Virus record (IMG/VR): IMGVR_UViG_3300035520_000763
Location: 71,032 to 135,031 of that record
DNA: 64,000 nt
From: a virus
Taxonomy: Duplodnaviria > Heunggongvirae > Uroviricota > Caudoviricetes
Reading direction: 5' to 3' (one strand)
Shown here: piece by piece, positions 1 through 64,000 of the stretch
Layout: each line of letters starts with the position of its first letter
Numbering within the stretch: the stretch's first letter is position 1
Notes under the pieces: model-generated
Told to the model about the DNA's origin: nothing
What the model saw: the letters and a program-made list of their open reading frames with translations, nothing else
Databases searched by the model: none
Position numbers and translations under genes: made by a program

Positions 1-136
1 TAACGGAAAGCGAAGCAATTAATATTTGTGAACATTATCATAATGGACAGTCAGGAACGGAATTACATATAAATGAAATTACAGATGATACACCTTGCGG
101 TAACTATTGGTTTTAATTAAAGGGTTGGGTGATTTT

Positions 137-370
137 ATGGCAGATTTTAAATATTTATCAGCACATGAAGATTTTGAAAGTTTAAAAACGAATTTTAAGT
201 ATGAAACTTTGAAAGCTTTTGAAGAGATTGTTGCTGAGTATGAAGCAAGTGGTCGCAGCGAGAAAAAGTTTAATGAACTGTTTAATTATGGATATGCGGA
301 GTTGCTGAATTGGTATGATAATCAGATGAATATAGAAGAGTGGTTGGAAATGGAGGTATCGTATGAATAA
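137..370 (+). CDS. hypothetical phage protein (ATG start preferred over the TTG at 107)
   Basis: ORF track; RBS-like GGTTGGGTGA upstream of the ATG at 137. Confidence 0.5.
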   Translation: MADFKYLSAHEDFESLKTNFKYETLKAFEEIVAEYEASGRSEKKFNELFNYGYAELLNWYDNQMNIEEWLEMEVSYE

Positions 371-527
371 AATAAGTGCTGAAGATTTTGGTATGTACAT
401 AGCTAATGGAAATGGTCAATTTGTAAGAATAGTTGAAATTAACGATATGATTCAATATGGTGCTATTAAAATCGACAGAAAACGGTTAGAAGAATATAAA
501 TTAGAGAAAAGGCAGGTTAGTAAGTGA
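363..527 (+). CDS. small hypothetical protein (54 aa)
   Basis: ATG overlaps the upstream stop (ATGA-type junction); not in ORF track; self-translated. Confidence 0.35.
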   Translation: MNKISAEDFGMYIANGNGQFVRIVEINDMIQYGAIKIDRKRLEEYKLEKRQVSK

Positions 528-691
528 TGAGAACATTAAGAGATTTTTGGAATGAATTTGATGGAGTCGTTGATTTCTTTAACAAACACGGAGAAGAAAT
601 TAACGACATGGATTATCCGTTGGAAACAGAAATATTGGAAGAAAGAGAAACAAGTATAGGGTATTGGCAAATTATATTAAATGTAGAATAG
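527..691 (+). CDS. small hypothetical protein (54 aa)
   Basis: ATGA-type coupling to the previous ORF; self-translated. Confidence 0.3.
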   Translation: MRTLRDFWNEFDGVVDFFNKHGEEINDMDYPLETEILEERETSIGYWQIILNVE

Positions 692-708
692 AAAGGACGG
701 TTGATTTA

Positions 709-1206
709 ATGGACGAATATTTAATACCAACCATAGAACACATAAAGGCATTATATGATGAGATTATTCCGCTATTAACAAAACTTAAAACAAAAGAAGA
801 TGTGATTAATTTTGGAAAAATGCATCATGTAACGATGGAAATCAATTATGATTTAGCAGAAAATTACAATGAGGATGAGCCGATAGAGTGTATCAGATGC
901 GAAAATTGGGGCGATTTAGATTATATCTATGTATATCTTGATGATTCACAACCAATGTTTGATGTATGGTGCGATTTTGCAGGATATGATTTTATAGATG
1001 GAATAACAATTGAAAAGCTTGAACAGCACTATACAGAAGCAATTAAAATGTTGTGGTTTAGAAATGAAACGAGAAAAGAAGATTTAAAAGAAATAATTAA
1101 TATTTTAGGGCGACAGGGTGTTGAATATATTGACATGATTAATATATACGGATTTGATTCAGAACTTGTTGAGGAATGTAAATTAAGTAACCAAATAGAA
1201 GAATGA
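709..1206 (+). CDS. hypothetical phage protein
   Basis: ORF track (664..1206); ATG at 709 preceded by GAAAGGA RBS. Confidence 0.55.
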   Translation: MDEYLIPTIEHIKALYDEIIPLLTKLKTKEDVINFGKMHHVTMEINYDLAENYNEDEPIECIRCENWGDLDYIYVYLDDSQPMFDVWCDFAGYDFIDGITIEKLEQHYTEAIKMLWFRNETRKEDLKEIINILGRQGVEYIDMINIYGFDSELVEECKLSNQIEE

Positions 1207-1285
1207 TTTTATGTGCAAATCCACTTTCAAAAACCCTTGAAAATAGGCACTTTTTGGAAGTGGATTTTAGGAAGGAGATAATGAT

Positions 1286-1660
1286 ATGAGAATATCAAAA
1301 AAAGAACGTAAAGAGAACGCAAAGAAATGGTATCAGATATTTATGAATAGCAATTGTAATAAATCAGCTATAGTTGTCAAGAGATACGAAAGTACAACTA
1401 ATCCTAATGTACATAGAGTACAGTTTTTAGCAGTTGCATCTACGTTAGCATTTACGGAAGAGCCAATTATAATTGCAGAATCAAATGTCTTAGGAATTGA
1501 AGGTTGCTTTATGGAGTTGGTTGAATTTATAAAAGGTGGAATTATACAGAAAACGTATTTTGAATACGGTTTTAATGAGTGGTTAATGGAAACAATGAAT
1601 TTTGAAATCACTTATAAAGACGGTCTTGTATTTATGTTTGAAAAGGAAATGGAGAAGTGA
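1286..1660 (+). CDS. hypothetical phage protein
   Basis: ORF track; RBS GGAAGGAGA. Confidence 0.55.
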   Translation: MRISKKERKENAKKWYQIFMNSNCNKSAIVVKRYESTTNPNVHRVQFLAVASTLAFTEEPIIIAESNVLGIEGCFMELVEFIKGGIIQKTYFEYGFNEWLMETMNFEITYKDGLVFMFEKEMEK

Positions 1661-1664
1661 TGAT

Positions 1665-1973
1665 ATGAAGATAATGACAAAACAATATGTACTGGAAACA
1701 TTACGAAAAGAACACTTATGGAAATCAGGAGACATAGATACTTTTCAAGCCGAGTTGCATCAATTATGGGAATTTACAATAAGAAAAGAGCAACCTATGT
1801 ATTTTCCATATACATATTCTCTTGTTGGAAGGAAAATAGGTACTCATGAAACATGGAGTAGACGATATCGAGATATGGATAGTGCGTTCCTGCATATTGT
1901 CAACAATCTTAATGAAAATGCGGCGGTAAAAGACAAGTACGAAAATATAAATCAGTGGCTATTAAAGAGATAG
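1665..1973 (+). CDS. hypothetical phage protein
   Basis: ORF track (1602..1973); internal ATG at 1665 follows RBS GGAGAAG and avoids overlap. Confidence 0.5.
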   Translation: MKIMTKQYVLETLRKEHLWKSGDIDTFQAELHQLWEFTIRKEQPMYFPYTYSLVGRKIGTHETWSRRYRDMDSAFLHIVNNLNENAAVKDKYENINQWLLKR

Positions 1974-1998
1974 AATAAAAAATAAGGAGGAAATCACT

Positions 1999-2472
1999 AT
2001 GGCTAAATACAAAATGGTAATAAACACTGATACTTATAAATGTGGTAGATGTAGTAAGAAGAATTGGGAGTCTGGAACACGAAATGATTATATGATTGCA
2101 ATAAATGGAATCACAAGGACACTTTATAATATGCGAGAGGTTATGTGGCAGATTGAATTGTTTCGCGGAAATTCATTTGTACTTTCAGAATATTCTGATG
2201 ACAACCCAGAAGAAAATTATGGATTGTCAGATAGATATGTAAAGTTTTTAAAGAAAAATACCATAAAATATTATGACAGATTATGCGAATTTGAAAGAAC
2301 TCAATATCTATCTGGTTATGGATGGATGCAAGGCTATTTCAGTGTCGGTGAAATAATGGAAAAATTAAAAGCAGAAGGAACTGTGAGAATACCTTTTGAA
2401 TGGCTTTATGATATTAGACAGTATGATAAAGCAATGAATGGCTGCTATATGGAAATAACGAAAGTTTCATAG
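1999..2472 (+). CDS. hypothetical phage protein
   Basis: ORF track; strong RBS AAGGAGGAAA. Confidence 0.6.
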   Translation: MAKYKMVINTDTYKCGRCSKKNWESGTRNDYMIAINGITRTLYNMREVMWQIELFRGNSFVLSEYSDDNPEENYGLSDRYVKFLKKNTIKYYDRLCEFERTQYLSGYGWMQGYFSVGEIMEKLKAEGTVRIPFEWLYDIRQYDKAMNGCYMEITKVS

Positions 2473-2492
2473 GCAAATAGAAGTAAGAATTT

Positions 2493-2735
2493 ATGAAAGA
2501 AAGCGAGGATAAACTTATGAATAAGAAATTAGTAATAGTTACAACAGATATGGAAATCGAATTAGCAATGTTTGTAGATGCAAGTAAACTCACGAATACA
2601 AGAGAGGCAATTGCGGAAACAAGAGAAAAATATTATGAAGAAGATTGTCATTCCGAATTATTTGATGATGTGTTGTCTGATATTATGCAAGAACGTGGTA
2701 TTGAATTTGAATTTGTAGATTATGAAGAAATGTAA
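2493..2735 (+). CDS. hypothetical phage protein
   Basis: ORF track. Confidence 0.5.
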   Translation: MKESEDKLMNKKLVIVTTDMEIELAMFVDASKLTNTREAIAETREKYYEEDCHSELFDDVLSDIMQERGIEFEFVDYEEM

Positions 2736-2795
2736 GTAGTAGTAAAAATATCAAAATTTGTAGATAGAACAAGAATCTAATGGAGATGATAACTT

Positions 2796-3101
2796 ATGAT
2801 TCAATACAATATTTACCAAACAGATGGAAATTACAGATTCATGTGGTGGGATGCGGTGAAAGACGAATTTTCACTTGACGATTATAAAAGGGTTTACAGT
2901 GGGAAATTGCCGGATGATACTATGGACGATCAGGAGATATTGGAAGAAATGTATACAAAATTCAACGTAAATCGTCCAGATGATTATAGAGCCAGATCTG
3001 TGTCTGTAAGTGATGTTATAGAGCTAATCAGGGATGGCACATCGAAATATTATTATTGCGATAATATGGGATGGAAATTGATTAAGGAGGTTGATAAATA
3101 A
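2796..3101 (+). CDS. hypothetical phage protein
   Basis: ORF track; RBS GGAGATGA. Confidence 0.55.
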   Translation: MIQYNIYQTDGNYRFMWWDAVKDEFSLDDYKRVYSGKLPDDTMDDQEILEEMYTKFNVNRPDDYRARSVSVSDVIELIRDGTSKYYYCDNMGWKLIKEVDK

Positions 3102-3442
3102 TGGAAAACATCAGAAGATGGTTTGAAAATGATTCTGAAAATTATGAAATTGATGAATATGAAGGACATTTAGAAGCAAAAACAGAAACAGTTATTTATA
3201 TGATTGTAGCTCCTCATAATGGAAATGACTACCGATGGATGCTGCGAGTTAGTACAAGAAGTGCTTTTGACGGATGGGCAAATTCGATAGCAGTAGAGGA
3301 ATTCTTTAAAACAGAAATTGAGGTATGTAATTATCTGGATGAACATCAGTTGGATATTTATAAGGAATTACTAGCTTATTTATCGGAGGAATATAATGAG
3401 TTATACAAAGAATGTATTGGTGACCAATATTATCGATATTAG
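3101..3442 (+). CDS. hypothetical phage protein
   Basis: ORF track; ATGA-type coupling; RBS AAGGAGG. Confidence 0.55.
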   Translation: MENIRRWFENDSENYEIDEYEGHLEAKTETVIYMIVAPHNGNDYRWMLRVSTRSAFDGWANSIAVEEFFKTEIEVCNYLDEHQLDIYKELLAYLSEEYNELYKECIGDQYYRY

Positions 3443-3460
3443 TACGGAAACAAAAAAGAG

Positions 3461-3874
3461 GTGATTAAAGTGATAACATTGAAGCAACTGGTAAACGAGC
3501 AAAAATGGAATGAAATGAGTGATATTGATGTTATTAAAACTTTCTTTGATATGAATGATATAGAAGAGGAAGGAATTGATCTGATTTCAGAATTGACTAA
3601 GACAAAGATACAAAAAACGAAGCGAAAACATTACATGGTAGAAGAATGGGCTTGTATGCTGCCATCTAAATACCTGTATGAAAACTACGATTTAGATACG
3701 GCAGATAGATTACATCTTATGGAACTCAATTATCTGGTCAACGGTGGTGAGTTGTCAAATAGATTTCTTAAATGGGCAACGGAAAATGTTCCTAATATTA
3801 TTAGACCAGAAGCATATTTCAATCCATTACTGGATTATTTAGAGGAACGTGGTATTAAATTTAAAGAGAAATAA
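3461..3874 (+). CDS. hypothetical phage protein (GTG start)
   Basis: ORF track; RBS AAGAGGTGA. Confidence 0.5.
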   Translation: MIKVITLKQLVNEQKWNEMSDIDVIKTFFDMNDIEEEGIDLISELTKTKIQKTKRKHYMVEEWACMLPSKYLYENYDLDTADRLHLMELNYLVNGGELSNRFLKWATENVPNIIRPEAYFNPLLDYLEERGIKFKEK

Positions 3875-3899
3875 GAACAATTTTGAGGAGGTGCTAAAA

Positions 3900-4235
3900 A
3901 TGTGGTGTGAAGGTTTATCTTTAAACGAGTGGGAACAAAAGTATGATGACACAAAAGAATTATCATATCTTCATGGAAGGTGTGATGAGTGGCTTGTTAA
4001 AAATTATAGGAAACATGATAAGTGTGTTACGATTACAGAATATAGAGATAAGTTAGATAGATTATGTTTGATGCATTGCTGCTTGTTACGAGATGATGAA
4101 TATATTGATGTACGAGGAAATACAAAGAATTTTCAGGAAATTATAGATGCTTTTGATTACGGTGAATATAACGTGGAAATATATAATACATTGAATGATT
4201 TCAAAGAGAAAATGAAACAGCTTGGTATTTTATAG
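3900..4235 (+). CDS. hypothetical phage protein
   Basis: ORF track (3849..4235); ATG at 3900 after GGAGGTG RBS. Confidence 0.5.
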   Translation: MWCEGLSLNEWEQKYDDTKELSYLHGRCDEWLVKNYRKHDKCVTITEYRDKLDRLCLMHCCLLRDDEYIDVRGNTKNFQEIIDAFDYGEYNVEIYNTLNDFKEKMKQLGIL

Positions 4236-4353
4236 ATGAATGCAGAATTTAATCACAAAAGATGATGAGCCGTAAGCTATCATAGAATTAACAAAAATTG
4301 ATATTAAACACAGTCTGGCATTGTTGAAAAAAGAAAAGATATGGAGGCAAAAA

Positions 4354-4557
4354 ATGAGTATGATTAGAATAAAAACAGACGATTTTCTATGTATTTACAA
4401 AGATAAAATGATAGAAATTTCTGCAAAAACGAAAGAAGAAGCAAATAAAAAAGCACAGAATTATTTTAAGATTGATGAAGAAAATGGTGCGGATTTTTGT
4501 ATATGCAAAATACCTAGTAGTATTGGCGTACTTATAGATTTAGATTTTGAATTTTAA
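4354..4557 (+). CDS. hypothetical phage protein
   Basis: ORF track (4321..); ATG at 4354 after GGAGG. Confidence 0.5.
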   Translation: MSMIRIKTDDFLCIYKDKMIEISAKTKEEANKKAQNYFKIDEENGADFCICKIPSSIGVLIDLDFEF

Positions 4558-4579
4558 ATGGGAACGGAGGGAAATAAAA

Positions 4580-4927
4580 ATGTATGAAATAAATGAAATT
4601 AATAAGAATCATTATGAGGGTATATGTTTAGAAGATAATTTTGAGTGCATTGGAATGTCCTGTGAAGATGTGATTGATATCATGGAACAGCATGAAGAAA
4701 AAATTAAAAAAATAAAATCTAAAGAACAGAAATGGCTTTTAGAGGGGGACATACGGAATAAACTTGTTCAGTTAAATGAAAATATAAAATCTCTTATTGA
4801 TGTAGCACATGATATATATGTGTCTATATCTGAAGCAGATAAAGAGAATAAGGCAAGAATGGATGGACAGATTAGGGCATATTGGGAAGTAAAAGGTATG
4901 CTTGAAGATGTATTAAAGCTAGAGTAA
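4580..4927 (+). CDS. hypothetical phage protein
   Basis: ORF track (4547..); ATG at 4580 after GGAGGGAAA. Confidence 0.5.
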   Translation: MYEINEINKNHYEGICLEDNFECIGMSCEDVIDIMEQHEEKIKKIKSKEQKWLLEGDIRNKLVQLNENIKSLIDVAHDIYVSISEADKENKARMDGQIRAYWEVKGMLEDVLKLE

Positions 4928-4971
4928 AAAATTGAATTGGAATTTTGTAAGGAAATGGAGGTTGATTAAAA

Positions 4972-5181
4972 ATGAAAGATTTTAGCATTGCACATAATAT
5001 AAAAAATGGAAATTATTATATTTATCACAAAAATGATGTCGATAAGTGGGGAATAGAAAGACAACATGTGATATATCAGTCATCACTTGGTTATTATTAC
5101 AAGAAAGGAAAGCGAGTGATATATTTAACGGAAGAAGAAACAGAGGCGTTAGGTAGTTTCAGAAGAAAAGTAATGGAATAA
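4972..5181 (+). CDS. hypothetical phage protein
   Basis: ORF track; RBS GGAGGTTGA. Confidence 0.5.
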   Translation: MKDFSIAHNIKNGNYYIYHKNDVDKWGIERQHVIYQSSLGYYYKKGKRVIYLTEEETEALGSFRRKVME

Positions 5182-5214
5182 ATTCGGAATTCTATGTATG
5201 AAAGGAGAAAAATT

Positions 5215-5790
5215 ATGGAGACAAGCGTTATAGTAAGAGAAAAGAGGTTTCAAGTAAAACCATTTAAGAGAGTTGAAATGTATGATCCTTGTTATGGAAC
5301 ACAGAATGAAATGAGCGATGTTGTAATGAGCATCTGCACTTTCTGTAAACTTCCTATATCAAACCGTGAAGCAGAGGTTTTACTGAGAGAAGTGCATGGA
5401 ACTTTTGACTTTAATGGGGAAGAAATACCATATACAAACTTTGATGTTAAATTTTTCTCATACCGTAAGGATACAGAAATAGCTAAGAAAGAAATCGAGG
5501 CAGAGTGTGAGAATATGTGTTATCCAACACTCATTAAGGAGAAAAAAGATCTTGGCTGTGATACCGCAAGATTTATTATCTGTGTGGATGACAATGAACT
5601 TGAAATTCTAACAGGAGCAGACGGATATTATGGAAGAATGGTAAAATATAAGAATAATTATGCTTATTATTTTGACTTTTCCCTTGATGACGATGTAACA
5701 GACTGGGATGATCTTGAACGGAAAATAAAATATCTATTTCAGGTAAAGAAGGAAAGCGAAGACAGAGATATTTGTAAAGCTTGTCAGTAA
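5215..5790 (+). CDS. hypothetical phage protein (Cys-rich)
   Basis: ORF track (5194..); ATG at 5215 after GAAAGGAGAAA. Confidence 0.55.
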   Translation: METSVIVREKRFQVKPFKRVEMYDPCYGTQNEMSDVVMSICTFCKLPISNREAEVLLREVHGTFDFNGEEIPYTNFDVKFFSYRKDTEIAKKEIEAECENMCYPTLIKEKKDLGCDTARFIICVDDNELEILTGADGYYGRMVKYKNNYAYYFDFSLDDDVTDWDDLERKIKYLFQVKKESEDRDICKACQ

Positions 5791-5827
5791 ATTGATTTTT
5801 GAAAATTAGTTGAATGAAGGTGTAGAT

Positions 5828-6139
5828 ATGAAACTTACTAAAAAGCAGCAAGAAGTTGTAGACAAATTTATGGAACTTGAAGAAAAGCACGGAAAGGGAA
5901 ATATATTTATCCGTTATATCAATGACTCCTGGAAAGCAATGTTTGTAGTTCATAAAACAGATAGCGATAAAATTGATATAACCTTTAAAGATGAATACAA
6001 AGTAAATGGTAAAGTGTTAAATTCACTACAATCTGCCGGAATGATTGAATGTAGAGATATTCACCATAAAAAAGTAGAAGATCCAAATGTAGCTTTCCGC
6101 AATGGAGTCGTAATTGTTGGAAGTATAATTCTTATATAG
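5828..6139 (+). CDS. hypothetical phage protein
   Basis: ORF track (5810..). Confidence 0.5.
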   Translation: MKLTKKQQEVVDKFMELEEKHGKGNIFIRYINDSWKAMFVVHKTDSDKIDITFKDEYKVNGKVLNSLQSAGMIECRDIHHKKVEDPNVAFRNGVVIVGSIILI

Positions 6140-6159
6140 AAAGAGGTAGGTTGATTATT

Positions 6160-6384
6160 ATGATAACACAAGAAGAATTAAGAGTAAAGGTTAATGGCGG
6201 TACATTGGTTGCAGCTAAAAACGAGGATCCTGATTATCCTGGTATTTATATTTATTACGAAACAGAAAATGGAAATATACTTGCTGTAGTTACTACAGAA
6301 GTAAAGTCAGACCATGATAATAAAGATGTTGAAGTTTATACTTATAAAGATATTAGAAGAGTTCAAGTGAAGAATGGAGGTTGA
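6160..6384 (+). CDS. hypothetical phage protein
   Basis: ORF track (6151..); ATG at 6160. Confidence 0.5.
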   Translation: MITQEELRVKVNGGTLVAAKNEDPDYPGIYIYYETENGNILAVVTTEVKSDHDNKDVEVYTYKDIRRVQVKNGG

Positions 6385-6389
6385 TTTAT

Positions 6390-7490
6390 ATGTTAAATAT
6401 TCAAAGATTTTTGGGATTTACAGATAATATTAAGGAACCACGCAAAACAAAAGTAGAAAATGAATTAAGTCGTTATTATTCATATAAAGGAGACGTTTAT
6501 AACACAGTCTCCTTTTTGTGTGTAAAGTTGTTGGAAGGCAGTACATTAAAGAAAGAAGAAAATTATCAATACTACAAGCGAAATGGTGAGTTAAGCAAGC
6601 CAAAGACATTATATAAATATGTTAGTCCAAATAGTGAAACATATTTTGAATTGAATAAAACACAGTATGATTTTGTAGAATATCTAATCAATAATGGATT
6701 AGATACAGAAGAAAAAATGATTGCTTTTGATAATGTTGATGTTGAAAAAATAGAAGCTGCTAAAAAGGCAGAGCAAGAAACAGAAAAAAGACGTATTGAA
6801 GAAGAACGGAGAAGAGAAGAAGAAAAAGAAAATTTTAAGAGATGGTTAGTTGAAGAATCAGAAAAAATTCCACAGTTGCAGAAAGATATCATCAACGATG
6901 TCTTTCTTGCTATTTATGGAGAAGAAAATTGCTGGAACTATTCTCTTGCAGTATGTATCAATTGGTATGATAAACCATTATGTAAAGAAGAAGTGAAAGC
7001 AAGACTTCATAATGACAATAAAGCAAGTATAAAAATATTTGAGTGCTTGACTGGTTTGAAACTGCCAAGGGGATATAAAGAGAGAATGGAATATCTTGAT
7101 AGTATTACAAGTGCAGATTTTAATGAGCCGAAGGATTATAAATCACGCAAAAAGTCACATAAAAGTGAAGTTGAATTGAGTGAATTTTATATTATTGAAA
7201 CTGGTATGGAAAATGGTAAGCGTAATTACAGATGGGTTAAAGCTGTTGGAGAGCCGGTTGAAGAATATGGTGTTCCAATGTTTGTTCAGAATCATAACGG
7301 GAATTATATATTGACAGTTGTAGAAAATGGCATAAAGGTTGCCAGCGGAAAGTCAAAAACGGATTGTATGAATAATCTTAAATGTTTCGTTGACAAGATA
7401 GGTAAAGAACAGCTTATAAGTAAGATTGCTGAAGCTACAGAAATGGTTACTAAAAATGCTGGTCGTAATCCTTTATATAATGTAATTTGA
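6390..7490 (+). CDS. hypothetical phage protein with central E/R/K-rich coiled-coil segment
   Basis: ORF track (6381..); RBS GGAGGTTGA; charged repeat EKRRIEEERRREEEKE. Confidence 0.55.
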   Translation: MLNIQRFLGFTDNIKEPRKTKVENELSRYYSYKGDVYNTVSFLCVKLLEGSTLKKEENYQYYKRNGELSKPKTLYKYVSPNSETYFELNKTQYDFVEYLINNGLDTEEKMIAFDNVDVEKIEAAKKAEQETEKRRIEEERRREEEKENFKRWLVEESEKIPQLQKDIINDVFLAIYGEENCWNYSLAVCINWYDKPLCKEEVKARLHNDNKASIKIFECLTGLKLPRGYKERMEYLDSITSADFNEPKDYKSRKKSHKSEVELSEFYIIETGMENGKRNYRWVKAVGEPVEEYGVPMFVQNHNGNYILTVVENGIKVASGKSKTDCMNNLKCFVDKIGKEQLISKIAEATEMVTKNAGRNPLYNVI

Positions 7491-7501
7491 GAGGTGATTA
7501 T

Positions 7502-7696
7502 ATGAATGAAAAACAATTGATAGAAACTTTAAAAAGTCATCTTCGCATTGCTGAATCATGGAATTGGAAATTTGAGAAAGTAGTTTTTTGTGATGGATTT
7601 TTACAAGCTATGAATATTGCAACTGGAAAAAATTATAAATTTTCAGGAACAAATGTTTATGTGGTTGACGATAATGGAAATAAAATTATTGTATAA
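7502..7696 (+). CDS. hypothetical phage protein
   Basis: ORF track (7487..). Confidence 0.5.
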   Translation: MNEKQLIETLKSHLRIAESWNWKFEKVVFCDGFLQAMNIATGKNYKFSGTNVYVVDDNGNKIIV

Positions 7697-7709
7697 GGAG
7701 GCGAAACAT

Positions 7710-7961
7710 ATGAGAATTGATGAATGGATCAATGGATGTAAGGTAGAAGGATTCCCATGGGTTGATGGGAAATATTATTATTTGAATGTAAGATATTTTA
7801 AACCTGGTTCGTCAATCCACAATCCCGCATGGGATAAGTCAGTGTATATCACGAGAAATGAGAAATGTGATAAGATGCTGCGTGAATATCTTGATTCAAT
7901 TGTAAATTATATATGCATTACGAATATACCAAAAGATAAAAAAGCTGTGTGGACATTTTGA
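7710..7961 (+). CDS. hypothetical phage protein
   Basis: ORF track (7617..); ATG at 7710 after AAGGAGG. Confidence 0.5.
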   Translation: MRIDEWINGCKVEGFPWVDGKYYYLNVRYFKPGSSIHNPAWDKSVYITRNEKCDKMLREYLDSIVNYICITNIPKDKKAVWTF

Positions 7962-7976
7962 AGGAGGTTGATTAGT

Positions 7977-8315
7977 ATGAATGAAGAGAAATATAAAATT
8001 ATTACAGTATCAGAACTGGCAAATATGTTAATGTCACGTAAATTTAATGGAACAGTTGATTTTACTTTTGATAGTGTGTTAGAAAATCATGAGCCGACTG
8101 GCTGGTTTGGTGCAAAGATTATTGAATTATTTAATGCACCAGAAGGAATCATCGTAATGGGATATTATGGTGGTGGCGTTGCAATTGCAAGATGTATCAA
8201 TCCATGCGAAGAAACTGTTGAAGAATTACTAAAAGAAATGTTGTGGGAACTTTCAGAATTTGATGAGCCGGTAGAAAAAATATGCGTAGATTTAACAACA
8301 GATAATGGAAATTGA
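7977..8315 (+). CDS. hypothetical phage protein
   Basis: ORF track (7968..); RBS GAAGGAGG. Confidence 0.55.
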   Translation: MNEEKYKIITVSELANMLMSRKFNGTVDFTFDSVLENHEPTGWFGAKIIELFNAPEGIIVMGYYGGGVAIARCINPCEETVEELLKEMLWELSEFDEPVEKICVDLTTDNGN

Positions 8316-8349
8316 ACTCGTATTCTATGGTTGAATTGGAGGTGTATAT

Positions 8350-8682
8350 ATGGAAGATAGAATATTTGAAATGGAATTGCCGGTAGATAAAAATTCAAAG
8401 GAATTTGATTTAAAGCTGCTACAACAAATAAAGGAACTTAAAAATATCCCAGTAGATAAATTTGATTTACTTATGAAGAAACTAATGAAGCGAAAAAGTA
8501 GTTGTCAATTATGGTGGGATAATAAAGAAGTATCTGAATGGGATTATGAATCAAAATCTTATAAAAAATGTAATTACAGATGTTGTCCTTCTTCTCATAA
8601 GGCAAGAAACTATTTTTGCCTTATTCTTGACAGAGAAGGCAGCGAAATAACAGTAGTAGATGGATTTTTGACATCAATATAA
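8350..8682 (+). CDS. hypothetical phage protein
   Basis: ORF track; RBS GGAGGTG. Confidence 0.5.
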   Translation: MEDRIFEMELPVDKNSKEFDLKLLQQIKELKNIPVDKFDLLMKKLMKRKSSCQLWWDNKEVSEWDYESKSYKKCNYRCCPSSHKARNYFCLILDREGSEITVVDGFLTSI

Positions 8683-8726
8683 TTGCAAATGAAATTCGCA
8701 TTTTAAATTAGAAAGGAGATTAATAA

Positions 8727-8881
8727 TATGAAGTGTACAAATTGTGGAAAAGAATGTTATAATGAACAATATCCAGAGATTGTATTTAAAGATAAAAATA
8801 ATATCATATGTGAGGAATGCAGCATTGACTATGAGCAAGATAATAATGGAAATATCAGAAAGAGGAGTGATTTGTAATGTC
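8727..8881 (+). CDS. small zinc-ribbon protein (51 aa, CxxC...CxxC); coordinates approximate
   Basis: Self-translated ORF after RBS AAAGGAGA; two CxxC pairs. Confidence 0.35.
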
Positions 8882-9074
8882 AAGGAAAATTAGATATTCT
8901 TGGTGTAAAGATTTGGAGAGACGAGTTAATGAAAAAACAAATCACACTGCCAGTATAGAAGAGTATCCTGAAAGACCTTCAGATTTAACTATTGATGGGA
9001 AAGTATATAAAAGGCTGAGTAATACAAAAATTTATGAAATGCTTGATCAAATACTAAATAATGAATGTAAGTAA
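8877..9074 (+). CDS. hypothetical phage protein
   Basis: ORF track. Confidence 0.5.
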   Translation: MSRKIRYSWCKDLERRVNEKTNHTASIEEYPERPSDLTIDGKVYKRLSNTKIYEMLDQILNNECK

Positions 9075-9116
9075 ATTCTAAAATTATTTTATTATTAAGA
9101 AACGGAGGTTGATATT

Positions 9117-9332
9117 ATGCATATACCAACAATAGAAAAAGATTATGAGTACAGAATGAGACGTATAGTAGATAAATTTCTAAGTGACTATTCGCAGGAT
9201 TTTGAAGATTTAAGTCCGGAAGAAGTCCAAGAGAAATTATGGTCTGATTATGCAAAGGAATTTGGAAGAGCAGTTTTAGAAGATATGGTTGATTTTGCAA
9301 ATGATGAATTGTTTGCAGGTGTTGTTGATTAA
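9117..9332 (+). CDS. hypothetical phage protein
   Basis: ORF track; RBS ACGGAGGTTGA. Confidence 0.5.
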   Translation: MHIPTIEKDYEYRMRRIVDKFLSDYSQDFEDLSPEEVQEKLWSDYAKEFGRAVLEDMVDFANDELFAGVVD

Positions 9333-9382
9333 AGGAAAATGAATCGTACATTTTATTTATAATAGATTGGAGGATAATTGAT

Positions 9383-9583
9383 ATGATTAAAGATAAGAAA
9401 TTCTTTTATAAAGCACAAAGAGTAGACACTGGAGAATGGGTAGAAGGCAGAGTTGGGACATCTCAAAGCACAGAAGATGGTATTGAAAAAACAACATATT
9501 TTAATGAATATATTGGAGATAAATGTACCAACGCTGATTGGTTATCCTGCGTGGTTAAAACAGATACAATTATACCAGTGTAA
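9383..9583 (+). CDS. hypothetical phage protein
   Basis: ORF track; RBS TGGAGGA. Confidence 0.5.
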   Translation: MIKDKKFFYKAQRVDTGEWVEGRVGTSQSTEDGIEKTTYFNEYIGDKCTNADWLSCVVKTDTIIPV

Positions 9584-9734
9584 TTTTATCAATAGAATAT
9601 AACATCTATTAGTGAATGCAAATTGAAATTATCAAGCAAATATGATACGCTTAAAAGAATTTCTACTGTAGTAGATTAAAAAATCCTTCAAGTGTATTTT
9701 TTGTTGCAAAAATCAGATAAAAGGAGGGTTCATT

Positions 9735-10421
9735 ATGTTAGTAAAATTCGAAAAGGAGTCAGATGTTTATATTGTTGATAGTAACAATAAACAGGCAATC
9801 TTAAAAATTGCGGAAATATATTATGGAGGAGGTGCTCGTTACAAGTTAATTGACACAAAACATGGTGGATATGCAGACCCAAAGTTAGAAAGGGAATTAA
9901 TATTAAATACTAATTTATTTCGCAATGGTTTTTTCTCTACAGCAATGTCCACTATCCAAACACCATATGGAAGATATGTATGTAACGCGCTGACGGTATA
10001 TAACTTTGCATTTTATATTTATTCGGAGTTAAAAAGAATTGAAGATGAGTGTAAAGCATGTGATGCGTTGCAGGATTCGGGCGAGACAATATCACAGTTG
10101 CCAAATGTTTGTGACATTGATGAATTAGATAAAATGGTTGATAATCCACCTAAACATCAGCTAATCAATCCGGGCGAAGCATTAAGGCAACTCGGAATTA
10201 CAGAAGAAATGAGCGAAGATGAATTGAATTTCATTTACGCTGAATGTTTACATGAATTGTGCAAATATTTTGACTTCGATGTTAAATCAGCAAGGTTTGC
10301 ATTAATTGATAAAGGTAAGTTATCTAAAACAAGAGAGAAATATGCTTATTTAAGAGATAATTACTATAAAATTAAAGAAAAGGAAATAAAAAGAGCGAAA
10401 GAAAAATATTTCGCAGAGTAA
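9735..10421 (+). CDS. hypothetical phage protein
   Basis: ORF track; RBS AAGGAGGG. Confidence 0.55.
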   Translation: MLVKFEKESDVYIVDSNNKQAILKIAEIYYGGGARYKLIDTKHGGYADPKLERELILNTNLFRNGFFSTAMSTIQTPYGRYVCNALTVYNFAFYIYSELKRIEDECKACDALQDSGETISQLPNVCDIDELDKMVDNPPKHQLINPGEALRQLGITEEMSEDELNFIYAECLHELCKYFDFDVKSARFALIDKGKLSKTREKYAYLRDNYYKIKEKEIKRAKEKYFAE

Positions 10422-10427
10422 GATATA

Positions 10428-10466
10428 AAAGCCACTAGATTAGAAATAGTCTGGTGGCTTTGTTAT
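10428..10466 (+). terminator. rho-independent-type hairpin (AAAGCCACTAGAT...ATAGTCTGGTGGCTTT)
   Basis: Stem of about 12 bp with one mismatch, short loop, followed by T-rich TTGTTATT; directly after the stop of 9735..10421. Confidence 0.5.
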
Positions 10467-10506
10467 TAGAAAAAGTAGACAGAATATTTGAAAGGTGGTA
10501 TAATAA

Positions 10507-11517
10507 ATGTCAGATAACAGGTATGCAACCAAGAGAAAAGGGAAAACAGAAAAAGATCCATTTTGGAATTTACAGGATATTAAAAATCTGGTTGAATGGT
10601 TTGAAAATAATAATAAGTGGGATGGATATTTAATCACTATGTTCGAACTCCTTCTTGGTAGACGAATTGGTGATACAGTTTCAATGGTGTGGTCAGATTT
10701 TTATTATGAGAATGGAAGACGCAGAGACGAAATTGTAACCGTTGTTGAACAAAAAACGGGAAAGACAAATGAAGTTCCTTTGACAAATTTAGCATTTGAA
10801 GCAATAGAAAAATATTGCCAGAATACTAAAATCAATCCAATGGAACATTATAATGAATATATTTTCAATTTTCCTTGTAAAACGAAATGGATTAAGCGAA
10901 AGGATAATCCGATTTATAAGCATAAAGAATGTGATGTAGAATTGTTCTGCAAAGTACTTGAAAAGACATATGAGAATGATAGAAAAGCTAAAATTGTTGA
11001 AAAATTTTATAATCAAAAGGAATACTCAAGCTTTGGTGACTATTTTTATTATGAGGTGGAGTATACGGACATTATTAAATGGACAACAGATACGTATCGT
11101 ATAATGTTTAACAAAGCAAAAAAAGCGTGTGGCATATCCTATGATGTCTCAACACATAGTTTCAGAAAATCTTTTGGTTATTGGATTCATCATACGCATC
11201 CATATGATCCAGACTGTTTGTTGTCTCTCCAAAAGATGTTTGGTCACGCAACATTGCAACAGACAATGGATTATATAGGATTAACAAAAGAAAAGAACAG
11301 GATGTACATTAATGACCATAGTGAAATGATTAGGAAAACATTAGATGGCAACGCAGATGAAATCATAAAGAATAGTCCTGTTATTTCTCTTAAAACAGAA
11401 GATTATGGGAAAATAATTAAGACAATAATAGATATGTGCAGAGAAAATGAAAATTCTGATATGGAAATATATCAGATGGCAATTAATATGGGAAACGAAT
11501 TAAGAGTTGTGAAATAA
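10507..11517 (+). CDS. int: tyrosine site-specific recombinase / phage integrase
   Basis: R in LLLGRRIGD (box I), HSFRKSFGYWIHH (H-x-x-R box II) and catalytic Y in TMDYIGL; size 336 aa. Confidence 0.8.
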   Translation: MSDNRYATKRKGKTEKDPFWNLQDIKNLVEWFENNNKWDGYLITMFELLLGRRIGDTVSMVWSDFYYENGRRRDEIVTVVEQKTGKTNEVPLTNLAFEAIEKYCQNTKINPMEHYNEYIFNFPCKTKWIKRKDNPIYKHKECDVELFCKVLEKTYENDRKAKIVEKFYNQKEYSSFGDYFYYEVEYTDIIKWTTDTYRIMFNKAKKACGISYDVSTHSFRKSFGYWIHHTHPYDPDCLLSLQKMFGHATLQQTMDYIGLTKEKNRMYINDHSEMIRKTLDGNADEIIKNSPVISLKTEDYGKIIKTIIDMCRENENSDMEIYQMAINMGNELRVVK

Positions 11518-11539
11518 ATAAGAAAGAGAGGTAATTATT

Positions 11540-12154
11540 ATGTCTGCAATTTTAGGATTAATCGGATTAGGTGGTTTAGCAGTAAGTGCAATTAAGTGCG
11601 GTATTCAGAACACACAAATGATGTCAAAACCAAACAGATACTTAAAGGATGGAACACCGGTATATCTTGACCGTGAATGTCATGAACATATTAACGGTGA
11701 GAGGGTAACTTATCGTTACGATTATTCGGGGGCTGCTAGAACAACAAAATTGGTTGGAACAAAAAGTGGCAAAGTTTATAGTGATAGTCATCAGAATTAT
11801 TTGGATAAAGTTGCAATAGAAAATGAAGAGAATAGGCAGAAGGCACTTAGTGAAGGAAAACTTGCATATATAAAGTTATATCCTACGCATTCAATTCCAA
11901 ATAATACAAGCAATTCAATTACGGATTCACGGTTGACTTGTGAGTGCTCTACGGGGAAAATAATAGGTGGTTTAGAATGTAAAGAAGACGGCACATGTTA
12001 CAAATACTATTTAACAGACATATCACATTATAATAGAAGTGAGTTTGAATATCTTGATGAAGGTCATCAAATAACAAAAGATGAATTGGAGAAGTTAAAT
12101 ATTTTTAACGGTTCTCATATATTGTATGGAAAAAAATATTTGTATAGAAGATAA
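11540..12154 (+). CDS. membrane-anchored or secreted protein of unknown function (N-terminal TM/signal MSAILGLIGLGGLAVSAI)
   Basis: ORF track; hydrophobic N-terminus then Cys-containing polar domain; follows integrase with RBS AGAGAGG. Confidence 0.55.
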   Translation: MSAILGLIGLGGLAVSAIKCGIQNTQMMSKPNRYLKDGTPVYLDRECHEHINGERVTYRYDYSGAARTTKLVGTKSGKVYSDSHQNYLDKVAIENEENRQKALSEGKLAYIKLYPTHSIPNNTSNSITDSRLTCECSTGKIIGGLECKEDGTCYKYYLTDISHYNRSEFEYLDEGHQITKDELEKLNIFNGSHILYGKKYLYRR

Positions 12155-12163
12155 TTAGAATAT

Positions 12164-12195
12164 AAAGCCATCAGATGTAATCTGGTGGCTTTAAT
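12164..12195 (+). terminator. rho-independent-type hairpin (AAAGCCATCAGA-tgtaa-TCTGGTGGCTTT)
   Basis: 12-bp stem (one G:U), 5-nt loop, then TTTAATAATTT; near-identical stem sequence to the hairpin at 10428. Confidence 0.55.
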
Positions 12196-12233
12196 AATTT
12201 GATGTATAATAAGGAAAGGTTGTGATATAATTA

Positions 12234-12497
12234 ATGAGTCGATATAAAAATGGAAATCCAAAGAAATCATCAAGATTTATATGTCTAAAATGTCTTCAGG
12301 AAAACATGATTGGCAGCGGCATTCAAAGAAATCATAGACAAAGAGAAGAAGATCATAAAAAGAATCTATATTGTATAATAGACAAAGAAGAAACGGTAAA
12401 CCTAGAAGTTAGATACTGTGATGATTTTCACGAAAAAATGGAAAGAGCAAGAGAATTACATAAGAAATATTATGGAGAAGACAGAAAGGTGGGATGA
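12234..12497 (+). CDS. hypothetical phage protein (CxxC)
   Basis: ORF track. Confidence 0.5.
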   Translation: MSRYKNGNPKKSSRFICLKCLQENMIGSGIQRNHRQREEDHKKNLYCIIDKEETVNLEVRYCDDFHEKMERARELHKKYYGEDRKVG

Positions 12498-12502
12498 TAT
12501 TA

Positions 12503-12730
12503 ATGGAAATAGCAACGTATCAAGCAACTCCAGAAGCACATGGTAGAGGAACATATTTCTTTACAGATTGTGGACATAAAATGTATTCAATAGAAAATAA
12601 TTATAATAAATATCATGGTTATTTATGTCCTGGATGTTTTTCTAAAGGAAAACAGGTTACTTTGTATGTTCGTGGCTCGAAAGAAGCAAATGAATATTGG
12701 AATAAGAAATTGAAAGGAGAGATTGGTTGA
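12503..12730 (+). CDS. hypothetical zinc-ribbon-like protein
   Basis: ORF track (12494..); CGH...CPGC. Confidence 0.5.
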   Translation: MEIATYQATPEAHGRGTYFFTDCGHKMYSIENNYNKYHGYLCPGCFSKGKQVTLYVRGSKEANEYWNKKLKGEIG

Positions 12731-12734
12731 GAAT

Positions 12735-13004
12735 ATGAAAGTATCAGAAATTGCAGGGAAAGATAAAGATTTTGTTACCAAAAAAGAAATGGAATATGTA
12801 TTTAGTCAAGAGATAGTGGAAGCATATAGTTGCTCTAATGGAAAGGAATATTATACATTTTGTAAATTTGAAGATGGTAGCTGGACAAAACATGATGCCG
12901 CTACTGATTTAGAAATTGGAAGTAGTGAGGAAGAAATGGAAAAATTAAAATTGCAAGGATTTAAGTGTGAAGATGTTTCTAGTGATTATGTATTTAAAAA
13001 ATAA
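12735..13004 (+). CDS. hypothetical phage protein
   Basis: ORF track (12723..). Confidence 0.5.
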   Translation: MKVSEIAGKDKDFVTKKEMEYVFSQEIVEAYSCSNGKEYYTFCKFEDGSWTKHDAATDLEIGSSEEEMEKLKLQGFKCEDVSSDYVFKK

Positions 13005-13021
13005 AGAGAGGAAATAACATT

Positions 13022-13216
13022 ATGAAGAGAACACAGAAAGAAATAAAAAGACAAGCAGAAGAATGGCTGGATGAGAGATATATGATTTCTCAGATGGCTA
13101 TTGCAAGTCCACAAGATACAAGCTATTATAATGGCGCGATTAAAGCTTGCGAATTTCTGGGTTATGAATGGAAACGTGATGAAGGCGGAAATCATACATT
13201 ATTTAGAGATGAATAA
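13022..13216 (+). CDS. hypothetical phage protein
   Basis: ORF track; RBS AGAGAGGAAA. Confidence 0.5.
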   Translation: MKRTQKEIKRQAEEWLDERYMISQMAIASPQDTSYYNGAIKACEFLGYEWKRDEGGNHTLFRDE

Positions 13217-13321
13217 AAGAATTAATTTGTGAGTCAAGTAAAAGTTATAGTAACTTATAGGATATTTATTACGTAAAAGTGCGTGGACAAACAAAAATGA
13301 GTGCAAATGTGCGTAAATAGA

Positions 13322-13350
13322 TTGACTAAAGCGGAAATAAGTGTGATAAT
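13322..13350 (+). promoter_or_regulatory. sigma-A-type promoter (TTGACT-17-GATAAT with TGtG extended -10)
   Basis: Read directly from sequence in the 170-bp non-coding gap upstream of 13371. Confidence 0.45.
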
Positions 13351-13370
13351 ATGTTTGGAGGTGAATAAAG

Positions 13371-14558
13371 ATGTTTAGAGTTAATCCATATAGACCAGGA
13401 GCTGGTTTAATGCCAACATACTTAGCAGGAAGAGATGAAGATATAAATGATATTGAGCAAATTTTTGAAGCATTAACGATGAATATTCCTACACAGTCAA
13501 TCATATTTAGTGGGTTAAGAGGTGTAGGGAAAACAGTACTTATAAACAAACTTGAAAAAATTGCGGAAGATAAAGGGGTATTCTGCAAGCACATAGAGGT
13601 AGAAGAAAGAAATGATTTTATCTCTCAGATTGCCACATGTTCACAAGCATTTTTAAGAAAAGTTAGTACAAAAGAAAAATTCAAACATTTGATACAAAAG
13701 CCATTAGATGCAATAAAGTCATTAGTCGTGTCTTTTGATCCGAATGATAGTACTTTTTCATTGTCGATTCAAGAAAAGGAACTATATAAATCAAATAATT
13801 TAACACAAAGTTTAACTGAAGTTTTTACAACAATTGGAGAAACTGCGTATAAAACGGAAACTCCTATTTGTTTTTTTATTGATGAAATACAATATATGAA
13901 ATCTTCTGAACTTGGAGCTTTGATTGCAGCGTTGCATAGGGCAAATCAATTAGGATACCCTGTAATGATAGTAGGAGCAGGACTTCCTAAGATATATAAA
14001 ATGTTATCTGAAGAGAAATCCTATTCTGAAAGATTGTTTATATATAAAGAAATTGATTCACTAACAGAAGATCAAGCACGAAAAGCCATTGAAATTCCGG
14101 CTGAGAAATTCGGAGTGTCATATACAAAAAAAGCAGTTGAATGTATTATGAGTATAACAAAGTGCTATCCATTTTTTATTCAACAATTGTGTCAGATTGT
14201 ATTTCAACATACCAATAATAAAATTATAGATATCCAAGATATAGAAGAAAGTAAATTTGATTTCTTTAAACAATTAGATGCTGGATTCTTTAAAGTGAGA
14301 TATGAAAGATGTTCTGATGGAGATAAGAAATTTATTTTTGCAATGGTAAAATGTGGAGAATTACCATGCACAATATTGAACATAGCTCAAAATTTAAAGA
14401 AAAATGTTTCTTCTATCTCTACAATAAGAGCGCAGCTTATAAATAAGGGATTAATATATCCTGTAAGATATAAGGAATTGGATTTTACTGTTCCAGAATT
14501 TACCGGTTTTATTCAAAGAACAGAAGAATATCAAAAATGGAACAATGAAAATAATTAA
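13371..14558 (+). CDS. P-loop AAA-type ATPase (Arch_ATPase/AAA_16-like: N-terminal F-x-G-R-E/D-E-I motif, Walker A GLRGVGKT, Walker B FFIDEIQ)
   Basis: Motifs read from the translation; 395 aa; probable winged-helix-like C-terminus. Confidence 0.65.
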   Translation: MFRVNPYRPGAGLMPTYLAGRDEDINDIEQIFEALTMNIPTQSIIFSGLRGVGKTVLINKLEKIAEDKGVFCKHIEVEERNDFISQIATCSQAFLRKVSTKEKFKHLIQKPLDAIKSLVVSFDPNDSTFSLSIQEKELYKSNNLTQSLTEVFTTIGETAYKTETPICFFIDEIQYMKSSELGALIAALHRANQLGYPVMIVGAGLPKIYKMLSEEKSYSERLFIYKEIDSLTEDQARKAIEIPAEKFGVSYTKKAVECIMSITKCYPFFIQQLCQIVFQHTNNKIIDIQDIEESKFDFFKQLDAGFFKVRYERCSDGDKKFIFAMVKCGELPCTILNIAQNLKKNVSSISTIRAQLINKGLIYPVRYKELDFTVPEFTGFIQRTEEYQKWNNENN

Positions 14559-14612
14559 GCAAATGGGTTGGATTTTCTAACCCATTTCTAACGTAGATTG
14601 GAGGAATGTATT

Positions 14613-15284
14613 ATGTTAGAAAATAAAGAGAAACATCCTAGCTACGGAATGTTACAGTTTAGTAGAACGTCCGGTGGGGCTACAGCATTATTTGGCAGTT
14701 CTATTCAACATAAAGATACAATCAGAATGTATCTTAGAGAGGGAGAAGTTAGTAGAGAATTAAATAGAGATTTTTATTTTGGTAACAATGAAATAGTTGA
14801 AGTAGAAATGAGCTATTCACAATTTGCAGAAGTAATCACATCTATGAATCAAGGTACTGGCGTTCCCGTTACAATTAAATACATACAAGGAAAAGGAAGA
14901 ATTGAAGATTGTCCATTTGTTGATAAAAAGAAACAGTTTGAAGATGAATTTAGTGATAATCTCGATAGAGCAAATGAAAAAGTAAATGATTTGCTTGAGT
15001 CGGTGAGCAAACTATTTGAAGAAAAGAAATCATTTACGAAAAAAGACAAGGAAGAAATTCTAAATAAAATTCGTATGCTCAGTATGGAAACGAATGGGAA
15101 TAGAGAGTTTATATACCAGCAGTTTAATGAACAGATGGACAAAACAACGGTTGAAGCAAAAGGTGAAATTGAAGCATTTTGTCAAAACAAAATTAACAGT
15201 ATTGCAAATGCCGCATTAGTAGAGCATAAAGATGATTTATTGAAATTGAAAAATCCGGTTGATATAGGAGGTAAAATATCATGA
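14613..15284 (+). CDS. hypothetical protein, downstream partner of the ATPase
   Basis: ORF track (14598..); RBS TGGAGGAATG; same transcription unit. Confidence 0.5.
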   Translation: MLENKEKHPSYGMLQFSRTSGGATALFGSSIQHKDTIRMYLREGEVSRELNRDFYFGNNEIVEVEMSYSQFAEVITSMNQGTGVPVTIKYIQGKGRIEDCPFVDKKKQFEDEFSDNLDRANEKVNDLLESVSKLFEEKKSFTKKDKEEILNKIRMLSMETNGNREFIYQQFNEQMDKTTVEAKGEIEAFCQNKINSIANAALVEHKDDLLKLKNPVDIGGKIS

Positions 15285-15523
15285 AGAAAGTACAAATTAT
15301 TATTGAAGCTGAGTTAGACGAAAAAGAATTGCAATCAATGACAAGTTCACAGAATGGTTTCGAGCCATTGACAGAAAAGGAGTATTTTAATGGAATAAAG
15401 TTTTCTTATAGTGAAGGAAGAATGGAAATATGCAATGATATTGAAGAATATTATAATATCAATGAGGGAGATTCGCAATGTTTAAAGAATCCTAAATTGG
15501 TTAGTATAAATGTGGTAGATTGA
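15281..15523 (+). CDS. hypothetical phage protein
   Basis: ORF track; ATGA-type coupling. Confidence 0.5.
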   Translation: MKKVQIIIEAELDEKELQSMTSSQNGFEPLTEKEYFNGIKFSYSEGRMEICNDIEEYYNINEGDSQCLKNPKLVSINVVD

Positions 15524-15549
15524 CTATTATTAATATTGGAGGAATGAAT

Positions 15550-15777
15550 ATGCCAGTAATAAAAAGTTGCGAAAACTGTAGATGGGCAGGATGCAAAAAT
15601 TACGGAAAAGAATTAAATGTTTGTGGGAATTATATTATGTTATCAGAAGAAGAGAAAAGAATTCCAAGATTTGTATATACGGAAAATGGAGAGATGAAAT
15701 CATCTCTTGATGAACATGAAAGAAGAGTGGAAATATTAGAGCATAATCAACGATTGCAAAGAGAATATCCAGTATAA
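15550..15777 (+). CDS. small zinc-finger-like protein (CENCRWAGC...CGNY)
   Basis: ORF track (15520..); ATG at 15550 after TGGAGGAATG. Confidence 0.5.
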   Translation: MPVIKSCENCRWAGCKNYGKELNVCGNYIMLSEEEKRIPRFVYTENGEMKSSLDEHERRVEILEHNQRLQREYPV

Positions 15778-15813
15778 ATGAAATGATTGTTTTGTTTAGA
15801 AGGGAGAAATATT

Positions 15814-16245
15814 ATGAGTTTGTCATATAAACCTTTATGGGATATGCTTAATGAACTGAAAGTTTCTAAAATGGATTTTGCCAAGAGTGTCGGTATTTCA
15901 AATGGAACTTTAGCAAAACTTGGGAAAGATGAGCCGGTTGCATTAACTGTACTTATGAGAATATGTGAACACTATAATTGCAAGATAGAAGACGTAATAA
16001 TGTATAATAAAAACAGTGATTTCCAATTTGATGAAAAGTTTTCTTTGAATGATAAGCAAGAAATTAATGAAGACAATGTAGATTATATGCGTGGCGTTCA
16101 AGATGGAATCCAGATGATGATGGATAAGATTCAACGTCAACATAAGAATGGAAAACCGGTTACTGCTAATGGTGAATTATACTGGTTGACAGATTCACGG
16201 CAGCACTTACAAGATGTTATGGATAGCATTGGAAAAGATGAATAA
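15814..16245 (+). CDS. XRE-family HTH DNA-binding protein with C-terminal extension
   Basis: HTH signature ...MDFAKSVGISNGTLAKLGKDEP...; ATG at 15814 after GAAGGGAGAAA. Confidence 0.65.
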   Translation: MSLSYKPLWDMLNELKVSKMDFAKSVGISNGTLAKLGKDEPVALTVLMRICEHYNCKIEDVIMYNKNSDFQFDEKFSLNDKQEINEDNVDYMRGVQDGIQMMMDKIQRQHKNGKPVTANGELYWLTDSRQHLQDVMDSIGKDE

Positions 16246-16260
16246 GAAAGAGTGACGACT

Positions 16261-16599
16261 ATGAATAAAACAATTACTTATTTCTCAACAGGTGTTTCTA
16301 TTGAAGAAATAGAATATAGTGATGAAGACCTTATAACATTGATTAAAAAATTGTCAAAAAGAATTGATGGATTCAATTCGATTTCAATGTGGTTTATGCA
16401 GAAAGATGAGTTGAATGGTTGTATTGCGATTGATATTGGGACAGAAGAAATTAAACTTGGAAATCATATGACATTAAATGTATATGATTTTAATTTATTA
16501 GAAGAGAATTTTAGTAATTATGTAACGGAAGCACAGAGAATCAAGGGAATGTTGAAACGGAATTTTCCAGAGATAAAAGTAACCAGTAATTTTCATTAG
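16261..16599 (+). CDS. hypothetical phage protein
   Basis: ORF track (16252..). Confidence 0.5.
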   Translation: MNKTITYFSTGVSIEEIEYSDEDLITLIKKLSKRIDGFNSISMWFMQKDELNGCIAIDIGTEEIKLGNHMTLNVYDFNLLEENFSNYVTEAQRIKGMLKRNFPEIKVTSNFH

Positions 16600-16615
16600 A
16601 TTGGAGCGTGAGTAT

Positions 16616-16894
16616 ATGCAATGGAGTGATTTGAGTAATGAAGCAAAAAGCATTATAGAATGGGTTGAGAATCCATATACACACGAAAAGGAAACGGTTG
16701 AAATTAAAATCGGAGAAACTTTCCATAGAGATTGTCCTAAACTTTGTAATGATTTTACTGATGATGAACCTAAATGTGATATTCTTGTGACAAAGGAATT
16801 GTTTCAAGAAGTGTTAATGTATGTTACTGAAGATGATAAGATTCAGTGTGAACAATTTATAGATAATAGTTTATTATTTAGATTAAAGAGGTGA
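16616..16894 (+). CDS. hypothetical phage protein
   Basis: ORF track (16601..). Confidence 0.5.
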   Translation: MQWSDLSNEAKSIIEWVENPYTHEKETVEIKIGETFHRDCPKLCNDFTDDEPKCDILVTKELFQEVLMYVTEDDKIQCEQFIDNSLLFRLKR

Positions 16895-17109
16895 TATACT
16901 TTGTTAAAAAGATGCAATAAAAATTGTAAAAAATGTAATCACTTAAATGTCAGAACAGATGATAAAGGATATCCATTTGGGTATGATTGTTTGAAATACG
17001 AAGATTCTGTCTTTGCAGAGCATTTTGAAGATACAAAGGAATTTGAAGTAATGGGAGATGTCTAAATTAAAGTGTAATTGGGGTGATGGTTTCATATGGA
17101 GGGAAGATC

Positions 17110-17292
17110 ATGACAATTAAAGAATTTAAAAATAGTAAACTATGTAAGGAAGCGGCAAAAGTAACCTATTATGATATAAACGGTGTAAATATATTCAACA
17201 AGCCTTCAATTATTTTTAATTTATTACAAATCATTGGGACATCACACAATGCAGATGGCTCTATTGATGTTGATGTGAATTATATTGAGTAG
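17110..17292 (+). CDS. hypothetical phage protein
   Basis: ORF track (17083..); ATG after GGAGGGAAG. Confidence 0.45.
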   Translation: MTIKEFKNSKLCKEAAKVTYYDINGVNIFNKPSIIFNLLQIIGTSHNADGSIDVDVNYIE

Positions 17293-17300
17293 GTGATATT

Positions 17301-17435
17301 ATGAATTTTACATACGAAGAACTGGAATTATTAGAACGGTGTTTATCAAAATATTTTTATGAGATAGAAGGAACACCAGAAGTTGTGGTTAGCTGCTACA
17401 ATAAAATCCAAAAGCAAAAGAAAGAAGTTGAGTGA
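17301..17435 (+). CDS. small hypothetical protein (44 aa)
   Basis: Self-translated; RBS GAGTAGGTGA. Confidence 0.3.
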   Translation: MNFTYEELELLERCLSKYFYEIEGTPEVVVSCYNKIQKQKKEVE

Positions 17436-17444
17436 GGTGGTAGT

Positions 17445-17990
17445 ATGTCAAAGAAAATAACAAAATTTGCTGATATTCCACAGTTTACATCTGATGGAAC
17501 TTATCAAGTAGATTATCCGTTGACAAGTTTGGTAAGTTATATAGAGGAAGAAGTAAGTGAAATGGGATTGCAACTTAATCCTGAGTTCCAAAGAGGACAT
17601 GTTTGGACAGAAGAACAGCAGATTGCTTGGCTAGAATATCATCTTCGTGGGGGAAAGTCTGGTTCCATTATATATCTAAATAATCCATTTTGGCATAGTT
17701 CACGGAACCCAAAAGAAAACGAGTATTCTGATTATGTATGTGTTGATGGACTACAAAGAATTACGGCTGCGCAAAGATTTATTCATAATGAAATCAAAGT
17801 GTTTGATTCATATTTCAATGAGTTTGAAGATAGAATTCGAATGGCAAGTGCAATGATTCATTTAAATGTAAATGATTTAAAGTCTAAAAGAGAGGTATTG
17901 CAATGGTATATTGATATGAATGCTGGTGGAACTCCTCATACAAAAGAAGAAATTGAAAGAGTTAGCAAAATGTTAGAAGAATTGGAGTGA
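17445..17990 (+). CDS. DUF262 (ParB/Srx-fold, GmrSD-N-like) domain protein, stand-alone
   Basis: Motifs PEFQRGHVW...VDGLQRITA match the DUF262 Q-R...W...DGQQR signature; RBS GAGGTGG. Confidence 0.6.
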   Translation: MSKKITKFADIPQFTSDGTYQVDYPLTSLVSYIEEEVSEMGLQLNPEFQRGHVWTEEQQIAWLEYHLRGGKSGSIIYLNNPFWHSSRNPKENEYSDYVCVDGLQRITAAQRFIHNEIKVFDSYFNEFEDRIRMASAMIHLNVNDLKSKREVLQWYIDMNAGGTPHTKEEIERVSKMLEELE

Positions 17991-18197
17991 TTGTCTATGT
18001 CAAGAGTAAATAGAACTACAAATAATTTGCAAAAGGTATGGAATAAACTTGATACAGCCTATGAAAATCTTGAATCCGCTTTTGAAATGTTGGAAAATAT
18101 GAGTGAACTTCCAGATGAGTTGAAAAGCGAAATGGATAGATTTGACTTATCGGCTGTGTCAAGTTTAAAACAACAGGTGGAAATGATAATGGAATGA
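17991..18197 (+). CDS. hypothetical phage protein
   Basis: ORF track. Confidence 0.5.
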   Translation: MSMSRVNRTTNNLQKVWNKLDTAYENLESAFEMLENMSELPDELKSEMDRFDLSAVSSLKQQVEMIME

Positions 18198-18206
18198 GGT
18201 GGTCAA

Positions 18207-18596
18207 ATGAAATGGATATGTCCAGTTTGCAGAAAGGAATTTGATAATTTTTCTATTAGAGATTTTTGCAATGCCCCCAAAACAACTTTATATGGTGATT
18301 TTAAAATTAGAGGTATGAACGGAGACATTGAACATGTGAGTAGAAAATTAAATAGATCAGTATGTTCAGAAAAATGTAAGCAGAAGAACGAAAACCGGTA
18401 TTTTGTAGAAGAATACAAAGAAAATAAAATTTATTGTGTAGATGGAAAATATATGCCATATCTTGACTGTGAGTATTGGTATGATTCTATTGAAGGTGTA
18501 AAAAATCGAATTGATAATCCTCATCTAGTTCCTGCTACGCCTACTCTTTTACGTGGTTTAGGAGCTGCAATGAGTGGAGAAACTGGTAATATTTAA
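18207..18596 (+). CDS. hypothetical Cys-rich protein (CPVC...C...C)
   Basis: ORF track; RBS TGAGGTGG. Confidence 0.5.
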   Translation: MKWICPVCRKEFDNFSIRDFCNAPKTTLYGDFKIRGMNGDIEHVSRKLNRSVCSEKCKQKNENRYFVEEYKENKIYCVDGKYMPYLDCEYWYDSIEGVKNRIDNPHLVPATPTLLRGLGAAMSGETGNI

Positions 18597-18614
18597 AATA
18601 ATGAGGTGACTTAG

Positions 18615-18812
18615 ATGGTAAAAGTAGAATATAGAAAAGATTATGAAGATGAATATTTACAATGTAGTTCTTGTTTGTGTGATAATACAGATACAACTAT
18701 TTATAGGATTATAGTAGGAAAAAATGATAGGCAGACAACTACATTAAAATTATGTGCTAATTGCTTAAAAGAGTTACAGACAAAAATAACGAATATTGGA
18801 AACATAGTCTAA
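18615..18812 (+). CDS. small zinc-ribbon protein (CSSC...CANC)
   Basis: ORF track; RBS TGAGGTGA. Confidence 0.5.
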   Translation: MVKVEYRKDYEDEYLQCSSCLCDNTDTTIYRIIVGKNDRQTTTLKLCANCLKELQTKITNIGNIV

Positions 18813-18860
18813 CAGATAAAAGGTGAATTTTATTTTAAAAAATTGAAAGGATGTGTTACT

Positions 18861-19175
18861 ATGGAAAAATCAAAAAATCCAGAATTTAATATTGACTATA
18901 AAGAAGAAGCAAAAAGAATGTTGAATAAACATGACGGTAAAATACCAACACTTGATAAAATGTTAGAGATTAAGGAACAATCACAGCTTTGTGGCGAGTT
19001 TTTAGAGTGGCTGCAAGGTAAATATGCAATGTTTGAATTAAAAACTCCAAGAGATGATCCGTTTTATCGTGGAACAGGCGATTATATCAATTCCGAAAAA
19101 TTGTTAGCTGAATTTTTTGGAATCGACTTAGAAGAAGCGGAAGAAGAAAAAGATGCTTTGCTAAAATCGTTATGA
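18861..19175 (+). CDS. hypothetical phage protein
   Basis: ORF track (18843..). Confidence 0.5.
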   Translation: MEKSKNPEFNIDYKEEAKRMLNKHDGKIPTLDKMLEIKEQSQLCGEFLEWLQGKYAMFELKTPRDDPFYRGTGDYINSEKLLAEFFGIDLEEAEEEKDALLKSL

Positions 19176-19423
19176 ATCAGGAGATAAAAGAGAATATGAT
19201 TTGTTTAGATTGTGGAAATATGGATATCAGATATGATGAAACGGAAAAATCCTATCATTGTAATAATTGTGGCTCGCATAACTTAGGAAAAAGGAAAGAC
19301 GGATGTAAACATATGATTAAAAATGGATTGTGCGGCAAATCTGCTACTTCTTCAGGAGAATGTGAGGCACCATGCAGCTATTATGAAAAAAGAGGTGAAT
19401 ATTATGGACAAACTGAAATGTAA
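19172..19423 (+). CDS. zinc-ribbon protein (CLDCG...CNNCG)
   Basis: ORF track; ATGA-type coupling. Confidence 0.5.
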   Translation: MNQEIKENMICLDCGNMDIRYDETEKSYHCNNCGSHNLGKRKDGCKHMIKNGLCGKSATSSGECEAPCSYYEKRGEYYGQTEM

Positions 19424-19598
19424 AATAGGATTTAAGACGGACGGATTTACTAAAAACGATAAGAACGTAAACTATGATGTTGAGGTCAAACAGGATGACA
19501 TTGTAGATATAGACCAGCAAGGTTATTTATGGAAGAACGGAATTTGTTTTGCTTATAAGGATAGTAAGATAGGAAGAGAGAATTTCGTGTCTGTATAA
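19404..19598 (+). CDS. hypothetical phage protein
   Basis: ORF track (19323..); ATG at 19404 after AAGAGGTGA. Confidence 0.45.
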   Translation: MDKLKCKIGFKTDGFTKNDKNVNYDVEVKQDDIVDIDQQGYLWKNGICFAYKDSKIGRENFVSV

Positions 19599-19626
19599 TT
19601 AGATGAAAATTTTAGAGGTGATTATT

Positions 19627-19944
19627 ATGAGAATAAAAGACAAGCCAAATAAAGTGAAAGCAAACTTAATTGTTGAGTTTGAGGATGAGTTTTATAATAA
19701 CGAATCTGAAACATTGAAATATAGTGCAAATCAATATTTGAAGGATAATGGGTTCAATGTGATTGGTATTTCGTGGACATTTATGGACGAAAAAGATAAA
19801 CTAAATAAAGTGAAAGCAAAGTTAATTTTAGAAATCGAGGGTGAATTTTACGATGATGAATCCGATGAAGAAACATTGAGATATTGTGTGGAACAGGATT
19901 TAGAAGATGCTGGTTTTAACGTGATTGATGTTTCCGTGATGTAA
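19627..19944 (+). CDS. hypothetical protein made of two tandem copies of a roughly 45-aa module
   Basis: Internal repeat KVKANLIVEFEDEFYNNESETLKY...GFNVIGIS versus KVKAKLILEIEGEFYDDESDEETLRY...GFNVIDVS. Confidence 0.5.
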   Translation: MRIKDKPNKVKANLIVEFEDEFYNNESETLKYSANQYLKDNGFNVIGISWTFMDEKDKLNKVKAKLILEIEGEFYDDESDEETLRYCVEQDLEDAGFNVIDVSVM

Positions 19945-19984
19945 ATATTGAATCTAAGTTCTATTTGGAAAGGAGCGTATATCT

Positions 19985-20425
19985 ATGAGTGAAAAATATT
20001 TTACAAAACCAGAAAGACCATTCTTATTATTGACTGAAGATGTAGATGGTAACATTTCATATCATTGGTTAGAAACGGAAACAGAATTAATGGAAGTAAT
20101 CAACGAGTGTCAGGAATATGGAAATAAAATTATTGATGCGTTGGAAATTGGCAGTAGTAGAGATATTGAAATTCCTCCTATCTATCTTGTAGATGATTTT
20201 ATTAAAGAAATTAATGACGCTTATGAAACCGCTAAAGGAAAAGGGTTTGACAGTATTGTATTGGTAATAGACACTAACATGGACAAGACTTATTATATTA
20301 ATGATACAGAAAATGGTTTTCAATGTGATGAATTTGATTTCTATTTTGATGATTTAGATTCTATGGCGGCTGCATTGTTTGAAGAGGAAATGATTGGTAA
20401 ACCTGTAGAAATTAGGATAGAGTAA
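19985..20425 (+). CDS. hypothetical phage protein
   Basis: ORF track; RBS AAAGGAGCG. Confidence 0.55.
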   Translation: MSEKYFTKPERPFLLLTEDVDGNISYHWLETETELMEVINECQEYGNKIIDALEIGSSRDIEIPPIYLVDDFIKEINDAYETAKGKGFDSIVLVIDTNMDKTYYINDTENGFQCDEFDFYFDDLDSMAAALFEEEMIGKPVEIRIE

Positions 20426-20517
20426 ATTATGATAGAAATTAATTTTAGAAATGAGTGACACACATATGTATAAATCTTGTCACCTGCACCTACAATAAAA
20501 TATTGAACACAAACACA

Positions 20518-20555
20518 AAGCATTTGGAGAAATATATACCAAATGCTTTTTCTTA
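20518..20555. terminator. strong hairpin terminator (AAAGCATTTGG-loop-CCAAATGCTTTTTCTT)
   Basis: 11-bp perfect stem followed by a T-run; ends the long + strand gene array; could act bidirectionally. Confidence 0.55.
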
Positions 20556-20838
20556 TGCAAAAATAAATAATCGAAGTCTTGAAGAAGGGAGATCTATATT
20601 ATGGAAAAGAGATTTAATATTTCAACCGTTGTTGAAGATGGGTATGTGCATTATGAGGTGGTTGATTGTCAAACCGGAAATGAAGTACATTGTGATACAA
20701 ATGAACTCAATTTAATTTTGTATGAATTAATCGGAATGTAACGCTATGACTAGAAATAACATACCGATGTATATCCAGAATTTATGAAAGGTAGGTGAAA
20801 ATATATGATGCTGAGTACAAAATATTATGAGATATAAG

Positions 20839-21063
20839 TCACTTAATATCATCTTTTGGAAGAAAATTTAAATCAAATTGTAAATTAAGTGCATCGAAAA
20901 TCCTAATTATTGTTTTACATTCAGTATTTTTACCATTTAATATTTGTTGGACATTTTGTGAAGTTGTATGCATATTAATTGCTAGTTCTTTTTGGGTAAT
21001 ATCATTTTTTTTCATATATTTTTGAATTTCCCAAAGCAAATCTTCTGTTGAATGAAAAACCAT
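20839..21063 (-). CDS. XRE-family HTH transcriptional regulator (Cro/CI-like, 74 aa)
   Basis: HTH signature ...ITQKELAINMHTTSQNVQQILNGKN...; only minus-strand gene; divergent from mazF-like gene. Confidence 0.7.
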   Translation of the reverse strand: MVFHSTEDLLWEIQKYMKKNDITQKELAINMHTTSQNVQQILNGKNTECKTIIRIFDALNLQFDLNFLPKDDIK

Positions 21064-21168
21064 ATGTATACCTCCAATTCAGTTTAAACATATTCAATTA
21101 TAATATTTTTGGTTAAAATTAACAATATATTAATAAATATTTTGTATAAAAATAAAACAAGTCATATA

Positions 21169-21197
21169 TTGCTAAACCAAGCCAGCGGTTGTATTAT
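21169..21197 (+). promoter_or_regulatory. candidate promoter TTGCTA-17-TATTAT in AT-rich divergent intergenic region
   Basis: Read from sequence; 140 bp upstream of the mazF-like ATG. Confidence 0.35.
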
Positions 21198-21335
21198 ATA
21201 TATGTATTAAAAAAATATAAAGAACATGAAAATTAAATAATTCATTCTTGAGTTAGGTGGTTTTTTGGATTTAGAGTGATACTGTTGTGGTGTCACCTTT
21301 TTGTAGTTTTAGTCTTCATGAAAGGAAGTATTATT

Positions 21336-21695
21336 ATGAATGACAAAAAAGAAATTAAAAGAGGAGAAATATATTATGCAGATTTAAGCCCAGTTGTGGG
21401 TTCGGAACAGGGTGGAGTAAGACCGGTCATTATTATCCAGAATGACAAGGGAAATATGTTTAGTCCGACTACAATTGTAGTAACTATGTCAACAAAAACA
21501 AAAAAGAAAGCTAATTTACCAACACATGCGTTGGTTTACAGCGTAAACCAGACGGGCTTAAAAGCAGACAGCGTAGCCTTATGCGAACAAATTCACACCA
21601 TTGATAAAAGTCGATTAAGGGAAAAGATTGGCAGCTTAAACGAAATTGCCTTAAACAAGGTAATGAAAGCAGTTAGTGTGAGTTTGAGCATGTAA
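21336..21695 (+). CDS. mazF: MazF/PemK/EndoA-family endoribonuclease toxin
   Basis: Very close match to the EndoA/MazF core (RGEIYYADLSPVVGSEQGGVRPVIIIQND...LPTH...DSV...EQIHTIDKSRL); ATG at 21336 after GAAAGGAAG; no mazE-like ORF upstream. Confidence 0.85.
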   Translation: MNDKKEIKRGEIYYADLSPVVGSEQGGVRPVIIIQNDKGNMFSPTTIVVTMSTKTKKKANLPTHALVYSVNQTGLKADSVALCEQIHTIDKSRLREKIGSLNEIALNKVMKAVSVSLSM

Positions 21696-21724
21696 TATGA
21701 TTTTTTATAAGGAGAAAATTAAAA

Positions 21725-22009
21725 ATGGATGAAATTTACAAAATCATAGATGCAAACCATGCAGTTCAGGAATTGCAGCGAATATCAAAAGTACATAAGA
21801 AAACAAAAATACATAAGATAAATTTAGAAAGGGGAACAAGTGAAAAAAATGATAAGGAAAACATAGAAGAAATAATTCGAGAAGCAAAGACAATTATCTT
21901 AAACAAAGACATATTCTTTGCACATATACAATGTTATACATGTGAGCAAAATATAGAAGATATAAAAAGGGAAGGTGTTATGTATGATGTGATATATAGT
22001 ATAGGATAA
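21725..22009 (+). CDS. hypothetical protein immediately downstream of the mazF-like gene
   Basis: ORF track; 30-bp gap after mazF; RBS AAGGAGAAAA. Confidence 0.5.
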   Translation: MDEIYKIIDANHAVQELQRISKVHKKTKIHKINLERGTSEKNDKENIEEIIREAKTIILNKDIFFAHIQCYTCEQNIEDIKREGVMYDVIYSIG

Positions 22010-22229
22010 AAATATATCCTTAAAAAATAGCATATTGGACAATATGTTCTATTGACAAAATCGAACAAAAGTTCTATGCTAAATATGTTGGGAAAATAAA
22101 AAAGAGAAAGCCTATCCAGTTCAAACGGTAATTGGGAGTTACCTACTAATGATAGAACTTTCTCTAACACAAATTCACCTTCCAGAACGGAAGGAATTTA
22201 GATACGGTAGATAAGCTAACCACTGAGCT

Positions 22230-22280
22230 AACCGCAGAATTAACTGCACCAACCGCAGAATTAACTGCACCAACCGCAAG
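22230..22280. repeat. tandem 21-bp direct repeat AACCGCAGAATTAACTGCACC x2.4 (iteron-like)
   Basis: Two perfect 21-bp copies plus a 9-bp partial copy; the last partial copy AACCGCAAG is inverted-repeat partner of CTTGCGGTT at 22321..22329, enclosing hairpin ACCTTGA-TTAG-TCAAGGT (22298..22315). Confidence 0.7.
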
Positions 22281-22456
22281 TCTATTTTACAGATTTCACC
22301 TTGATTAGTCAAGGTATTTTCTTGCGGTTCAGTTAAATTTTTCCATTATTACAATTACATATTAATTTTTTGTAACATATTCAATAATTCTTTGCGAATT
22401 GGTGTATATATGTTTGCATTTTTATCAAAAATTTAATACGAAAGGGGAATGATTAT

Positions 22457-23065
22457 GTGGATTATGTAATTAAGAATCATAATAACTTGTTTATTAAGCT
22501 AAACGAAAAGGGACAACCTGTTAGCTGCTCAGAAAAGGAGAAACAACTTTTTGAGTTCAGTAAGGCAAAGAATATTTGTGATTGTCTTCCTAAAACTTTG
22601 CGAAAAATCGGTTTTAAGGTAGAAGCAGTTCCGGATATTCCTACAACAAACCCAAATAAAATTGTACACAAAGAAGAATATATTGTTTCGGAGAATATTA
22701 CTAGGTGGATAGAAAAGTTTGGCACATGTTCAGATATTCTTGAAGAAGCAAAAATACGTGAAAGTCAGTTATGCAAAGAGTTGAAAAAATCAGACAATGA
22801 ATTACTTGATATTTTACATATTATTGAGATAGAGCCACCAAAGGACTTATATCACGGCTGGCTATTATACAAAAGAATAAAGAAAAACAGAAAAGAAAGA
22901 AGAGAAATAAAAGACGAGTTAATTATCGTCAAAGATGTTATTCAAGAAATTAATCCTTCTTGTTTACATCGAAAAAGAATACAAAAAGCGATAAATGGAT
23001 TATTTAACAGAGAATATACATTCAGAATCGTTGAAGGTGGTGATGATGAGAATGATTGTGTGTAA
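22457..23065 (+). CDS. hypothetical phage protein (GTG start)
   Basis: ORF track; RBS AAAGGGGAATGA. Confidence 0.5.
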   Translation: MDYVIKNHNNLFIKLNEKGQPVSCSEKEKQLFEFSKAKNICDCLPKTLRKIGFKVEAVPDIPTTNPNKIVHKEEYIVSENITRWIEKFGTCSDILEEAKIRESQLCKELKKSDNELLDILHIIEIEPPKDLYHGWLLYKRIKKNRKERREIKDELIIVKDVIQEINPSCLHRKRIQKAINGLFNREYTFRIVEGGDDENDCV

Positions 23066-23228
23066 AAATTGCTATATTCCTATGGTAGGAACAATGTCCT
23101 TTTCAAAAGACAAACATGAAAAATATTGTCGTTATCCTAAATGTAAAAAAGAAACAAAACATACTACATTACGGGATGATGAATTGGAATTTGAAGAAAT
23201 ACTGCATAAAGAAATAAAAAAAAGATAA
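23043..23228 (+). CDS. small zinc-ribbon protein (CKNC...C...CKKE)
   Basis: ORF track (22995..); ATG at 23043 after GAAGGTGGTG. Confidence 0.45.
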   Translation: MMRMIVCKNCYIPMVGTMSFSKDKHEKYCRYPKCKKETKHTTLRDDELEFEEILHKEIKKR

Positions 23229-23262
23229 TAATACATAGTTTAAAATAAGGCGGTGTGTCAAG

Positions 23263-25383
23263 ATGATAATGGATGCGAATTTAAATCAAATCGTAAATAC
23301 ATATTTCGAAAATAATGCTTATAAACTACATAAAATAGTGGACAAAATCTTATGGAAGCTAAACTTTCATGATGTTGACCACGAAGATTTTTATTCGTTA
23401 TCACATGAACTTTTTTATAAAAGTCTTGAAGATTACGATAGGTCAAAATCTTTTGATGCTTTTTTGTATTCTTGTCTCTATAAAAAATTTTGTACGGAAA
23501 TGACAGGAACAAATAGAGATAAGCGAAGTAATAATATTAAAGTTGAAAAAAAAGATGAAGACGGAAATATTATTAAAGACGAAACAGGAAATGTAGTAAC
23601 AGAAAAAATTAAAATTCCAGACATTTCTTTTGATACACCGGTAGGAGACGATGATAATACTCAACTTAAAGATATGATTAGTTCTAAATTTAACGTTGAA
23701 TCAAGTTTATTTTCTTCTTGCAGCGAGAATATGGAAAATTATATCAATAATTTGGATGAAATACAAAAGAATATCGCAGAAATGATAGGAGAAGGATTTA
23801 ATTCTTCTGAAATAAAAGGAAAGCTTAATTTAAGTGATAAAGAATATTCTCAACAAATATCTGTCATGAAATCTTATGAAAAAAGAAAAGTTTTTTATGA
23901 AGAAGAGAGCAATGATATGGAGGAAGAAAGCATGAATACAGGAGATTTAGTAGCAAATACGACAGAAACTTACAGAAATACAAGCTATAGTATTGAATCA
24001 ATAAGTAAACAATTGTCAAAAAAACAACTTAGAGATGACCATATTCTTCAAAGGCATAGCGGGCAATGGAAAAATTTTGCAAAAAGTGAATTGATTTCTG
24101 ATATTCTTCGTGGGAAATCTCTTACGCAAATTATTGTATCGGAAGAAATAAAAAATAATCTGCGTATGAAGTGGTTAATTGATGGTAAGCAGCGTTGCAC
24201 AACATTGCATGATTATCTGCTTGACGGATTTGCGATTCAGAAAAATGTTAAGAATTATAACATAAGATATCAGGCGGCAAAACTTGATGAGAATGGAAAT
24301 GAAATATTAAATGAAGAAGGTTTTGCTGTAATGGAAACCAAAGAATTTGATATTCGTGGCAAAAAGTTCTCGCAATTACCTGAAGAATTACAGGATATAT
24401 TCAAGGATAGACAGATACCTGTTTTATATAATGAAAATTGTACAAAAAAAGATATAGCAGATGATATAGCCAGATTTAATAGAAGTAGGTCGATGAATAC
24501 TGCACAGCTTGGTTGGTTAGGCTTAGATGAAGAATTTGCAGAATTGGTTGAAAAGATGACAAAAATGAAATTCTTCCAACCGAATTTCAAGGGAAGTTCT
24601 TATACCGATAATAACCACACATCAAGTGCAATAAGAAGAATAATTGTTGAAAGCATTTTTGTTTCAGATTTCATTAATGAATATAGTAAAGATTTTGAAA
24701 AGAAATGCACTTATTTATCAGAAGAAGCCAGCGATTCAAATTTCACAGAATTTTACAGCTATGTTGAACGGCTCACTTCCGTATCCAATGAAGATGTTGC
24801 AGATATGTTTAACGCTAAAAATTCATTTTTGTGGTTTGGATTATTTTCAAGATTTGATAATTATGGGCTTGATGATACAAAATTTATTGATTTTATGAAA
24901 GCCTTTAAAGAGTCTTTACATAAAAAGAAAATTAACGGTATATCTTACGAAGAACTTGAAGGTAAGGGGACAAAAGATAAAAACATAGTCACAAAAAAAA
25001 TGCAGCATTTGGAACAACTTATGAATGAATATTTACATAGTGACATAGAAAAAGCAAACAAAGAAGTTGATGAAGAAGATTCATTAAATATCGTTAAATA
25101 CATAAATCCTGATGTAACGGAAAAAGATATTCAGGATTATAAAGAAGATTTAGAAATATTAACTCTTGAAGTTAATAATAAAAGTAAATTGTTAGATGAA
25201 CGTAATATACCATCATTAATTGCCATGATTGCATATGGCTATACAAAAGATGAAGCAATTGATGAGTGGTTTGTAGATTACTTTAGGAGAAATAATATGT
25301 ATACACTAAATCAAAAACGCAATTTGCAACTAATGATTGAAGACTTTAATGAATTCAAAAAACAGAAGGGGGCGGTTGCGTAA
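23263..25383 (+). CDS. 706-aa fusion protein: N-terminal sigma-70-family-like region 2 + region 4 (aa ~30-215) fused to a DUF262 (ParB/Srx-fold) domain and a C-terminal helical domain
   Basis: Region-2-like motif ED-F-YSLSHELFYKSLEDYDRSKSFDAFLYSCLYKKF...R.KR; region-4-like HTH LDEIQKNIAEMIGEGFNSSEIKGKLNLSDKEYSQQISVMK; DUF262 signature HILQRHSGQW...LIDGKQRCTTL; single uninterrupted ORF with RBS AAGGCGG. Confidence 0.55.
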   Translation: MIMDANLNQIVNTYFENNAYKLHKIVDKILWKLNFHDVDHEDFYSLSHELFYKSLEDYDRSKSFDAFLYSCLYKKFCTEMTGTNRDKRSNNIKVEKKDEDGNIIKDETGNVVTEKIKIPDISFDTPVGDDDNTQLKDMISSKFNVESSLFSSCSENMENYINNLDEIQKNIAEMIGEGFNSSEIKGKLNLSDKEYSQQISVMKSYEKRKVFYEEESNDMEEESMNTGDLVANTTETYRNTSYSIESISKQLSKKQLRDDHILQRHSGQWKNFAKSELISDILRGKSLTQIIVSEEIKNNLRMKWLIDGKQRCTTLHDYLLDGFAIQKNVKNYNIRYQAAKLDENGNEILNEEGFAVMETKEFDIRGKKFSQLPEELQDIFKDRQIPVLYNENCTKKDIADDIARFNRSRSMNTAQLGWLGLDEEFAELVEKMTKMKFFQPNFKGSSYTDNNHTSSAIRRIIVESIFVSDFINEYSKDFEKKCTYLSEEASDSNFTEFYSYVERLTSVSNEDVADMFNAKNSFLWFGLFSRFDNYGLDDTKFIDFMKAFKESLHKKKINGISYEELEGKGTKDKNIVTKKMQHLEQLMNEYLHSDIEKANKEVDEEDSLNIVKYINPDVTEKDIQDYKEDLEILTLEVNNKSKLLDERNIPSLIAMIAYGYTKDEAIDEWFVDYFRRNNMYTLNQKRNLQLMIEDFNEFKKQKGAVA

Positions 25384-25384
25384 T

Positions 25385-25681
25385 ATGGCAATTATGGTTT
25401 CGGAAGACAAAAAAGAACTTATTGTAACCTGTGAATGTGGCTGTGAAGATATCGTACATATAAAAGTTAATGATGAGGATAAATCTAATGATTGTTATGG
25501 ATTTATCACTTATGCAAACGGAAACTTCTATTGTGAACAGGAAAATAGTTTTCTTTGTGTGTTAAAGAGAAAGATTAAAAAGATATGGGCGATTATCTGC
25601 AATAAGGACTATTGTTATTCAGAAATTCTTATGAGTTATGAAGATTTTCAAAGGCTAAAAGAATATATAAATCAATTTTAA
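25385..25681 (+). CDS. hypothetical Cys-rich protein
   Basis: ORF track (25337..); ATG directly after the upstream stop. Confidence 0.5.
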   Translation: MAIMVSEDKKELIVTCECGCEDIVHIKVNDEDKSNDCYGFITYANGNFYCEQENSFLCVLKRKIKKIWAIICNKDYCYSEILMSYEDFQRLKEYINQF

Positions 25682-25702
25682 AAGGAAGGAAGAAAATTTT
25701 GT

Positions 25703-26197
25703 ATGATAATGAAATTGTCTGAAATTAAAATTAGTAATGCATTTGCTGAAACTTCGCCAAAGAAGGAGAAAATATCCAAATGCTATGAACACTGGAAGAA
25801 TACTGGAACGCAAGATAGATTTATTATTGTAGATTATAATAATGTACTTGTAGATGGATATATCATGTATCTTGTATTAAAAGAATTGGGTGTTGAAATT
25901 GCGTTTGTTAAAATTCAGGATAATTATAAAAATAATCCGACAGTATACATATATGGGACTCATCAAAATCCATATGGTAAATTAAGAAAAACATATATAT
26001 GGAGAGTCCCGGAAAGCTGGACTTCATTCGCCAATACAGTAGATGTTGGTGATGTAGTACTTTGTCAAACGAGATTTGGTGTTTCGTTAATTGTTGTAAA
26101 CAAAGTTGAGGCGTTCAGTAAATGTCCTGTTAATATTCCGGTTAAAAAAATAGTGAGTAGAAATATTATCAGAAACGGAATGCTTGTGAAAGGATAG
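25703..26197 (+). CDS. ParB-like nuclease (ParB N-terminal/Srx fold) domain protein
   Basis: LSEIKISNAF...DRFIIVDYNNVLVDGYIMYLVLKELGVEIAFVKI resembles ParBc motif (I.V.....l.dG.hR..A.k.lG...i...V). Confidence 0.5.
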   Translation: MIMKLSEIKISNAFAETSPKKEKISKCYEHWKNTGTQDRFIIVDYNNVLVDGYIMYLVLKELGVEIAFVKIQDNYKNNPTVYIYGTHQNPYGKLRKTYIWRVPESWTSFANTVDVGDVVLCQTRFGVSLIVVNKVEAFSKCPVNIPVKKIVSRNIIRNGMLVKG

Positions 26198-26283
26198 GTG
26201 ATATCTATGAGTTTTTGGACTTATGTCAGCGAAATAATTATTGTGTTACATAAATTATTATAGAATATAGAAAGGATTAAAAA

Positions 26284-26562
26284 ATGTACATAGAAAATGT
26301 AGTTATAGGCAATCCCATAATAGAACCTTCAGACATGTTCTCGTCAGATGAAGAAGACTGGAACAATATAGAAAGAGAAAAAACATATTATACAGAAGAA
26401 AGGTTTCTGCCGCGAATACTGGTTAAGTTAGGTATCTACCCTTCCGTCAGTGAGATAAGGAGAAATAAGCCTGAACTGGTGATTAATTTGGACAAACCGG
26501 ATTTTATCAACAATCTGAAGGTAAGTAAAAAGCGTAGACTATGGATTTTGGTAGGAGAATGA
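26284..26562 (+). CDS. hypothetical phage protein
   Basis: ORF track. Confidence 0.5.
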   Translation: MYIENVVIGNPIIEPSDMFSSDEEDWNNIEREKTYYTEERFLPRILVKLGIYPSVSEIRRNKPELVINLDKPDFINNLKVSKKRRLWILVGE

Positions 26563-26564
26563 AT

Positions 26565-26792
26565 ATGGACAGTGTTGTAAAGCGTGATTTAGACGGTGTT
26601 TATTTCAGAGTTAAGAGAAAAAATAAATATGAGAACTTCTGTTTTTCTGATCTTACGGAAGAGGAAATGAATACAGTAATGGAAGGTAGGTCAGAAGAAT
26701 GGCTCAAATCTATGTGTGTGCTGCTTGGACAGAAGATAAGAGAAATTGGTGATACATTAGATCTGGTATGTTCTTATACGAGTGAAGAATAA
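26565..26792 (+). CDS. hypothetical phage protein
   Basis: ORF track (26541..); ATG after GGAGAATGA. Confidence 0.45.
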   Translation: MDSVVKRDLDGVYFRVKRKNKYENFCFSDLTEEEMNTVMEGRSEEWLKSMCVLLGQKIREIGDTLDLVCSYTSEE

Positions 26793-26828
26793 TAAAAGAT
26801 GAAAATTTAATAATTATAGGAGGAAAAT

Positions 26829-27362
26829 ATGATTGCAATTAGTAATTCGGATTATCAAAAATATGGTTGCCCTAAATGTGGGTGTGACAGCTCTATATTG
26901 GATGGATGTTATACTGGTAATACCCATCCAGTAACGTGTAGGGAATGTAAAGAAAATTTTGTAATTTTAGCAGATGGATTAAAAAAATCTTCTTTAGGTT
27001 TTGGTTCTAATGCTGAATATCCAGAACTACAGGAACATCCACGTAAGGGTACTCCTTGGCATCCTTGGGTTGATCCTGATCCGAGACCTGAATATGGTGA
27101 ATATTGGAACCCAAGAGGAATCGGATATGATTTAAGCGGTTTCGTACAATCCAAACAAGCCGGTGAACGGTTATTGGATATGGTTAAGGATGTACTTGAA
27201 AAAGAAAACCCAGAATCATGGCTTGATTGGAGAGAATATGAACCGGAATGGATTCAATTTAAATTCCAAGATAGCGAATTTGATTTAGAGAAGTTGAAGA
27301 AGAAAGTCATTGATAATGAAAAGATTATTACAAAAGAAATCTTGATGGAATGTAAACTGTAA
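26829..27362 (+). CDS. hypothetical protein with N-terminal zinc ribbon (CPKCGC...CRECKENF)
   Basis: ORF track; RBS TAGGAGGAAAA. Confidence 0.55.
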   Translation: MIAISNSDYQKYGCPKCGCDSSILDGCYTGNTHPVTCRECKENFVILADGLKKSSLGFGSNAEYPELQEHPRKGTPWHPWVDPDPRPEYGEYWNPRGIGYDLSGFVQSKQAGERLLDMVKDVLEKENPESWLDWREYEPEWIQFKFQDSEFDLEKLKKKVIDNEKIITKEILMECKL

Positions 27363-27550
27363 AAGCGGAAATAGAAGTCGCATTTTCTTGGGAAAATTTT
27401 AAAATCGAAGTTCTCTAAGCATATATTTTCAAAAGTGCTTAGAGAAATAATTAGTGAAAACTAAGGTGGATTTGACCGCCTAAAGTTGAGGGTATAGCCA
27501 CTCAACAAATACTATGTAAAGTGCTATGTAAAATAGAATACATGTTTGAG

Positions 27551-27575
27551 GTTTGAGAACCTTATAAGTTTACAT
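27551..27575. repeat. 25-bp direct repeat copy 1 GTTTGAGAACCTTATAAGTTTACAT (contains palindrome CTTATAAG)
   Basis: Read from sequence; partial GTTTGAG copy immediately 5'. Confidence 0.7.
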
Positions 27576-27616
27576 GGTAATCAAACGTGCGTAGTTTGGG
27601 AGTAAAGGGATTACTT

Positions 27617-27641
27617 GTTTGAGAATCTTATAAGTTTACAT
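27617..27641. repeat. 25-bp direct repeat copy 2 GTTTGAGAATCTTATAAGTTTACAT (1 mismatch)
   Basis: Separated from copy 1 by a 41-bp unique spacer; about 90 bp upstream of the TnpB/Cas12-like ORF. Confidence 0.7.
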
Positions 27642-27729
27642 AACAATTAAATGCTTAAAGGTACTCTTTATTTAATAATTAGCATGAGACAATTATGATT
27701 TTATATAATAATTAAATGAAAGGATAAAA

Positions 27730-29361
27730 ATGGATAACGAAAATAAGAATATTAGTACAAGAAAAATAGTTTTAATACCAGAATATAGTGATACAAAAAA
27801 ATGGATAAAAAAGGTTAATGATTTTGCCATTTCTGATTATAAACATAAAATAGAAGTCAAAGAAGAACAGATTAAGAATATAAAAAAGAAAAAGCTAAAT
27901 AAAGAGGATGAGACAAGACTTTTAGAGAAATATCAAAAACAACTAGATACTTTAAATGATAAATTAAATACATATATTGAAACGAAAGAAATTACAAAAG
28001 AAATCGTTAATAATTACACATACAATCTGGTAAGAGAATCAATGGAATCAGAGGTAAGAAGAAAGAATTATATATTATCATGGGCTTTTAGCAAAATGAT
28101 TGAAAACGGTGTTCAGTATATGGATATTAAAGATAGGACAAAATTTATTAAAGATATGATGAATACTGCATATAGAGTAAAAGGCTCTAAAAAGGGAAGT
28201 GCTTTTGATGATGTTGAAATTAGTAATATTTTAAATGGATATGGTATAGCTTTTTCTAAGGATTTTACAAAAAAGTTAATTAAAGATGTGAATGATGGAT
28301 TATTAGACGGAAAAATTAGTCAAAGAACATATAAGATGGATTCGCCGTTTACGATAGCAAAGTCAACAATGGGATTCTCACATGATTATGATTCTTATGA
28401 AGAGTTATGCGAACACATCAATGATAAAGATTGTAATATGTATTTTGATTTTGGTGGAAATCAAAAACCGACAATTGCAAGATTTAAAATACATACCGGA
28501 TATAAAAAGAATAAGCAAGAACTAAACGCAACATTGTTAAAGATATATTCAGGAGAATACAAATATTGTGGCAGTAAAATAGAGTTAGATAAAACGGGTA
28601 AAAAAATAATACTCGATTTGTCATTTGAAATTCCTACAAAAGAAGTATTTTTAGATGAAAACCGAACTTGCGGAATTGATAGAGGTATTAAAATTCCGGC
28701 TGTATGTGCCTTAAATGATGATAAATATACTAGAGGATATTACGGTTATTGTGATGATTTGTTTGCTAAAAGAACGAAAATTCAAAATCAAAGAAAAAGA
28801 TTGCAGAAATCATTAACTTATACGAGTGGAGGGCATGGAAGAGATAAAAAATTAAAGGCACTTAAAAGATTGGAAGAATATGAGAAGAATTTTGTGGAAA
28901 ATTATCTTCACCATATCTCAAAACAATGTGTTGACTTTGCAGTAAAAAATCATTGCAAATACATAAATATTGAAAATTTAAAAGGCTATGATGCAGATGA
29001 TAAAATACTCCGAAATTGGTCTTATTATAAATTAGAGCAGTACATTACATATAAAGCTGAAAGATACGGAATTATTGTTAGAAAAATTAATCCTTGTTTT
29101 ACATCACAAGTATGTAGTTTTTGTGGAAGTTATGAAAAAGGGCAAAGAAAAACACAGTCAGATTTTTTGTGCGCTAATGAAAATTGTACAAGCCATTCTG
29201 AAAAACACAAATATATAAATGCGGATTTTAATGCAGCAAGGAATATTGCAATGTCCACATTATATTACGATGGAGAAATTACAAATAAACAGATAGAAGA
29301 AGCCGCAAATTATTATGGAATTGTATTAGATGAAAATAAGGATAAAGAACTGGTGGCATAG
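27730..29361 (+). CDS. TnpB/Cas12f-like RuvC-domain nuclease (543 aa), no adjacent TnpA
   Basis: RuvC-I CGIDRGIK, RuvC-II YINIENLKGY (E), TnpB-type C-terminal motifs NPCFTSQVCSFCG (zinc finger) ... CANENC ... INADFNAARNIA (RuvC-III D); about 170-aa N-terminal extension with coiled-coil relative to the 367-aa TnpB at 33625. Confidence 0.8.
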   Translation: MDNENKNISTRKIVLIPEYSDTKKWIKKVNDFAISDYKHKIEVKEEQIKNIKKKKLNKEDETRLLEKYQKQLDTLNDKLNTYIETKEITKEIVNNYTYNLVRESMESEVRRKNYILSWAFSKMIENGVQYMDIKDRTKFIKDMMNTAYRVKGSKKGSAFDDVEISNILNGYGIAFSKDFTKKLIKDVNDGLLDGKISQRTYKMDSPFTIAKSTMGFSHDYDSYEELCEHINDKDCNMYFDFGGNQKPTIARFKIHTGYKKNKQELNATLLKIYSGEYKYCGSKIELDKTGKKIILDLSFEIPTKEVFLDENRTCGIDRGIKIPAVCALNDDKYTRGYYGYCDDLFAKRTKIQNQRKRLQKSLTYTSGGHGRDKKLKALKRLEEYEKNFVENYLHHISKQCVDFAVKNHCKYINIENLKGYDADDKILRNWSYYKLEQYITYKAERYGIIVRKINPCFTSQVCSFCGSYEKGQRKTQSDFLCANENCTSHSEKHKYINADFNAARNIAMSTLYYDGEITNKQIEEAANYYGIVLDENKDKELVA

Positions 29362-29568
29362 CCATCAATATTGAAAGTAGTTACATAAAAATATGTCTAT
29401 TGTAATGATAAACATAGTAATTACAAGTAATGGTAGATTTTGATGCCAAAGGGTGAGAGAAATTACTACTCATCAAAACCTGCGTATTTTTAATTTTGAG
29501 CCTTTGGATATATATAAAAGTACAAGGGTACAAAACGTGGCGTATAACATAATAAAAGGAGATAAAGA
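29362..29568 (+). ncRNA. candidate structured non-coding RNA (omega-RNA/guide-scaffold-like) downstream of the TnpB/Cas12-like gene
   Basis: 207-bp non-coding gap with 8-bp inverted repeat TTTTGATG...CATCAAAA (29438..29478) and CCAAAGG/CCTTTGG pair; no ORF; purely structural inference. Confidence 0.25.
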
Positions 29569-29958
29569 ATGACAAAATTAGAAGGTTTTTCAAAGGTGGC
29601 AGTTGTTAAGTACGGTTGTTTTGCATATTATTTTGCTATTTATGATGATGGCAATGATTATAAGGTGGGAGATATGGCTGTATTTTCGGGAAATACTAAT
29701 CCTGCAAAGATTACTGAAATCATTAGCGAAAAAGAATGGAAAAAACGTATGTTTCCAAAGAATATAACGGCAGAAGTTATTGGTAAGATTGACATTTCGG
29801 CATACGAAAAGCGTCTTGAACAGCGTGAATTAAAAAAAATTATAAAGGAAACAATGGAAAATCGAAAAAAGAAAATTCAGGAAGAATTGGACGATGAGTA
29901 TTATGCCAGTAAGGATGAAGATTATGCTGAATTATTAAGAAAGTATGAAAGTTTATAG
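29569..29958 (+). CDS. hypothetical phage protein
   Basis: ORF track; RBS AAAGGAGA. Confidence 0.5.
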   Translation: MTKLEGFSKVAVVKYGCFAYYFAIYDDGNDYKVGDMAVFSGNTNPAKITEIISEKEWKKRMFPKNITAEVIGKIDISAYEKRLEQRELKKIIKETMENRKKKIQEELDDEYYASKDEDYAELLRKYESL

Positions 29959-29989
29959 TATATAAAAAGATTATATAGGATAGGTGACT

Positions 29990-30628
29990 ATGAGTAAAAC
30001 TAAAAAGGAACGTAGAAAAGAGAAACAAATCAAATTAAGAAATAAAAAACTTTGTAAGAAGTACCCATTCATAATTCCTAGATCTGTATGCACAGGTGAA
30101 ATAATTAAAGATTATGATTATTCATGGACTGAATATGATTATATGGCAAGAGGATGGAGAATTGGTTTCGGAAAGTTTTGGCTTGAAGATTTGAGACGAG
30201 CTTGTATTGAAACGAATTATTTGGGCAAGCTTTATTTTTTACAAGTTAAGGAGAAATATGCTTCGCTTAGAGCATACCCTAATGCTGCACCCAAAAAAGT
30301 ATATGATATATTGGATAAATACGAGTACATTAGTCAGTGTATTTGCTATCAATGCGGAAGTCCTGAAACTTCTGTTGTAAACGATTATGGTTGGTATTTG
30401 CCAATATGTAAGAAGTGTTGGGATAAGTTTAATCGTAAGAGAGAGAAAAAGGGATATAAAGTTATTTCTTATAATGAAGCTGGTGGTGAGGATAATCCTA
30501 AATTACCGGACAGTTATTCTTACAGTATTTATTCTAATGGCGAAGATAAGACAGTAGTAGTAGATATTGGTGATATTACAAGTCGCATAAATCAGGCTTA
30601 TAAAAACAGAGTTGTGGAGGAAAAATGA
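29990..30628 (+). CDS. hypothetical zinc-finger protein (CICYQCG...CKKCWDKF), basic N-terminus
   Basis: ORF track (29984..); translationally coupled (ATGA) to the downstream ATPase. Confidence 0.5.
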   Translation: MSKTKKERRKEKQIKLRNKKLCKKYPFIIPRSVCTGEIIKDYDYSWTEYDYMARGWRIGFGKFWLEDLRRACIETNYLGKLYFLQVKEKYASLRAYPNAAPKKVYDILDKYEYISQCICYQCGSPETSVVNDYGWYLPICKKCWDKFNRKREKKGYKVISYNEAGGEDNPKLPDSYSYSIYSNGEDKTVVVDIGDITSRINQAYKNRVVEEK

Positions 30629-31329
30629 GTAGAAAATTTCAGTTAGAAAAAGATTATTATGATGAAGGATATGACTTATACAAAAAGAAGACAATTACAA
30701 TTAAGCCCAAAATTACTGTCTTAGTTGGTTGCAACGGAATTGGCAAAACAACATTACTTCATCAGCTCAAAAGTCATTTAAAAAAGAAAAATATTCCTTG
30801 TATATCATTTAATAATTTAGACGATGGTGGAAGAAACGCCATGTCAGAAGCTAGTTTTTACGGAGATCTTAGTTTTTTGTCAACTTCAATGCAATCCTCC
30901 GAAGGTGAAAATATAGTTATGAATATGGAAAGTTTTGCAAGAAGATTAGGTGATTTTGTTAAAACTGGCGAAGATCCAAAAGAATCAAAGTATAAAAATC
31001 TTGCAATAGCAATGAAAAAAGCAAGTGGAGAAACAATAGAAGAAACAGAAATACCAAAAGAACGATGGATTCTACTCGATGCAATTGATAGTGGACTGAG
31101 CATAGATAATATTGTAGATATTAAGGAAGATTTATTCAAAACTATCCTTGAATATAATTGTGGAAATGAAATCTATATTATTGTGGTAGCAAATGAATAT
31201 GAAATGGCAAGGAATGAACAGTGCTTTGATGTCTATAATGGCAAATATATAACTTTTAAGGATTATGAAGATTATCGGCAATTTGTGTTAGATAGTAAGG
31301 AATTAAAAGAAAAAAGGTATAAAGAGTGA
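30625..31329 (+). CDS. ABC/AAA_21-like P-loop ATPase (Walker A GCNGIGKTTL, Walker B/D-loop ILLDAIDSGLS)
   Basis: Motifs from the translation; 234 aa; no TM segments. Confidence 0.6.
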   Translation: MSRKFQLEKDYYDEGYDLYKKKTITIKPKITVLVGCNGIGKTTLLHQLKSHLKKKNIPCISFNNLDDGGRNAMSEASFYGDLSFLSTSMQSSEGENIVMNMESFARRLGDFVKTGEDPKESKYKNLAIAMKKASGETIEETEIPKERWILLDAIDSGLSIDNIVDIKEDLFKTILEYNCGNEIYIIVVANEYEMARNEQCFDVYNGKYITFKDYEDYRQFVLDSKELKEKRYKE

Positions 31330-31414
31330 TTATTTGATTTGCTTTACAAATAATAATGAGAACATATAAGTTCCATTTTATTTTTAGATTAGGAAAAAGA
31401 AGGGAGGAAGATAA

Positions 31415-31567
31415 GTGCCCGCATTAGCAATTATAGTAATACTGATATGTATTGCGGTTTGGTTTCTGGCATCTGCTTTATACAAGCCCATTGGAAGATG
31501 GATAGGTAAAATTGGAAGAGATGCAATCGAAGCCATGAAAGAAGAAGATAAAGATAAAAACGAATAA
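31415..31567 (+). CDS. small membrane protein (50 aa; GTG start; one TM helix)
   Basis: Self-translated ORF VPALAIIVILICIAVWFLASALY...; immediately upstream of SPFH gene; RBS GGGAGGAAG. Confidence 0.4.
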   Translation: MPALAIIVILICIAVWFLASALYKPIGRWIGKIGRDAIEAMKEEDKDKNE

Positions 31568-31580
31568 GGAGAAAAGTTAT

Positions 31581-32465
31581 ATGAAGGAAAAGAAGAGAAG
31601 TGGATTAGTAGGTGGTATTACATTAGCAGTTGTAATTGTAATTGTTTTAATTTTAGTGGCGATATGTACAAAAAAAGTACCTGCGGGCTATGTGGCGGTA
31701 CAGTATTCGGTTAATGGGGGAATCAAAGATGAAGTCCTTACTCAGGGTTGGCACTTTGTATCACCGGCAACGAAGACAAAGCTGTATACGGTAGGTATTG
31801 AACAGAGTTATTTAACATCGGGCAAAGATGGCGATTCTAAGGATGATGAGAGTTTTACAGCCAGCTCATCTGAGGGTAAAGCTATGACAATTGACCTTAC
31901 ATTTACATATCAGTATCAGCAAGAAGATGTAGTTGGTGTATTTACAAGATTTAAGGGGCAATCTGGTAAGGAAGTAAGAGATAATTTTATTAAGCCTAAT
32001 ATTATATCGTGGACTAAGGAAGTTGTAGCAAGATATAAGGTGTCAGATATTCTCGGTTCAGAAAGAGCAGCAGTTAATTTAGCTTTAACAGACTACTTAT
32101 CAGAAAAATTTGAGAGTTACGGCATTACAATTAGTAACGTATCCTTAATCAATATTGAGGTTGATGAGGAAACTCAGGAAGCTATCAATGCCAAAATTAC
32201 TGCGCAGCAAAACGCGGAAACGCAGAGCATTAATAACCAGACAGCAATTGACAAGGCTGCCGCCGAAGCACAGGTTAAACTTACGGAAGCACAGGCTGAA
32301 GCTGATGCACAGAAGATTAAGGCTGATGCAGAGGCAGAGGCTAACAAGAAAATTGCTGAATCACTTACATCTGAACTCATCGAAAAGATTAAGTATGAGC
32401 AGTGGGATGGAGCATTGCCACAGGTTCAGGGGACAAGTACACCAATTATTAACATGGCAGACTAA
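31581..32465 (+). CDS. SPFH/band-7 (stomatin/prohibitin-like) membrane protein with C-terminal A/E/K/Q-rich coiled coil
   Basis: N-terminal TM (GGITLAVVIVIVLILVAI) followed by SPFH-like core (...GYVAVQYS..., ...ISNVSLINIEVDEETQEAINAKITAQQ...). Confidence 0.7.
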   Translation: MKEKKRSGLVGGITLAVVIVIVLILVAICTKKVPAGYVAVQYSVNGGIKDEVLTQGWHFVSPATKTKLYTVGIEQSYLTSGKDGDSKDDESFTASSSEGKAMTIDLTFTYQYQQEDVVGVFTRFKGQSGKEVRDNFIKPNIISWTKEVVARYKVSDILGSERAAVNLALTDYLSEKFESYGITISNVSLINIEVDEETQEAINAKITAQQNAETQSINNQTAIDKAAAEAQVKLTEAQAEADAQKIKADAEAEANKKIAESLTSELIEKIKYEQWDGALPQVQGTSTPIINMAD

Positions 32466-32725
32466 TAGTAATTATTATGTAGATAGAGGATTTTCTTCTA
32501 TCTGCATAATGTATAAGAAATAGATTACAAGAGGAAAAGAAAGATAAAAATGAGAGGTTTTTTAGTATTTCTTTATATTATCGCAAGTGCTTTCTTATTT
32601 GGATTGTGTTTAGATGTATCACCCAAAATATGTCTCATTCTTCCTACATTAGTAAATTTCATAATTTCTTGGATAGTAGGTGTAAAATTTTGTGTGGAAA
32701 AACTCATGAAAGAAGATGATAATTA

Positions 32726-33013
32726 ATGAAAAAATTAGTGACAACACCACTAACTAATACTATTTGGTGGGCGACTGTTAATGAAGACAAGGGTATGATT
32801 ACTGGCAATAGAGTTGATGTTACAGATGATGCAATTAATGCTGTGTTTCAGCATTTAATCAACATGGATAACTTTAAAGAAAAGGGATTTGCTGGTTATG
32901 AAATCCCAAGAAAAGAAGATGATAGCTTTATTACCATATGTGTATTTGATAGTAGAAGGCATATTTGTATTTCAAAAAAATTGTTTGAAGAATTAAAAAA
33001 TTATGAAAAGTAA
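32726..33013 (+). CDS. hypothetical phage protein
   Basis: ORF track. Confidence 0.5.
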   Translation: MKKLVTTPLTNTIWWATVNEDKGMITGNRVDVTDDAINAVFQHLINMDNFKEKGFAGYEIPRKEDDSFITICVFDSRRHICISKKLFEELKNYEK

Positions 33014-33190
33014 AGAGTAAATAACGGGATTATAAGGAGATAAGATTATGAGTAAAAGTAAGAAAAATCGTTATAAAGGATTGAAATTTAATTATAAAAT
33101 TGGAAATCAGGTTTTAAATAATACAAGCAGAAATCCGCTAGGTCTTTAGCCTAGTGAATGAATGCGTAATCAAATGAAGAATATATAAAT

Positions 33191-33607
33191 ATGAGAAAGA
33201 ATAGAACAAATCCAAATTATAAAAGTAAAAATCATAGTAAATTCATACTTACATATCACATCATATTTGTTTGTAAATATCGTAAAAAACTTCTTACTAA
33301 ATATGGTGAAGACATAAAGCAGATAATGTTTGATATAAGCAAGAAGTATGATTTTGAAATTAAAGAAATGGAAGTTGATAAAGATCATATTCATATGATG
33401 ATAGAATCTGTTCCAAGGTTATCACCATTACAGATTGTAAGAACATTAAAACAGCAATCTACTATTCAAATATGGAGAATGTATAATAAAGAGTTAAAAC
33501 ACCATTATTGGAATGAAAACACCTTTTGGACTGATGGATATTTCTGTTCAACAATTGGAGAAGTAAGTGGTAAGATATTAAAGCGTTATATACAGAACCA
33601 AGGATAG
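33191..33607 (+). CDS. tnpA: IS200/IS605-family Y1 (HuH) transposase TnpA
   Basis: HuH motif DHIHMMIE and catalytic-Tyr region TDGYFCSTIG; 138 aa. Confidence 0.85.
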   Translation: MRKNRTNPNYKSKNHSKFILTYHIIFVCKYRKKLLTKYGEDIKQIMFDISKKYDFEIKEMEVDKDHIHMMIESVPRLSPLQIVRTLKQQSTIQIWRMYNKELKHHYWNENTFWTDGYFCSTIGEVSGKILKRYIQNQG

Positions 33608-33624
33608 AAAGGAGACGGTTATAG

Positions 33625-34728
33625 ATGTTAAAAGCTTATAAATATAGATTATATCCAAATAAAGAACAGCAAGAATATTTTGCAAAATGTTTCGGTTGTG
33701 TACGATTCATCTATAATCGTATGCTTTCAGACAAGATTGAATATTATAAAGAAACAAAACAGAAACTTAATAATACACCTGCTCAGTATAAAAAAGAATT
33801 TGAATGGCTAAAAGAGGTTGATTCACTTGCATTAGCAAATGCTCAAATAAATTTACAGGCTGCTTATAACAACTTTTTCAAGCGTCCAGAAGTAGGATTC
33901 CCAAAATTCAAAAGTAAGAAAAACCACTATTACTCTTACACTACTAATAATCAGGGTGGAAATATTCATGTATCTGATAGATATATCAAACTTCCTAAGA
34001 TTGGTTTAGTAAGAGTAAAGAAACATAGAGTGTTTGCTGGTAAAATAAAATCTGTAACTGTTTCTAAAAATCCAAGTGGTAAGTATTTTGTGTCTGTATT
34101 GGTAGAATGTGAAGAACAAGAAAAACTTCAACAATCTAATACAAATGTAGGGATCGACTTAGGAATAAAAGAATTTGCTATTACTTCTGATGGAGAAAAA
34201 ATAGAAAATCCAAAGTTTCTTAAAAAATCAGAAAATAGACTTAGGAAATTACAAAAGGATTTGTCTCGCTGTCAAAAGGGCAGTAAGAATAGAGAAAAAT
34301 GCAGAATAAAAGTTGCAAAACAACATGAAAAAATAACTAACCAAAGAAAAGATTTTTTACATAAACTTTCAAAACGAATTATTGACGAAAACCAAGTCAT
34401 TTGTTTAGAGAATCTTAAAATAAAGAATATGTTAGGAAATCATAAATTGGCAAAATCAATATCCGATGTGTCATGGAGCGAATTTATAAGACAGTTGGAA
34501 TATAAAGCTGAATGGTATGAAAGAGAAATTATAAAAGTAGATACTTTCTATTCGTCAAGTCAGATATGTTCTAATTGTGGTCATAAAGATGGAAAGAAAG
34601 AACTTTCTGTAAGAGAATGGATTTGTCCTGTATGTGGAACATACCATGACAGAGATATTAATGCAGCTATAAATATCCTGAATGAAGGATTGAGAATAAG
34701 AAGCGTAGGGACTACGCCGATAGCCTAG
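33625..34728 (+). CDS. tnpB: IS605 OrfB / TnpB RuvC-like RNA-guided nuclease
   Basis: N-terminal [11 protein letters not shown], RuvC-I GIDLGIK, Ruv[15 protein letters not shown]-terminal zinc finger and RuvC-III motifs SSQICSNCG ... CPVCG ... [10 protein letters not shown]; 367 aa. Confidence 0.85.
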
Positions 34729-34817
34729 GTAAACTTGTGCGGTTACGCATATTGACTAGGAAGCCACGAAGTCTTTAGCTTCGTGGTAGTTCACATTACA
34801 AACCAACTGGTAAAGAG

Positions 34818-35135
34818 TTGATTCGCCAAAAAGAAATTGAGAAACTTGCTGCTAAAGAAGAGGAAGAATACAACAAAAATAGATTTGATTTTTATAATGA
34901 TCCTTCACATTGGGACAATAATAAACGAAGAAGACATCATTTGCCAGTATTAAGAGGAAACAAAAATAAACATAGAAGTAAAACATTTCCTTGTTTTTAT
35001 CCAACTGCGCGTTTCTTTTGTGTGATCGAAGATATAATAGACGATGTATTGGGTGATGTTATAACACAGGATAAATTTTTTAACCAATTTGTAGATATAA
35101 AGAATTTAGAGGTTGGAGAAACATGTTCTGATTGA
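34818..35135 (+). CDS. hypothetical protein (TTG start; reading frame stays open back into the IS right end)
   Basis: ORF track. Confidence 0.4.
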   Translation: MIRQKEIEKLAAKEEEEYNKNRFDFYNDPSHWDNNKRRRHHLPVLRGNKNKHRSKTFPCFYPTARFFCVIEDIIDDVLGDVITQDKFFNQFVDIKNLEVGETCSD

Positions 35136-35149
35136 ATAGGAGTTGAACT

Positions 35150-35476
35150 ATGCAGGAGTTTGTTAATGAATTAAATGAGTTGTTACTTAAATATAAAATT
35201 CCAATAGATGAAGCCGTGAGAATATATCAAAGTAGTAATAATATAAAACATAAAAATCGTTTAACGCAGTGTTATGAAGATAATGGTAATATATGGTGTT
35301 ATTATTCGGAAGAAAATAACCCATGCGGTTGTGGAAGTAATTGTTATCATTACGAATATGACAAAATGAACAATAAAATTTATGGTGTTTGTAATGCTTG
35401 TGGTACTGATATTTATGAAATGAAAGAAGAATATATGAATGAAGAATTAAATATTGGTCAGTGGTTAGGCAGATAA
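35150..35476 (+). CDS. hypothetical Cys-rich protein (CGCGSNC...CNACG)
   Basis: ORF track; RBS TAGGAGTTGA. Confidence 0.5.
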   Translation: MQEFVNELNELLLKYKIPIDEAVRIYQSSNNIKHKNRLTQCYEDNGNIWCYYSEENNPCGCGSNCYHYEYDKMNNKIYGVCNACGTDIYEMKEEYMNEELNIGQWLGR

Positions 35477-35509
35477 ATTCTCGGTTCTATGGGGAGGTGA
35501 AAGATATAG

Positions 35510-35935
35510 GTGGATGATATTATAAGTGTTACTGAGTTATTTAAGCAAATTGAAAAAATCTGTTATCCAGTTGTTCAAAGTGTGAATGATGATAAAGAAT
35601 ATTTATGGTACAAACTTTTATGTTACTATCATGCAAAAACAGAATTATATGATAGGAGATTGACTGATAAAAGAGACCCATATGATAAAACGTCAGCATT
35701 TATTGGTAGTAGTGGTAGAAATCGTAGTGCTTCAGAAAGCTATGCTGAAATAATATATGCAAGAATAGTAATGATTGCCTCTAAGCTAAAAATCCCTAAC
35801 GAAGTTGTTCTAAAAAATAAATATGGAAATACATATAGATTTTCTGCACAGGGTTGGATAAATGAATATAATAGGTTGGTTAAAGCCGGTGAAATGAATT
35901 TTATAAATAAGACGATGAACGGATGGGTTTTATAA
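35510..35935 (+). CDS. hypothetical phage protein (GTG start)
   Basis: ORF track; RBS GGGGAGGTGA. Confidence 0.5.
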   Translation: MDDIISVTELFKQIEKICYPVVQSVNDDKEYLWYKLLCYYHAKTELYDRRLTDKRDPYDKTSAFIGSSGRNRSASESYAEIIYARIVMIASKLKIPNEVVLKNKYGNTYRFSAQGWINEYNRLVKAGEMNFINKTMNGWVL

Positions 35936-35949
35936 GGAGATAACAAATT

Positions 35950-36309
35950 ATGAGTATGGAAAAAAGTTATTACGTTATAGCTGGTTTTGATTTAACTGGT
36001 TATGATACAGATAAATTTGACGATTGGAAATGGACGGAAGAAGGAGAGAAATATCTTAATAATCAAGTAGGAGACGAAATTCAGTTATTTGATGATCCGA
36101 TGAATGGAGAACATTTATATTTTGGATATATTTTAGCTTCTGGTGATGAATATGATTTTGAAACAAAGTCTATCTATGTTAATCGTATAGAAAGACTGCA
36201 ACAAAATGTAGAAACAGAATTAGAGAAGTTGAAAGAACTTGGTGTTATTTCAATAGATTCTCATTTGAAACCGAATTATAGAATTATTGTGTTTGAGGAA
36301 TGTAGATAA
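35950..36309 (+). CDS. hypothetical phage protein
   Basis: ORF track; RBS AAGGAGATAA. Confidence 0.55.
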   Translation: MSMEKSYYVIAGFDLTGYDTDKFDDWKWTEEGEKYLNNQVGDEIQLFDDPMNGEHLYFGYILASGDEYDFETKSIYVNRIERLQQNVETELEKLKELGVISIDSHLKPNYRIIVFEECR

Positions 36310-36323
36310 AATAGAAAGGATAG

Positions 36324-37220
36324 GTGATAAATATAGAAGTAATTTGTAAACCAAGAGGAGTCGGAAAAACATATGATTTAATTATGAAGTCAGCTAAAAC
36401 AGGGACACCGATTTTAACAGCTTTTGATCCAAGACTTATAGTTGATGAAGCTAATAGGTTAGGAGTGAAGATTCCTGAACCTATGAGTATAAGTAGATAC
36501 GAATGGCTTAAAGATAATAATGGTTTCCGTGGAACAGGATGGAATGGGAAATTATTAATTGATAATTTGGACTGTGTATTATGGCTGTTATTAGAAGCTA
36601 CAGTTGATACGGCTACATTAACATCTGATAATGATAAAAATATGACTACAACAGAAGAGTTTTATGATGAATCCCCCAATAAATTTGTAGTACGTATGGA
36701 CAACCGATTAAACAAGATATTAGAGGAGGTAGAAAAAATGTCAATTATGTTTGATAGTAATGATAAAAAATTTATGCAAAATTTATATAAAAAAGATAGA
36801 AAACTTTTTGATATATATTTTAGTAACGAAATCACGGACGTGAATATCATTGTACCAAACAAAGTGGTAGAAGTAACGTTTGCTGACGGTACAAAACAGA
36901 AATCAGTATGTCGAGAACCGGATACTTTCAGCTTGGAGACGGCTATTTCAATCTGTCTTTCAAAGAAAATTATGGGCGGTTCGTCTGCTTATAATAATGC
37001 AGTCAAGGGTGGCGTAAAAGTTTATGAAGACAAGCTAAAGAAAATCGAAGCAGACAAAGCTGAACAGGAACGAATTGCGAAGAAGAAAGCTAAGAAGGAA
37101 GCATATAAGGCTCGTAGAGCTGCCAAGAGGGAAGCTGCCGAAAAAGAAAAGGCTATTGCAATTCAGACAGAAGCTTACATTCGTGCTATGGAAGAGATGG
37201 AGAATAGAAAGAATGGTTGA
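36324..37220 (+). CDS. hypothetical protein with N-terminal P-loop-like motif (KPRGVGKT) and C-terminal K/A/E-rich coiled coil
   Basis: ORF track; GTG start; motif read from translation. Confidence 0.5.
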   Translation: MINIEVICKPRGVGKTYDLIMKSAKTGTPILTAFDPRLIVDEANRLGVKIPEPMSISRYEWLKDNNGFRGTGWNGKLLIDNLDCVLWLLLEATVDTATLTSDNDKNMTTTEEFYDESPNKFVVRMDNRLNKILEEVEKMSIMFDSNDKKFMQNLYKKDRKLFDIYFSNEITDVNIIVPNKVVEVTFADGTKQKSVCREPDTFSLETAISICLSKKIMGGSSAYNNAVKGGVKVYEDKLKKIEADKAEQERIAKKKAKKEAYKARRAAKREAAEKEKAIAIQTEAYIRAMEEMENRKNG

Positions 37221-37428
37221 TATGTCAGGATTCGACAGATTAGTAGATAACATTGAAGAGTATATCAATAGACAAGGATATACTCTCGGTGTCAATGCAG
37301 AGCCGTTACAAGATTTATTGCATTCTATTATATCTTGCTATTTTAATAATATTATAACGGATAATCAGTATGAACAGATGTATAAAAGGTTTATGCATCA
37401 AGTATACGAATTGGTGTATGAATTGTAA
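37213..37428 (+). CDS. hypothetical phage protein
   Basis: ORF track (37075..37428, N-terminally trimmed to avoid overlap). Confidence 0.45.
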   Translation: MVDMSGFDRLVDNIEEYINRQGYTLGVNAEPLQDLLHSIISCYFNNIITDNQYEQMYKRFMHQVYELVYEL

Positions 37429-37441
37429 AGCAGAAGGTAAA

Positions 37442-37735
37442 ATGGGAAGTCCAAATGTTTATTATAAAAGAGCGTTACAGTGTTTTTCACATGCATTAGC
37501 TTACGATTCTGATTTTAAATTAGCAAGAAAGCTAGAAAAAGAAACTTCTGAAGAAATACTCGAAGAGTTCATACTTAATAAGAAAAAAGAAATTCCAGAA
37601 AAAGAGTTTTATTTCTTAGCCGGAAGAGCAGAAGAGTTTGTTTTTAATGAAGCAGATCAAGATGGTTGTGAAGGTATGAATGCTTCATGTGGTGGTCTAA
37701 GTATATTTGAAGATTTTATTGGAATTGAAACATAG
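37442..37735 (+). CDS. hypothetical phage protein
   Basis: ORF track (37370..); ATG at 37442. Confidence 0.45.
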   Translation: MGSPNVYYKRALQCFSHALAYDSDFKLARKLEKETSEEILEEFILNKKKEIPEKEFYFLAGRAEEFVFNEADQDGCEGMNASCGGLSIFEDFIGIET

Positions 37736-37760
37736 AAGAGATATTCCATATGGAGGGTAT

Positions 37761-37985
37761 ATGATAAATACACATTGTAACTATCGTCTTTTTAACGAAG
37801 ATACTTATGATTCATTAGAAGAAGGAAACTATATATCCGAATTTTCTTATTGGGATGATGGACACAAAATTACATTAGAAAAAATATATATAAAAAATAT
37901 ACGAAAAGATAAAGTTACACTACTTACAACTGATGATTGGTGTGGAATAACAATTAGTATTAATGATATCGAAGGCTGGAATTAA
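37761..37985 (+). CDS. hypothetical phage protein
   Basis: ORF track (37707..); ATG after GGAGGG. Confidence 0.45.
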   Translation: MINTHCNYRLFNEDTYDSLEEGNYISEFSYWDDGHKITLEKIYIKNIRKDKVTLLTTDDWCGITISINDIEGWN

Positions 37986-37987
37986 AT

Positions 37988-38170
37988 ATGAAATATGAAA
38001 CGAGTAAAAAGATAGATAAATGGGTAGAAAATCACAGAAAAAATGGCTGTGTATCTCACACAACAGCAGGTGAGCAATTTAAATATTCATTTCTGCCAAG
38101 TAGTATTGTTGAGTGCCAAAGAGTAACGTGTCTGTGCTGCAAAGAAGAATTTATGGATTATGTAGATTGA
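37988..38170 (+). CDS. hypothetical Cys-containing protein
   Basis: ORF track. Confidence 0.45.
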   Translation: MKYETSKKIDKWVENHRKNGCVSHTTAGEQFKYSFLPSSIVECQRVTCLCCKEEFMDYVD

Positions 38171-38179
38171 GAGTATAAG

Positions 38180-38443
38180 ATGAAACTAATATTTCAGAAC
38201 AGTAGGAACGAAGAAAGAGTTATAGCTGAATGTTCTACGATAGAAGAAGTACATAAAGAAATTAATAAGTTCTTAGATACGCATAATTTTAAGAGCTATT
38301 ACACCAGAGTTATGCCGGATGGCGACAATCCGAATAGAGTTATTCTGGATGTGGGGAGTTGGTCGGAATTTTTTAAAATTGATGGTGTGACTTTTGAAGA
38401 TTATACAAATTATAATAAAACATTACAAAACAAAGGAGATTAA
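38180..38443 (+). CDS. hypothetical phage protein
   Basis: ORF track. Confidence 0.5.
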   Translation: MKLIFQNSRNEERVIAECSTIEEVHKEINKFLDTHNFKSYYTRVMPDGDNPNRVILDVGSWSEFFKIDGVTFEDYTNYNKTLQNKGD

Positions 38444-38447
38444 ACAA

Positions 38448-38576
38448 ATGGGTATTACATGCAAACCGATTGGTAAGTTTCAGAGCACAATGAGAAAGAT
38501 AGAAAATGATCTGGAACAACACAAGAAAAAGACGAAAGAGAAGAAAGAAAATAAAAAGAAAGGCGACGATAAATAA
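38448..38576 (+). CDS. small basic protein (K-rich C-terminus)
   Basis: ORF track (38394..); ATG after AAAGGAGA. Confidence 0.4.
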   Translation: MGITCKPIGKFQSTMRKIENDLEQHKKKTKEKKENKKKGDDK

Positions 38577-38577
38577 T

Positions 38578-38838
38578 ATGATTTTAGCAGATACAATTGA
38601 AAAGATGGTAAGTGATGATTACAAGGAAAGATTTAAAGCTGAATATGAGCAGTTGGTTATCAGATATTATGGTCTTTGTAATATGTTAGAAAAATGGGAT
38701 AATGACACGTTAAATTTTAATCCTACTTGTCCAAGAAGTACATATGATTTACAAATTAAAGCAATGGAAGATTATATTGCGGTATTGGAAGCAAGGGCAG
38801 TTATGGAGGGCGTTGATTTAGAAGAGGTAGTAATGTAA
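38578..38838 (+). CDS. hypothetical phage protein
   Basis: ORF track (38506..); ATG at 38578. Confidence 0.5.
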   Translation: MILADTIEKMVSDDYKERFKAEYEQLVIRYYGLCNMLEKWDNDTLNFNPTCPRSTYDLQIKAMEDYIAVLEARAVMEGVDLEEVVM

Positions 38839-39050
38839 TGCGCGATGCTGATAGACTAGATATTTTTTACGATGAATTAAAAAATATACATATGAAGAAG
38901 TTTCCAGATTTGAGATTTTGGCAGTTTATTTGTAATTTCAATCATTGGCTTACATATAAAAAACAGATTGATGGTTTTTATGTTGAAGAAGATGAAATGA
39001 TTAATCTGATTCGAGAGTTTAGCAATACGATTATGGTTTATCAAATATAA
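38838..39050 (+). CDS. hypothetical phage protein
   Basis: ORF track; ATGA-type coupling. Confidence 0.5.
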   Translation: MRDADRLDIFYDELKNIHMKKFPDLRFWQFICNFNHWLTYKKQIDGFYVEEDEMINLIREFSNTIMVYQI

Positions 39051-39160
39051 TATCACGATTATTATACTATTTTCGTGATTAATTTTTCGGCAATAATTTT
39101 AAATTACTGCCGAATTTCTACTAAGCAGATTTGGGAGTCTGCTTAGTAGGGAACTAATAC
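39040..39160. promoter_or_regulatory. cluster of three consecutive palindromes/hairpins in a 160-bp intergenic gap
   Basis: ATCACGA-n16-TCGTGAT; 30-bp near-perfect palindrome TTCGGCAATAATTT.TAAATTACTGCCGAA; 12-bp stem CTACTAAGCAGA-TTTGGGAG-TCTGCTTAGTAG. Confidence 0.5.
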
Positions 39161-39210
39161 TAACACAAATTCAAAAATCCAATATTTTTTAAATTAAATA
39201 AGGAGAAAAA

Positions 39211-39582
39211 ATGTACAAAAAATATTGTAAAAAATGTAATTCTTTTGATCTTTTTACAGAAGTTAAAGGGAATAATACTGGTCTGTATTGCAGTAAATGT
39301 GGTGCTTGGCAACAATGGATGTCTAAAGATGATATACGTTCATTTGGACATAACAAGAGCGATATGACTATAATATCTGATAATGAAAAGGATATTTTAA
39401 TTGAAAGACTTAATGCATTTGTGGAGTTCTTGGATAAAACTATTGATACAGAAATGACCAAACCTTCGTTATCTGATGAAGATGTAATTCGAAAATGTTC
39501 TTACTGTCTTGCATTACAAAGAAATAAGAATGCAATTATAAATATCTTGAATGGTAATGATTTCAATTATATAGAAAAATAA
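39211..39582 (+). CDS. hypothetical protein with N-terminal zinc ribbon (CKKC...CSKCG)
   Basis: ORF track; RBS AAGGAGAAAAA. Confidence 0.55.
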   Translation: MYKKYCKKCNSFDLFTEVKGNNTGLYCSKCGAWQQWMSKDDIRSFGHNKSDMTIISDNEKDILIERLNAFVEFLDKTIDTEMTKPSLSDEDVIRKCSYCLALQRNKNAIINILNGNDFNYIEK

Positions 39583-39655
39583 GAAAAATAAACTAAATCA
39601 GAAAGGATAAAAAGATAGGTAGCTACTAAGGACATGTCACTTTCTGGTAAATAAA

Positions 39656-40327
39656 TTGAGTAGTACAAATAGAAGCAAAGCAAGAGATACACATATTGCA
39701 GATTATTATGTCACTCCAATTGAGGACGTGGAATTATTTTTAAGAGAATTCGATAAAACAGTTAAATTGAATTGGAACAGTATTAAAATTTTAGACCCTG
39801 CTGCTGGTGGAAATTACGAAATAAGAGATGATAACGGTATTAAAGAAGTATATCATCCTATGAGTTACCCAACAGCAATACATAATATTTTTGGTAATTG
39901 TAATGTAAATAATATTGATATTAGAAATGACTCACTGGCTGAAACTAAGGGTGATTATTTATCAATGGATGACATTAAAAAATTTAAACCAGAAGTTATT
40001 ATTACGAATCCACCATTTAATCAAGCAATTCCAATTATTGAGAAAGCATTAGATGACGTTGCAGATGACGGATATGTAATCATGTTACTTAGGCTAAATT
40101 TCTTTGGCAGCAAGGATAGAAAACCATTTTTTGAGAAGTACATGCCAGAATATTGTTTTATTCACCATATTAGAATTGGATTTGTTGATAAGAAAGATGA
40201 AAATGGTTATGTATTATTTGATAAAGATGATAAACCTAAACGTGGAAGTACGGACTCAATTGAATATGCACATTATGTATGGCATAAAGGTCATTATCCT
40301 GAATTTGCGAAGATCAAGGTCATATAA
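39656..40327 (+). CDS. N6-adenine DNA methyltransferase (gamma/alpha-type; motif I LDPAAGG, motif IV NPPF)
   Basis: Motifs DYYVTP (motif X-like), ILDPAAGGN, IITNPPFN; TTG start per ORF track. Confidence 0.65.
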   Translation: MSSTNRSKARDTHIADYYVTPIEDVELFLREFDKTVKLNWNSIKILDPAAGGNYEIRDDNGIKEVYHPMSYPTAIHNIFGNCNVNNIDIRNDSLAETKGDYLSMDDIKKFKPEVIITNPPFNQAIPIIEKALDDVADDGYVIMLLRLNFFGSKDRKPFFEKYMPEYCFIHHIRIGFVDKKDENGYVLFDKDDKPKRGSTDSIEYAHYVWHKGHYPEFAKIKVI

Positions 40328-40357
40328 ATTCATCATTCAATGGGAGTAGGAGGAAAA

Positions 40358-40498
40358 ATGACAAAAGAAGTATATAGCAAAGCAGAAGAAATTAATAAAG
40401 AATTAAAGAGACTGAAACATGAATTAATGTATATTCCAGGAAATGATTCTTTCCCTAAAATTCTTAGAAGGTTTTCCATAAAGAAAAATGTTGGATGA
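40358..40498 (+). CDS. small hypothetical protein (46 aa)
   Basis: Self-translated; strong RBS GGGAGTAGGAGGAAAA. Confidence 0.4.
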   Translation: MTKEVYSKAEEINKELKRLKHELMYIPGNDSFPKILRRFSIKKNVG

Positions 40499-40666
40499 CA
40501 ACAGAAATGTGTGATAAAGATTTTCAATTAACAGAAGATGATTTTCAAGCTCTTACTAAAGTCAGATTAGATAAAATTGCTGAACTTGAAAAAGAATTAA
40601 AAGAGCTATGATGAATATAGAAGTGTCTTCTATCTAGTAATTTTCAGAAACAAGAGGTAAGAAAGT

Positions 40667-41050
40667 ATGAATATTTCATGTGATATTTGTAAATTTGGTG
40701 AGCTGCATGATTATGCCGAAGGAAATTATTATTGTAATAAAAGATGTTTCTTTAATGACAGACCCATGATACATAATTGTTCAGATGGGGAATTAGATGA
40801 ATGGTTGTATAATTTCAAATATAAACCATTAAAATCTGATAAAAATGTGTCAAAAAAATTTATGTATGAAGAATTAAAGAAAATACTTTGGGGAATCAAA
40901 TTAAAAGATACTGATACTATTACGAAAGAAATAAATGCGTTAAAAGACAAAATTACATCATATAGGGAACCGTATAAGTGTGAAACTTGCGCTGTAAAAA
41001 ATTGTGTTTCGTATGCTACTGGATGTAGAGATTGCGATGCATGGAAGTAG
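40667..41050 (+). CDS. hypothetical Cys-rich protein (multiple CxxC)
   Basis: ORF track; RBS AGAGGTAAGAAAG. Confidence 0.5.
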   Translation: MNISCDICKFGELHDYAEGNYYCNKRCFFNDRPMIHNCSDGELDEWLYNFKYKPLKSDKNVSKKFMYEELKKILWGIKLKDTDTITKEINALKDKITSYREPYKCETCAVKNCVSYATGCRDCDAWK

Positions 41051-41088
41051 TAAATTAAGTTTATTGAGAAATATATGGAGATAAAGAT

Positions 41089-41247
41089 ATGAGTATTGAA
41101 GGTGGATGGTGGACTTATACACAAGAACTAGAATATGAAACATGTCCTGATTGTGGCGGCTCTGGTAAAGATAATGCTACTTTAGATTGGAAGTGCTATA
41201 GATGTAATGGCACAGGAAGAATAAAAGTCAATAATAAAGATGATTAA
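41089..41247 (+). CDS. small DnaJ-type zinc-finger-like protein (CPDCGGSG...CYRCNGTG)
   Basis: Self-translated 52-aa ORF after RBS GGAGATAAAG; two CxxCxGxG repeats. Confidence 0.4.
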   Translation: MSIEGGWWTYTQELEYETCPDCGGSGKDNATLDWKCYRCNGTGRIKVNNKDD

Positions 41248-41269
41248 GAAAATATGAGGAAATTAGATT

Positions 41270-41575
41270 ATGAAATATAAAATTAGTGATGCTTATATAA
41301 CAATCAACGGTGAAAGTATAGCAGTCGGTACTGTTTTAGGGCAAGAAGATAAGCCAACAAGTCCATTTAGAACAGAGACAATTACAAACTCTGAATATAA
41401 AAAAGGGCTAAAAGAATTTGTTTATGGAGCAGCACGAATAGATGATATGGTATATCATCGCGTTGCAGAATTTAAGAACTTTGTTGCTTCAAGTCCTATT
41501 GAACAGAAGTGGATTGATGAATTAAAACTGATGGGATATGATACATCAAAATTAACATATACGGTAAAAAAATAA
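41270..41575 (+). CDS. hypothetical phage protein
   Basis: ORF track; RBS TGAGGAAA. Confidence 0.5.
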   Translation: MKYKISDAYITINGESIAVGTVLGQEDKPTSPFRTETITNSEYKKGLKEFVYGAARIDDMVYHRVAEFKNFVASSPIEQKWIDELKLMGYDTSKLTYTVKK

Positions 41576-41616
41576 GATAAAACAAGTTTTATGTAAATGA
41601 TAAGGAGAAAAAGATA

Positions 41617-42216
41617 TTGAGAACAGTTGTATTGGGTAAGAAAATCGAAAATAAATATGAAGTATTTTATAATCAGAATGAAATTAAGGATGATAATGGA
41701 AATTTAAAAACTGTATATACAGGTAAGCCATTTATTGAAAAGACGTCTAAAGTAAAAGAATGGGTTGAATTATGTAGCTATAATGGCGAACCAAGATATA
41801 ATTCTTTTTGGTCGTGGAATCCTATAACATCAAAAACATTAAACATTTCAGAGACAGAAAGGGTGTATATTAGTGAAGAAATTTTTAGAGCAGATCTTAA
41901 TGAAGTACACCTATATTCAAATGAGGTAGTAGAAGAAATAGATGTAAACAAAGAAGAAGCGATAGTAATTTGTGATGAACAAATTCGAGCGTTTAATAAA
42001 ATGATGATTGAGTCCAACCATAAGCTAAAAAGTTATTGTGATTTACATAAGTTGAATTATGAGGACACAGATTGCATTGAGTTGTTCAATTTAGTGTTTC
42101 ATGGCGAAGAGTATGTAATTGAAGATGGTGTTATGAAAGTAAAAGAAAAAGCACAGTCACAATTAATTTGCAGTAGCTCAGGTATTAATTTGTTATCAGG
42201 TGTTGTTCCATTTTGA
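41617..42216 (+). CDS. hypothetical phage protein (TTG start)
   Basis: ORF track; RBS AAGGAGAAAAAG. Confidence 0.5.
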   Translation: MRTVVLGKKIENKYEVFYNQNEIKDDNGNLKTVYTGKPFIEKTSKVKEWVELCSYNGEPRYNSFWSWNPITSKTLNISETERVYISEEIFRADLNEVHLYSNEVVEEIDVNKEEAIVICDEQIRAFNKMMIESNHKLKSYCDLHKLNYEDTDCIELFNLVFHGEEYVIEDGVMKVKEKAQSQLICSSSGINLLSGVVPF

Positions 42217-42267
42217 TAAAAGCAACATTTTATCACTATCAGTTTTAGTAGAAAGAGATGGTAAAAA

Positions 42268-42432
42268 ATGGAAGATAAGAAAACAGAGATGATTCAGAGA
42301 ATTAAAGATCTCGGTCAATATATTATTGACAATGCAGAAAATATTTTAGGTAATGAAAAATATATTAAGGAATTGTATTTAACGGTAAACTTCGGGGATA
42401 CAAGTGAAGCAATCTTGTATTTCGATGAATAA
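42268..42432 (+). CDS. small hypothetical protein (54 aa)
   Basis: Self-translated; RBS GAAAGAGATGG. Confidence 0.35.
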   Translation: MEDKKTEMIQRIKDLGQYIIDNAENILGNEKYIKELYLTVNFGDTSEAILYFDE

Positions 42433-42486
42433 GGATATTACACTTAATGGTTTTGTAGAAAGAATGTGATATGAGGTGATATAAAT

Positions 42487-42804
42487 ATGGAGCATATTGT
42501 ACAATTTGGCATAAATATTGATGATACAGCAATTAAAAAAGCTATTGAAAATAATGTTATGAATCAAGTTGCTGCTCAGATTAAGCAAGATACAATGAAA
42601 AGTTTAACCGGTAAGAAAGACTGTGGTAAATATGAATATACTGAAAAAGTCAAACAGCTTATTACAGAAACAACTGAAGATTTTCTTCAAGCAAATAGAG
42701 AAGTGATTATTGAGGAAACAGCTAAAAAACTTGTTGAACGACTTTCCAAAACAAAGGCTGTTAAAGATATGGTTAGTGATACATTAGAATCGTTGTTAAA
42801 TTAA
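42487..42804 (+). CDS. hypothetical phage protein
   Basis: ORF track; RBS TGAGGTGATA. Confidence 0.5.
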   Translation: MEHIVQFGINIDDTAIKKAIENNVMNQVAAQIKQDTMKSLTGKKDCGKYEYTEKVKQLITETTEDFLQANREVIIEETAKKLVERLSKTKAVKDMVSDTLESLLN

Positions 42805-42817
42805 TGGGAGGAATAAA

Positions 42818-43171
42818 ATGAGAACAGAATTACCATGTTTGCCTTTAATTCAGGAAAGATTTTTAAATGCGATTAACGCAGAATTAAATGAAAAAGAGAA
42901 GAAATATTATCCAGATTTCGAGTTTACAATGTTTTCTCAAACATGGGGAGACACGTCGTTAGGATTCGGTGGTATAGGTGGACAGGCAATTACTAAAGCT
43001 TATACAACTGTCGTAGAAGAAAAGCGTAGTGGTTGGTGTGGTGTGTTCTATGATGAAACATTAGCATACAAAATTAAGAATCCAAATGAGAAATTTAGAG
43101 AAGATATTTACAATCATGATATGAAAGCAGTCTATAAAAAAGGTGTTTATATCAGGAGAGGAGATGAGTAA
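42818..43171 (+). CDS. hypothetical phage protein
   Basis: ORF track; RBS TGGGAGGAATAAA. Confidence 0.55.
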   Translation: MRTELPCLPLIQERFLNAINAELNEKEKKYYPDFEFTMFSQTWGDTSLGFGGIGGQAITKAYTTVVEEKRSGWCGVFYDETLAYKIKNPNEKFREDIYNHDMKAVYKKGVYIRRGDE

Positions 43172-43342
43172 ATGAGAACATTGATAAATTATATCCGTTC
43201 TTGTTTTTGTAAACATGAATGGGAATGTTTGATGGAAAATGCACCAATGTATAAACAAGACTATAAATATCCTATAAAACGTGCGTGGTTGTATAGATGT
43301 AAGAAATGTGGATGTAAAAATAAAGTAACACTTGAGGGATAA
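43172..43342 (+). CDS. small zinc-ribbon protein (56 aa; CxxC...CxxC)
   Basis: Self-translated; ATG right after upstream stop; RBS AGGAGAGGAG. Confidence 0.4.
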   Translation: MRTLINYIRSCFCKHEWECLMENAPMYKQDYKYPIKRAWLYRCKKCGCKNKVTLEG

Positions 43343-43439
43343 TGGAACGATAGTTCTAACAGGAAAATAAAAATAGAATAATTATGAAAGGAGTAAGAGG
43401 TTTTGGTATACCGAAAACGCAGCGTTTACTTCTGTACAT

Positions 43440-43943
43440 ATGATTATAAATAGAGTATGGCAAATGCCAAATAGTAAAACATTCTTAATTAAGCCAATTG
43501 AAGAATTAATACATAAATATGCTTATGGCAAGATTATAGATCCATTTGCAAATAGTAATAAGTTAGCTACTATCACGAATGATTTAGATACACAATATGA
43601 TACCAATTATCATATGGATGCTTTAGATTTTCTAAAAATGTTTGACAATAATTCAGTTGATACAGTGTTATATGATCCTCCGTACAGTCCACGTCAGGTC
43701 AGTGAATGTTATAAGAATTTAGGACAAACTGTAAATATGCAAACAACACAAGCATCTTATTGGTCAAAACAGAAAGAGCAAATAGGAAGAATAGTAAAAC
43801 CAGATGGAGTTGTAATTACTTGTAGTTGGAACAGTGGTGGCATTGGGAAGAAATATGGATTTGAGATTGAAGAAATTCTATTAGTCCCTCATGGTGGTTG
43901 GCACAATGACACAATCGTTGTGGTTGAAAGAAAGAATAAATAA
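43440..43943 (+). CDS. putative small DNA methyltransferase-like protein (IIDPFANSN motif-I-like; DPPY motif IV)
   Basis: Motifs IIDPFANSNK and VLYDPPYSPRQ; only 167 aa, so activity uncertain. Confidence 0.45.
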   Translation: MIINRVWQMPNSKTFLIKPIEELIHKYAYGKIIDPFANSNKLATITNDLDTQYDTNYHMDALDFLKMFDNNSVDTVLYDPPYSPRQVSECYKNLGQTVNMQTTQASYWSKQKEQIGRIVKPDGVVITCSWNSGGIGKKYGFEIEEILLVPHGGWHNDTIVVVERKNK

Positions 43944-43981
43944 ATCTTCAATTCTATTTGGGTGATAAGTGAGGTGATATT

Positions 43982-44140
43982 ATGAAATTTATTTTAAATG
44001 GCTGCGATATATCTTTCACAGCAGAAGCACCTGAAGATATTACATTAAAACAGCTATTGGAACAATGCGATAAAATTAAACCAGATTGGTGTGCCTGTGG
44101 AATCTGCTCTTATGAAAAGAAGGATATAGGGAAGATGTAG
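43982..44140 (+). CDS. small hypothetical Cys-containing protein; coordinates approximate
   Basis: Self-translated; RBS GTGAGGTGATA. Confidence 0.3.
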   Translation: MKFILNGCDISFTAEAPEDITLKQLLEQCDKIKPDWCACGICSYEKKDIGKM

Positions 44141-44313
44141 AACCAGAAATTATTATTGGATATGACAGTATTAGAAAAGCTAGTGACGATGTGAGTTGTA
44201 GCATTATTGAAGAATAAGGAGGGATAACTATAGAAAATTTTAACATAATTGATTGTGAAAATTATATTTACATATCAAGAAATACATCAAGAAGTAATGG
44301 TTGGATATCAAGC

Positions 44314-45150
44314 ATGGAGAAGTTCTTGTTTGATGGAGAAAAAGCTGAAGAGACGAATAATAAGAATTGGTATAAACTCAGTAAAATCCCAATAGAAATT
44401 ACAGAAAAACAATCCGATAAGCATATTAATAAAAGATATGAGTTAAAAGCTGGTTATGTACCCACAGAGTTAATGCCAAATATTATTACAATGGAAATGT
44501 ATGATAGTGAAGAATATAAAGATGTTATTGGATTATATTCACTAAAATATGATACAGAAGATGGCGGTTATGAACCTATTGAATTTAATATAGAAAAAAT
44601 ATATTCAAGGAAAGATTATGAATTTGTCCCAAACAAATATAATGCAGAGGTAGATTTACTTACACAAATTGAATATCCAGAGGTTGCTTATCAAGACAAA
44701 CCATGTAAAGTAACACATAGTCAAATGTTTTCTATTATTAAAAATTATGTGAAACAAAACATAGATACAAGTTGTGCAAAAATCGAATCCGATTATGATT
44801 TTCATTTTGAAGTATCAAGAAATATTACTTTAGCAGATCCATATACAGTAAGAGTTGATGTAAATAATTCTGTATTACATAGCAGAAGGAAACCTAAATG
44901 GGTTAATAAAATGATAGCTGATAAGAAAGTAACTGTCTTAAATATTAAAAGAGACTTAGGTGATAAATCTTATGGAGATGATTGCTGTGTAGCACCTGAA
45001 ATTATTGGAGAGAATTATACGGATCTTTCTCAAAAGGTGGACAAATACTTAGAGGAATTAATGAAAACAATCAATATAAAATATTGTGAATGTCCTAATT
45101 GTAAAGGTTGGGGAATAGTGGAGGTAGAAGATGAAAACAAAATTCAGTAA
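44314..45150 (+). CDS. hypothetical phage protein (C-terminal CECPNCKG)
   Basis: ORF track. Confidence 0.5.
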   Translation: MEKFLFDGEKAEETNNKNWYKLSKIPIEITEKQSDKHINKRYELKAGYVPTELMPNIITMEMYDSEEYKDVIGLYSLKYDTEDGGYEPIEFNIEKIYSRKDYEFVPNKYNAEVDLLTQIEYPEVAYQDKPCKVTHSQMFSIIKNYVKQNIDTSCAKIESDYDFHFEVSRNITLADPYTVRVDVNNSVLHSRRKPKWVNKMIADKKVTVLNIKRDLGDKSYGDDCCVAPEIIGENYTDLSQKVDKYLEELMKTINIKYCECPNCKGWGIVEVEDENKIQ

Positions 45151-45400
45151 AGATTATTTAAAGAATGAATTAGATTTGCCATATGAAAATACTATTGTAG
45201 ATAACATTGTTGATACTACAAGATGGTCTGTTGTCCATGAAATCGTTTTTGCAGATAAGGGTAAATTTTATAGAACGACTTATTCAGAAGGTGCGACTGA
45301 AATTCAGGATGAAAGACCTTGGGAGTATGAAGATGAAATTGAATGTGAAGAAGTTGAGTTAAGAGAAGTAAAAGTTAAGAAATGGGTGCCGGTTGAGTAA
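45131..45400 (+). CDS. hypothetical phage protein
   Basis: ORF track; overlaps upstream gene by 20 nt. Confidence 0.45.
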   Translation: MKTKFSKDYLKNELDLPYENTIVDNIVDTTRWSVVHEIVFADKGKFYRTTYSEGATEIQDERPWEYEDEIECEEVELREVKVKKWVPVE

Positions 45401-45532
45401 ATAATATTAGATGTGGTTGTAGAAGAAAAAACATATACTATATATAGTGTTACTGGAAACTACAACCACAATATATAGATTAAAAATCCAGATAGAATTT
45501 TTGTTTTATCTGTACAAAAAGGAGAAATACAT

Positions 45533-45895
45533 ATGGAAGATGATTTCATTGGTATCAATAAATATTTATATTTTGATAAAAACTCTGGTCGCTTTTGTTT
45601 AACATCAGAAGCTTCAGAAATTATATACAGACAGAAAAATATTATATGTAGTTATTCCGGTGCAGATGAATGGATAAATAATTTTGTATTAGAAATGATG
45701 AATTTTTATACTGGTTCAAGTCCATATAATTATTCATTAGGAACTTGCGATCATCACGAAGCGTTTCCAAGAATTTTCAAAGAAAATAAAGAAAGATTGT
45801 GCGAATGGGTAGAAAAATCTTTGAATAAAGAATGGGGAATACATATGTATAAAATGATTGAGAATATTATTGATGATGTTCCTGTCTGTGAATGA
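45533..45895 (+). CDS. hypothetical phage protein
   Basis: ORF track; RBS AAAGGAGAAATA. Confidence 0.55.
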   Translation: MEDDFIGINKYLYFDKNSGRFCLTSEASEIIYRQKNIICSYSGADEWINNFVLEMMNFYTGSSPYNYSLGTCDHHEAFPRIFKENKERLCEWVEKSLNKEWGIHMYKMIENIIDDVPVCE

Positions 45896-45907
45896 GGTAT
45901 AAAAAGT

Positions 45908-46126
45908 ATGTTCAAAAAATATGAAGTAGAACAGATAATTAAGGACAGCCTTCTCGATGTAGATGGAAGGTTGGATGATAAACCAAATGAAGATGGCTTA
46001 CATGATATATATTTTGTTAATGTAGAAGATAGTAGCGATGGAATTATTGCAGAATTCATTACTTTCCATGATAAGGAAAATCACGAACATGATAAATATA
46101 AAATTACAGTTGAGTTTTTAGGATAA
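45908..46126 (+). CDS. hypothetical phage protein
   Basis: ORF track. Confidence 0.5.
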   Translation: MFKKYEVEQIIKDSLLDVDGRLDDKPNEDGLHDIYFVNVEDSSDGIIAEFITFHDKENHEHDKYKITVEFLG

Positions 46127-46413
46127 TTTTTCTTTGTTCTATCAGAGATAAAAATATTAAATAAAAAGAAGAAAATACATATGCAGTGGAGGAATAAACA
46201 ATCTTACAAAGAATTGGTAAAAAGAAATCAATTGGTTTCTTAATAGTAGACTCTAATGACAGATAGGTTGCCCTACCGGTTCAATTCCGGCGGTATTTAT
46301 AACAGTGAAATAGCTGACAATACTGGGTCTGATTTGGTAGAAGGGAGTGGGTAGCTATGTGTGGTGTAAATCCGCACCTGCATATTAAAAGAATCGAAAA
46401 AAGGAGGCATATA

Positions 46414-47142
46414 ATGTACGATTATCCAGATTATGAAGATTTTTATGAACCTTCCGAATTTGAAATGCAGATTGAAGAGTTCAAGAATACATTAAAGCAA
46501 TCTGTGTCTAAGGAATGGATTGACAAAATGAACACATTAGAAAAAGAAAATGCAGAATTACAAGAAGTAAAGAAAAATTTTGAGTCAATCAAAAGAGATT
46601 ACGAGTATAAAAAGAATGAATGTGAAAGAAAAGCAGAAACAGCTATTAAAAATGCAGAATATGATGCCAGACATTTACGATTAAAAGAATTAATGCAGGA
46701 TGTTCAGTATACATATTTTAGGGCTCAGAGTGCTTATAAGTATGGGCTAAAGTGTAACAAGTGTGACGAAAAAAGAAGAATACATTATAAAACACCTTCT
46801 GGAAAAAATGCTAATGAACAATGTGAATGCGCAGCAAGAATTAAGATTTTAGTTCCTGAAGAAATGGTGATACATGAATTATCTTTAAGAGATAAAGACA
46901 GTAAACGTATTAATGTATGGTTCACTCAACATAAGTCGTCGTATGATGTAGATTGCTATTATACACCAATTGATTATCTCGCTGATAAAACTGTTGTTGA
47001 GAATGATGAAGATGTAACGAAACTTAACGTAGAAAAAGAAAGAGATTTATATTTTAGAACAAAAGAAAAATGTCAGGAATATTGTAATTGGTATAACGAA
47101 AATATACTAGGTGTAAAAGCACAAGAGTTGTTTGATGAATAA
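46414..47142 (+). CDS. hypothetical protein with coiled-coil N-terminus and Cys cluster
   Basis: ORF track (46357..); ATG at 46414 after AAAAAGGAGG. Confidence 0.5.
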   Translation: MYDYPDYEDFYEPSEFEMQIEEFKNTLKQSVSKEWIDKMNTLEKENAELQEVKKNFESIKRDYEYKKNECERKAETAIKNAEYDARHLRLKELMQDVQYTYFRAQSAYKYGLKCNKCDEKRRIHYKTPSGKNANEQCECAARIKILVPEEMVIHELSLRDKDSKRINVWFTQHKSSYDVDCYYTPIDYLADKTVVENDEDVTKLNVEKERDLYFRTKEKCQEYCNWYNENILGVKAQELFDE

Positions 47143-47176
47143 ATCCTTTCTTTTATAAGGAGAAATGAGGTGAGAA

Positions 47177-47638
47177 ATGGAACGATTGACAGAGCATGAG
47201 CGGACTTCGACTGGAGCCGGAATCGCAAAGGAAAATCTCATTGATGAATATGAGGGTAAAGGAAGTATTAGCTCTTTTGGTATTAAGGCATTAACAAAAC
47301 TTGCAGATTATGAGGATTTAGAAGAACAGGGATTACTTATCAATTTAATACGTAATATTGGTGATACAGTTTTTGTAATCGCTCCAAAATATTGTGAATG
47401 TGAAAATCGGTACGATTGCGATGATTATGATTCAGAAGAATATCTTATAACATGGTGCGAAAAATATTGCCAAAATGGATATAAAGGACTTGGTATTATT
47501 CAAAATGTTGTAACTAAGATTGAGTTTAGGAACAATGGCATTTATTATGATACGTCAAAATGTGGTTATAGAAATTCTGAAAATATATTCTTAACAAAAT
47601 CCGAAGCAGAACAAAAACTGAAAGAATTAACGACATAA
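47177..47638 (+). CDS. hypothetical Cys-rich phage protein
   Basis: ORF track; RBS AAGGAGAAATGAGGTGA. Confidence 0.55.
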   Translation: MERLTEHERTSTGAGIAKENLIDEYEGKGSISSFGIKALTKLADYEDLEEQGLLINLIRNIGDTVFVIAPKYCECENRYDCDDYDSEEYLITWCEKYCQNGYKGLGIIQNVVTKIEFRNNGIYYDTSKCGYRNSENIFLTKSEAEQKLKELTT

Positions 47639-47675
47639 GCGTTTTTTCTATCATGAAATTAAACAGGAGGAACTA

Positions 47676-48029
47676 ATGACAATTAGAGAGAATATATTAG
47701 CAAGAATACCATTTCAAACAAGATTTTCTGGTATGTACGTTTTGGATAAGTCAAAAGATTGGATACTTAATACCATAAAAATATGTGGTATAGAAGATAA
47801 TTGTATAGATGGAAAGTCTATAAATTTTGATATATCTTCAATAAACAACAGAATTATTATTAGTCCACTAGAAAAATATGATGATTATTTTTTGGTTGCA
47901 GAGTATCTTTGTTTTGCTTCTGTTGTTGAAATTAAATCAGATGATTATATAGATGTTATTAAACAAAGTAATGGTAATTATCTATTTACTATGAAAAAAG
48001 GTGACTTAAATGATAACCAACAATCGTGA
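47676..48029 (+). CDS. hypothetical phage protein
   Basis: ORF track; RBS AGGAGGAA. Confidence 0.55.
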   Translation: MTIRENILARIPFQTRFSGMYVLDKSKDWILNTIKICGIEDNCIDGKSINFDISSINNRIIISPLEKYDDYFLVAEYLCFASVVEIKSDDYIDVIKQSNGNYLFTMKKGDLNDNQQS

Positions 48030-48186
48030 ACAAAAAATTTGTGATAAATATTCGGCTTATGATGAAACAGGTTATGTACACTGTAATGAATGTCCATTAA
48101 GAAAAAGCGAAGGAAATTATGATTTTCGGTGCAAGGCGAATAGTCATTATGATAGGCAAACAAAAGAATGGGAGTATGATAAATGA
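48010..48186 (+). CDS. small zinc-ribbon protein (58 aa)
   Basis: Self-translated; RBS AAGGTGA; CDKY...CNEC...C. Confidence 0.35.
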   Translation: MITNNREQKICDKYSAYDETGYVHCNECPLRKSEGNYDFRCKANSHYDRQTKEWEYDK

Positions 48187-48353
48187 GTAATAAACAAGAT
48201 ATGTCAAAAGAATGTGATTTTAAATATAACGAATACTGGTTGGCAGCCAATAAATTGTATACTATGTCACAAGATGACTGGTCTAAATGGTACAGCGAAC
48301 ATTGTGGCAAATGTCAATATATGTGTGAGATTTGTATGTATGGGGAAGAATAA
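48183..48353 (+). CDS. small Cys-rich protein (56 aa)
   Basis: Self-translated; ATGA-type coupling. Confidence 0.35.
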   Translation: MSNKQDMSKECDFKYNEYWLAANKLYTMSQDDWSKWYSEHCGKCQYMCEICMYGEE

Positions 48354-48371
48354 GTAAGGAGGAGATTATAA

Positions 48372-48689
48372 ATGTATATACCGCAAATTGGTGATGTTAT
48401 AAAAGATAATGGCTATTCAGTTGTTGTAGTGGATATGAAGAACTATGAAACATTTGGTAGTTGTTGTTATGATAGGCAATATCTGTTTTGTGATTTAGAT
48501 TATCTTGAAAAGAATCAAAGAATTGTCACAATGTCTGATTTAGAATCGCATGGCAGATGGGTTACTATTTATGGAACAAAATTTCCTGAAATTGAAAAAG
48601 TTGATAGTGTTGCACCATTTTCTATTGAGAATGTTGAATGTTGCATGATTAGACAAAAGGTGGCGAAGACAGTAACGGTTTACGAATAA
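48372..48689 (+). CDS. hypothetical phage protein
   Basis: ORF track; RBS TAAGGAGGAGA. Confidence 0.55.
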   Translation: MYIPQIGDVIKDNGYSVVVVDMKNYETFGSCCYDRQYLFCDLDYLEKNQRIVTMSDLESHGRWVTIYGTKFPEIEKVDSVAPFSIENVECCMIRQKVAKTVTVYE

Positions 48690-48797
48690 AAATCTTTCAT
48701 CTGCAAAAAAAATAAGAGGAGATGATACATAATACCAAGAATACAAAATGATAAATATTATACTCCAATTCCAATAGCAAATCATTGTTGGAATAAG

Positions 48798-49535
48798 GTG
48801 CTTGAAATTATAGGTGAAGAAAATATATCAGAGATAATCGAACCTAGTTGTGGCAATGGTTCATTCTATCACTATAACTCATATATCCCGCATTTCGGAT
48901 ATGACATAGAACCACAATGCGATTATCAAGGTGTGATTAAAGCTGATTTCTTAACACAGGACATACATTATTTATGGGGAAGATTAGTTATTGGCAATCC
49001 TCCATATGGTAGGTGTATGAATTTAGCACAGAAATTTTACAAGAAGTCGGTTGAGATTGCAGATTACATAGCATTTATCCTTCCTATAAGCCAGTTAAAC
49101 AATACAAGGTCAATGTATGAGTTTGACTTAATATATAGTGAAGATTTAGGAATAGCCACTTATACCGATAGGGAGTTACATTGCTGTTTTAATATTTATA
49201 AGCGTCCTGAAAATGGAGTATTAAATAAGAAGCCAACGGCAAAATTAAAGGATATTACAATCTATCGGCAAGATTGTAAGGATTATGAGAATAAAGATTT
49301 TGATATCCGTATGTGCTATTGGGGAGATGGTACAGCAGGTAAGATTTTAAAAGATGATGAGCATTATTCTGCCGAGTATAAAATCAAGGTTAATGACGAT
49401 TCAAAAAGAGAAGATATTATTAGAGTGTTATCTACATTTGACTGGAAAGAATATTTGAACTGTATAGCGATGAGAAAAATTCAACAGTTTCATATTGTAG
49501 ATGTACTAAAAGATAATATAAGTGGAATTAAATAA
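48798..49535 (+). CDS. N6-adenine DNA methyltransferase (motif I EPSCGNGSF, motif IV NPPY); true N-terminus probably upstream (frame open from 48726 and encodes YYTP motif without a canonical start)
   Basis: Motifs from translation; GTG start per ORF track. Confidence 0.65.
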   Translation: MLEIIGEENISEIIEPSCGNGSFYHYNSYIPHFGYDIEPQCDYQGVIKADFLTQDIHYLWGRLVIGNPPYGRCMNLAQKFYKKSVEIADYIAFILPISQLNNTRSMYEFDLIYSEDLGIATYTDRELHCCFNIYKRPENGVLNKKPTAKLKDITIYRQDCKDYENKDFDIRMCYWGDGTAGKILKDDEHYSAEYKIKVNDDSKREDIIRVLSTFDWKEYLNCIAMRKIQQFHIVDVLKDNISGIK

Positions 49536-49607
49536 TTACAAGAAAGGATATAAGGCGTTGCAACCGTAAGAGATATCTGTCCTTTTTGGTAAAAGAAAAT
49601 AAAATAC

Positions 49608-50330
49608 ATGGGTTCAAAGAGCAGAATAGTTAATAACATTCTGCCAATAATTCAACAAAGATTAAAAGATTATAATATTAAAACATATATTGAGCCATTT
49701 TGCGGCGGGCTTAATGTAATAGACAAAGTGGTTTGTAATAAGAAAATTGCATCAGATAATCATAAATATCTTATTGCCATGTTCCAAAATTTAGACAAAA
49801 TTCAAGAACTTCCCGATTTTGTAACAAAAGAACATTATTCAGAAGTAAGAGATTGCTTTAATGAAGGAGAAGTATATTTTCCAGATTGGTACATAGGAGC
49901 AATCGGTTTTCTTGCAAGCTATAACGGAAGATTTTTTGATGGTGGATATTCAGGATTAGTCAACACGAAAGCTGGTACTGTAAGAAACTATTATGACGAA
50001 GCAAAAAGAAATTTAATAGAACAGATACAAAACTTGCAAGATATAGAGTTTCGATGCTGCGATTACAGAGAATATACAGATTATGAAGATTGTTTGTTCT
50101 ATTTAGATCCACCATATAAGGGTAAGAAACAATATGGTTCAAGTAAGGAATTTAATCATGATGAGTTTTGGAACTGGTGTAGACATATGAGTGAGAAAAA
50201 TATTGTACTTATTAGTGAGCATGAGGCTCCTTCGGATTTTGAATGTATCTGGGAGCAACCGGTTAAAAGAACAATTGACAATAATAAGCGTGTAAATGTA
50301 GTTGAAAGATTATTCGAGATTAGAGAGTGA
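49608..50330 (+). CDS. dam: Dam-family (D12-class) DNA adenine methyltransferase
   Basis: Motif I IEPFCGGLNV and motif IV YLDPPYKG characteristic of Dam-like MTases. Confidence 0.75.
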   Translation: MGSKSRIVNNILPIIQQRLKDYNIKTYIEPFCGGLNVIDKVVCNKKIASDNHKYLIAMFQNLDKIQELPDFVTKEHYSEVRDCFNEGEVYFPDWYIGAIGFLASYNGRFFDGGYSGLVNTKAGTVRNYYDEAKRNLIEQIQNLQDIEFRCCDYREYTDYEDCLFYLDPPYKGKKQYGSSKEFNHDEFWNWCRHMSEKNIVLISEHEAPSDFECIWEQPVKRTIDNNKRVNVVERLFEIRE

Positions 50331-50350
50331 ATAATAGAAAAGGATAGTAT

Positions 50351-50770
50351 ATGGATGTATTGTTTAAAGCTAAAAGTATAGAAGAAGATACATATGGACA
50401 ATGGGTTTATGGATATTTGGTTAAAGGTAAGTGGTATCTGAATAACGTCTATGATATGTATGTAATTATGCCAACAGGAGTGAGTTTTTATCCTTATGAT
50501 ACAGTTGACGAATATATTGAAGTTGATCCAGAAACAATTTGTAGATTTACCGGATTATCAGATGGAGAATATAAGATATGGGAGCATGATATCTTTCGAT
50601 ATGATAATGAAATGTATGAAGTTATGTGGTGCGACGAATCATTGAGTTGGGATGCAGTTTCGGTTTGCTCGTCAGAATCAATCAGTCTTGGAGAATTTTC
50701 TATCAGAGAAATAAATGTTATAGGAAATTCAATTGAGAATCTAAGAGGAGAGGATCAAAAGCATGAATAA
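50351..50770 (+). CDS. hypothetical phage protein
   Basis: ORF track; RBS AAAGGATAG. Confidence 0.5.
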   Translation: MDVLFKAKSIEEDTYGQWVYGYLVKGKWYLNNVYDMYVIMPTGVSFYPYDTVDEYIEVDPETICRFTGLSDGEYKIWEHDIFRYDNEMYEVMWCDESLSWDAVSVCSSESISLGEFSIREINVIGNSIENLRGEDQKHE

Positions 50771-51104
50771 AGAAATATTATTGAAAGAAAAAGAAAATCT
50801 TGAATATAAATTATCGCTTATAAATAAAGCTTTGAATAATTCAGAGCAAGGCAGGATACAGCCAGAAGAATTTCAAATTAGGTTCGATCCTTGGAGAGAT
50901 GACATTATATGGCAAATTGCTAATATTATTAGAACTTCACCTATTGTTAATAAAAATTATCCTTGGGGATATGACTGTGATATATGTAGAGAATGTGGAA
51001 ATAATTGTTCTTGTGATGGAGACGGCATTGATTGCAATTTTGCTTTTATGGAATATTTTGAGAGAGAATTAAGAGATAGAGGATATTATGAAGGAAAGGG
51101 ATAA
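50763..51104 (+). CDS. hypothetical Cys-rich protein (CDICRECGNNCSCDGDGIDC)
   Basis: ORF track. Confidence 0.5.
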   Translation: MNKEILLKEKENLEYKLSLINKALNNSEQGRIQPEEFQIRFDPWRDDIIWQIANIIRTSPIVNKNYPWGYDCDICRECGNNCSCDGDGIDCNFAFMEYFERELRDRGYYEGKG

Positions 51105-51170
51105 TTGTTAAAAATTTAAAATGACATCAGTAATAGAATCTGTGATTTATTTGGATTTTTGGAGGTAATG

Positions 51171-51713
51171 ATGAGCAGTGAATATAAAGTAGAAAGTGAT
51201 TTTGAATATAAAGGACATAGATGTGTCGTACTATTCCAAGATTTAGGACATAGATGCGGATATGTTTCTATTGATAAGACCAGTAGATTATATGGAAAAG
51301 ATCAAAGTGACTATCTTGATGTAAATAAAGAAGAATTGTATGGAGAAGAAGTTGGTAAAAGAAGTCCTATTTCTATATTGTTAGCAGCACTTGACGATGA
51401 TAACGACAGTGTAACCATTGGTCTTTATTTTAATGTTCATGGTGGAATTACATATTGCGGTGGTGGAGAAAATTCTAAATATCCGGTTAAAAGTAATTAT
51501 TGGTGGTTTGGTTTTGATTGTGCTCACTATATGGACAATATAGATACTGAAAAACTTATGGAATATTTCCCAGATAGTAAATTTACTAAGAGCAGAATTG
51601 AGAACGCAATAATGTTTGATAGTGGTTATGTTAGATATTTGGATTATGTAGAACAGGAATGTAGGAACTTGGTAGATCAGATTGAGGGGCTGGAAGAAAA
51701 ATGGAAGATTTGA
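51171..51713 (+). CDS. hypothetical phage protein
   Basis: ORF track (51159..); ATG after GGAGG. Confidence 0.5.
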   Translation: MSSEYKVESDFEYKGHRCVVLFQDLGHRCGYVSIDKTSRLYGKDQSDYLDVNKEELYGEEVGKRSPISILLAALDDDNDSVTIGLYFNVHGGITYCGGGENSKYPVKSNYWWFGFDCAHYMDNIDTEKLMEYFPDSKFTKSRIENAIMFDSGYVRYLDYVEQECRNLVDQIEGLEEKWKI

Positions 51714-51940
51714 TTATAGTACAATATTTCCCATTAGAGTGTAGGATAGGAAGATTTGCTAGAACAAGGGCAGATTGTGAAAATTTTAATGAACTATTTA
51801 GAGAAGAAGTTAATGCTTCTGATTGGGAACACCATAGCATTGTAATGTTTTTGATTGATCCTGAATATAAACTTCGAACACCAGTAAGTATAGAACATGA
51901 ATGTTATTCTACATTTAAATATTTTTATAAAAATCATTAA
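51701..51940 (+). CDS. hypothetical phage protein
   Basis: ORF track; overlaps upstream gene. Confidence 0.45.
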   Translation: MEDLIIVQYFPLECRIGRFARTRADCENFNELFREEVNASDWEHHSIVMFLIDPEYKLRTPVSIEHECYSTFKYFYKNH

Positions 51941-51956
51941 GTAAAGGAGTTAATAA

Positions 51957-52418
51957 ATGGGAAATATTGGTGATTCAAATACAGACAAAGTAACATTTAT
52001 ATTAGAAGTAGATGAAGATGATAATGAAATTAAAAACGATGAAAATACGTTTGATAAAAAGGTTAGAAAACCAAGATTCGAAAAGAGTAATATGTGCGGA
52101 ACAGTTGAGTCTTGTAAGAAATTATATGAAGAAGTAAAGCAGTGGAATCGTATTGATAAATCAGATATATCTCCTTTAAAAGGTATTACTTATGGTATGG
52201 GCTATACGGAAAGTGATTTAGTATATCATGGTTGGGAAGGTGAAGGGCTAAGACGAGAATGTGCAGCAATAAATGCTGTTGTAGATGCTGCATATTATCT
52301 TCAAAATGTTCTCGAAGATGTCCTTGGTATTGAGTCAGAAGAATATATTAGTGATCTAAGAAATGATGAATACGGAAGATATAAGTTGATTGATACGAAG
52401 AAGCTGAACAAAAGTTAA
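51957..52418 (+). CDS. hypothetical phage protein
   Basis: ORF track; RBS AAAGGAGTTAA. Confidence 0.55.
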   Translation: MGNIGDSNTDKVTFILEVDEDDNEIKNDENTFDKKVRKPRFEKSNMCGTVESCKKLYEEVKQWNRIDKSDISPLKGITYGMGYTESDLVYHGWEGEGLRRECAAINAVVDAAYYLQNVLEDVLGIESEEYISDLRNDEYGRYKLIDTKKLNKS

Positions 52419-52457
52419 TTGATGTAAAAATGAATCCAGAATTTAGGAGAAATATTT

Positions 52458-52664
52458 ATGGCATTAGGTGATGGAATTGCAAGGAATAAGGGTAGAAAAT
52501 CATTTGCTTTTCAAAAAGGCTATAAGTGTGCAATTGATGAAATGACAGGCAATCTTATCCGCAATAGCAGAACAGAGGTTGTTGATGGGAAAATATGTCT
52601 GATTGTTACAGACGAACGCATTAAAGTAATTGCCGATGAAATGAAGAAAGCTTTAGACATTTAA
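52458..52664 (+). CDS. hypothetical phage protein
   Basis: ORF track; RBS TAGGAGAAATA. Confidence 0.5.
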   Translation: MALGDGIARNKGRKSFAFQKGYKCAIDEMTGNLIRNSRTEVVDGKICLIVTDERIKVIADEMKKALDI

Positions 52665-52709
52665 ATCCGGCATTTTATAGAGAGATTTTTTAATTAAGGA
52701 GGAGACAAA

Positions 52710-53066
52710 ATGAGTGTTGATTTTTGGTCATGTCATAATTGTGGAGAAACATTTCCTGATTGTGGTGAATATGTAAGTTGTGAATCATGTGGAACGGTTT
52801 GGTGTTGCGATGAATGTGCGGAAGAAGAGGGTTACATAGAAGAACATTGTAAAAAGTGGGATGTTTGTGGATATGATGATTTAAATGAAGAAAGAAAGAT
52901 AAGAAAGTGTGATTATGAATGGTGCGATACATGTCCAGAATATGTTGCTGATAGTTGTAAATATTGTAGAGGGGAAGATTACGAAGATTCAGAACTTCTT
53001 GATAAGGCTTTAGAACTTTTGAAAATGAAAAGAGAAGATTTAGTGGATATTATGAATAAGAAATAG
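52710..53066 (+). CDS. Cys-rich (multi-CxxC) zinc-binding protein
   Basis: ORF track; RBS AAGGAGGAGA; at least 8 CxxC pairs. Confidence 0.55.
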   Translation: MSVDFWSCHNCGETFPDCGEYVSCESCGTVWCCDECAEEEGYIEEHCKKWDVCGYDDLNEERKIRKCDYEWCDTCPEYVADSCKYCRGEDYEDSELLDKALELLKMKREDLVDIMNKK

Positions 53067-53109
53067 TCTTTATATGATAATTATAAGAAGTTAATCAGGA
53101 GGAAAAATA

Positions 53110-54150
53110 ATGACTATTGAACAGATCAAAACAAAATTAAAGTCAGAAGAATATGATTTTCTTAAAAATAATGAACATTTGGGAAGTAATATTATTTTAT
53201 TAACTCTAGGTGGTAGCTATGCTTACGGTACTAACATTAATACATCTGATTATATGAGCGATTTAGACTTCAGAGGAGTTGCATTAAATAAAAAAGAAGA
53301 AATTTTAATAGGGCACCCTTTCGAACAAGTTGATAATCGTGAGACAGATACCGTGATTTATAGTTTCAATAAGATTATAAAACTTCTTACAAATTGTAAT
53401 CCTAATGTTATTGAGCTTTTAGGCGGAAAGAAGGAATATTATTTATATAAATCAAAAATTGGAGATGAGTTGATTGAGAATAGAAAGTTATTCTTATCTA
53501 AAAAAGCTGCTTTTACATTTGGGGCTTATGCAAGTAGTCAATTATATCGTTTAAATCAGAAATCGGCACATCAATTATCACAAGCTGGATTAGAACAGCA
53601 TATCCTAAAGACGCTTGAATTTATGAAGACTGATTTCAATAAGAAATATTCAGATTTTGCTGAAGATCAGATTAGTCTTTATATTGATAAGGCAATACAG
53701 GAAGGATATGATACAGAAATTTTTATGGATATAAAGCTGACTCATTATCCTTTACGTGATTATTGTTCAATGTGGAGTGAATTGCAAAATACGGTTAAAG
53801 CATATGGAAAGATTGGAAAACGTAATGAGAAAGCGATTGAACATGGGAAAATCGCAAAGCATATGATGCATTTGATTCGCCTCTATATGATGTGTCTGGA
53901 TATTCTTGAAAAAGAGAAGATTATCACATACAGAGAAAAAGAGCATAATCTGTTAATGGATATTCGTAATGGTAAATTCCTTGATGATAATGACCAACCA
54001 ATTCCAGAGTTCTTTGAAATGGTTAATGATTATGAGAAGAAACTGGATTATGCGAAAGAGAATACTAATCTGCCGGATAATCCAGATTATAATGCAATCA
54101 ATGAGTTTGTTGCTAGTGTCAACGAAAGGGTGGTAAAAGGTGAAATTTAA
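53110..54150 (+). CDS. predicted nucleotidyltransferase (Pol-beta-fold, PF10127-like; GS...DLDFRG and NPNVIELL motifs)
   Basis: Motifs TLGGSYAYGT...SDLDFRGVA...NCNPNVIELLGG read from translation. Confidence 0.55.
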   Translation: MTIEQIKTKLKSEEYDFLKNNEHLGSNIILLTLGGSYAYGTNINTSDYMSDLDFRGVALNKKEEILIGHPFEQVDNRETDTVIYSFNKIIKLLTNCNPNVIELLGGKKEYYLYKSKIGDELIENRKLFLSKKAAFTFGAYASSQLYRLNQKSAHQLSQAGLEQHILKTLEFMKTDFNKKYSDFAEDQISLYIDKAIQEGYDTEIFMDIKLTHYPLRDYCSMWSELQNTVKAYGKIGKRNEKAIEHGKIAKHMMHLIRLYMMCLDILEKEKIITYREKEHNLLMDIRNGKFLDDNDQPIPEFFEMVNDYEKKLDYAKENTNLPDNPDYNAINEFVASVNERVVKGEI

Positions 54151-55495
54151 TGTAAATATACCGACAGATGCGAATGAGCTAATCCATACATTACAGAAAA
54201 ATGGACACTCAGCATATGTGGTTGGTGGTTGTGTCAGGGACAGCGTATTAGGTAGAATCCCGCATGATTGGGATATATGTACATCAGCTACACCATCTGA
54301 AATGTTAGAAATTTTCAAAGATAGAAGAATAATTGAAACTGGTTTGCAGCATGGAACGGTAACTGTTGTAGTGAACAATGAGCCTTATGAAATTACTACC
54401 TTTCGGATTGACGGTAATTATTCAGATAATCGTAGACCAGATAATGTAACATTCACAGATAGTTTAAGAGAAGATTTAAAACGAAGAGATTTTACTATCA
54501 ACGCAATGGCTTATAACGATGAAGAAGGTTTGATTGATCCGTTTCATGGTATGGAAGATATTAATCATAGAAAAATAGATTGTGTTGGTTCAGCAAAAGA
54601 TAGATTTAGTGAAGATACTCTAAGAATACTTCGTGCAATAAGATTTGCAGCACAGTTGGATTTTGTAATATCTCCTGATACTGATTGGGAAATTCATCGA
54701 CAGTACAAGAGTTTAGAGAATATATCTATTGAAAGAATTAATAGTGAATTTTGTAAAATCGCTTCTTCAGATACTTTTTGTATTCAGCTTCTTTTATATA
54801 ATGATGTATTTTCTTTATTTATCCCAGAATTAAAGAATATGATTGACTTCCCTCAAAACAATCCGTACCACGAATATGATGTGTTTGACCACACCATTCA
54901 TGCATTAGAACGATGTGATAGTAAGGATTTAACTGTGAGATTAGCTGTGTTATTTCATGATTTTGGGAAAACACATTGTTATCAGGATGGAGAAGATGGT
55001 ATTAGGCATTTCAAAGGACATGGAAAAGTAAGTGCCGAAATGACTGATTGGATTATGAAATGTCTTAAATTTGATAATAAGATGAGAAATAATGTTGTAG
55101 AACTTGTTTATTATCACGATGCTACATTTGAAGTTGGAAAGAAGTATATAAAGAGATGGCTTAATAAAATTGGGGTAAAACAGTTTAAACGATTATTAGA
55201 AGTAAGAAAAGCTGATATAAAAGGTCAAAAAGCAGAATACGAAAAAGAACGAATAGAGAAAATAAATAATATAGAGAAGATTCTGGAAGAAGTATTACAG
55301 GAGCAAGAATGTTTCTCTTTGAAAAATTTGGCGGTCAACGGCAATGACTTAATTGAAATGGGTTATAAATCCGGAAAAGAATTAGGTAAAACATTGAATC
55401 TGCTCTTACAGATGGTTATTGATGGTGATTGCCCAAATGATAAAGAGAAATTATTACAAGAAGCAGAAAATTTGTGGATGGAAAGGAGAATGTAA
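54140..55495 (+). CDS. cca: CCA-adding tRNA nucleotidyltransferase with HD phosphohydrolase domain
   Basis: Head motifs VVGGCVRD...WDI (DxD), RRDFTINAMAY, LRAIRFAAQL; HD motif VLFHDFGK; 451 aa. Confidence 0.8.
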   Translation: MKFNVNIPTDANELIHTLQKNGHSAYVVGGCVRDSVLGRIPHDWDICTSATPSEMLEIFKDRRIIETGLQHGTVTVVVNNEPYEITTFRIDGNYSDNRRPDNVTFTDSLREDLKRRDFTINAMAYNDEEGLIDPFHGMEDINHRKIDCVGSAKDRFSEDTLRILRAIRFAAQLDFVISPDTDWEIHRQYKSLENISIERINSEFCKIASSDTFCIQLLLYNDVFSLFIPELKNMIDFPQNNPYHEYDVFDHTIHALERCDSKDLTVRLAVLFHDFGKTHCYQDGEDGIRHFKGHGKVSAEMTDWIMKCLKFDNKMRNNVVELVYYHDATFEVGKKYIKRWLNKIGVKQFKRLLEVRKADIKGQKAEYEKERIEKINNIEKILEEVLQEQECFSLKNLAVNGNDLIEMGYKSGKELGKTLNLLLQMVIDGDCPNDKEKLLQEAENLWMERRM

Positions 55496-55498
55496 GTA

Positions 55499-56386
55499 TT
55501 GAAATGTTTTTACCATACGGATGAGGATGGCAAGTGTAGTGCATTTTGGGTAAAAGAACTTGCAAAACACTATGATAATTATGATATAGAATTTATACCT
55601 ATTAACTACGGTATGGATTTTCCGTTTGACTCTATTAGAGAAAATGAACAGGTATACATTGTTGATTATTCAATCTTTCCTAATGAAATGGAGAAGTTAT
55701 TAGAGATAACAAAAGATGTTACGTGGATAGATCATCATATTTCTGCAATTAACAGATACAATACTCCTGAGTTTTCGCATTTACATATTAAGGGATTGAG
55801 ATATGACGGAATTGCCGGTTGTATGCTTACATATTGCTACTTGAAACATATGGTTAAAGTGGAGCAGAAAAATGGAAGTATAGTTTGTACTCCGTTCGAT
55901 ATTTCAATGACAGAAGATGCCCCTATGTTTACAACGTATATAGCAGATTTTGATGTGTGGAAATTTGAATATGAACCCACAAAAGCATTTGAAATGGGTT
56001 TACAGTTATATGATTTAGATCCAAATAGTAGAGTGTGGAAGTCATTTTATTATGAAAGTGAGATTCAAAATATTATCAAAGACGGTTATCTTTTATTAGA
56101 TTATCGTGATAAATGGTCTAAAGAATATTGCGAATGTACTGGCTTTGATGTGGAATTTGAAGGATATAAATGTTTTGCTGTAAATTTAGCGATGATTAGT
56201 AGCGACAATTTTAAATCAATAAATGAAGAAGATTATGATATGTTTATTGGCTTTTCATATAATGGCAGATCATGGAATTATTCACTCCGTTCTACAAAGG
56301 TTGATTGTTCCAAGATTGCTATGAAATATGGTGGCGGTGGACATAAAGGTGCATCAGGTTTCAGTTCAGATAGGTTGTTGTTTTAA
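55499..56386 (+). CDS. DHH/DHHA1-family phosphoesterase (NrnA/RecJ-like)
   Basis: Motif I HTDEDGKCSA, motif III WIDHH, DHHA1 GGGGH; TTG start per ORF track. Confidence 0.65.
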   Translation: MKCFYHTDEDGKCSAFWVKELAKHYDNYDIEFIPINYGMDFPFDSIRENEQVYIVDYSIFPNEMEKLLEITKDVTWIDHHISAINRYNTPEFSHLHIKGLRYDGIAGCMLTYCYLKHMVKVEQKNGSIVCTPFDISMTEDAPMFTTYIADFDVWKFEYEPTKAFEMGLQLYDLDPNSRVWKSFYYESEIQNIIKDGYLLLDYRDKWSKEYCECTGFDVEFEGYKCFAVNLAMISSDNFKSINEEDYDMFIGFSYNGRSWNYSLRSTKVDCSKIAMKYGGGGHKGASGFSSDRLLF

Positions 56387-56445
56387 AGGTTAGAAATATG
56401 AGATGAGTAAATAGAGAAGAATTAAGTAGACAACCAAATGGCACA

Positions 56446-56802
56446 GTGTTCAGTGAAATTACGGATGAGAATTTTTATCATGGTACTATTGGAGATTTAG
56501 AGATTGGTCAATTGACAGTTATTTGTGGATATAGCGAAGAATATGGTTTCTTTAATGGAACAGTTAGTTTACCGGAATATATTTCAATTAGTCGAGAAAA
56601 TGGTATTCGTGATTTAGATTATACATTTGATGAATATGTTTCCACCGACAATTCACTTTACGATTATGACGAAAACAGTATGTTTATTGTGTATGATGAG
56701 GCAGATATTGTAGAAATAATTAATGTATTACAGTGGGCTTTGTGTGGTTGTAAATCAAAATTATTTACAAGAGGAAATATTGAGTATGAACAAAAGTATT
56801 AA
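56446..56802 (+). CDS. hypothetical phage protein (GTG start, weak RBS)
   Basis: ORF track. Confidence 0.4.
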   Translation: MFSEITDENFYHGTIGDLEIGQLTVICGYSEEYGFFNGTVSLPEYISISRENGIRDLDYTFDEYVSTDNSLYDYDENSMFIVYDEADIVEIINVLQWALCGCKSKLFTRGNIEYEQKY

Positions 56803-56836
56803 AAATATTAAGAAATGGTAAATAGGGGGTACATAA

Positions 56837-57457
56837 ATGCCAACAGGTTATACAGCTTACATAGAAAATGGCGACATCACAACTGGCAAAGATTTTCTCA
56901 AATTATGTACAAGAGCAATGGGAATTGCTATGGATTTGAGAGATGAAAACTTATCAGTTCCAACACCAACTCATTTCGAACCTGATAATTATTATAAAGA
57001 ACAATATGAAAAAGCATTATACGAATTTATTAAAAATCAGAATATGACTTTTGAAGAAGCTGCATTACAAATGAAGAAAAGTCATATTGAAAGAGTTACT
57101 GATTATAGAAAACTTGTTGATAAGATGATTGAAAGAAATAAGAAATATCAAAAAGTTAGAGACGAAGTTGAAAATTGGATTCCACCGACTGACAAACATA
57201 AGGGATTAAAGAAATTCGCTTTAGAGCAAATTGATATGTGTATGGACAAGCCAAAAACTATTGAAGGTTACATAGAAGCATCTAAACAGGAATTTGAAAT
57301 AAGTGATGAAACTGTTCATGAATATATGAAGAAACAATTAGATTTATACAAATGGAATGTTGATCATGCATATGAACGGTATCAAGTGGAGTTAGAAAGA
57401 ACCAGAGAAAAGAATAAATGGATGGAGCAACTGATTCAAAGTTTAGAGAATATATAA
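56837..57457 (+). CDS. hypothetical phage protein
   Basis: ORF track; RBS ATAGGGGGTACA. Confidence 0.5.
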   Translation: MPTGYTAYIENGDITTGKDFLKLCTRAMGIAMDLRDENLSVPTPTHFEPDNYYKEQYEKALYEFIKNQNMTFEEAALQMKKSHIERVTDYRKLVDKMIERNKKYQKVRDEVENWIPPTDKHKGLKKFALEQIDMCMDKPKTIEGYIEASKQEFEISDETVHEYMKKQLDLYKWNVDHAYERYQVELERTREKNKWMEQLIQSLENI

Positions 57458-57548
57458 ATATAAGTTGGAAGATAAATAAGAAAGTAGGTGATATTACATA
57501 TTTGAAAATAATACATATGAGCTATTTCAAGGTAAATGTCTTAAATTG

Positions 57549-58241
57549 ATGAAAGATATTCCAGATAAATCTATTGATATGATCTTATGCGATTTGCCAT
57601 ATAACCGTACTCAAAACAAATGGGATATAGTAATCCCATTCGACAAAATGTGGGAGGAATATACTAGGATAATAAAGAACAATGGTGCGATTTGTTTATT
57701 TGCAGATGGCATGTTTATGGCGGATCTAATGGAGAGTAATAAAAAATTATGGAGATATAATTTGGTATGGAATAAAGTTTTAACTTCTGGATTTTTAAAT
57801 GCTAATAGGCAGCCATTAAGACAGCATGAGGAAATTTGTGTTTTTTATAAGAAACAACCCACATATAATCCGCAAAAGGTAAAAGGGAGTAAGAATCATA
57901 GCAAGGGCAAAGAAAAGAAGAATAAAAATAATAATTACAACGATTTTGAATTTGTAGATAATTCGGATGAATTAGGCGATATGAAACATCCAACAAGTAT
58001 TTTGACTTTTCAAAAACCACATCCGTCAACTATGGTGCATCCAACACAGAAGTCAGTTGAACTTTGTGAATGGTTAATTAAGACATATACAAACGCAGGA
58101 GATACAGTATTGGATAATTGTATGGGTTCCGGTACAACAGGCGTTGCTGCTCTGAATCTTGACAGGAAGTTTATAGGAATGGAACTAGATGAGAATTATT
58201 TTAATATAGCGGAGAAGAGAATAAAAGAATTGGAGAAATAA
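57549..58241 (+). CDS. beta-class DNA methyltransferase (motif IV DLPY before motif I GSGTTGVAA); ParB-MTase-like
   Basis: Motifs ...SIDMILCDLPYN... and VLDNCMGSGTTGVAA; conserved N-terminal LFQGKCLKL segment encoded in frame upstream without a canonical start. Confidence 0.65.
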   Translation: MKDIPDKSIDMILCDLPYNRTQNKWDIVIPFDKMWEEYTRIIKNNGAICLFADGMFMADLMESNKKLWRYNLVWNKVLTSGFLNANRQPLRQHEEICVFYKKQPTYNPQKVKGSKNHSKGKEKKNKNNNYNDFEFVDNSDELGDMKHPTSILTFQKPHPSTMVHPTQKSVELCEWLIKTYTNAGDTVLDNCMGSGTTGVAALNLDRKFIGMELDENYFNIAEKRIKELEK

Positions 58242-58490
58242 ATGTTACAAACGTTGGAAGAATTGTGTGAAAGTGAAGAATTGTGTAAATATTGTAATGC
58301 TACTGAATATGGAGAACATAAATTTGTTACTACTCCAAATGGATATTATTCTTGCGAAGGTTCTTATTGCGAAGATGCTTATGATTCATATTTAGATGAT
58401 AAAAATATAACGGAAAATATTGTGAAACATGCATGTAATGTGACATTAGTAAACAAGGAGGAACTGGATGAGTACACCGTTAAAGTTTGA
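58242..58490 (+). CDS. hypothetical Cys-rich protein
   Basis: ORF track; ATG abuts upstream stop. Confidence 0.5.
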   Translation: MLQTLEELCESEELCKYCNATEYGEHKFVTTPNGYYSCEGSYCEDAYDSYLDDKNITENIVKHACNVTLVNKEELDEYTVKV

Positions 58491-59070
58491 ATTTGATTTT
58501 GATGAAGTTTTTGAAGGAATTAAGCAAGGTGTTATTAGAGAATTATCTGAAGCAAATTTTGAAGATGCAAAAACGGTCGCTATTAATCAGATTAAGACTG
58601 AAATTAGGCAAAAAATTAGTTTAACATATGGTGATTACAATGGTTTAAAAAATGAAGTTAAAAATGAAATTAAGGAAAAAGTCTTTGATTCAGTTATTGA
58701 AGAAGTAAATAATAAATATTTTAATCATTTCAAGGATTACATAGAATCACAATTATCAAAAAATCCTGAACGATTAAAAGAAGTAACTGGAGAAATAAAA
58801 GCAGAAGTTGAAGACAAGATGTATTCTGAACTCTATTCAGATATAAAACAGGATTTATTAAATGAATTAAGAAGTTCTTTTTCTACAACATTTGATGTAT
58901 TTAGCGGTAATTCTATTAAAATTAATGGCTCTGATAAAACAATATCCAAAGAAGAATATGAAGAATTGTTAGATAGAGATAGAAAATTGAGTGCATTGGA
59001 AGCAGGTGGCGTTGATAATTGGCAATGGTATGGAGAGTCATTAGAGCAATACTATAATGAGAAAGAATAA
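58468..59070 (+). CDS. hypothetical phage protein
   Basis: ORF track; RBS AAGGAGGAA. Confidence 0.55.
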   Translation: MSTPLKFEFDFDEVFEGIKQGVIRELSEANFEDAKTVAINQIKTEIRQKISLTYGDYNGLKNEVKNEIKEKVFDSVIEEVNNKYFNHFKDYIESQLSKNPERLKEVTGEIKAEVEDKMYSELYSDIKQDLLNELRSSFSTTFDVFSGNSIKINGSDKTISKEEYEELLDRDRKLSALEAGGVDNWQWYGESLEQYYNEKE

Positions 59071-59139
59071 TTTATATGCGATGATTGCAACATAGAACTA
59101 ACCTTTTATTGGGAAAATTGACACTTAAAAGGAGAAATA

Positions 59140-59325
59140 ATGAGGGTTAAAGAAATTAAAGTGTGTCCATTCAGAACAGGAACAGAGACAAGATTATCGG
59201 CAACAATTGAAGGTGAGTCATTTACTACTGAGTACTTTATGCCATGTCTAAAAGAAGATTGTCCTGCATTTTATGTAAATCATGGTGGTTATGAAAAAGA
59301 ATATGAGAAATGTAAGCGGTTATAA
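59140..59325 (+). CDS. hypothetical phage protein
   Basis: ORF track; RBS AAGGAGAAATA. Confidence 0.5.
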   Translation: MRVKEIKVCPFRTGTETRLSATIEGESFTTEYFMPCLKEDCPAFYVNHGGYEKEYEKCKRL

Positions 59326-59371
59326 ATTGTGAGAGAACAATTTGTAACCTTAAATTAGAGGGGCGATATAA

Positions 59372-59704
59372 ATGGACGAAGATTATTATTTAAATATATG
59401 GCTAGAACAAGTTGAAGATAAAGATAAAGTATTAGAGATATTACAAAAACTTTCCGATGAGTTTAATATGCCAATTCAAGAAATTGTTAGATATATTGAT
59501 ATAGTTGCTGGATATCCAGAAGCTTCATATGATTTATTAGAAAAAGCAGCAAATTTATATAATTCAGAAATTATTCTTCCCAAAGAAAGAATTTCTTCTG
59601 TTAAGAAACAAATCAAATATTGTAAAAATCCAATGGAGAAAAAGAGATTAGAAGAAAAATTGAATGGATTATATAAAGAAAAGAAAAATAAACGAGAATG
59701 GTAA
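59372..59704 (+). CDS. hypothetical phage protein
   Basis: ORF track; RBS AGAGGGGCG. Confidence 0.5.
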   Translation: MDEDYYLNIWLEQVEDKDKVLEILQKLSDEFNMPIQEIVRYIDIVAGYPEASYDLLEKAANLYNSEIILPKERISSVKKQIKYCKNPMEKKRLEEKLNGLYKEKKNKREW

Positions 59705-59709
59705 TTAAT

Positions 59710-60048
59710 ATGGAAATAGAATTATATGACAATCATTTAATTGTTTCATCAGGAATTTATTTTGATGATGAGTGGGCGTTTTGCGGAAGACCATATGTTT
59801 CTTTGTTTGCACATAAAGAAAAATATGCACATTGGGACAAGAATACTATCGCAATTTGTATTAATGATCATGATGATTTTGATGTTGGATTGATTTATAC
59901 AACTGACGATGATCATTTTACTGATGTGTTACATGAACTAATTAACTGGATGGTTGACCATGAAAAAGGAATTAGTTCTTATTGGAAAATGGTAGATAAT
60001 CCGTATGAGTTCTTTCCCGATTGTGGTTGTGAGAGAAAATGGTGGTAA
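59710..60048 (+). CDS. hypothetical phage protein
   Basis: ORF track (59698..); ATG at 59710. Confidence 0.5.
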   Translation: MEIELYDNHLIVSSGIYFDDEWAFCGRPYVSLFAHKEKYAHWDKNTIAICINDHDDFDVGLIYTTDDDHFTDVLHELINWMVDHEKGISSYWKMVDNPYEFFPDCGCERKWW

Positions 60049-60060
60049 AGGAGAAAACAG

Positions 60061-60714
60061 ATGACAGAAAAATTAAAGAATATGATTGATGAATTGGCAA
60101 AGTTTGATTTAGATAGTGGTGATGATCCACGTTGGGCAAAACGTAGAATTGAAGAATTAAAGCGTGAATCCGATAGAGAAAACAGTCCATACAGAACAAT
60201 CAATATGTATAACCTGATTGAAAAAATTTATAAAGAAAATAAGGAAATTTCTGATAGTTTGCGTGAATTTGGTAAGAGTGCATTTGCTGATATATTATAT
60301 GATTATACTCTGGTGATTATCAATCTAATTAAAGACGAAGCGAGTGAAGTAAAAGAAGATAATTCAAAAAATGACGAAACCATTTTAGAAGGAATTAATT
60401 GGATAAAAGATGCAATCAAGTTAATGAATACTGGATATTATAGTAAAATGGAAGAATGTATCAATACATATAAAAATTATGATGAGAAAAATTATAAAGT
60501 ATTGGAAACAACTAAGCGATTGGCTGATATTATTGAATCACTTACTAATGATAAATTTACAACAAAAGATTTTGAGGCAGTAATGATTAAACCATATAGA
60601 GAAAAGCCTGTCCTGATTAAAGATGGAAAGAGAATTGATAGTGAGACTATGACAAGTTTTGATATTGATTGGGGTTGGGACAGAAGAATTGAAATGAATG
60701 TAAGGAATGAGTAG
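60061..60714 (+). CDS. hypothetical phage protein
   Basis: ORF track; RBS AAGGAGAAAACAG. Confidence 0.55.
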   Translation: MTEKLKNMIDELAKFDLDSGDDPRWAKRRIEELKRESDRENSPYRTINMYNLIEKIYKENKEISDSLREFGKSAFADILYDYTLVIINLIKDEASEVKEDNSKNDETILEGINWIKDAIKLMNTGYYSKMEECINTYKNYDEKNYKVLETTKRLADIIESLTNDKFTTKDFEAVMIKPYREKPVLIKDGKRIDSETMTSFDIDWGWDRRIEMNVRNE

Positions 60715-60722
60715 GTGATTAA

Positions 60723-61277
60723 ATGATTAATCTCAAGACAATTATGGAAGAAATAAAAGAAAGAATCCGCTTTGATGGATTAAACGATGATATTGATATT
60801 GTCCCTAAATGGTACAAAGATAAAGATGATCAATTTGCAGGTCGCATCAACTGGGAGACATGCTTTCGTAATGGGGTGAATTGTAAAGAATATACCGACC
60901 AAACTATTGTAAATGAGGTATTTGAAAAATACATAAATGCTTCAAAAAATTATAATGGATGGATTTCTGTCAAAGATTCTCTGCCGATGGTTGAACAGAA
61001 AGTTCTTATCACAGCAAGAAAAAAATATGTTGGTGGAGATGTCCGCTATATTATGACAACTGCAATGTATGAAGACGGAACGGTTAGAGAAAATGATAGT
61101 AGATGGCGTTGGCAAGACATAGAAGGCGAATGGGACGAAGAAGAAGATTGTTGGATCATTCCTGAAGGTTGGTGGGAAGATAGAGTATATAATCCAGATG
61201 ATGTCTACAATAATTTGGTTGATGACGAAGTGATTGCGTGGCAACCATTACCAAAGGAATATATAGAGGATATATAA
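60723..61277 (+). CDS. DUF551-like phage protein
   Basis: WISVKDSLP...VL... and C-terminal IAWQPLPKEY resemble the DUF551 W-x-LP / W-x-PLP signature. Confidence 0.5.
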   Translation: MINLKTIMEEIKERIRFDGLNDDIDIVPKWYKDKDDQFAGRINWETCFRNGVNCKEYTDQTIVNEVFEKYINASKNYNGWISVKDSLPMVEQKVLITARKKYVGGDVRYIMTTAMYEDGTVRENDSRWRWQDIEGEWDEEEDCWIIPEGWWEDRVYNPDDVYNNLVDDEVIAWQPLPKEYIEDI

Positions 61278-61352
61278 ATGGAAAAATCAAATATATTTTT
61301 GTGTGTATTTATGAGTTTTTTTGTTGTTGGAATATGTTTATTTTCATTTTGA
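61278..61352 (+). CDS. small hydrophobic peptide (24 aa, single TM)
   Basis: Self-translated MEKSNIFLCVFMSFFVVGICLFSF; ATG abuts the upstream stop. Confidence 0.3.
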   Translation: MEKSNIFLCVFMSFFVVGICLFSF

Positions 61353-61551
61353 TTTGAAAAAGAAAATGATGATTATTTTTACTTTCTTCCAAATCGAATT
61401 TATAAGAATACAGATTTAAATATTTTTGGCAGTATATTGCTGAGTATTTGGTTTTTCATAACAAATTATTTGTACTGCATTATTGTGAGTGTAATTGGAT
61501 TTGTTTGTTGGATTTGCCATGTTGGAAGAAAAAATGAGTAGAGGTGATTGA

Positions 61552-62301
61552 TTGAAATCAGGATACGAGAAAAGATTTAAAAACGGTGACATCGTGTATT
61601 GGTGTCATCATGCAGGTAATGCAGATTATTCAGTCAAGTTCGGAATGGTAGATGAACAATTTTCGGATGCAGTTGTTATTGATTATCTTGTACGAAAAGA
61701 GAATAGATTAGTAGATGGCGTTCCATTTGAGCAGTTTGAATCTGAAACAAGATACAGGAAACTTCCTAAAGGTTGGAGCTATGACACAAAGTTATTTGAC
61801 TTGTCATTTGATAATAGTGATGATGAAAAATTGTCGAAAGTTTATATAAAAGATCCAGAGTCAATAAAGAAAGCGTATGAAGATGGATTATTAGTCAAAG
61901 ATCGTACTATCTATCATGGGAATGTTGAAGCTGAAATTACTAAAGACGGATTCAGAGTAGTTAGGAAATATCCTATGTATTTAAATCATATTGATCATGT
62001 GAGTGTTCGTCCTGATAAAGTTTATTTTACATATAATGAAGCACTGAAAGAAGTAGAAGATAATATTGCAGAGTTTCATAGGCAAGCTTCTTTATCGGAG
62101 TATGACTGGTCGGTGGAACAAATTGATAAAACGTTGAATCGTTGGCAGAAATTCCATGATGAATCTGATGAGAAAAGATTGTCATATAGAAACTGGTTGC
62201 TTGAAATGAAGAATGTAGAAGATATTGAAACGAGGATTTTTAATGGTGAAATTCAGTGGAAATATTGGAAGAACAAGAAGTGGAATTATATTGAATTGTA
62301 A
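61552..62301 (+). CDS. hypothetical phage protein (TTG start)
   Basis: ORF track; RBS AGAGGTGATTGA. Confidence 0.5.
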   Translation: MKSGYEKRFKNGDIVYWCHHAGNADYSVKFGMVDEQFSDAVVIDYLVRKENRLVDGVPFEQFESETRYRKLPKGWSYDTKLFDLSFDNSDDEKLSKVYIKDPESIKKAYEDGLLVKDRTIYHGNVEAEITKDGFRVVRKYPMYLNHIDHVSVRPDKVYFTYNEALKEVEDNIAEFHRQASLSEYDWSVEQIDKTLNRWQKFHDESDEKRLSYRNWLLEMKNVEDIETRIFNGEIQWKYWKNKKWNYIEL

Positions 62302-62536
62302 GAGAGGTGATTAAAAAATTATACTTATATTAGCACATATTGCATTGGCTCTTATGAGTATGTCAATGGCAATTAATCAAGATAGAAAAAGTTATAAAAT
62401 CTGTTGGACAACAACTTCAATTATTTGGACTTTATGCGTGATTATTGAAGTATTAAAAGTTATAGGGATTATGTAAGAGTTACTTTCACTACCCTATAAA
62501 ACCAAACTTCTATTGGGAATATGAATGGAGAAGAAT

Positions 62537-62923
62537 ATGAATAAACGGTATGTAGACATAGATGATTTATTAGATTATTTACTCAATAAGTCAAATTTAG
62601 ATATTGGAGACGATTATTATAGGGAATTTTTTGAAGAATCATTAAAAAAGTGTTGCGAGGAATATATCGCACTTACAATTCCTGATGTACAGGTTGGTCA
62701 AAAAGTTTGGGCAGTCACAAAAGATTATAACTACGAACTTCAAAAAGTTCAATTTTTTATTAAGGAATGCCACGTTATTAGGATACAAATAAAAAAGAGA
62801 ATGTCGTTTAGCGTTAAAGGGGATTCTTACTATTTTGCTACTTTTACAAAGAATAGTATTGGGAAGACAATCTTCTTCACTGAGGAAGATGCGAAACAAA
62901 GAGTAGAAGAATTATATAAATAA
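62537..62923 (+). CDS. hypothetical phage protein
   Basis: ORF track (62525..); ATG after GGAGAAG. Confidence 0.5.
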   Translation: MNKRYVDIDDLLDYLLNKSNLDIGDDYYREFFEESLKKCCEEYIALTIPDVQVGQKVWAVTKDYNYELQKVQFFIKECHVIRIQIKKRMSFSVKGDSYYFATFTKNSIGKTIFFTEEDAKQRVEELYK

Positions 62924-62937
62924 AAAGGAGAAAGTAA

Positions 62938-63237
62938 TTGAAAATCTTAAATAAATCACAAATGAAAACTTTAATGGAAGATTTTCCTGATGGAGGAATT
63001 GTATTTGCAGAATATGAACCTGATGTTCTTAAATCAGAACTAATGGTAACTGATGGAAGTTTCGGTGCAACAGAAGTTATTCCTGATGATGGCGAAGTTT
63101 TTGATTTTGATTGGAATATTGAAGAATATAAAGATAAAGATTTATTTGCGGTATTTGATAATAATGATGTGCTGCAAATGATTCAAACATTAACCAGAGG
63201 ATTAAAGATCAAACTCAATAATTGGTATGATGAATAA
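62938..63237 (+). CDS. hypothetical phage protein (TTG start)
   Basis: ORF track; RBS AAAGGAGAAAG. Confidence 0.5.
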   Translation: MKILNKSQMKTLMEDFPDGGIVFAEYEPDVLKSELMVTDGSFGATEVIPDDGEVFDFDWNIEEYKDKDLFAVFDNNDVLQMIQTLTRGLKIKLNNWYDE

Positions 63238-63262
63238 AGTTTTATACTCATAAGAAAAGAAG

Positions 63263-63898
63263 GTGGTAACAATAGATTTAGTTGAAGCATTACAGAAGCA
63301 GATGGAATTCTGTCGTGAAAAAGAAAGATATAGATGTGGAGTGTACGTTAAATCCAAAGAGCATATGGAAATTGTTGCGGATGTTATCAGTAATCTGATT
63401 CCAAGACTAAATAGAGAAGTAAGTTTACGTTGCAATTATACTGAAGCAATTTGGACAAATGGTAGTGTTTTAAAAATAATTCGTGCAAATGATAGTGTAA
63501 GAGCACAACGGTTCAACGGAATCATAATTGATAATGATATTGAAAGAGAAGTTATAAATACGATTATTTACCCAGTACTAAGACCAATTATAACAGAAAT
63601 ATCAAAAGGATATGATACGAATGATAACCCAAACGAAAGAATTTATTATGTTGAAATTAGTGATGATGACGTAAGAAAATCTGAACAACATAAACAGATT
63701 TTTTATGTTTCATCAGGCACAAGATCAAGTTCAATTTTTTGTGATGACTTGATAAAGCCATTTACAAACACAGGATTATTTGAAAAGGAGTATAAATGTA
63801 TGTTTTACGAAAATGATTACACTAGACCAATAATGGAGAAAGAATTAAATGGAGATAAAGTCATATTATATCAAGCATGTGGAATCCAAAGAATCTGA
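63263..63898 (+). CDS. hypothetical phage protein (GTG start)
   Basis: ORF track; RBS AGAAGGTGG. Confidence 0.5.
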   Translation: MVTIDLVEALQKQMEFCREKERYRCGVYVKSKEHMEIVADVISNLIPRLNREVSLRCNYTEAIWTNGSVLKIIRANDSVRAQRFNGIIIDNDIEREVINTIIYPVLRPIITEISKGYDTNDNPNERIYYVEISDDDVRKSEQHKQIFYVSSGTRSSSIFCDDLIKPFTNTGLFEKEYKCMFYENDYTRPIMEKELNGDKVILYQACGIQRI

Positions 63899-64000
63899 TT
63901 ACATATTCAACGGAATTTATCAATAAAACAAAGAAAACATATTTAAACGTTTCCGGTAAGTATGAAATCCCAGACCTTGATTACGAGAATCATTTGAATG

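Follow-up and report, generated by a model that had tools for sequence, protein, structure and literature searches.

The characterised enzymes of the RlaP family are those of Pseudomonas, which come from RtcB operons and add 1-2 NMP to RNA ends carrying a 3'-OH; they cannot use 3'-phosphate ends, they favour anticodon-loop breaks over acceptor ends, and they cluster apart from the RlaPs of phages (PMC12776372). The RlaP paper found three strictly conserved Asp residues to be required. Enzymes of the NrnB type are 3'-5' exonucleases, of which the forms without a C-terminal extension favour short RNA, and DHH-DHHA1 domains are also known fused to tRNA nucleotidyltransferases (PMC12709177). In jumbo phages, DHH phosphodiesterases have been noted as accessory enzymes and proposed to degrade cyclic-nucleotide signals (PMC7824862). 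Several immune effectors act on the tRNA tail: Cas12a3 shortens the 3' end by 2-4 nt, reaching as far as the discriminator base (PMC12851939), and a Cas13a from a Lachnospiraceae bacterium cleaves between A and CCA; the products of a different Cas13a in that study, LbuCas13a, bore almost exclusively a 2',3'-cyclic phosphate (bioRxiv 10.64898/2025.12.03.690598).

We describe here a phage cassette in which genes for an RlaP-family enzyme, a CCA-adding enzyme and a DHH/DHHA1 phosphoesterase are adjacent. The window (the whole 64-kb stretch of DNA that was analysed) carries one copy. We give about even weight to the view that the cassette performs ligase-independent maintenance or repair of tRNA 3' ends in large phages that infect Clostridia of the gut (Lachnospiraceae, Oscillospiraceae).

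Gene organization

The first-pass annotation of the window had placed three consecutive genes on the plus strand at positions 53110-56386, and ORFs were recovered at exactly these coordinates (Table 1). The same annotation had read the genes as overlapping, and so translationally coupled. The RlaP/CCA junction does have an 11-nt overlap, but the CCA and DHH genes are separated by a 3-nt gap. Junctions in relatives are similarly tight: the first pair overlaps by 8 nt, and the second either overlaps by 4 nt or is 6 nt apart. The RlaP gene has an AGGAGG Shine-Dalgarno sequence 8 nt 5' of its ATG, no terminator-like sites were found on the plus strand between 51.5 and 58.5 kb, and the packing of the three genes is tight and operon-like. 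When each protein was annotated with domain profiles and HMMs, all three family assignments were upheld.

Table 1. Features of the RlaP-CCA-DHH cassette in the window
Feature	Position	Strand	Details
RlaP-family (PF10127) Pol-beta-type RNA 3'-end nucleotidyltransferase (predicted)	53110..54150	+	346 aa, ATG
Class II CCA-adding tRNA nucleotidyltransferase with C-terminal HD domain (predicted)	54140..55495	+	451 aa, GTG
Nucleotidyltransferase head domain of CCA enzyme	54212..54577	+	PF01743, residues 25-146
HD phosphohydrolase region of CCA enzyme	54872..55264	+	~residues 245-375
Stand-alone DHH/DHHA1 phosphoesterase, NrnB-like (COG2404-type) (predicted)	55499..56386	+	295 aa, TTG

The two nucleotidyltransferases

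The first protein matches Pfam RlaP at 57.8 bits (cut-off 23), with residues 24-334 aligning to positions 16-247 of the 249 in the profile, and phrog_388 at 1.2e-48. It had been proposed as a PF10127-type enzyme from the motifs GS...DLDF and NPNVIELL, both of which are present and are kept across homologues. In an alignment of 13 homologues, including that of coliphage Av-05, the conserved motifs are GGS..AYG, SDxD, a third Asp (TDT) and NPN.xE; the Pol-beta catalytic signature is complete in the window protein (GGSYAYG, SDLDF and the invariant TDT Asp), together with NPNVIE. RlaP takes its name from an RNA ligase neighbour; the window ORFs of 100 aa or more include no RNA ligase family.

In agreement with the initial reading, the middle protein is predicted to be a CCA-adding enzyme of class II, and its HD domain looks intact. 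It exceeds the cut-off of the NCBIfam CCA equivalog NF009814 (PRK13299; 310.2 versus 290 bits), its head domain covers positions 1-125 of the 126 in the PolyA_pol profile (3e-40), tRNA_NucTran2_2 is matched at 2e-13, and the motifs GGxVRD, DxD, RRDFTINA and EDxLRxLR are conserved in the alignment. The closest solved structures are the CCA-adding enzymes 6ibp/7otr (5e-63) and 1miv (1.3e-57), the match extending over the head domain. The match to NF008137 ('multifunctional CCA addition/repair protein') is partial (residues 108-383; 131 versus a cut-off of 451). Pfam HD is detected marginally at residues 262-328 (1.2e-4, 22.8 bits versus a cut-off of 22) and also in 5/5 related CCA genes (best 1.2e-7). 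The HD residues, namely H (DHT), HD (FHDFGK), HxxGH, HD (YYHD) and D (KAD), are kept in all 12 full-length phage homologues.

The CCA enzyme and the poly(A) polymerase PcnB have a head domain in common, and the cassette might accordingly be read as a system for RNA turnover and nucleotide salvage: RlaP and the CCA enzyme would tail host RNAs to mark them for degradation in the manner of poly(A) polymerase I, and the nanoRNase would finish them to mononucleotides for phage replication. RlaP labels both rRNA-sized and tRNA-sized RNAs in vitro with any NTP, and nanoRNases complete RNA decay (PMC12709177). We nevertheless consider this reading very unlikely. PcnB was rejected as an identity for the middle protein, which falls far under the cut-offs concerned (173.9 versus 305.65 bits for TIGR01942; 109.9 versus 702) while passing that for CCA-adding enzymes, the best solved relatives are CCA-adding enzymes, RlaP halts after 1-2 nt, and the linkage to Thg1 and tRNA arrays described below would be left unexplained.

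The DHH/DHHA1 phosphoesterase

The third protein scores below the Pfam gathering thresholds for both DHH (24.3 versus 28.1 bits) and DHHA1 (22.2 versus 25.9). These scores reflect a failure of sensitivity and do not exclude the family; the DHH identity holds because of the match to phrog_4771 (7.4e-45), the matches of the AlphaFold model and the invariant motifs. All DHH/DHHA1 motifs had been attributed to this gene, and motifs I-IV and GGGH are indeed invariant in alignments of 35 and 38 homologues (residues H6, D8, D10, D56, D78-H79-H80, D152 and GGGH278-282). The TTG start is supported by the N-terminus MKCFYH, which is conserved in homologues. The AF2 model (pLDDT 93.1) shows the two-domain fold of DHH and DHHA1 and has as its best structural match an uncharacterised H. 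pylori protein; the Foldseek PDB matches comprise 6mtz, DhhP, NrnA, PAP phosphatase, TM1595 and PggH at 11-18% identity, with a probability of 1.0 against NrnA, DhhP, PAP-phosphatase, TM1595, PggH and pApA-phosphodiesterase structures. Viral DHH phosphohydrolases in BFVD are matched with a TM-score of up to 0.71.

The description of this protein as NrnA-like was not borne out in the strict sense: it reaches 24.8 bits with NCBIfam NrnA (NF053633), where the cut-off is 350, and the identical protein is named 'oligoribonuclease NrnB/cAMP/cGMP phosphodiesterase' by JGI. The protein is probably closer to NrnB, a 3'-5' exonuclease of short RNA, than to NrnA. The DHH and GGGH motifs of NrnB are present and only 13 residues follow GGGH, the COG2404-type label itself coming from the JGI annotation alone.

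Recurrence of the cassette and linkage of the DHH gene

The RlaP-CCA-DHH order recurs at 55-79% protein identity in gut phage contigs and Lachnospiraceae genomes. Copies are found in two IMG/VR contigs (L004 and L005), in five metagenome loci (L072, L073, L076, L077 and L079), in an NCBI MAG contig (L063, with the order RlaP-X313-CCA-DHH-Thg1) and in bacteria (Lachnospiraceae bacterium A4, Eubacterium plexicaudatum ASF492 and a Eubacteriales MAG). Some copies include an additional 313-aa gene of unknown function or a Thg1 gene. The flanks differ between copies, and the gene 5' of RlaP in L004 and L005 has its counterpart in the window 27 kb away; the cassette thus moves as a unit. The unrelated coliphage Av-05 also has RlaP and CCA genes, with about 2 kb between them.

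Outside the full cassette, the DHH gene keeps similar company. In a family of ~160-kb phages, the DHH gene, a 261-aa gene, a sigma factor gene and the RlaP gene occur in this order in 50/52 loci; in a Christensenella MAG, RlaP is immediately 5' of DHH; in other lineages Thg1, Metallophos and DHH genes lie 3' of tRNA arrays; and in L055 the DHH gene is within such an array. Upstream flank of 5 kb or more was available at 45 metagenome loci; in 31 of these a tRNA, RlaP, CCA or Thg1 gene lies within 8 kb, an uncontrolled count over related loci. These neighbourhood counts are phylogenetically dependent and represent about six distinct architectures, not dozens of independent events. Distant DHH homologues (<45% identity; Methanobacterium, Alphaproteobacteria) are without such neighbours. 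The recurrence of RlaP, Thg1 and tRNA arrays across lineages associates the viral DHH clade with enzymes of tRNA ends and not with genes for nucleotide signals, and this linkage, together with conservation of the cassette, strengthens the original proposal that the three genes form one unit aimed at tRNA 3' ends.

RNA ligase, polynucleotide kinase and RtcA/RtcB genes were undetected in the window or beside most cassette copies. L073 has a PF09414 RNA ligase gene two genes 3' of DHH, and a homologue of this ligase is absent from the window and from all other loci.

Anti-defence surroundings

In the window, Gad1 is encoded 8 kb upstream of the cassette and a gp5.9-like gene lies 2 kb downstream, with two DNA methylases nearby; Gad1 and methylases are near the L073 cassette too. 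Such surroundings would suit a DHH protein that acts independently against signals, either messengers (CBASS, type III CRISPR, c-di-AMP) or tRNA-fragment alarms, and that merely shares an accessory island with RlaP and the CCA enzyme. The proposal made for jumbo-phage DHH enzymes is of this kind, phosphodiesterases of pApA and pGpG are among the structural neighbours of the model, as is the catalytic domain of GdpP, and a 2026 preprint reports a tRNA-derived second messenger downstream of Cas13. We think it quite unlikely that the DHH protein has such a role. Across five or more gene arrangements, its gene is repeatedly and specifically linked with tRNA genes and enzymes of tRNA ends; the close CCA-DHH spacing is conserved, reaching overlap in L073; and of 79 Pfam families detected in seven related loci, the 25 commonest include no other recurrent family related to cyclic nucleotides. 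The first-pass annotation had offered degradation of cyclic signalling nucleotides as an option for this enzyme: the gene context gives it no support, and characterised NrnB proteins showed no activity on c-di-AMP (PMC12709177).

tRNA genes near the cassette

ARAGORN found zero tRNA genes in the 64-kb window, in which Rfam families are likewise zero, and tRNA genes are also absent from the ~6.5 kb past its end. The lack of an evident tRNA island had been remarked on at the outset. This is correct for the window but does not extend to its closest relatives: L004 and L005/L072, which have the same cassette, carry three tRNA genes about 1 kb 5' of RlaP, all of them CCA-less. The presence of CCA-less tRNA genes beside the cassette in these relatives means that phage tRNA maturation could account for the CCA enzyme, and perhaps for the DHH protein, without recourse to defence. 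That the cassette might simply accompany phage tRNAs had been named beforehand as grounds for rejecting a repair role; such company is seen in these relatives and at many DHH loci, though not in the window itself.

In a housekeeping role for tRNAs encoded by the phage itself, the cassette would supply CCA addition and DHH trimming of 3' trailers or spacer debris, with RlaP having a minor or different role; where Thg1 is present, G-1 would be added to phage tRNA-His. In 28 of the 45 metagenome loci, tRNA genes lie no more than 8 kb from the DHH gene, usually 2-7 kb 5' of it, and the arrays 5' of Thg1-Metallophos-DHH in L065-L067 and L129 include tRNA-His. CCA-type enzymes are encoded in 522 phage records, and several of the listed groups, such as the Vequintavirinae, are tRNA-rich. 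Against these observations stand the tRNA-free window, the five scanned loci of the ~160-kb DHH-RlaP family that are tRNA-free within 6 kb, and the position of the cassette among anti-defence genes and not beside genes for replication or translation. An untemplated adder of 1-2 nt such as RlaP is not needed at any normal step of tRNA maturation, and the ligase of L073 points to repair. On this evidence we regard a purely housekeeping role as unlikely, while ranking it as a serious alternative.

Proposed mechanism

For tRNA 3'-end maintenance or repair we propose the following scheme, in which substrates, sequence of steps and purpose in counter-defence are all inferred. A tRNA with a cut, blocked or mis-extended single-stranded NCCA tail would first be cleaned: the NrnB-like DHH protein may trim the damaged tail 3'-to-5' and/or strip a terminal phosphate (both the direction and the tRNA substrate are guesses), and the HD domain of the CCA enzyme may also remove 2',3'-cyclic or 3'-phosphates. 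Because RlaP cannot use phosphorylated 3' ends, an end-cleaning step would be needed after attack by metal-independent RNases. RlaP, requiring a 3'-OH and adding 1-2 nt, would then restore the discriminator base upstream of CCA, and the CCA enzyme would rebuild CCA, making the tRNA chargeable again. Phage tRNAs that are encoded without CCA could receive it from the same enzymes.

Selection for the cassette probably comes from host immunity by which tRNA tails are disabled, such as Cas12a3, acceptor-cutting Cas13a, HEPN toxins and tail-modifying toxins. [quoted passage not shown] If this is true, RlaP would have a new, ligase-independent role, and no viral answer to immunity that targets tRNA tails would have been known before this cassette.

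Comparison with known systems

In T4 tRNA repair (Pnkp and Rnl1, with the RlaP homologue NrdC.11) and in the Pseudomonas RtcB-RlaP-RtcA system, RlaP replaces lost nucleotides at a 3'-OH, as is proposed for the cassette (PMC12776372, PMC7824862). What the cassette would share with T4, given its presumed role, is a phage-encoded answer to tRNA damage. The partners differ: ligase, kinase or RtcA/RtcB in T4- and RtcB-type operons, and a CCA-adding enzyme and a DHH phosphoesterase in the cassette. These partners, with no ligase among them, point to the acceptor 3' end, which can be restored free of ligation, rather than to the anticodon loop. Repair of anticodon breaks in the T4 manner was considered and rejected, polynucleotide kinase-phosphatase and RNA ligase both being undetected in the window.

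Bacterial turnover of tRNA 3' ends, by HD-domain Cca with RNase T, RNase PH and RNase R, shows the same pairing of an exonuclease or phosphoesterase with a CCA enzyme. The window CCA enzyme has an HD domain, as does the E. coli-type 'CCA addition/repair' Cca, while its head belongs to the Firmicutes type (PRK13299; PDB 6ibp, 1miv), the solved relatives matching this domain only. The cassette differs in that its candidate exonuclease belongs to the DHH superfamily and not to DEDD or PH, in its extra RlaP, and in that all three genes form one mobile phage cassette.

With the NrnB nanoRNases (COG2404), the window DHH protein shares a stand-alone DHH and DHHA1 architecture and the DHH and GGGH motifs, and its short C-terminus is similar to that of clades B and C, which prefer short RNA and act 3'-5'. 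Unlike cellular NrnB, it is viral, has low identity to solved DHH proteins and sub-threshold Pfam scores, and is linked to tRNA-end enzymes, a context undescribed for the cellular proteins. DHH phosphohydrolases found in jumbo phages and in giant viruses (for example PhiEaH1, PaBG, RP12, AR9 'NrnB' and Klosneuvirus) have the same fold and size, and the Clostridia-phage clade is set apart from them by its linkage to RlaP, CCA, Thg1 and tRNA arrays.

Gene organization of the RlaP-CCA-DHH cassette

Three consecutive plus strand ORFs at 53110-56386, described as such in the first-pass annotation, are confirmed at this position. Their products are referred to here as RlaP (a PF10127 nucleotidyltransferase), CCA (a CCA-adding enzyme with an HD domain) and DHH (a DHH/DHHA1 phosphoesterase). 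The same annotation called the genes overlapping, which holds for the RlaP/CCA junction, where the GTG start of CCA lies 11 nt inside the RlaP stop, and not for CCA/DHH, where the TTG start follows the CCA stop by 3 nt. The CCA and DHH start codons are considered correct because the N-termini are kept in homologues. No terminator-like sites are found on the plus strand between 51.5 and 58.5 kb of the window, and the packing of the cassette is operon-like and is kept in relatives.

The window is AT-rich (GC about 31%) and forms a long one-directional transcription or replication block, with almost every ORF of 100 aa or more on the plus strand. GC skew is positive and strong throughout positions 1-64000 (0.17-0.41 in each 2-kb bin).

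Positions of the cassette genes and of other features in the window
Feature	Position	Strand	Details
YodL-like	2796-3101		First half of window (1-32500)
Tyrosine integrase	10507-11517		First half of window (1-32500)
IS200/IS605 TnpA (Y1 transposase)-TnpB pair	33191-34728		
Gad1 homologue (phage inhibitor of Gabija)	44314-45150		Pfam PF25705, 1.4e-62, 212 bits
DNA methylase, D12 class	49608-50330		
RlaP gene	53110-54150	+	346 aa; ATG start, AGGAGG before
CCA gene	54140-55495	+	451 aa; GTG start
DHH gene	55499-56386	+	295 aa; TTG start, GGAG before
DNA methylase, N6_N4	57546-58241		
T7 gp5.9-like (RecBCD inhibitor domain)	58468-59070		200 aa; 2 kb downstream of cassette

Predicted functions of the cassette proteins

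The first gene encodes an RlaP-family nucleotidyltransferase, matching Pfam PF10127 at 57.8 bits (cut-off 23) and phrog_388 at 1e-48. The G-S, DxD, third Asp and NPN.xE motifs are kept in 13 homologues, one of them from a coliphage, and no sequence relatives of the window protein are found among solved structures. RlaP homologues are present in 229 phage records, the best being a human-faecal contig and Clostridioides phage AR1086-1. The homologue in the latter, a C. difficile phage (L001; 45% identical), adjoins neither a CCA nor a DHH gene; in the region 2220-9014 it lies directly after an amidoligase-like gene and 5 kb from a KptA/Tpt1 RNA 2'-phosphotransferase, a different RNA-repair-type context. 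In coliphage Av-05, CCA and RlaP genes are about 2 kb apart, independently of the cassette lineage.

The second product is a class II CCA-adding enzyme, judging from its PolyA_pol head (3e-40), its score against the NCBIfam CCA equivalog PRK13299 (310 bits; cut-off 290) and its closest solved proteins, the CCA-adding enzymes 6ibp/7otr (5e-63) and 1miv (1.3e-57). CCA-adding enzymes rebuild tRNA positions 74-76 only. Homologues occur in 522 phage records. The Pfam match to the HD domain in the C-terminal half is marginal (22.8 against 22); the H, HD, HxxGH, HD and D residues are kept in every phage CCA homologue, and all five related CCA genes scanned have HD matches. Identification as a poly(A) polymerase was ruled out, as the NCBIfam models for that enzyme score far under their cut-offs.

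The third product is a stand-alone DHH/DHHA1 phosphoesterase, a distant member of the known family. Its Pfam domain scores are sub-threshold (24.3 and 22.2 bits), it matches phrog_4771 at 7e-45, and residues H6, D8, D10, D56, D78-H79-H80, D152 and GGGH278-282 are invariant in 35-38 homologues. The AlphaFold model is confident (pLDDT 93.1) and matches, with probability 1.0 and 11-18% identity, an uncharacterised H. pylori protein, Borrelia DhhP, NrnA, an archaeal pAp phosphatase, the TM1595 pApA phosphodiesterase and PggH. Two narrower assignments were ruled out: an NrnA equivalog (24.8 bits against an NCBIfam value of 350) and a RecJ-like DNA exonuclease, the protein being a stand-alone two-domain protein that better matches nanoRNase/pAp-phosphatase types. 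DHH homologues are found in only 28 phage records.

An identical DHH protein, recorded on a 138.6-kb contig, carries the JGI label 'oligoribonuclease NrnB/cAMP/cGMP phosphodiesterase'. In a 2025 study, NrnB was defined as the COG2404 proteins that carry both a DHH and a GGGH motif; all of those studied degrade RNA 3'-to-5', short RNAs are preferred by those without a long C-terminal extension, and fusions of DHH-DHHA1 domains to tRNA nucleotidyltransferases are reported (PMC12709177). The window protein ends 13 residues past GGGH. In the same study, NrnB proteins are described as not cutting c-di-AMP (PMC12709177). An anti-signalling role for DHH is less well supported than a role at tRNA ends, as is a reading of the whole cassette as an RNA-decay set.

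Conservation of the cassette in relatives

A megablast search with the cassette sequence in 50,697 phage records gave zero matches, and thus the phage has no close sequenced relative among them. With the DHH protein as query, IMG/VR, metagenome contigs and GTDB genomes yielded 194 loci (designated by L numbers), which were screened with tblastn, jackhmmer and ARAGORN. The order RlaP-CCA-DHH, at 55-79% identity, is found in L004, L005/L072, L073, L076, L077/L079 and L063/L064 (an NCBI MAG contig of 223 kb), as well as in Lachnospiraceae bacterium A4, Eubacterium plexicaudatum ASF492 and a Eubacteriales MAG; the cassette is hosted by Lachnospiraceae and related bacteria. Synteny does not extend into the flanks (the homologue of the gene that precedes RlaP in L004 and L005 is 27 kb distant in the window), so the cassette has been inherited or moved as a block.

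Several relatives carry additional genes. A 313-aa gene, X313, lies between RlaP and CCA in L063 (5701-6642), L005 (3625-4614) and L077 (5678-6631), and also in L156 and L157; it is deleted in L004, where a 20-aa remnant persists at 4538-4597, and the window lacks it. Neither Pfam nor PHROG has a match to X313, which probably belongs to the cassette as an optional fourth gene. Thg1 is encoded directly 3' of DHH in L063. In L073, DHH is followed by an inserted HNH endonuclease gene and then, two genes after DHH, by a PF09414 RNA ligase (8880-10579); no homologue of this ligase is found in the window or any other fetched locus, and RNA_lig_T4_1 has one match in the pooled Pfam scan of 7 related loci. 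PAPS-reductase-domain genes near the cassette account for 4 of the 117 ORFs scanned across 7 loci (L004, L073, L077 and L164 among the cassette-bearing loci), and N6_N4 methylases near it for 5 ORFs in relatives, which hints that DNA-modification genes share the cassette's accessory region.

Other gene arrangements of the DHH clade

Outside the cassette, genes of the DHH clade are again linked to tRNA-end functions, in several gene orders. In a family of IMG/VR phages of ~160 kb, DHH is followed by a 261-aa gene, a sigma factor and then RlaP in 50 of 52 loci (L011 6001-9107 is representative of L006-L061). None of the 52 loci screened has a CCA enzyme within 6 kb, and none of the five scanned for tRNAs has one; nucleoside 2-deoxyribosyltransferase-like and PcfJ-like genes are neighbours in this family. 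RlaP is immediately upstream of DHH in a Christensenella MAG. In L065 (5852-8879), L066-L070, L086, L091, L099, L122, L129 and L161, tRNA arrays are followed downstream by a trio consisting of a Thg1-like 3'-5' polymerase, a calcineurin-type metallophosphoesterase and DHH; this lineage includes Ruminococcus sp. YE282 and an Oscillospiraceae MAG. The arrays upstream of the trio contain tRNA-His in L065-L067 and L129, suggesting a parallel kit for the tRNA 5' end built on the same DHH clade. In many contigs DHH lies 2-4 kb downstream of a Gln-Leu-Met tRNA array, and in L055 it is flanked by tRNA genes.

Among metagenome loci with at least 5 kb upstream, 28 of 45 have a tRNA within 8 kb and 31 of 45 have a tRNA, RlaP, CCA or Thg1, these being raw counts from loci related to each other; the independent observations amount to about six architectures. 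Distant DHH homologues (<45% identity; Methanobacterium and Alphaproteobacteria) have none of RlaP, CCA, Thg1 or tRNAs as neighbours, and the tRNA-end association therefore belongs to the Clostridia-phage clade.

Anti-defence and mobile genes

With a Gad1 homologue, a gp5.9-like gene and two methylases, the region around the cassette looks like an anti-defence island. L073 also has a Gad1 homologue (16000-16872), about 7 kb from its cassette. The genes of window positions 1-32500 are defence-like and temperate-phage-like; a MazF/PemK-like toxin, two GmrSD N-terminal-domain proteins, an SPFH protein and STAND/AAA ATPases (with NACHT and nSTAND3 hints) are also encoded there. A second IS200/IS605 TnpA-TnpB copy is present in a same-sample fragment, a few kb beyond where the window ends (L151 3105-4617), and TnpB genes lie near the cassette in L063 (1073-2314) and L068 (2547-3926). 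This points to active IS605-type elements among these phages.

No tRNA genes (ARAGORN) or Rfam families (gathering-threshold scan) are found in the 64-kb window, and no tRNA in the fragment reaching about 6.5 kb past its end. Pooled Pfam scans, limited to the 79 window ORFs of at least 100 aa and to proteins similar enough for a Pfam match, turned up neither an RNA ligase or polynucleotide kinase nor RtcB or Thg1.

Proposed role of the cassette

The first-pass annotation proposed tRNA 3'-end repair as a counter-defence in a phage with no evident tRNA island. This interpretation is supported in part, by the family identities and the tRNA-end linkage of the DHH clade; the lack of a tRNA island holds in the window only. 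In L004 and L005, the closest relatives, three tRNA genes lie about 1 kb upstream of RlaP, and the CCA tail is encoded in none of them. Because these CCA-less tRNAs adjoin the cassette and DHH often follows tRNA arrays, it is plausible that CCA, and perhaps DHH, serves in maturation of the phage's own tRNAs. A purely housekeeping role is countered by the presence of RlaP, the lack of tRNAs near the cassette in the window and in the five scanned loci of the ~160-kb family, the anti-defence context, and the RNA ligase of L073. Maturation and repair or counter-defence are compatible with each other.

With respect to repair, RlaP owes its name to an association with RNA ligases, and its supposed function is the replacement, ahead of ligation, of nucleotides missing from anticodon-loop breaks (PMC7824862). 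In the first biochemical study, Pseudomonas RlaPs added one or two NMPs, of any base, onto an RNA 3'-OH, preferred damaged tRNA mimics and had no activity on 3'-phosphate ends (PMC12776372). Since RlaP needs a 3'-OH, ends produced by metal-independent RNases must be healed first, and both the HD domain of the CCA enzyme and the DHH phosphoesterase are candidates for this step. Given RlaP and CCA without a ligase partner, a tRNA 3' end that needs no ligation, and DHH and HD as possible healers, we propose a clean-extend-re-tail pathway: DHH would trim the damaged single-stranded tail 3'-to-5' or take off terminal phosphates, RlaP would add one nucleotide where the discriminator base is lost, and the CCA enzyme would then rebuild positions 74-76. 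This mechanism, drawn from family chemistry and gene linkage, is plausible, and we give it an even chance of being correct.

Damage of the relevant kind is inflicted by immune nucleases. Cas12a3 removes 2-4 nt from the tail of many tRNAs, reaching as far as the discriminator base (PMC12851939), and Cas13a of a Lachnospiraceae bacterium cuts tRNA at A|CCA. The products of another Cas13a in that study, LbuCas13a, ended almost exclusively in a 2',3'-cyclic phosphate, as HEPN RNases would be expected to leave (bioRxiv 10.64898/2025.12.03.690598). MenT-type toxins lengthen acceptor ends. The Lachnospiraceae-group hosts and the anti-defence neighbours (in the window and L073) fit a counter-defence role, without being proof of it.

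Comparison with known RNA repair systems

Earlier work had already listed RlaP, CCA-adding enzymes, Thg1 and DHH phosphoesterases among phage-encoded proteins (PMC7824862). In the literature searched, we found no description of a conserved RlaP-CCA(HD)-DHH cassette, of a ligase-independent, acceptor-end logic for it, or of this viral DHH clade being assigned to tRNA-end metabolism, as opposed to cyclic-nucleotide degradation. Immunity by clipping of tRNA 3' tails (Cas12a3 and a Lachnospiraceae Cas13a) was first described in 2025-2026, and no phage counter-measure to it was found in that literature. The cassette is the enzyme set one would design for a tail missing N73-C-C-A, and it is found in phages of that same bacterial group, with anti-defence genes as its neighbours. 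It is directly testable, with copies in cultured strains (Lachnospiraceae bacterium A4 and Eubacterium plexicaudatum ASF492) and simple in-vitro assays, and it is timely because of this and because tRNA-tail-targeting immunity has only just been discovered.

If the cassette only matures phage tRNAs, it is a tidy, ordinary case of phage translational self-sufficiency. If the proposed repair role is true, it would provide a concrete, testable job for widespread, uncharacterised viral DHH phosphohydrolases, and a second biological context for RlaP, independent of RNA ligases: in known phage RNA repair, RlaP is tied to an RNA ligase and to anticodon-loop breaks, whereas here it occurs without a ligase and beside a CCA-adding enzyme.
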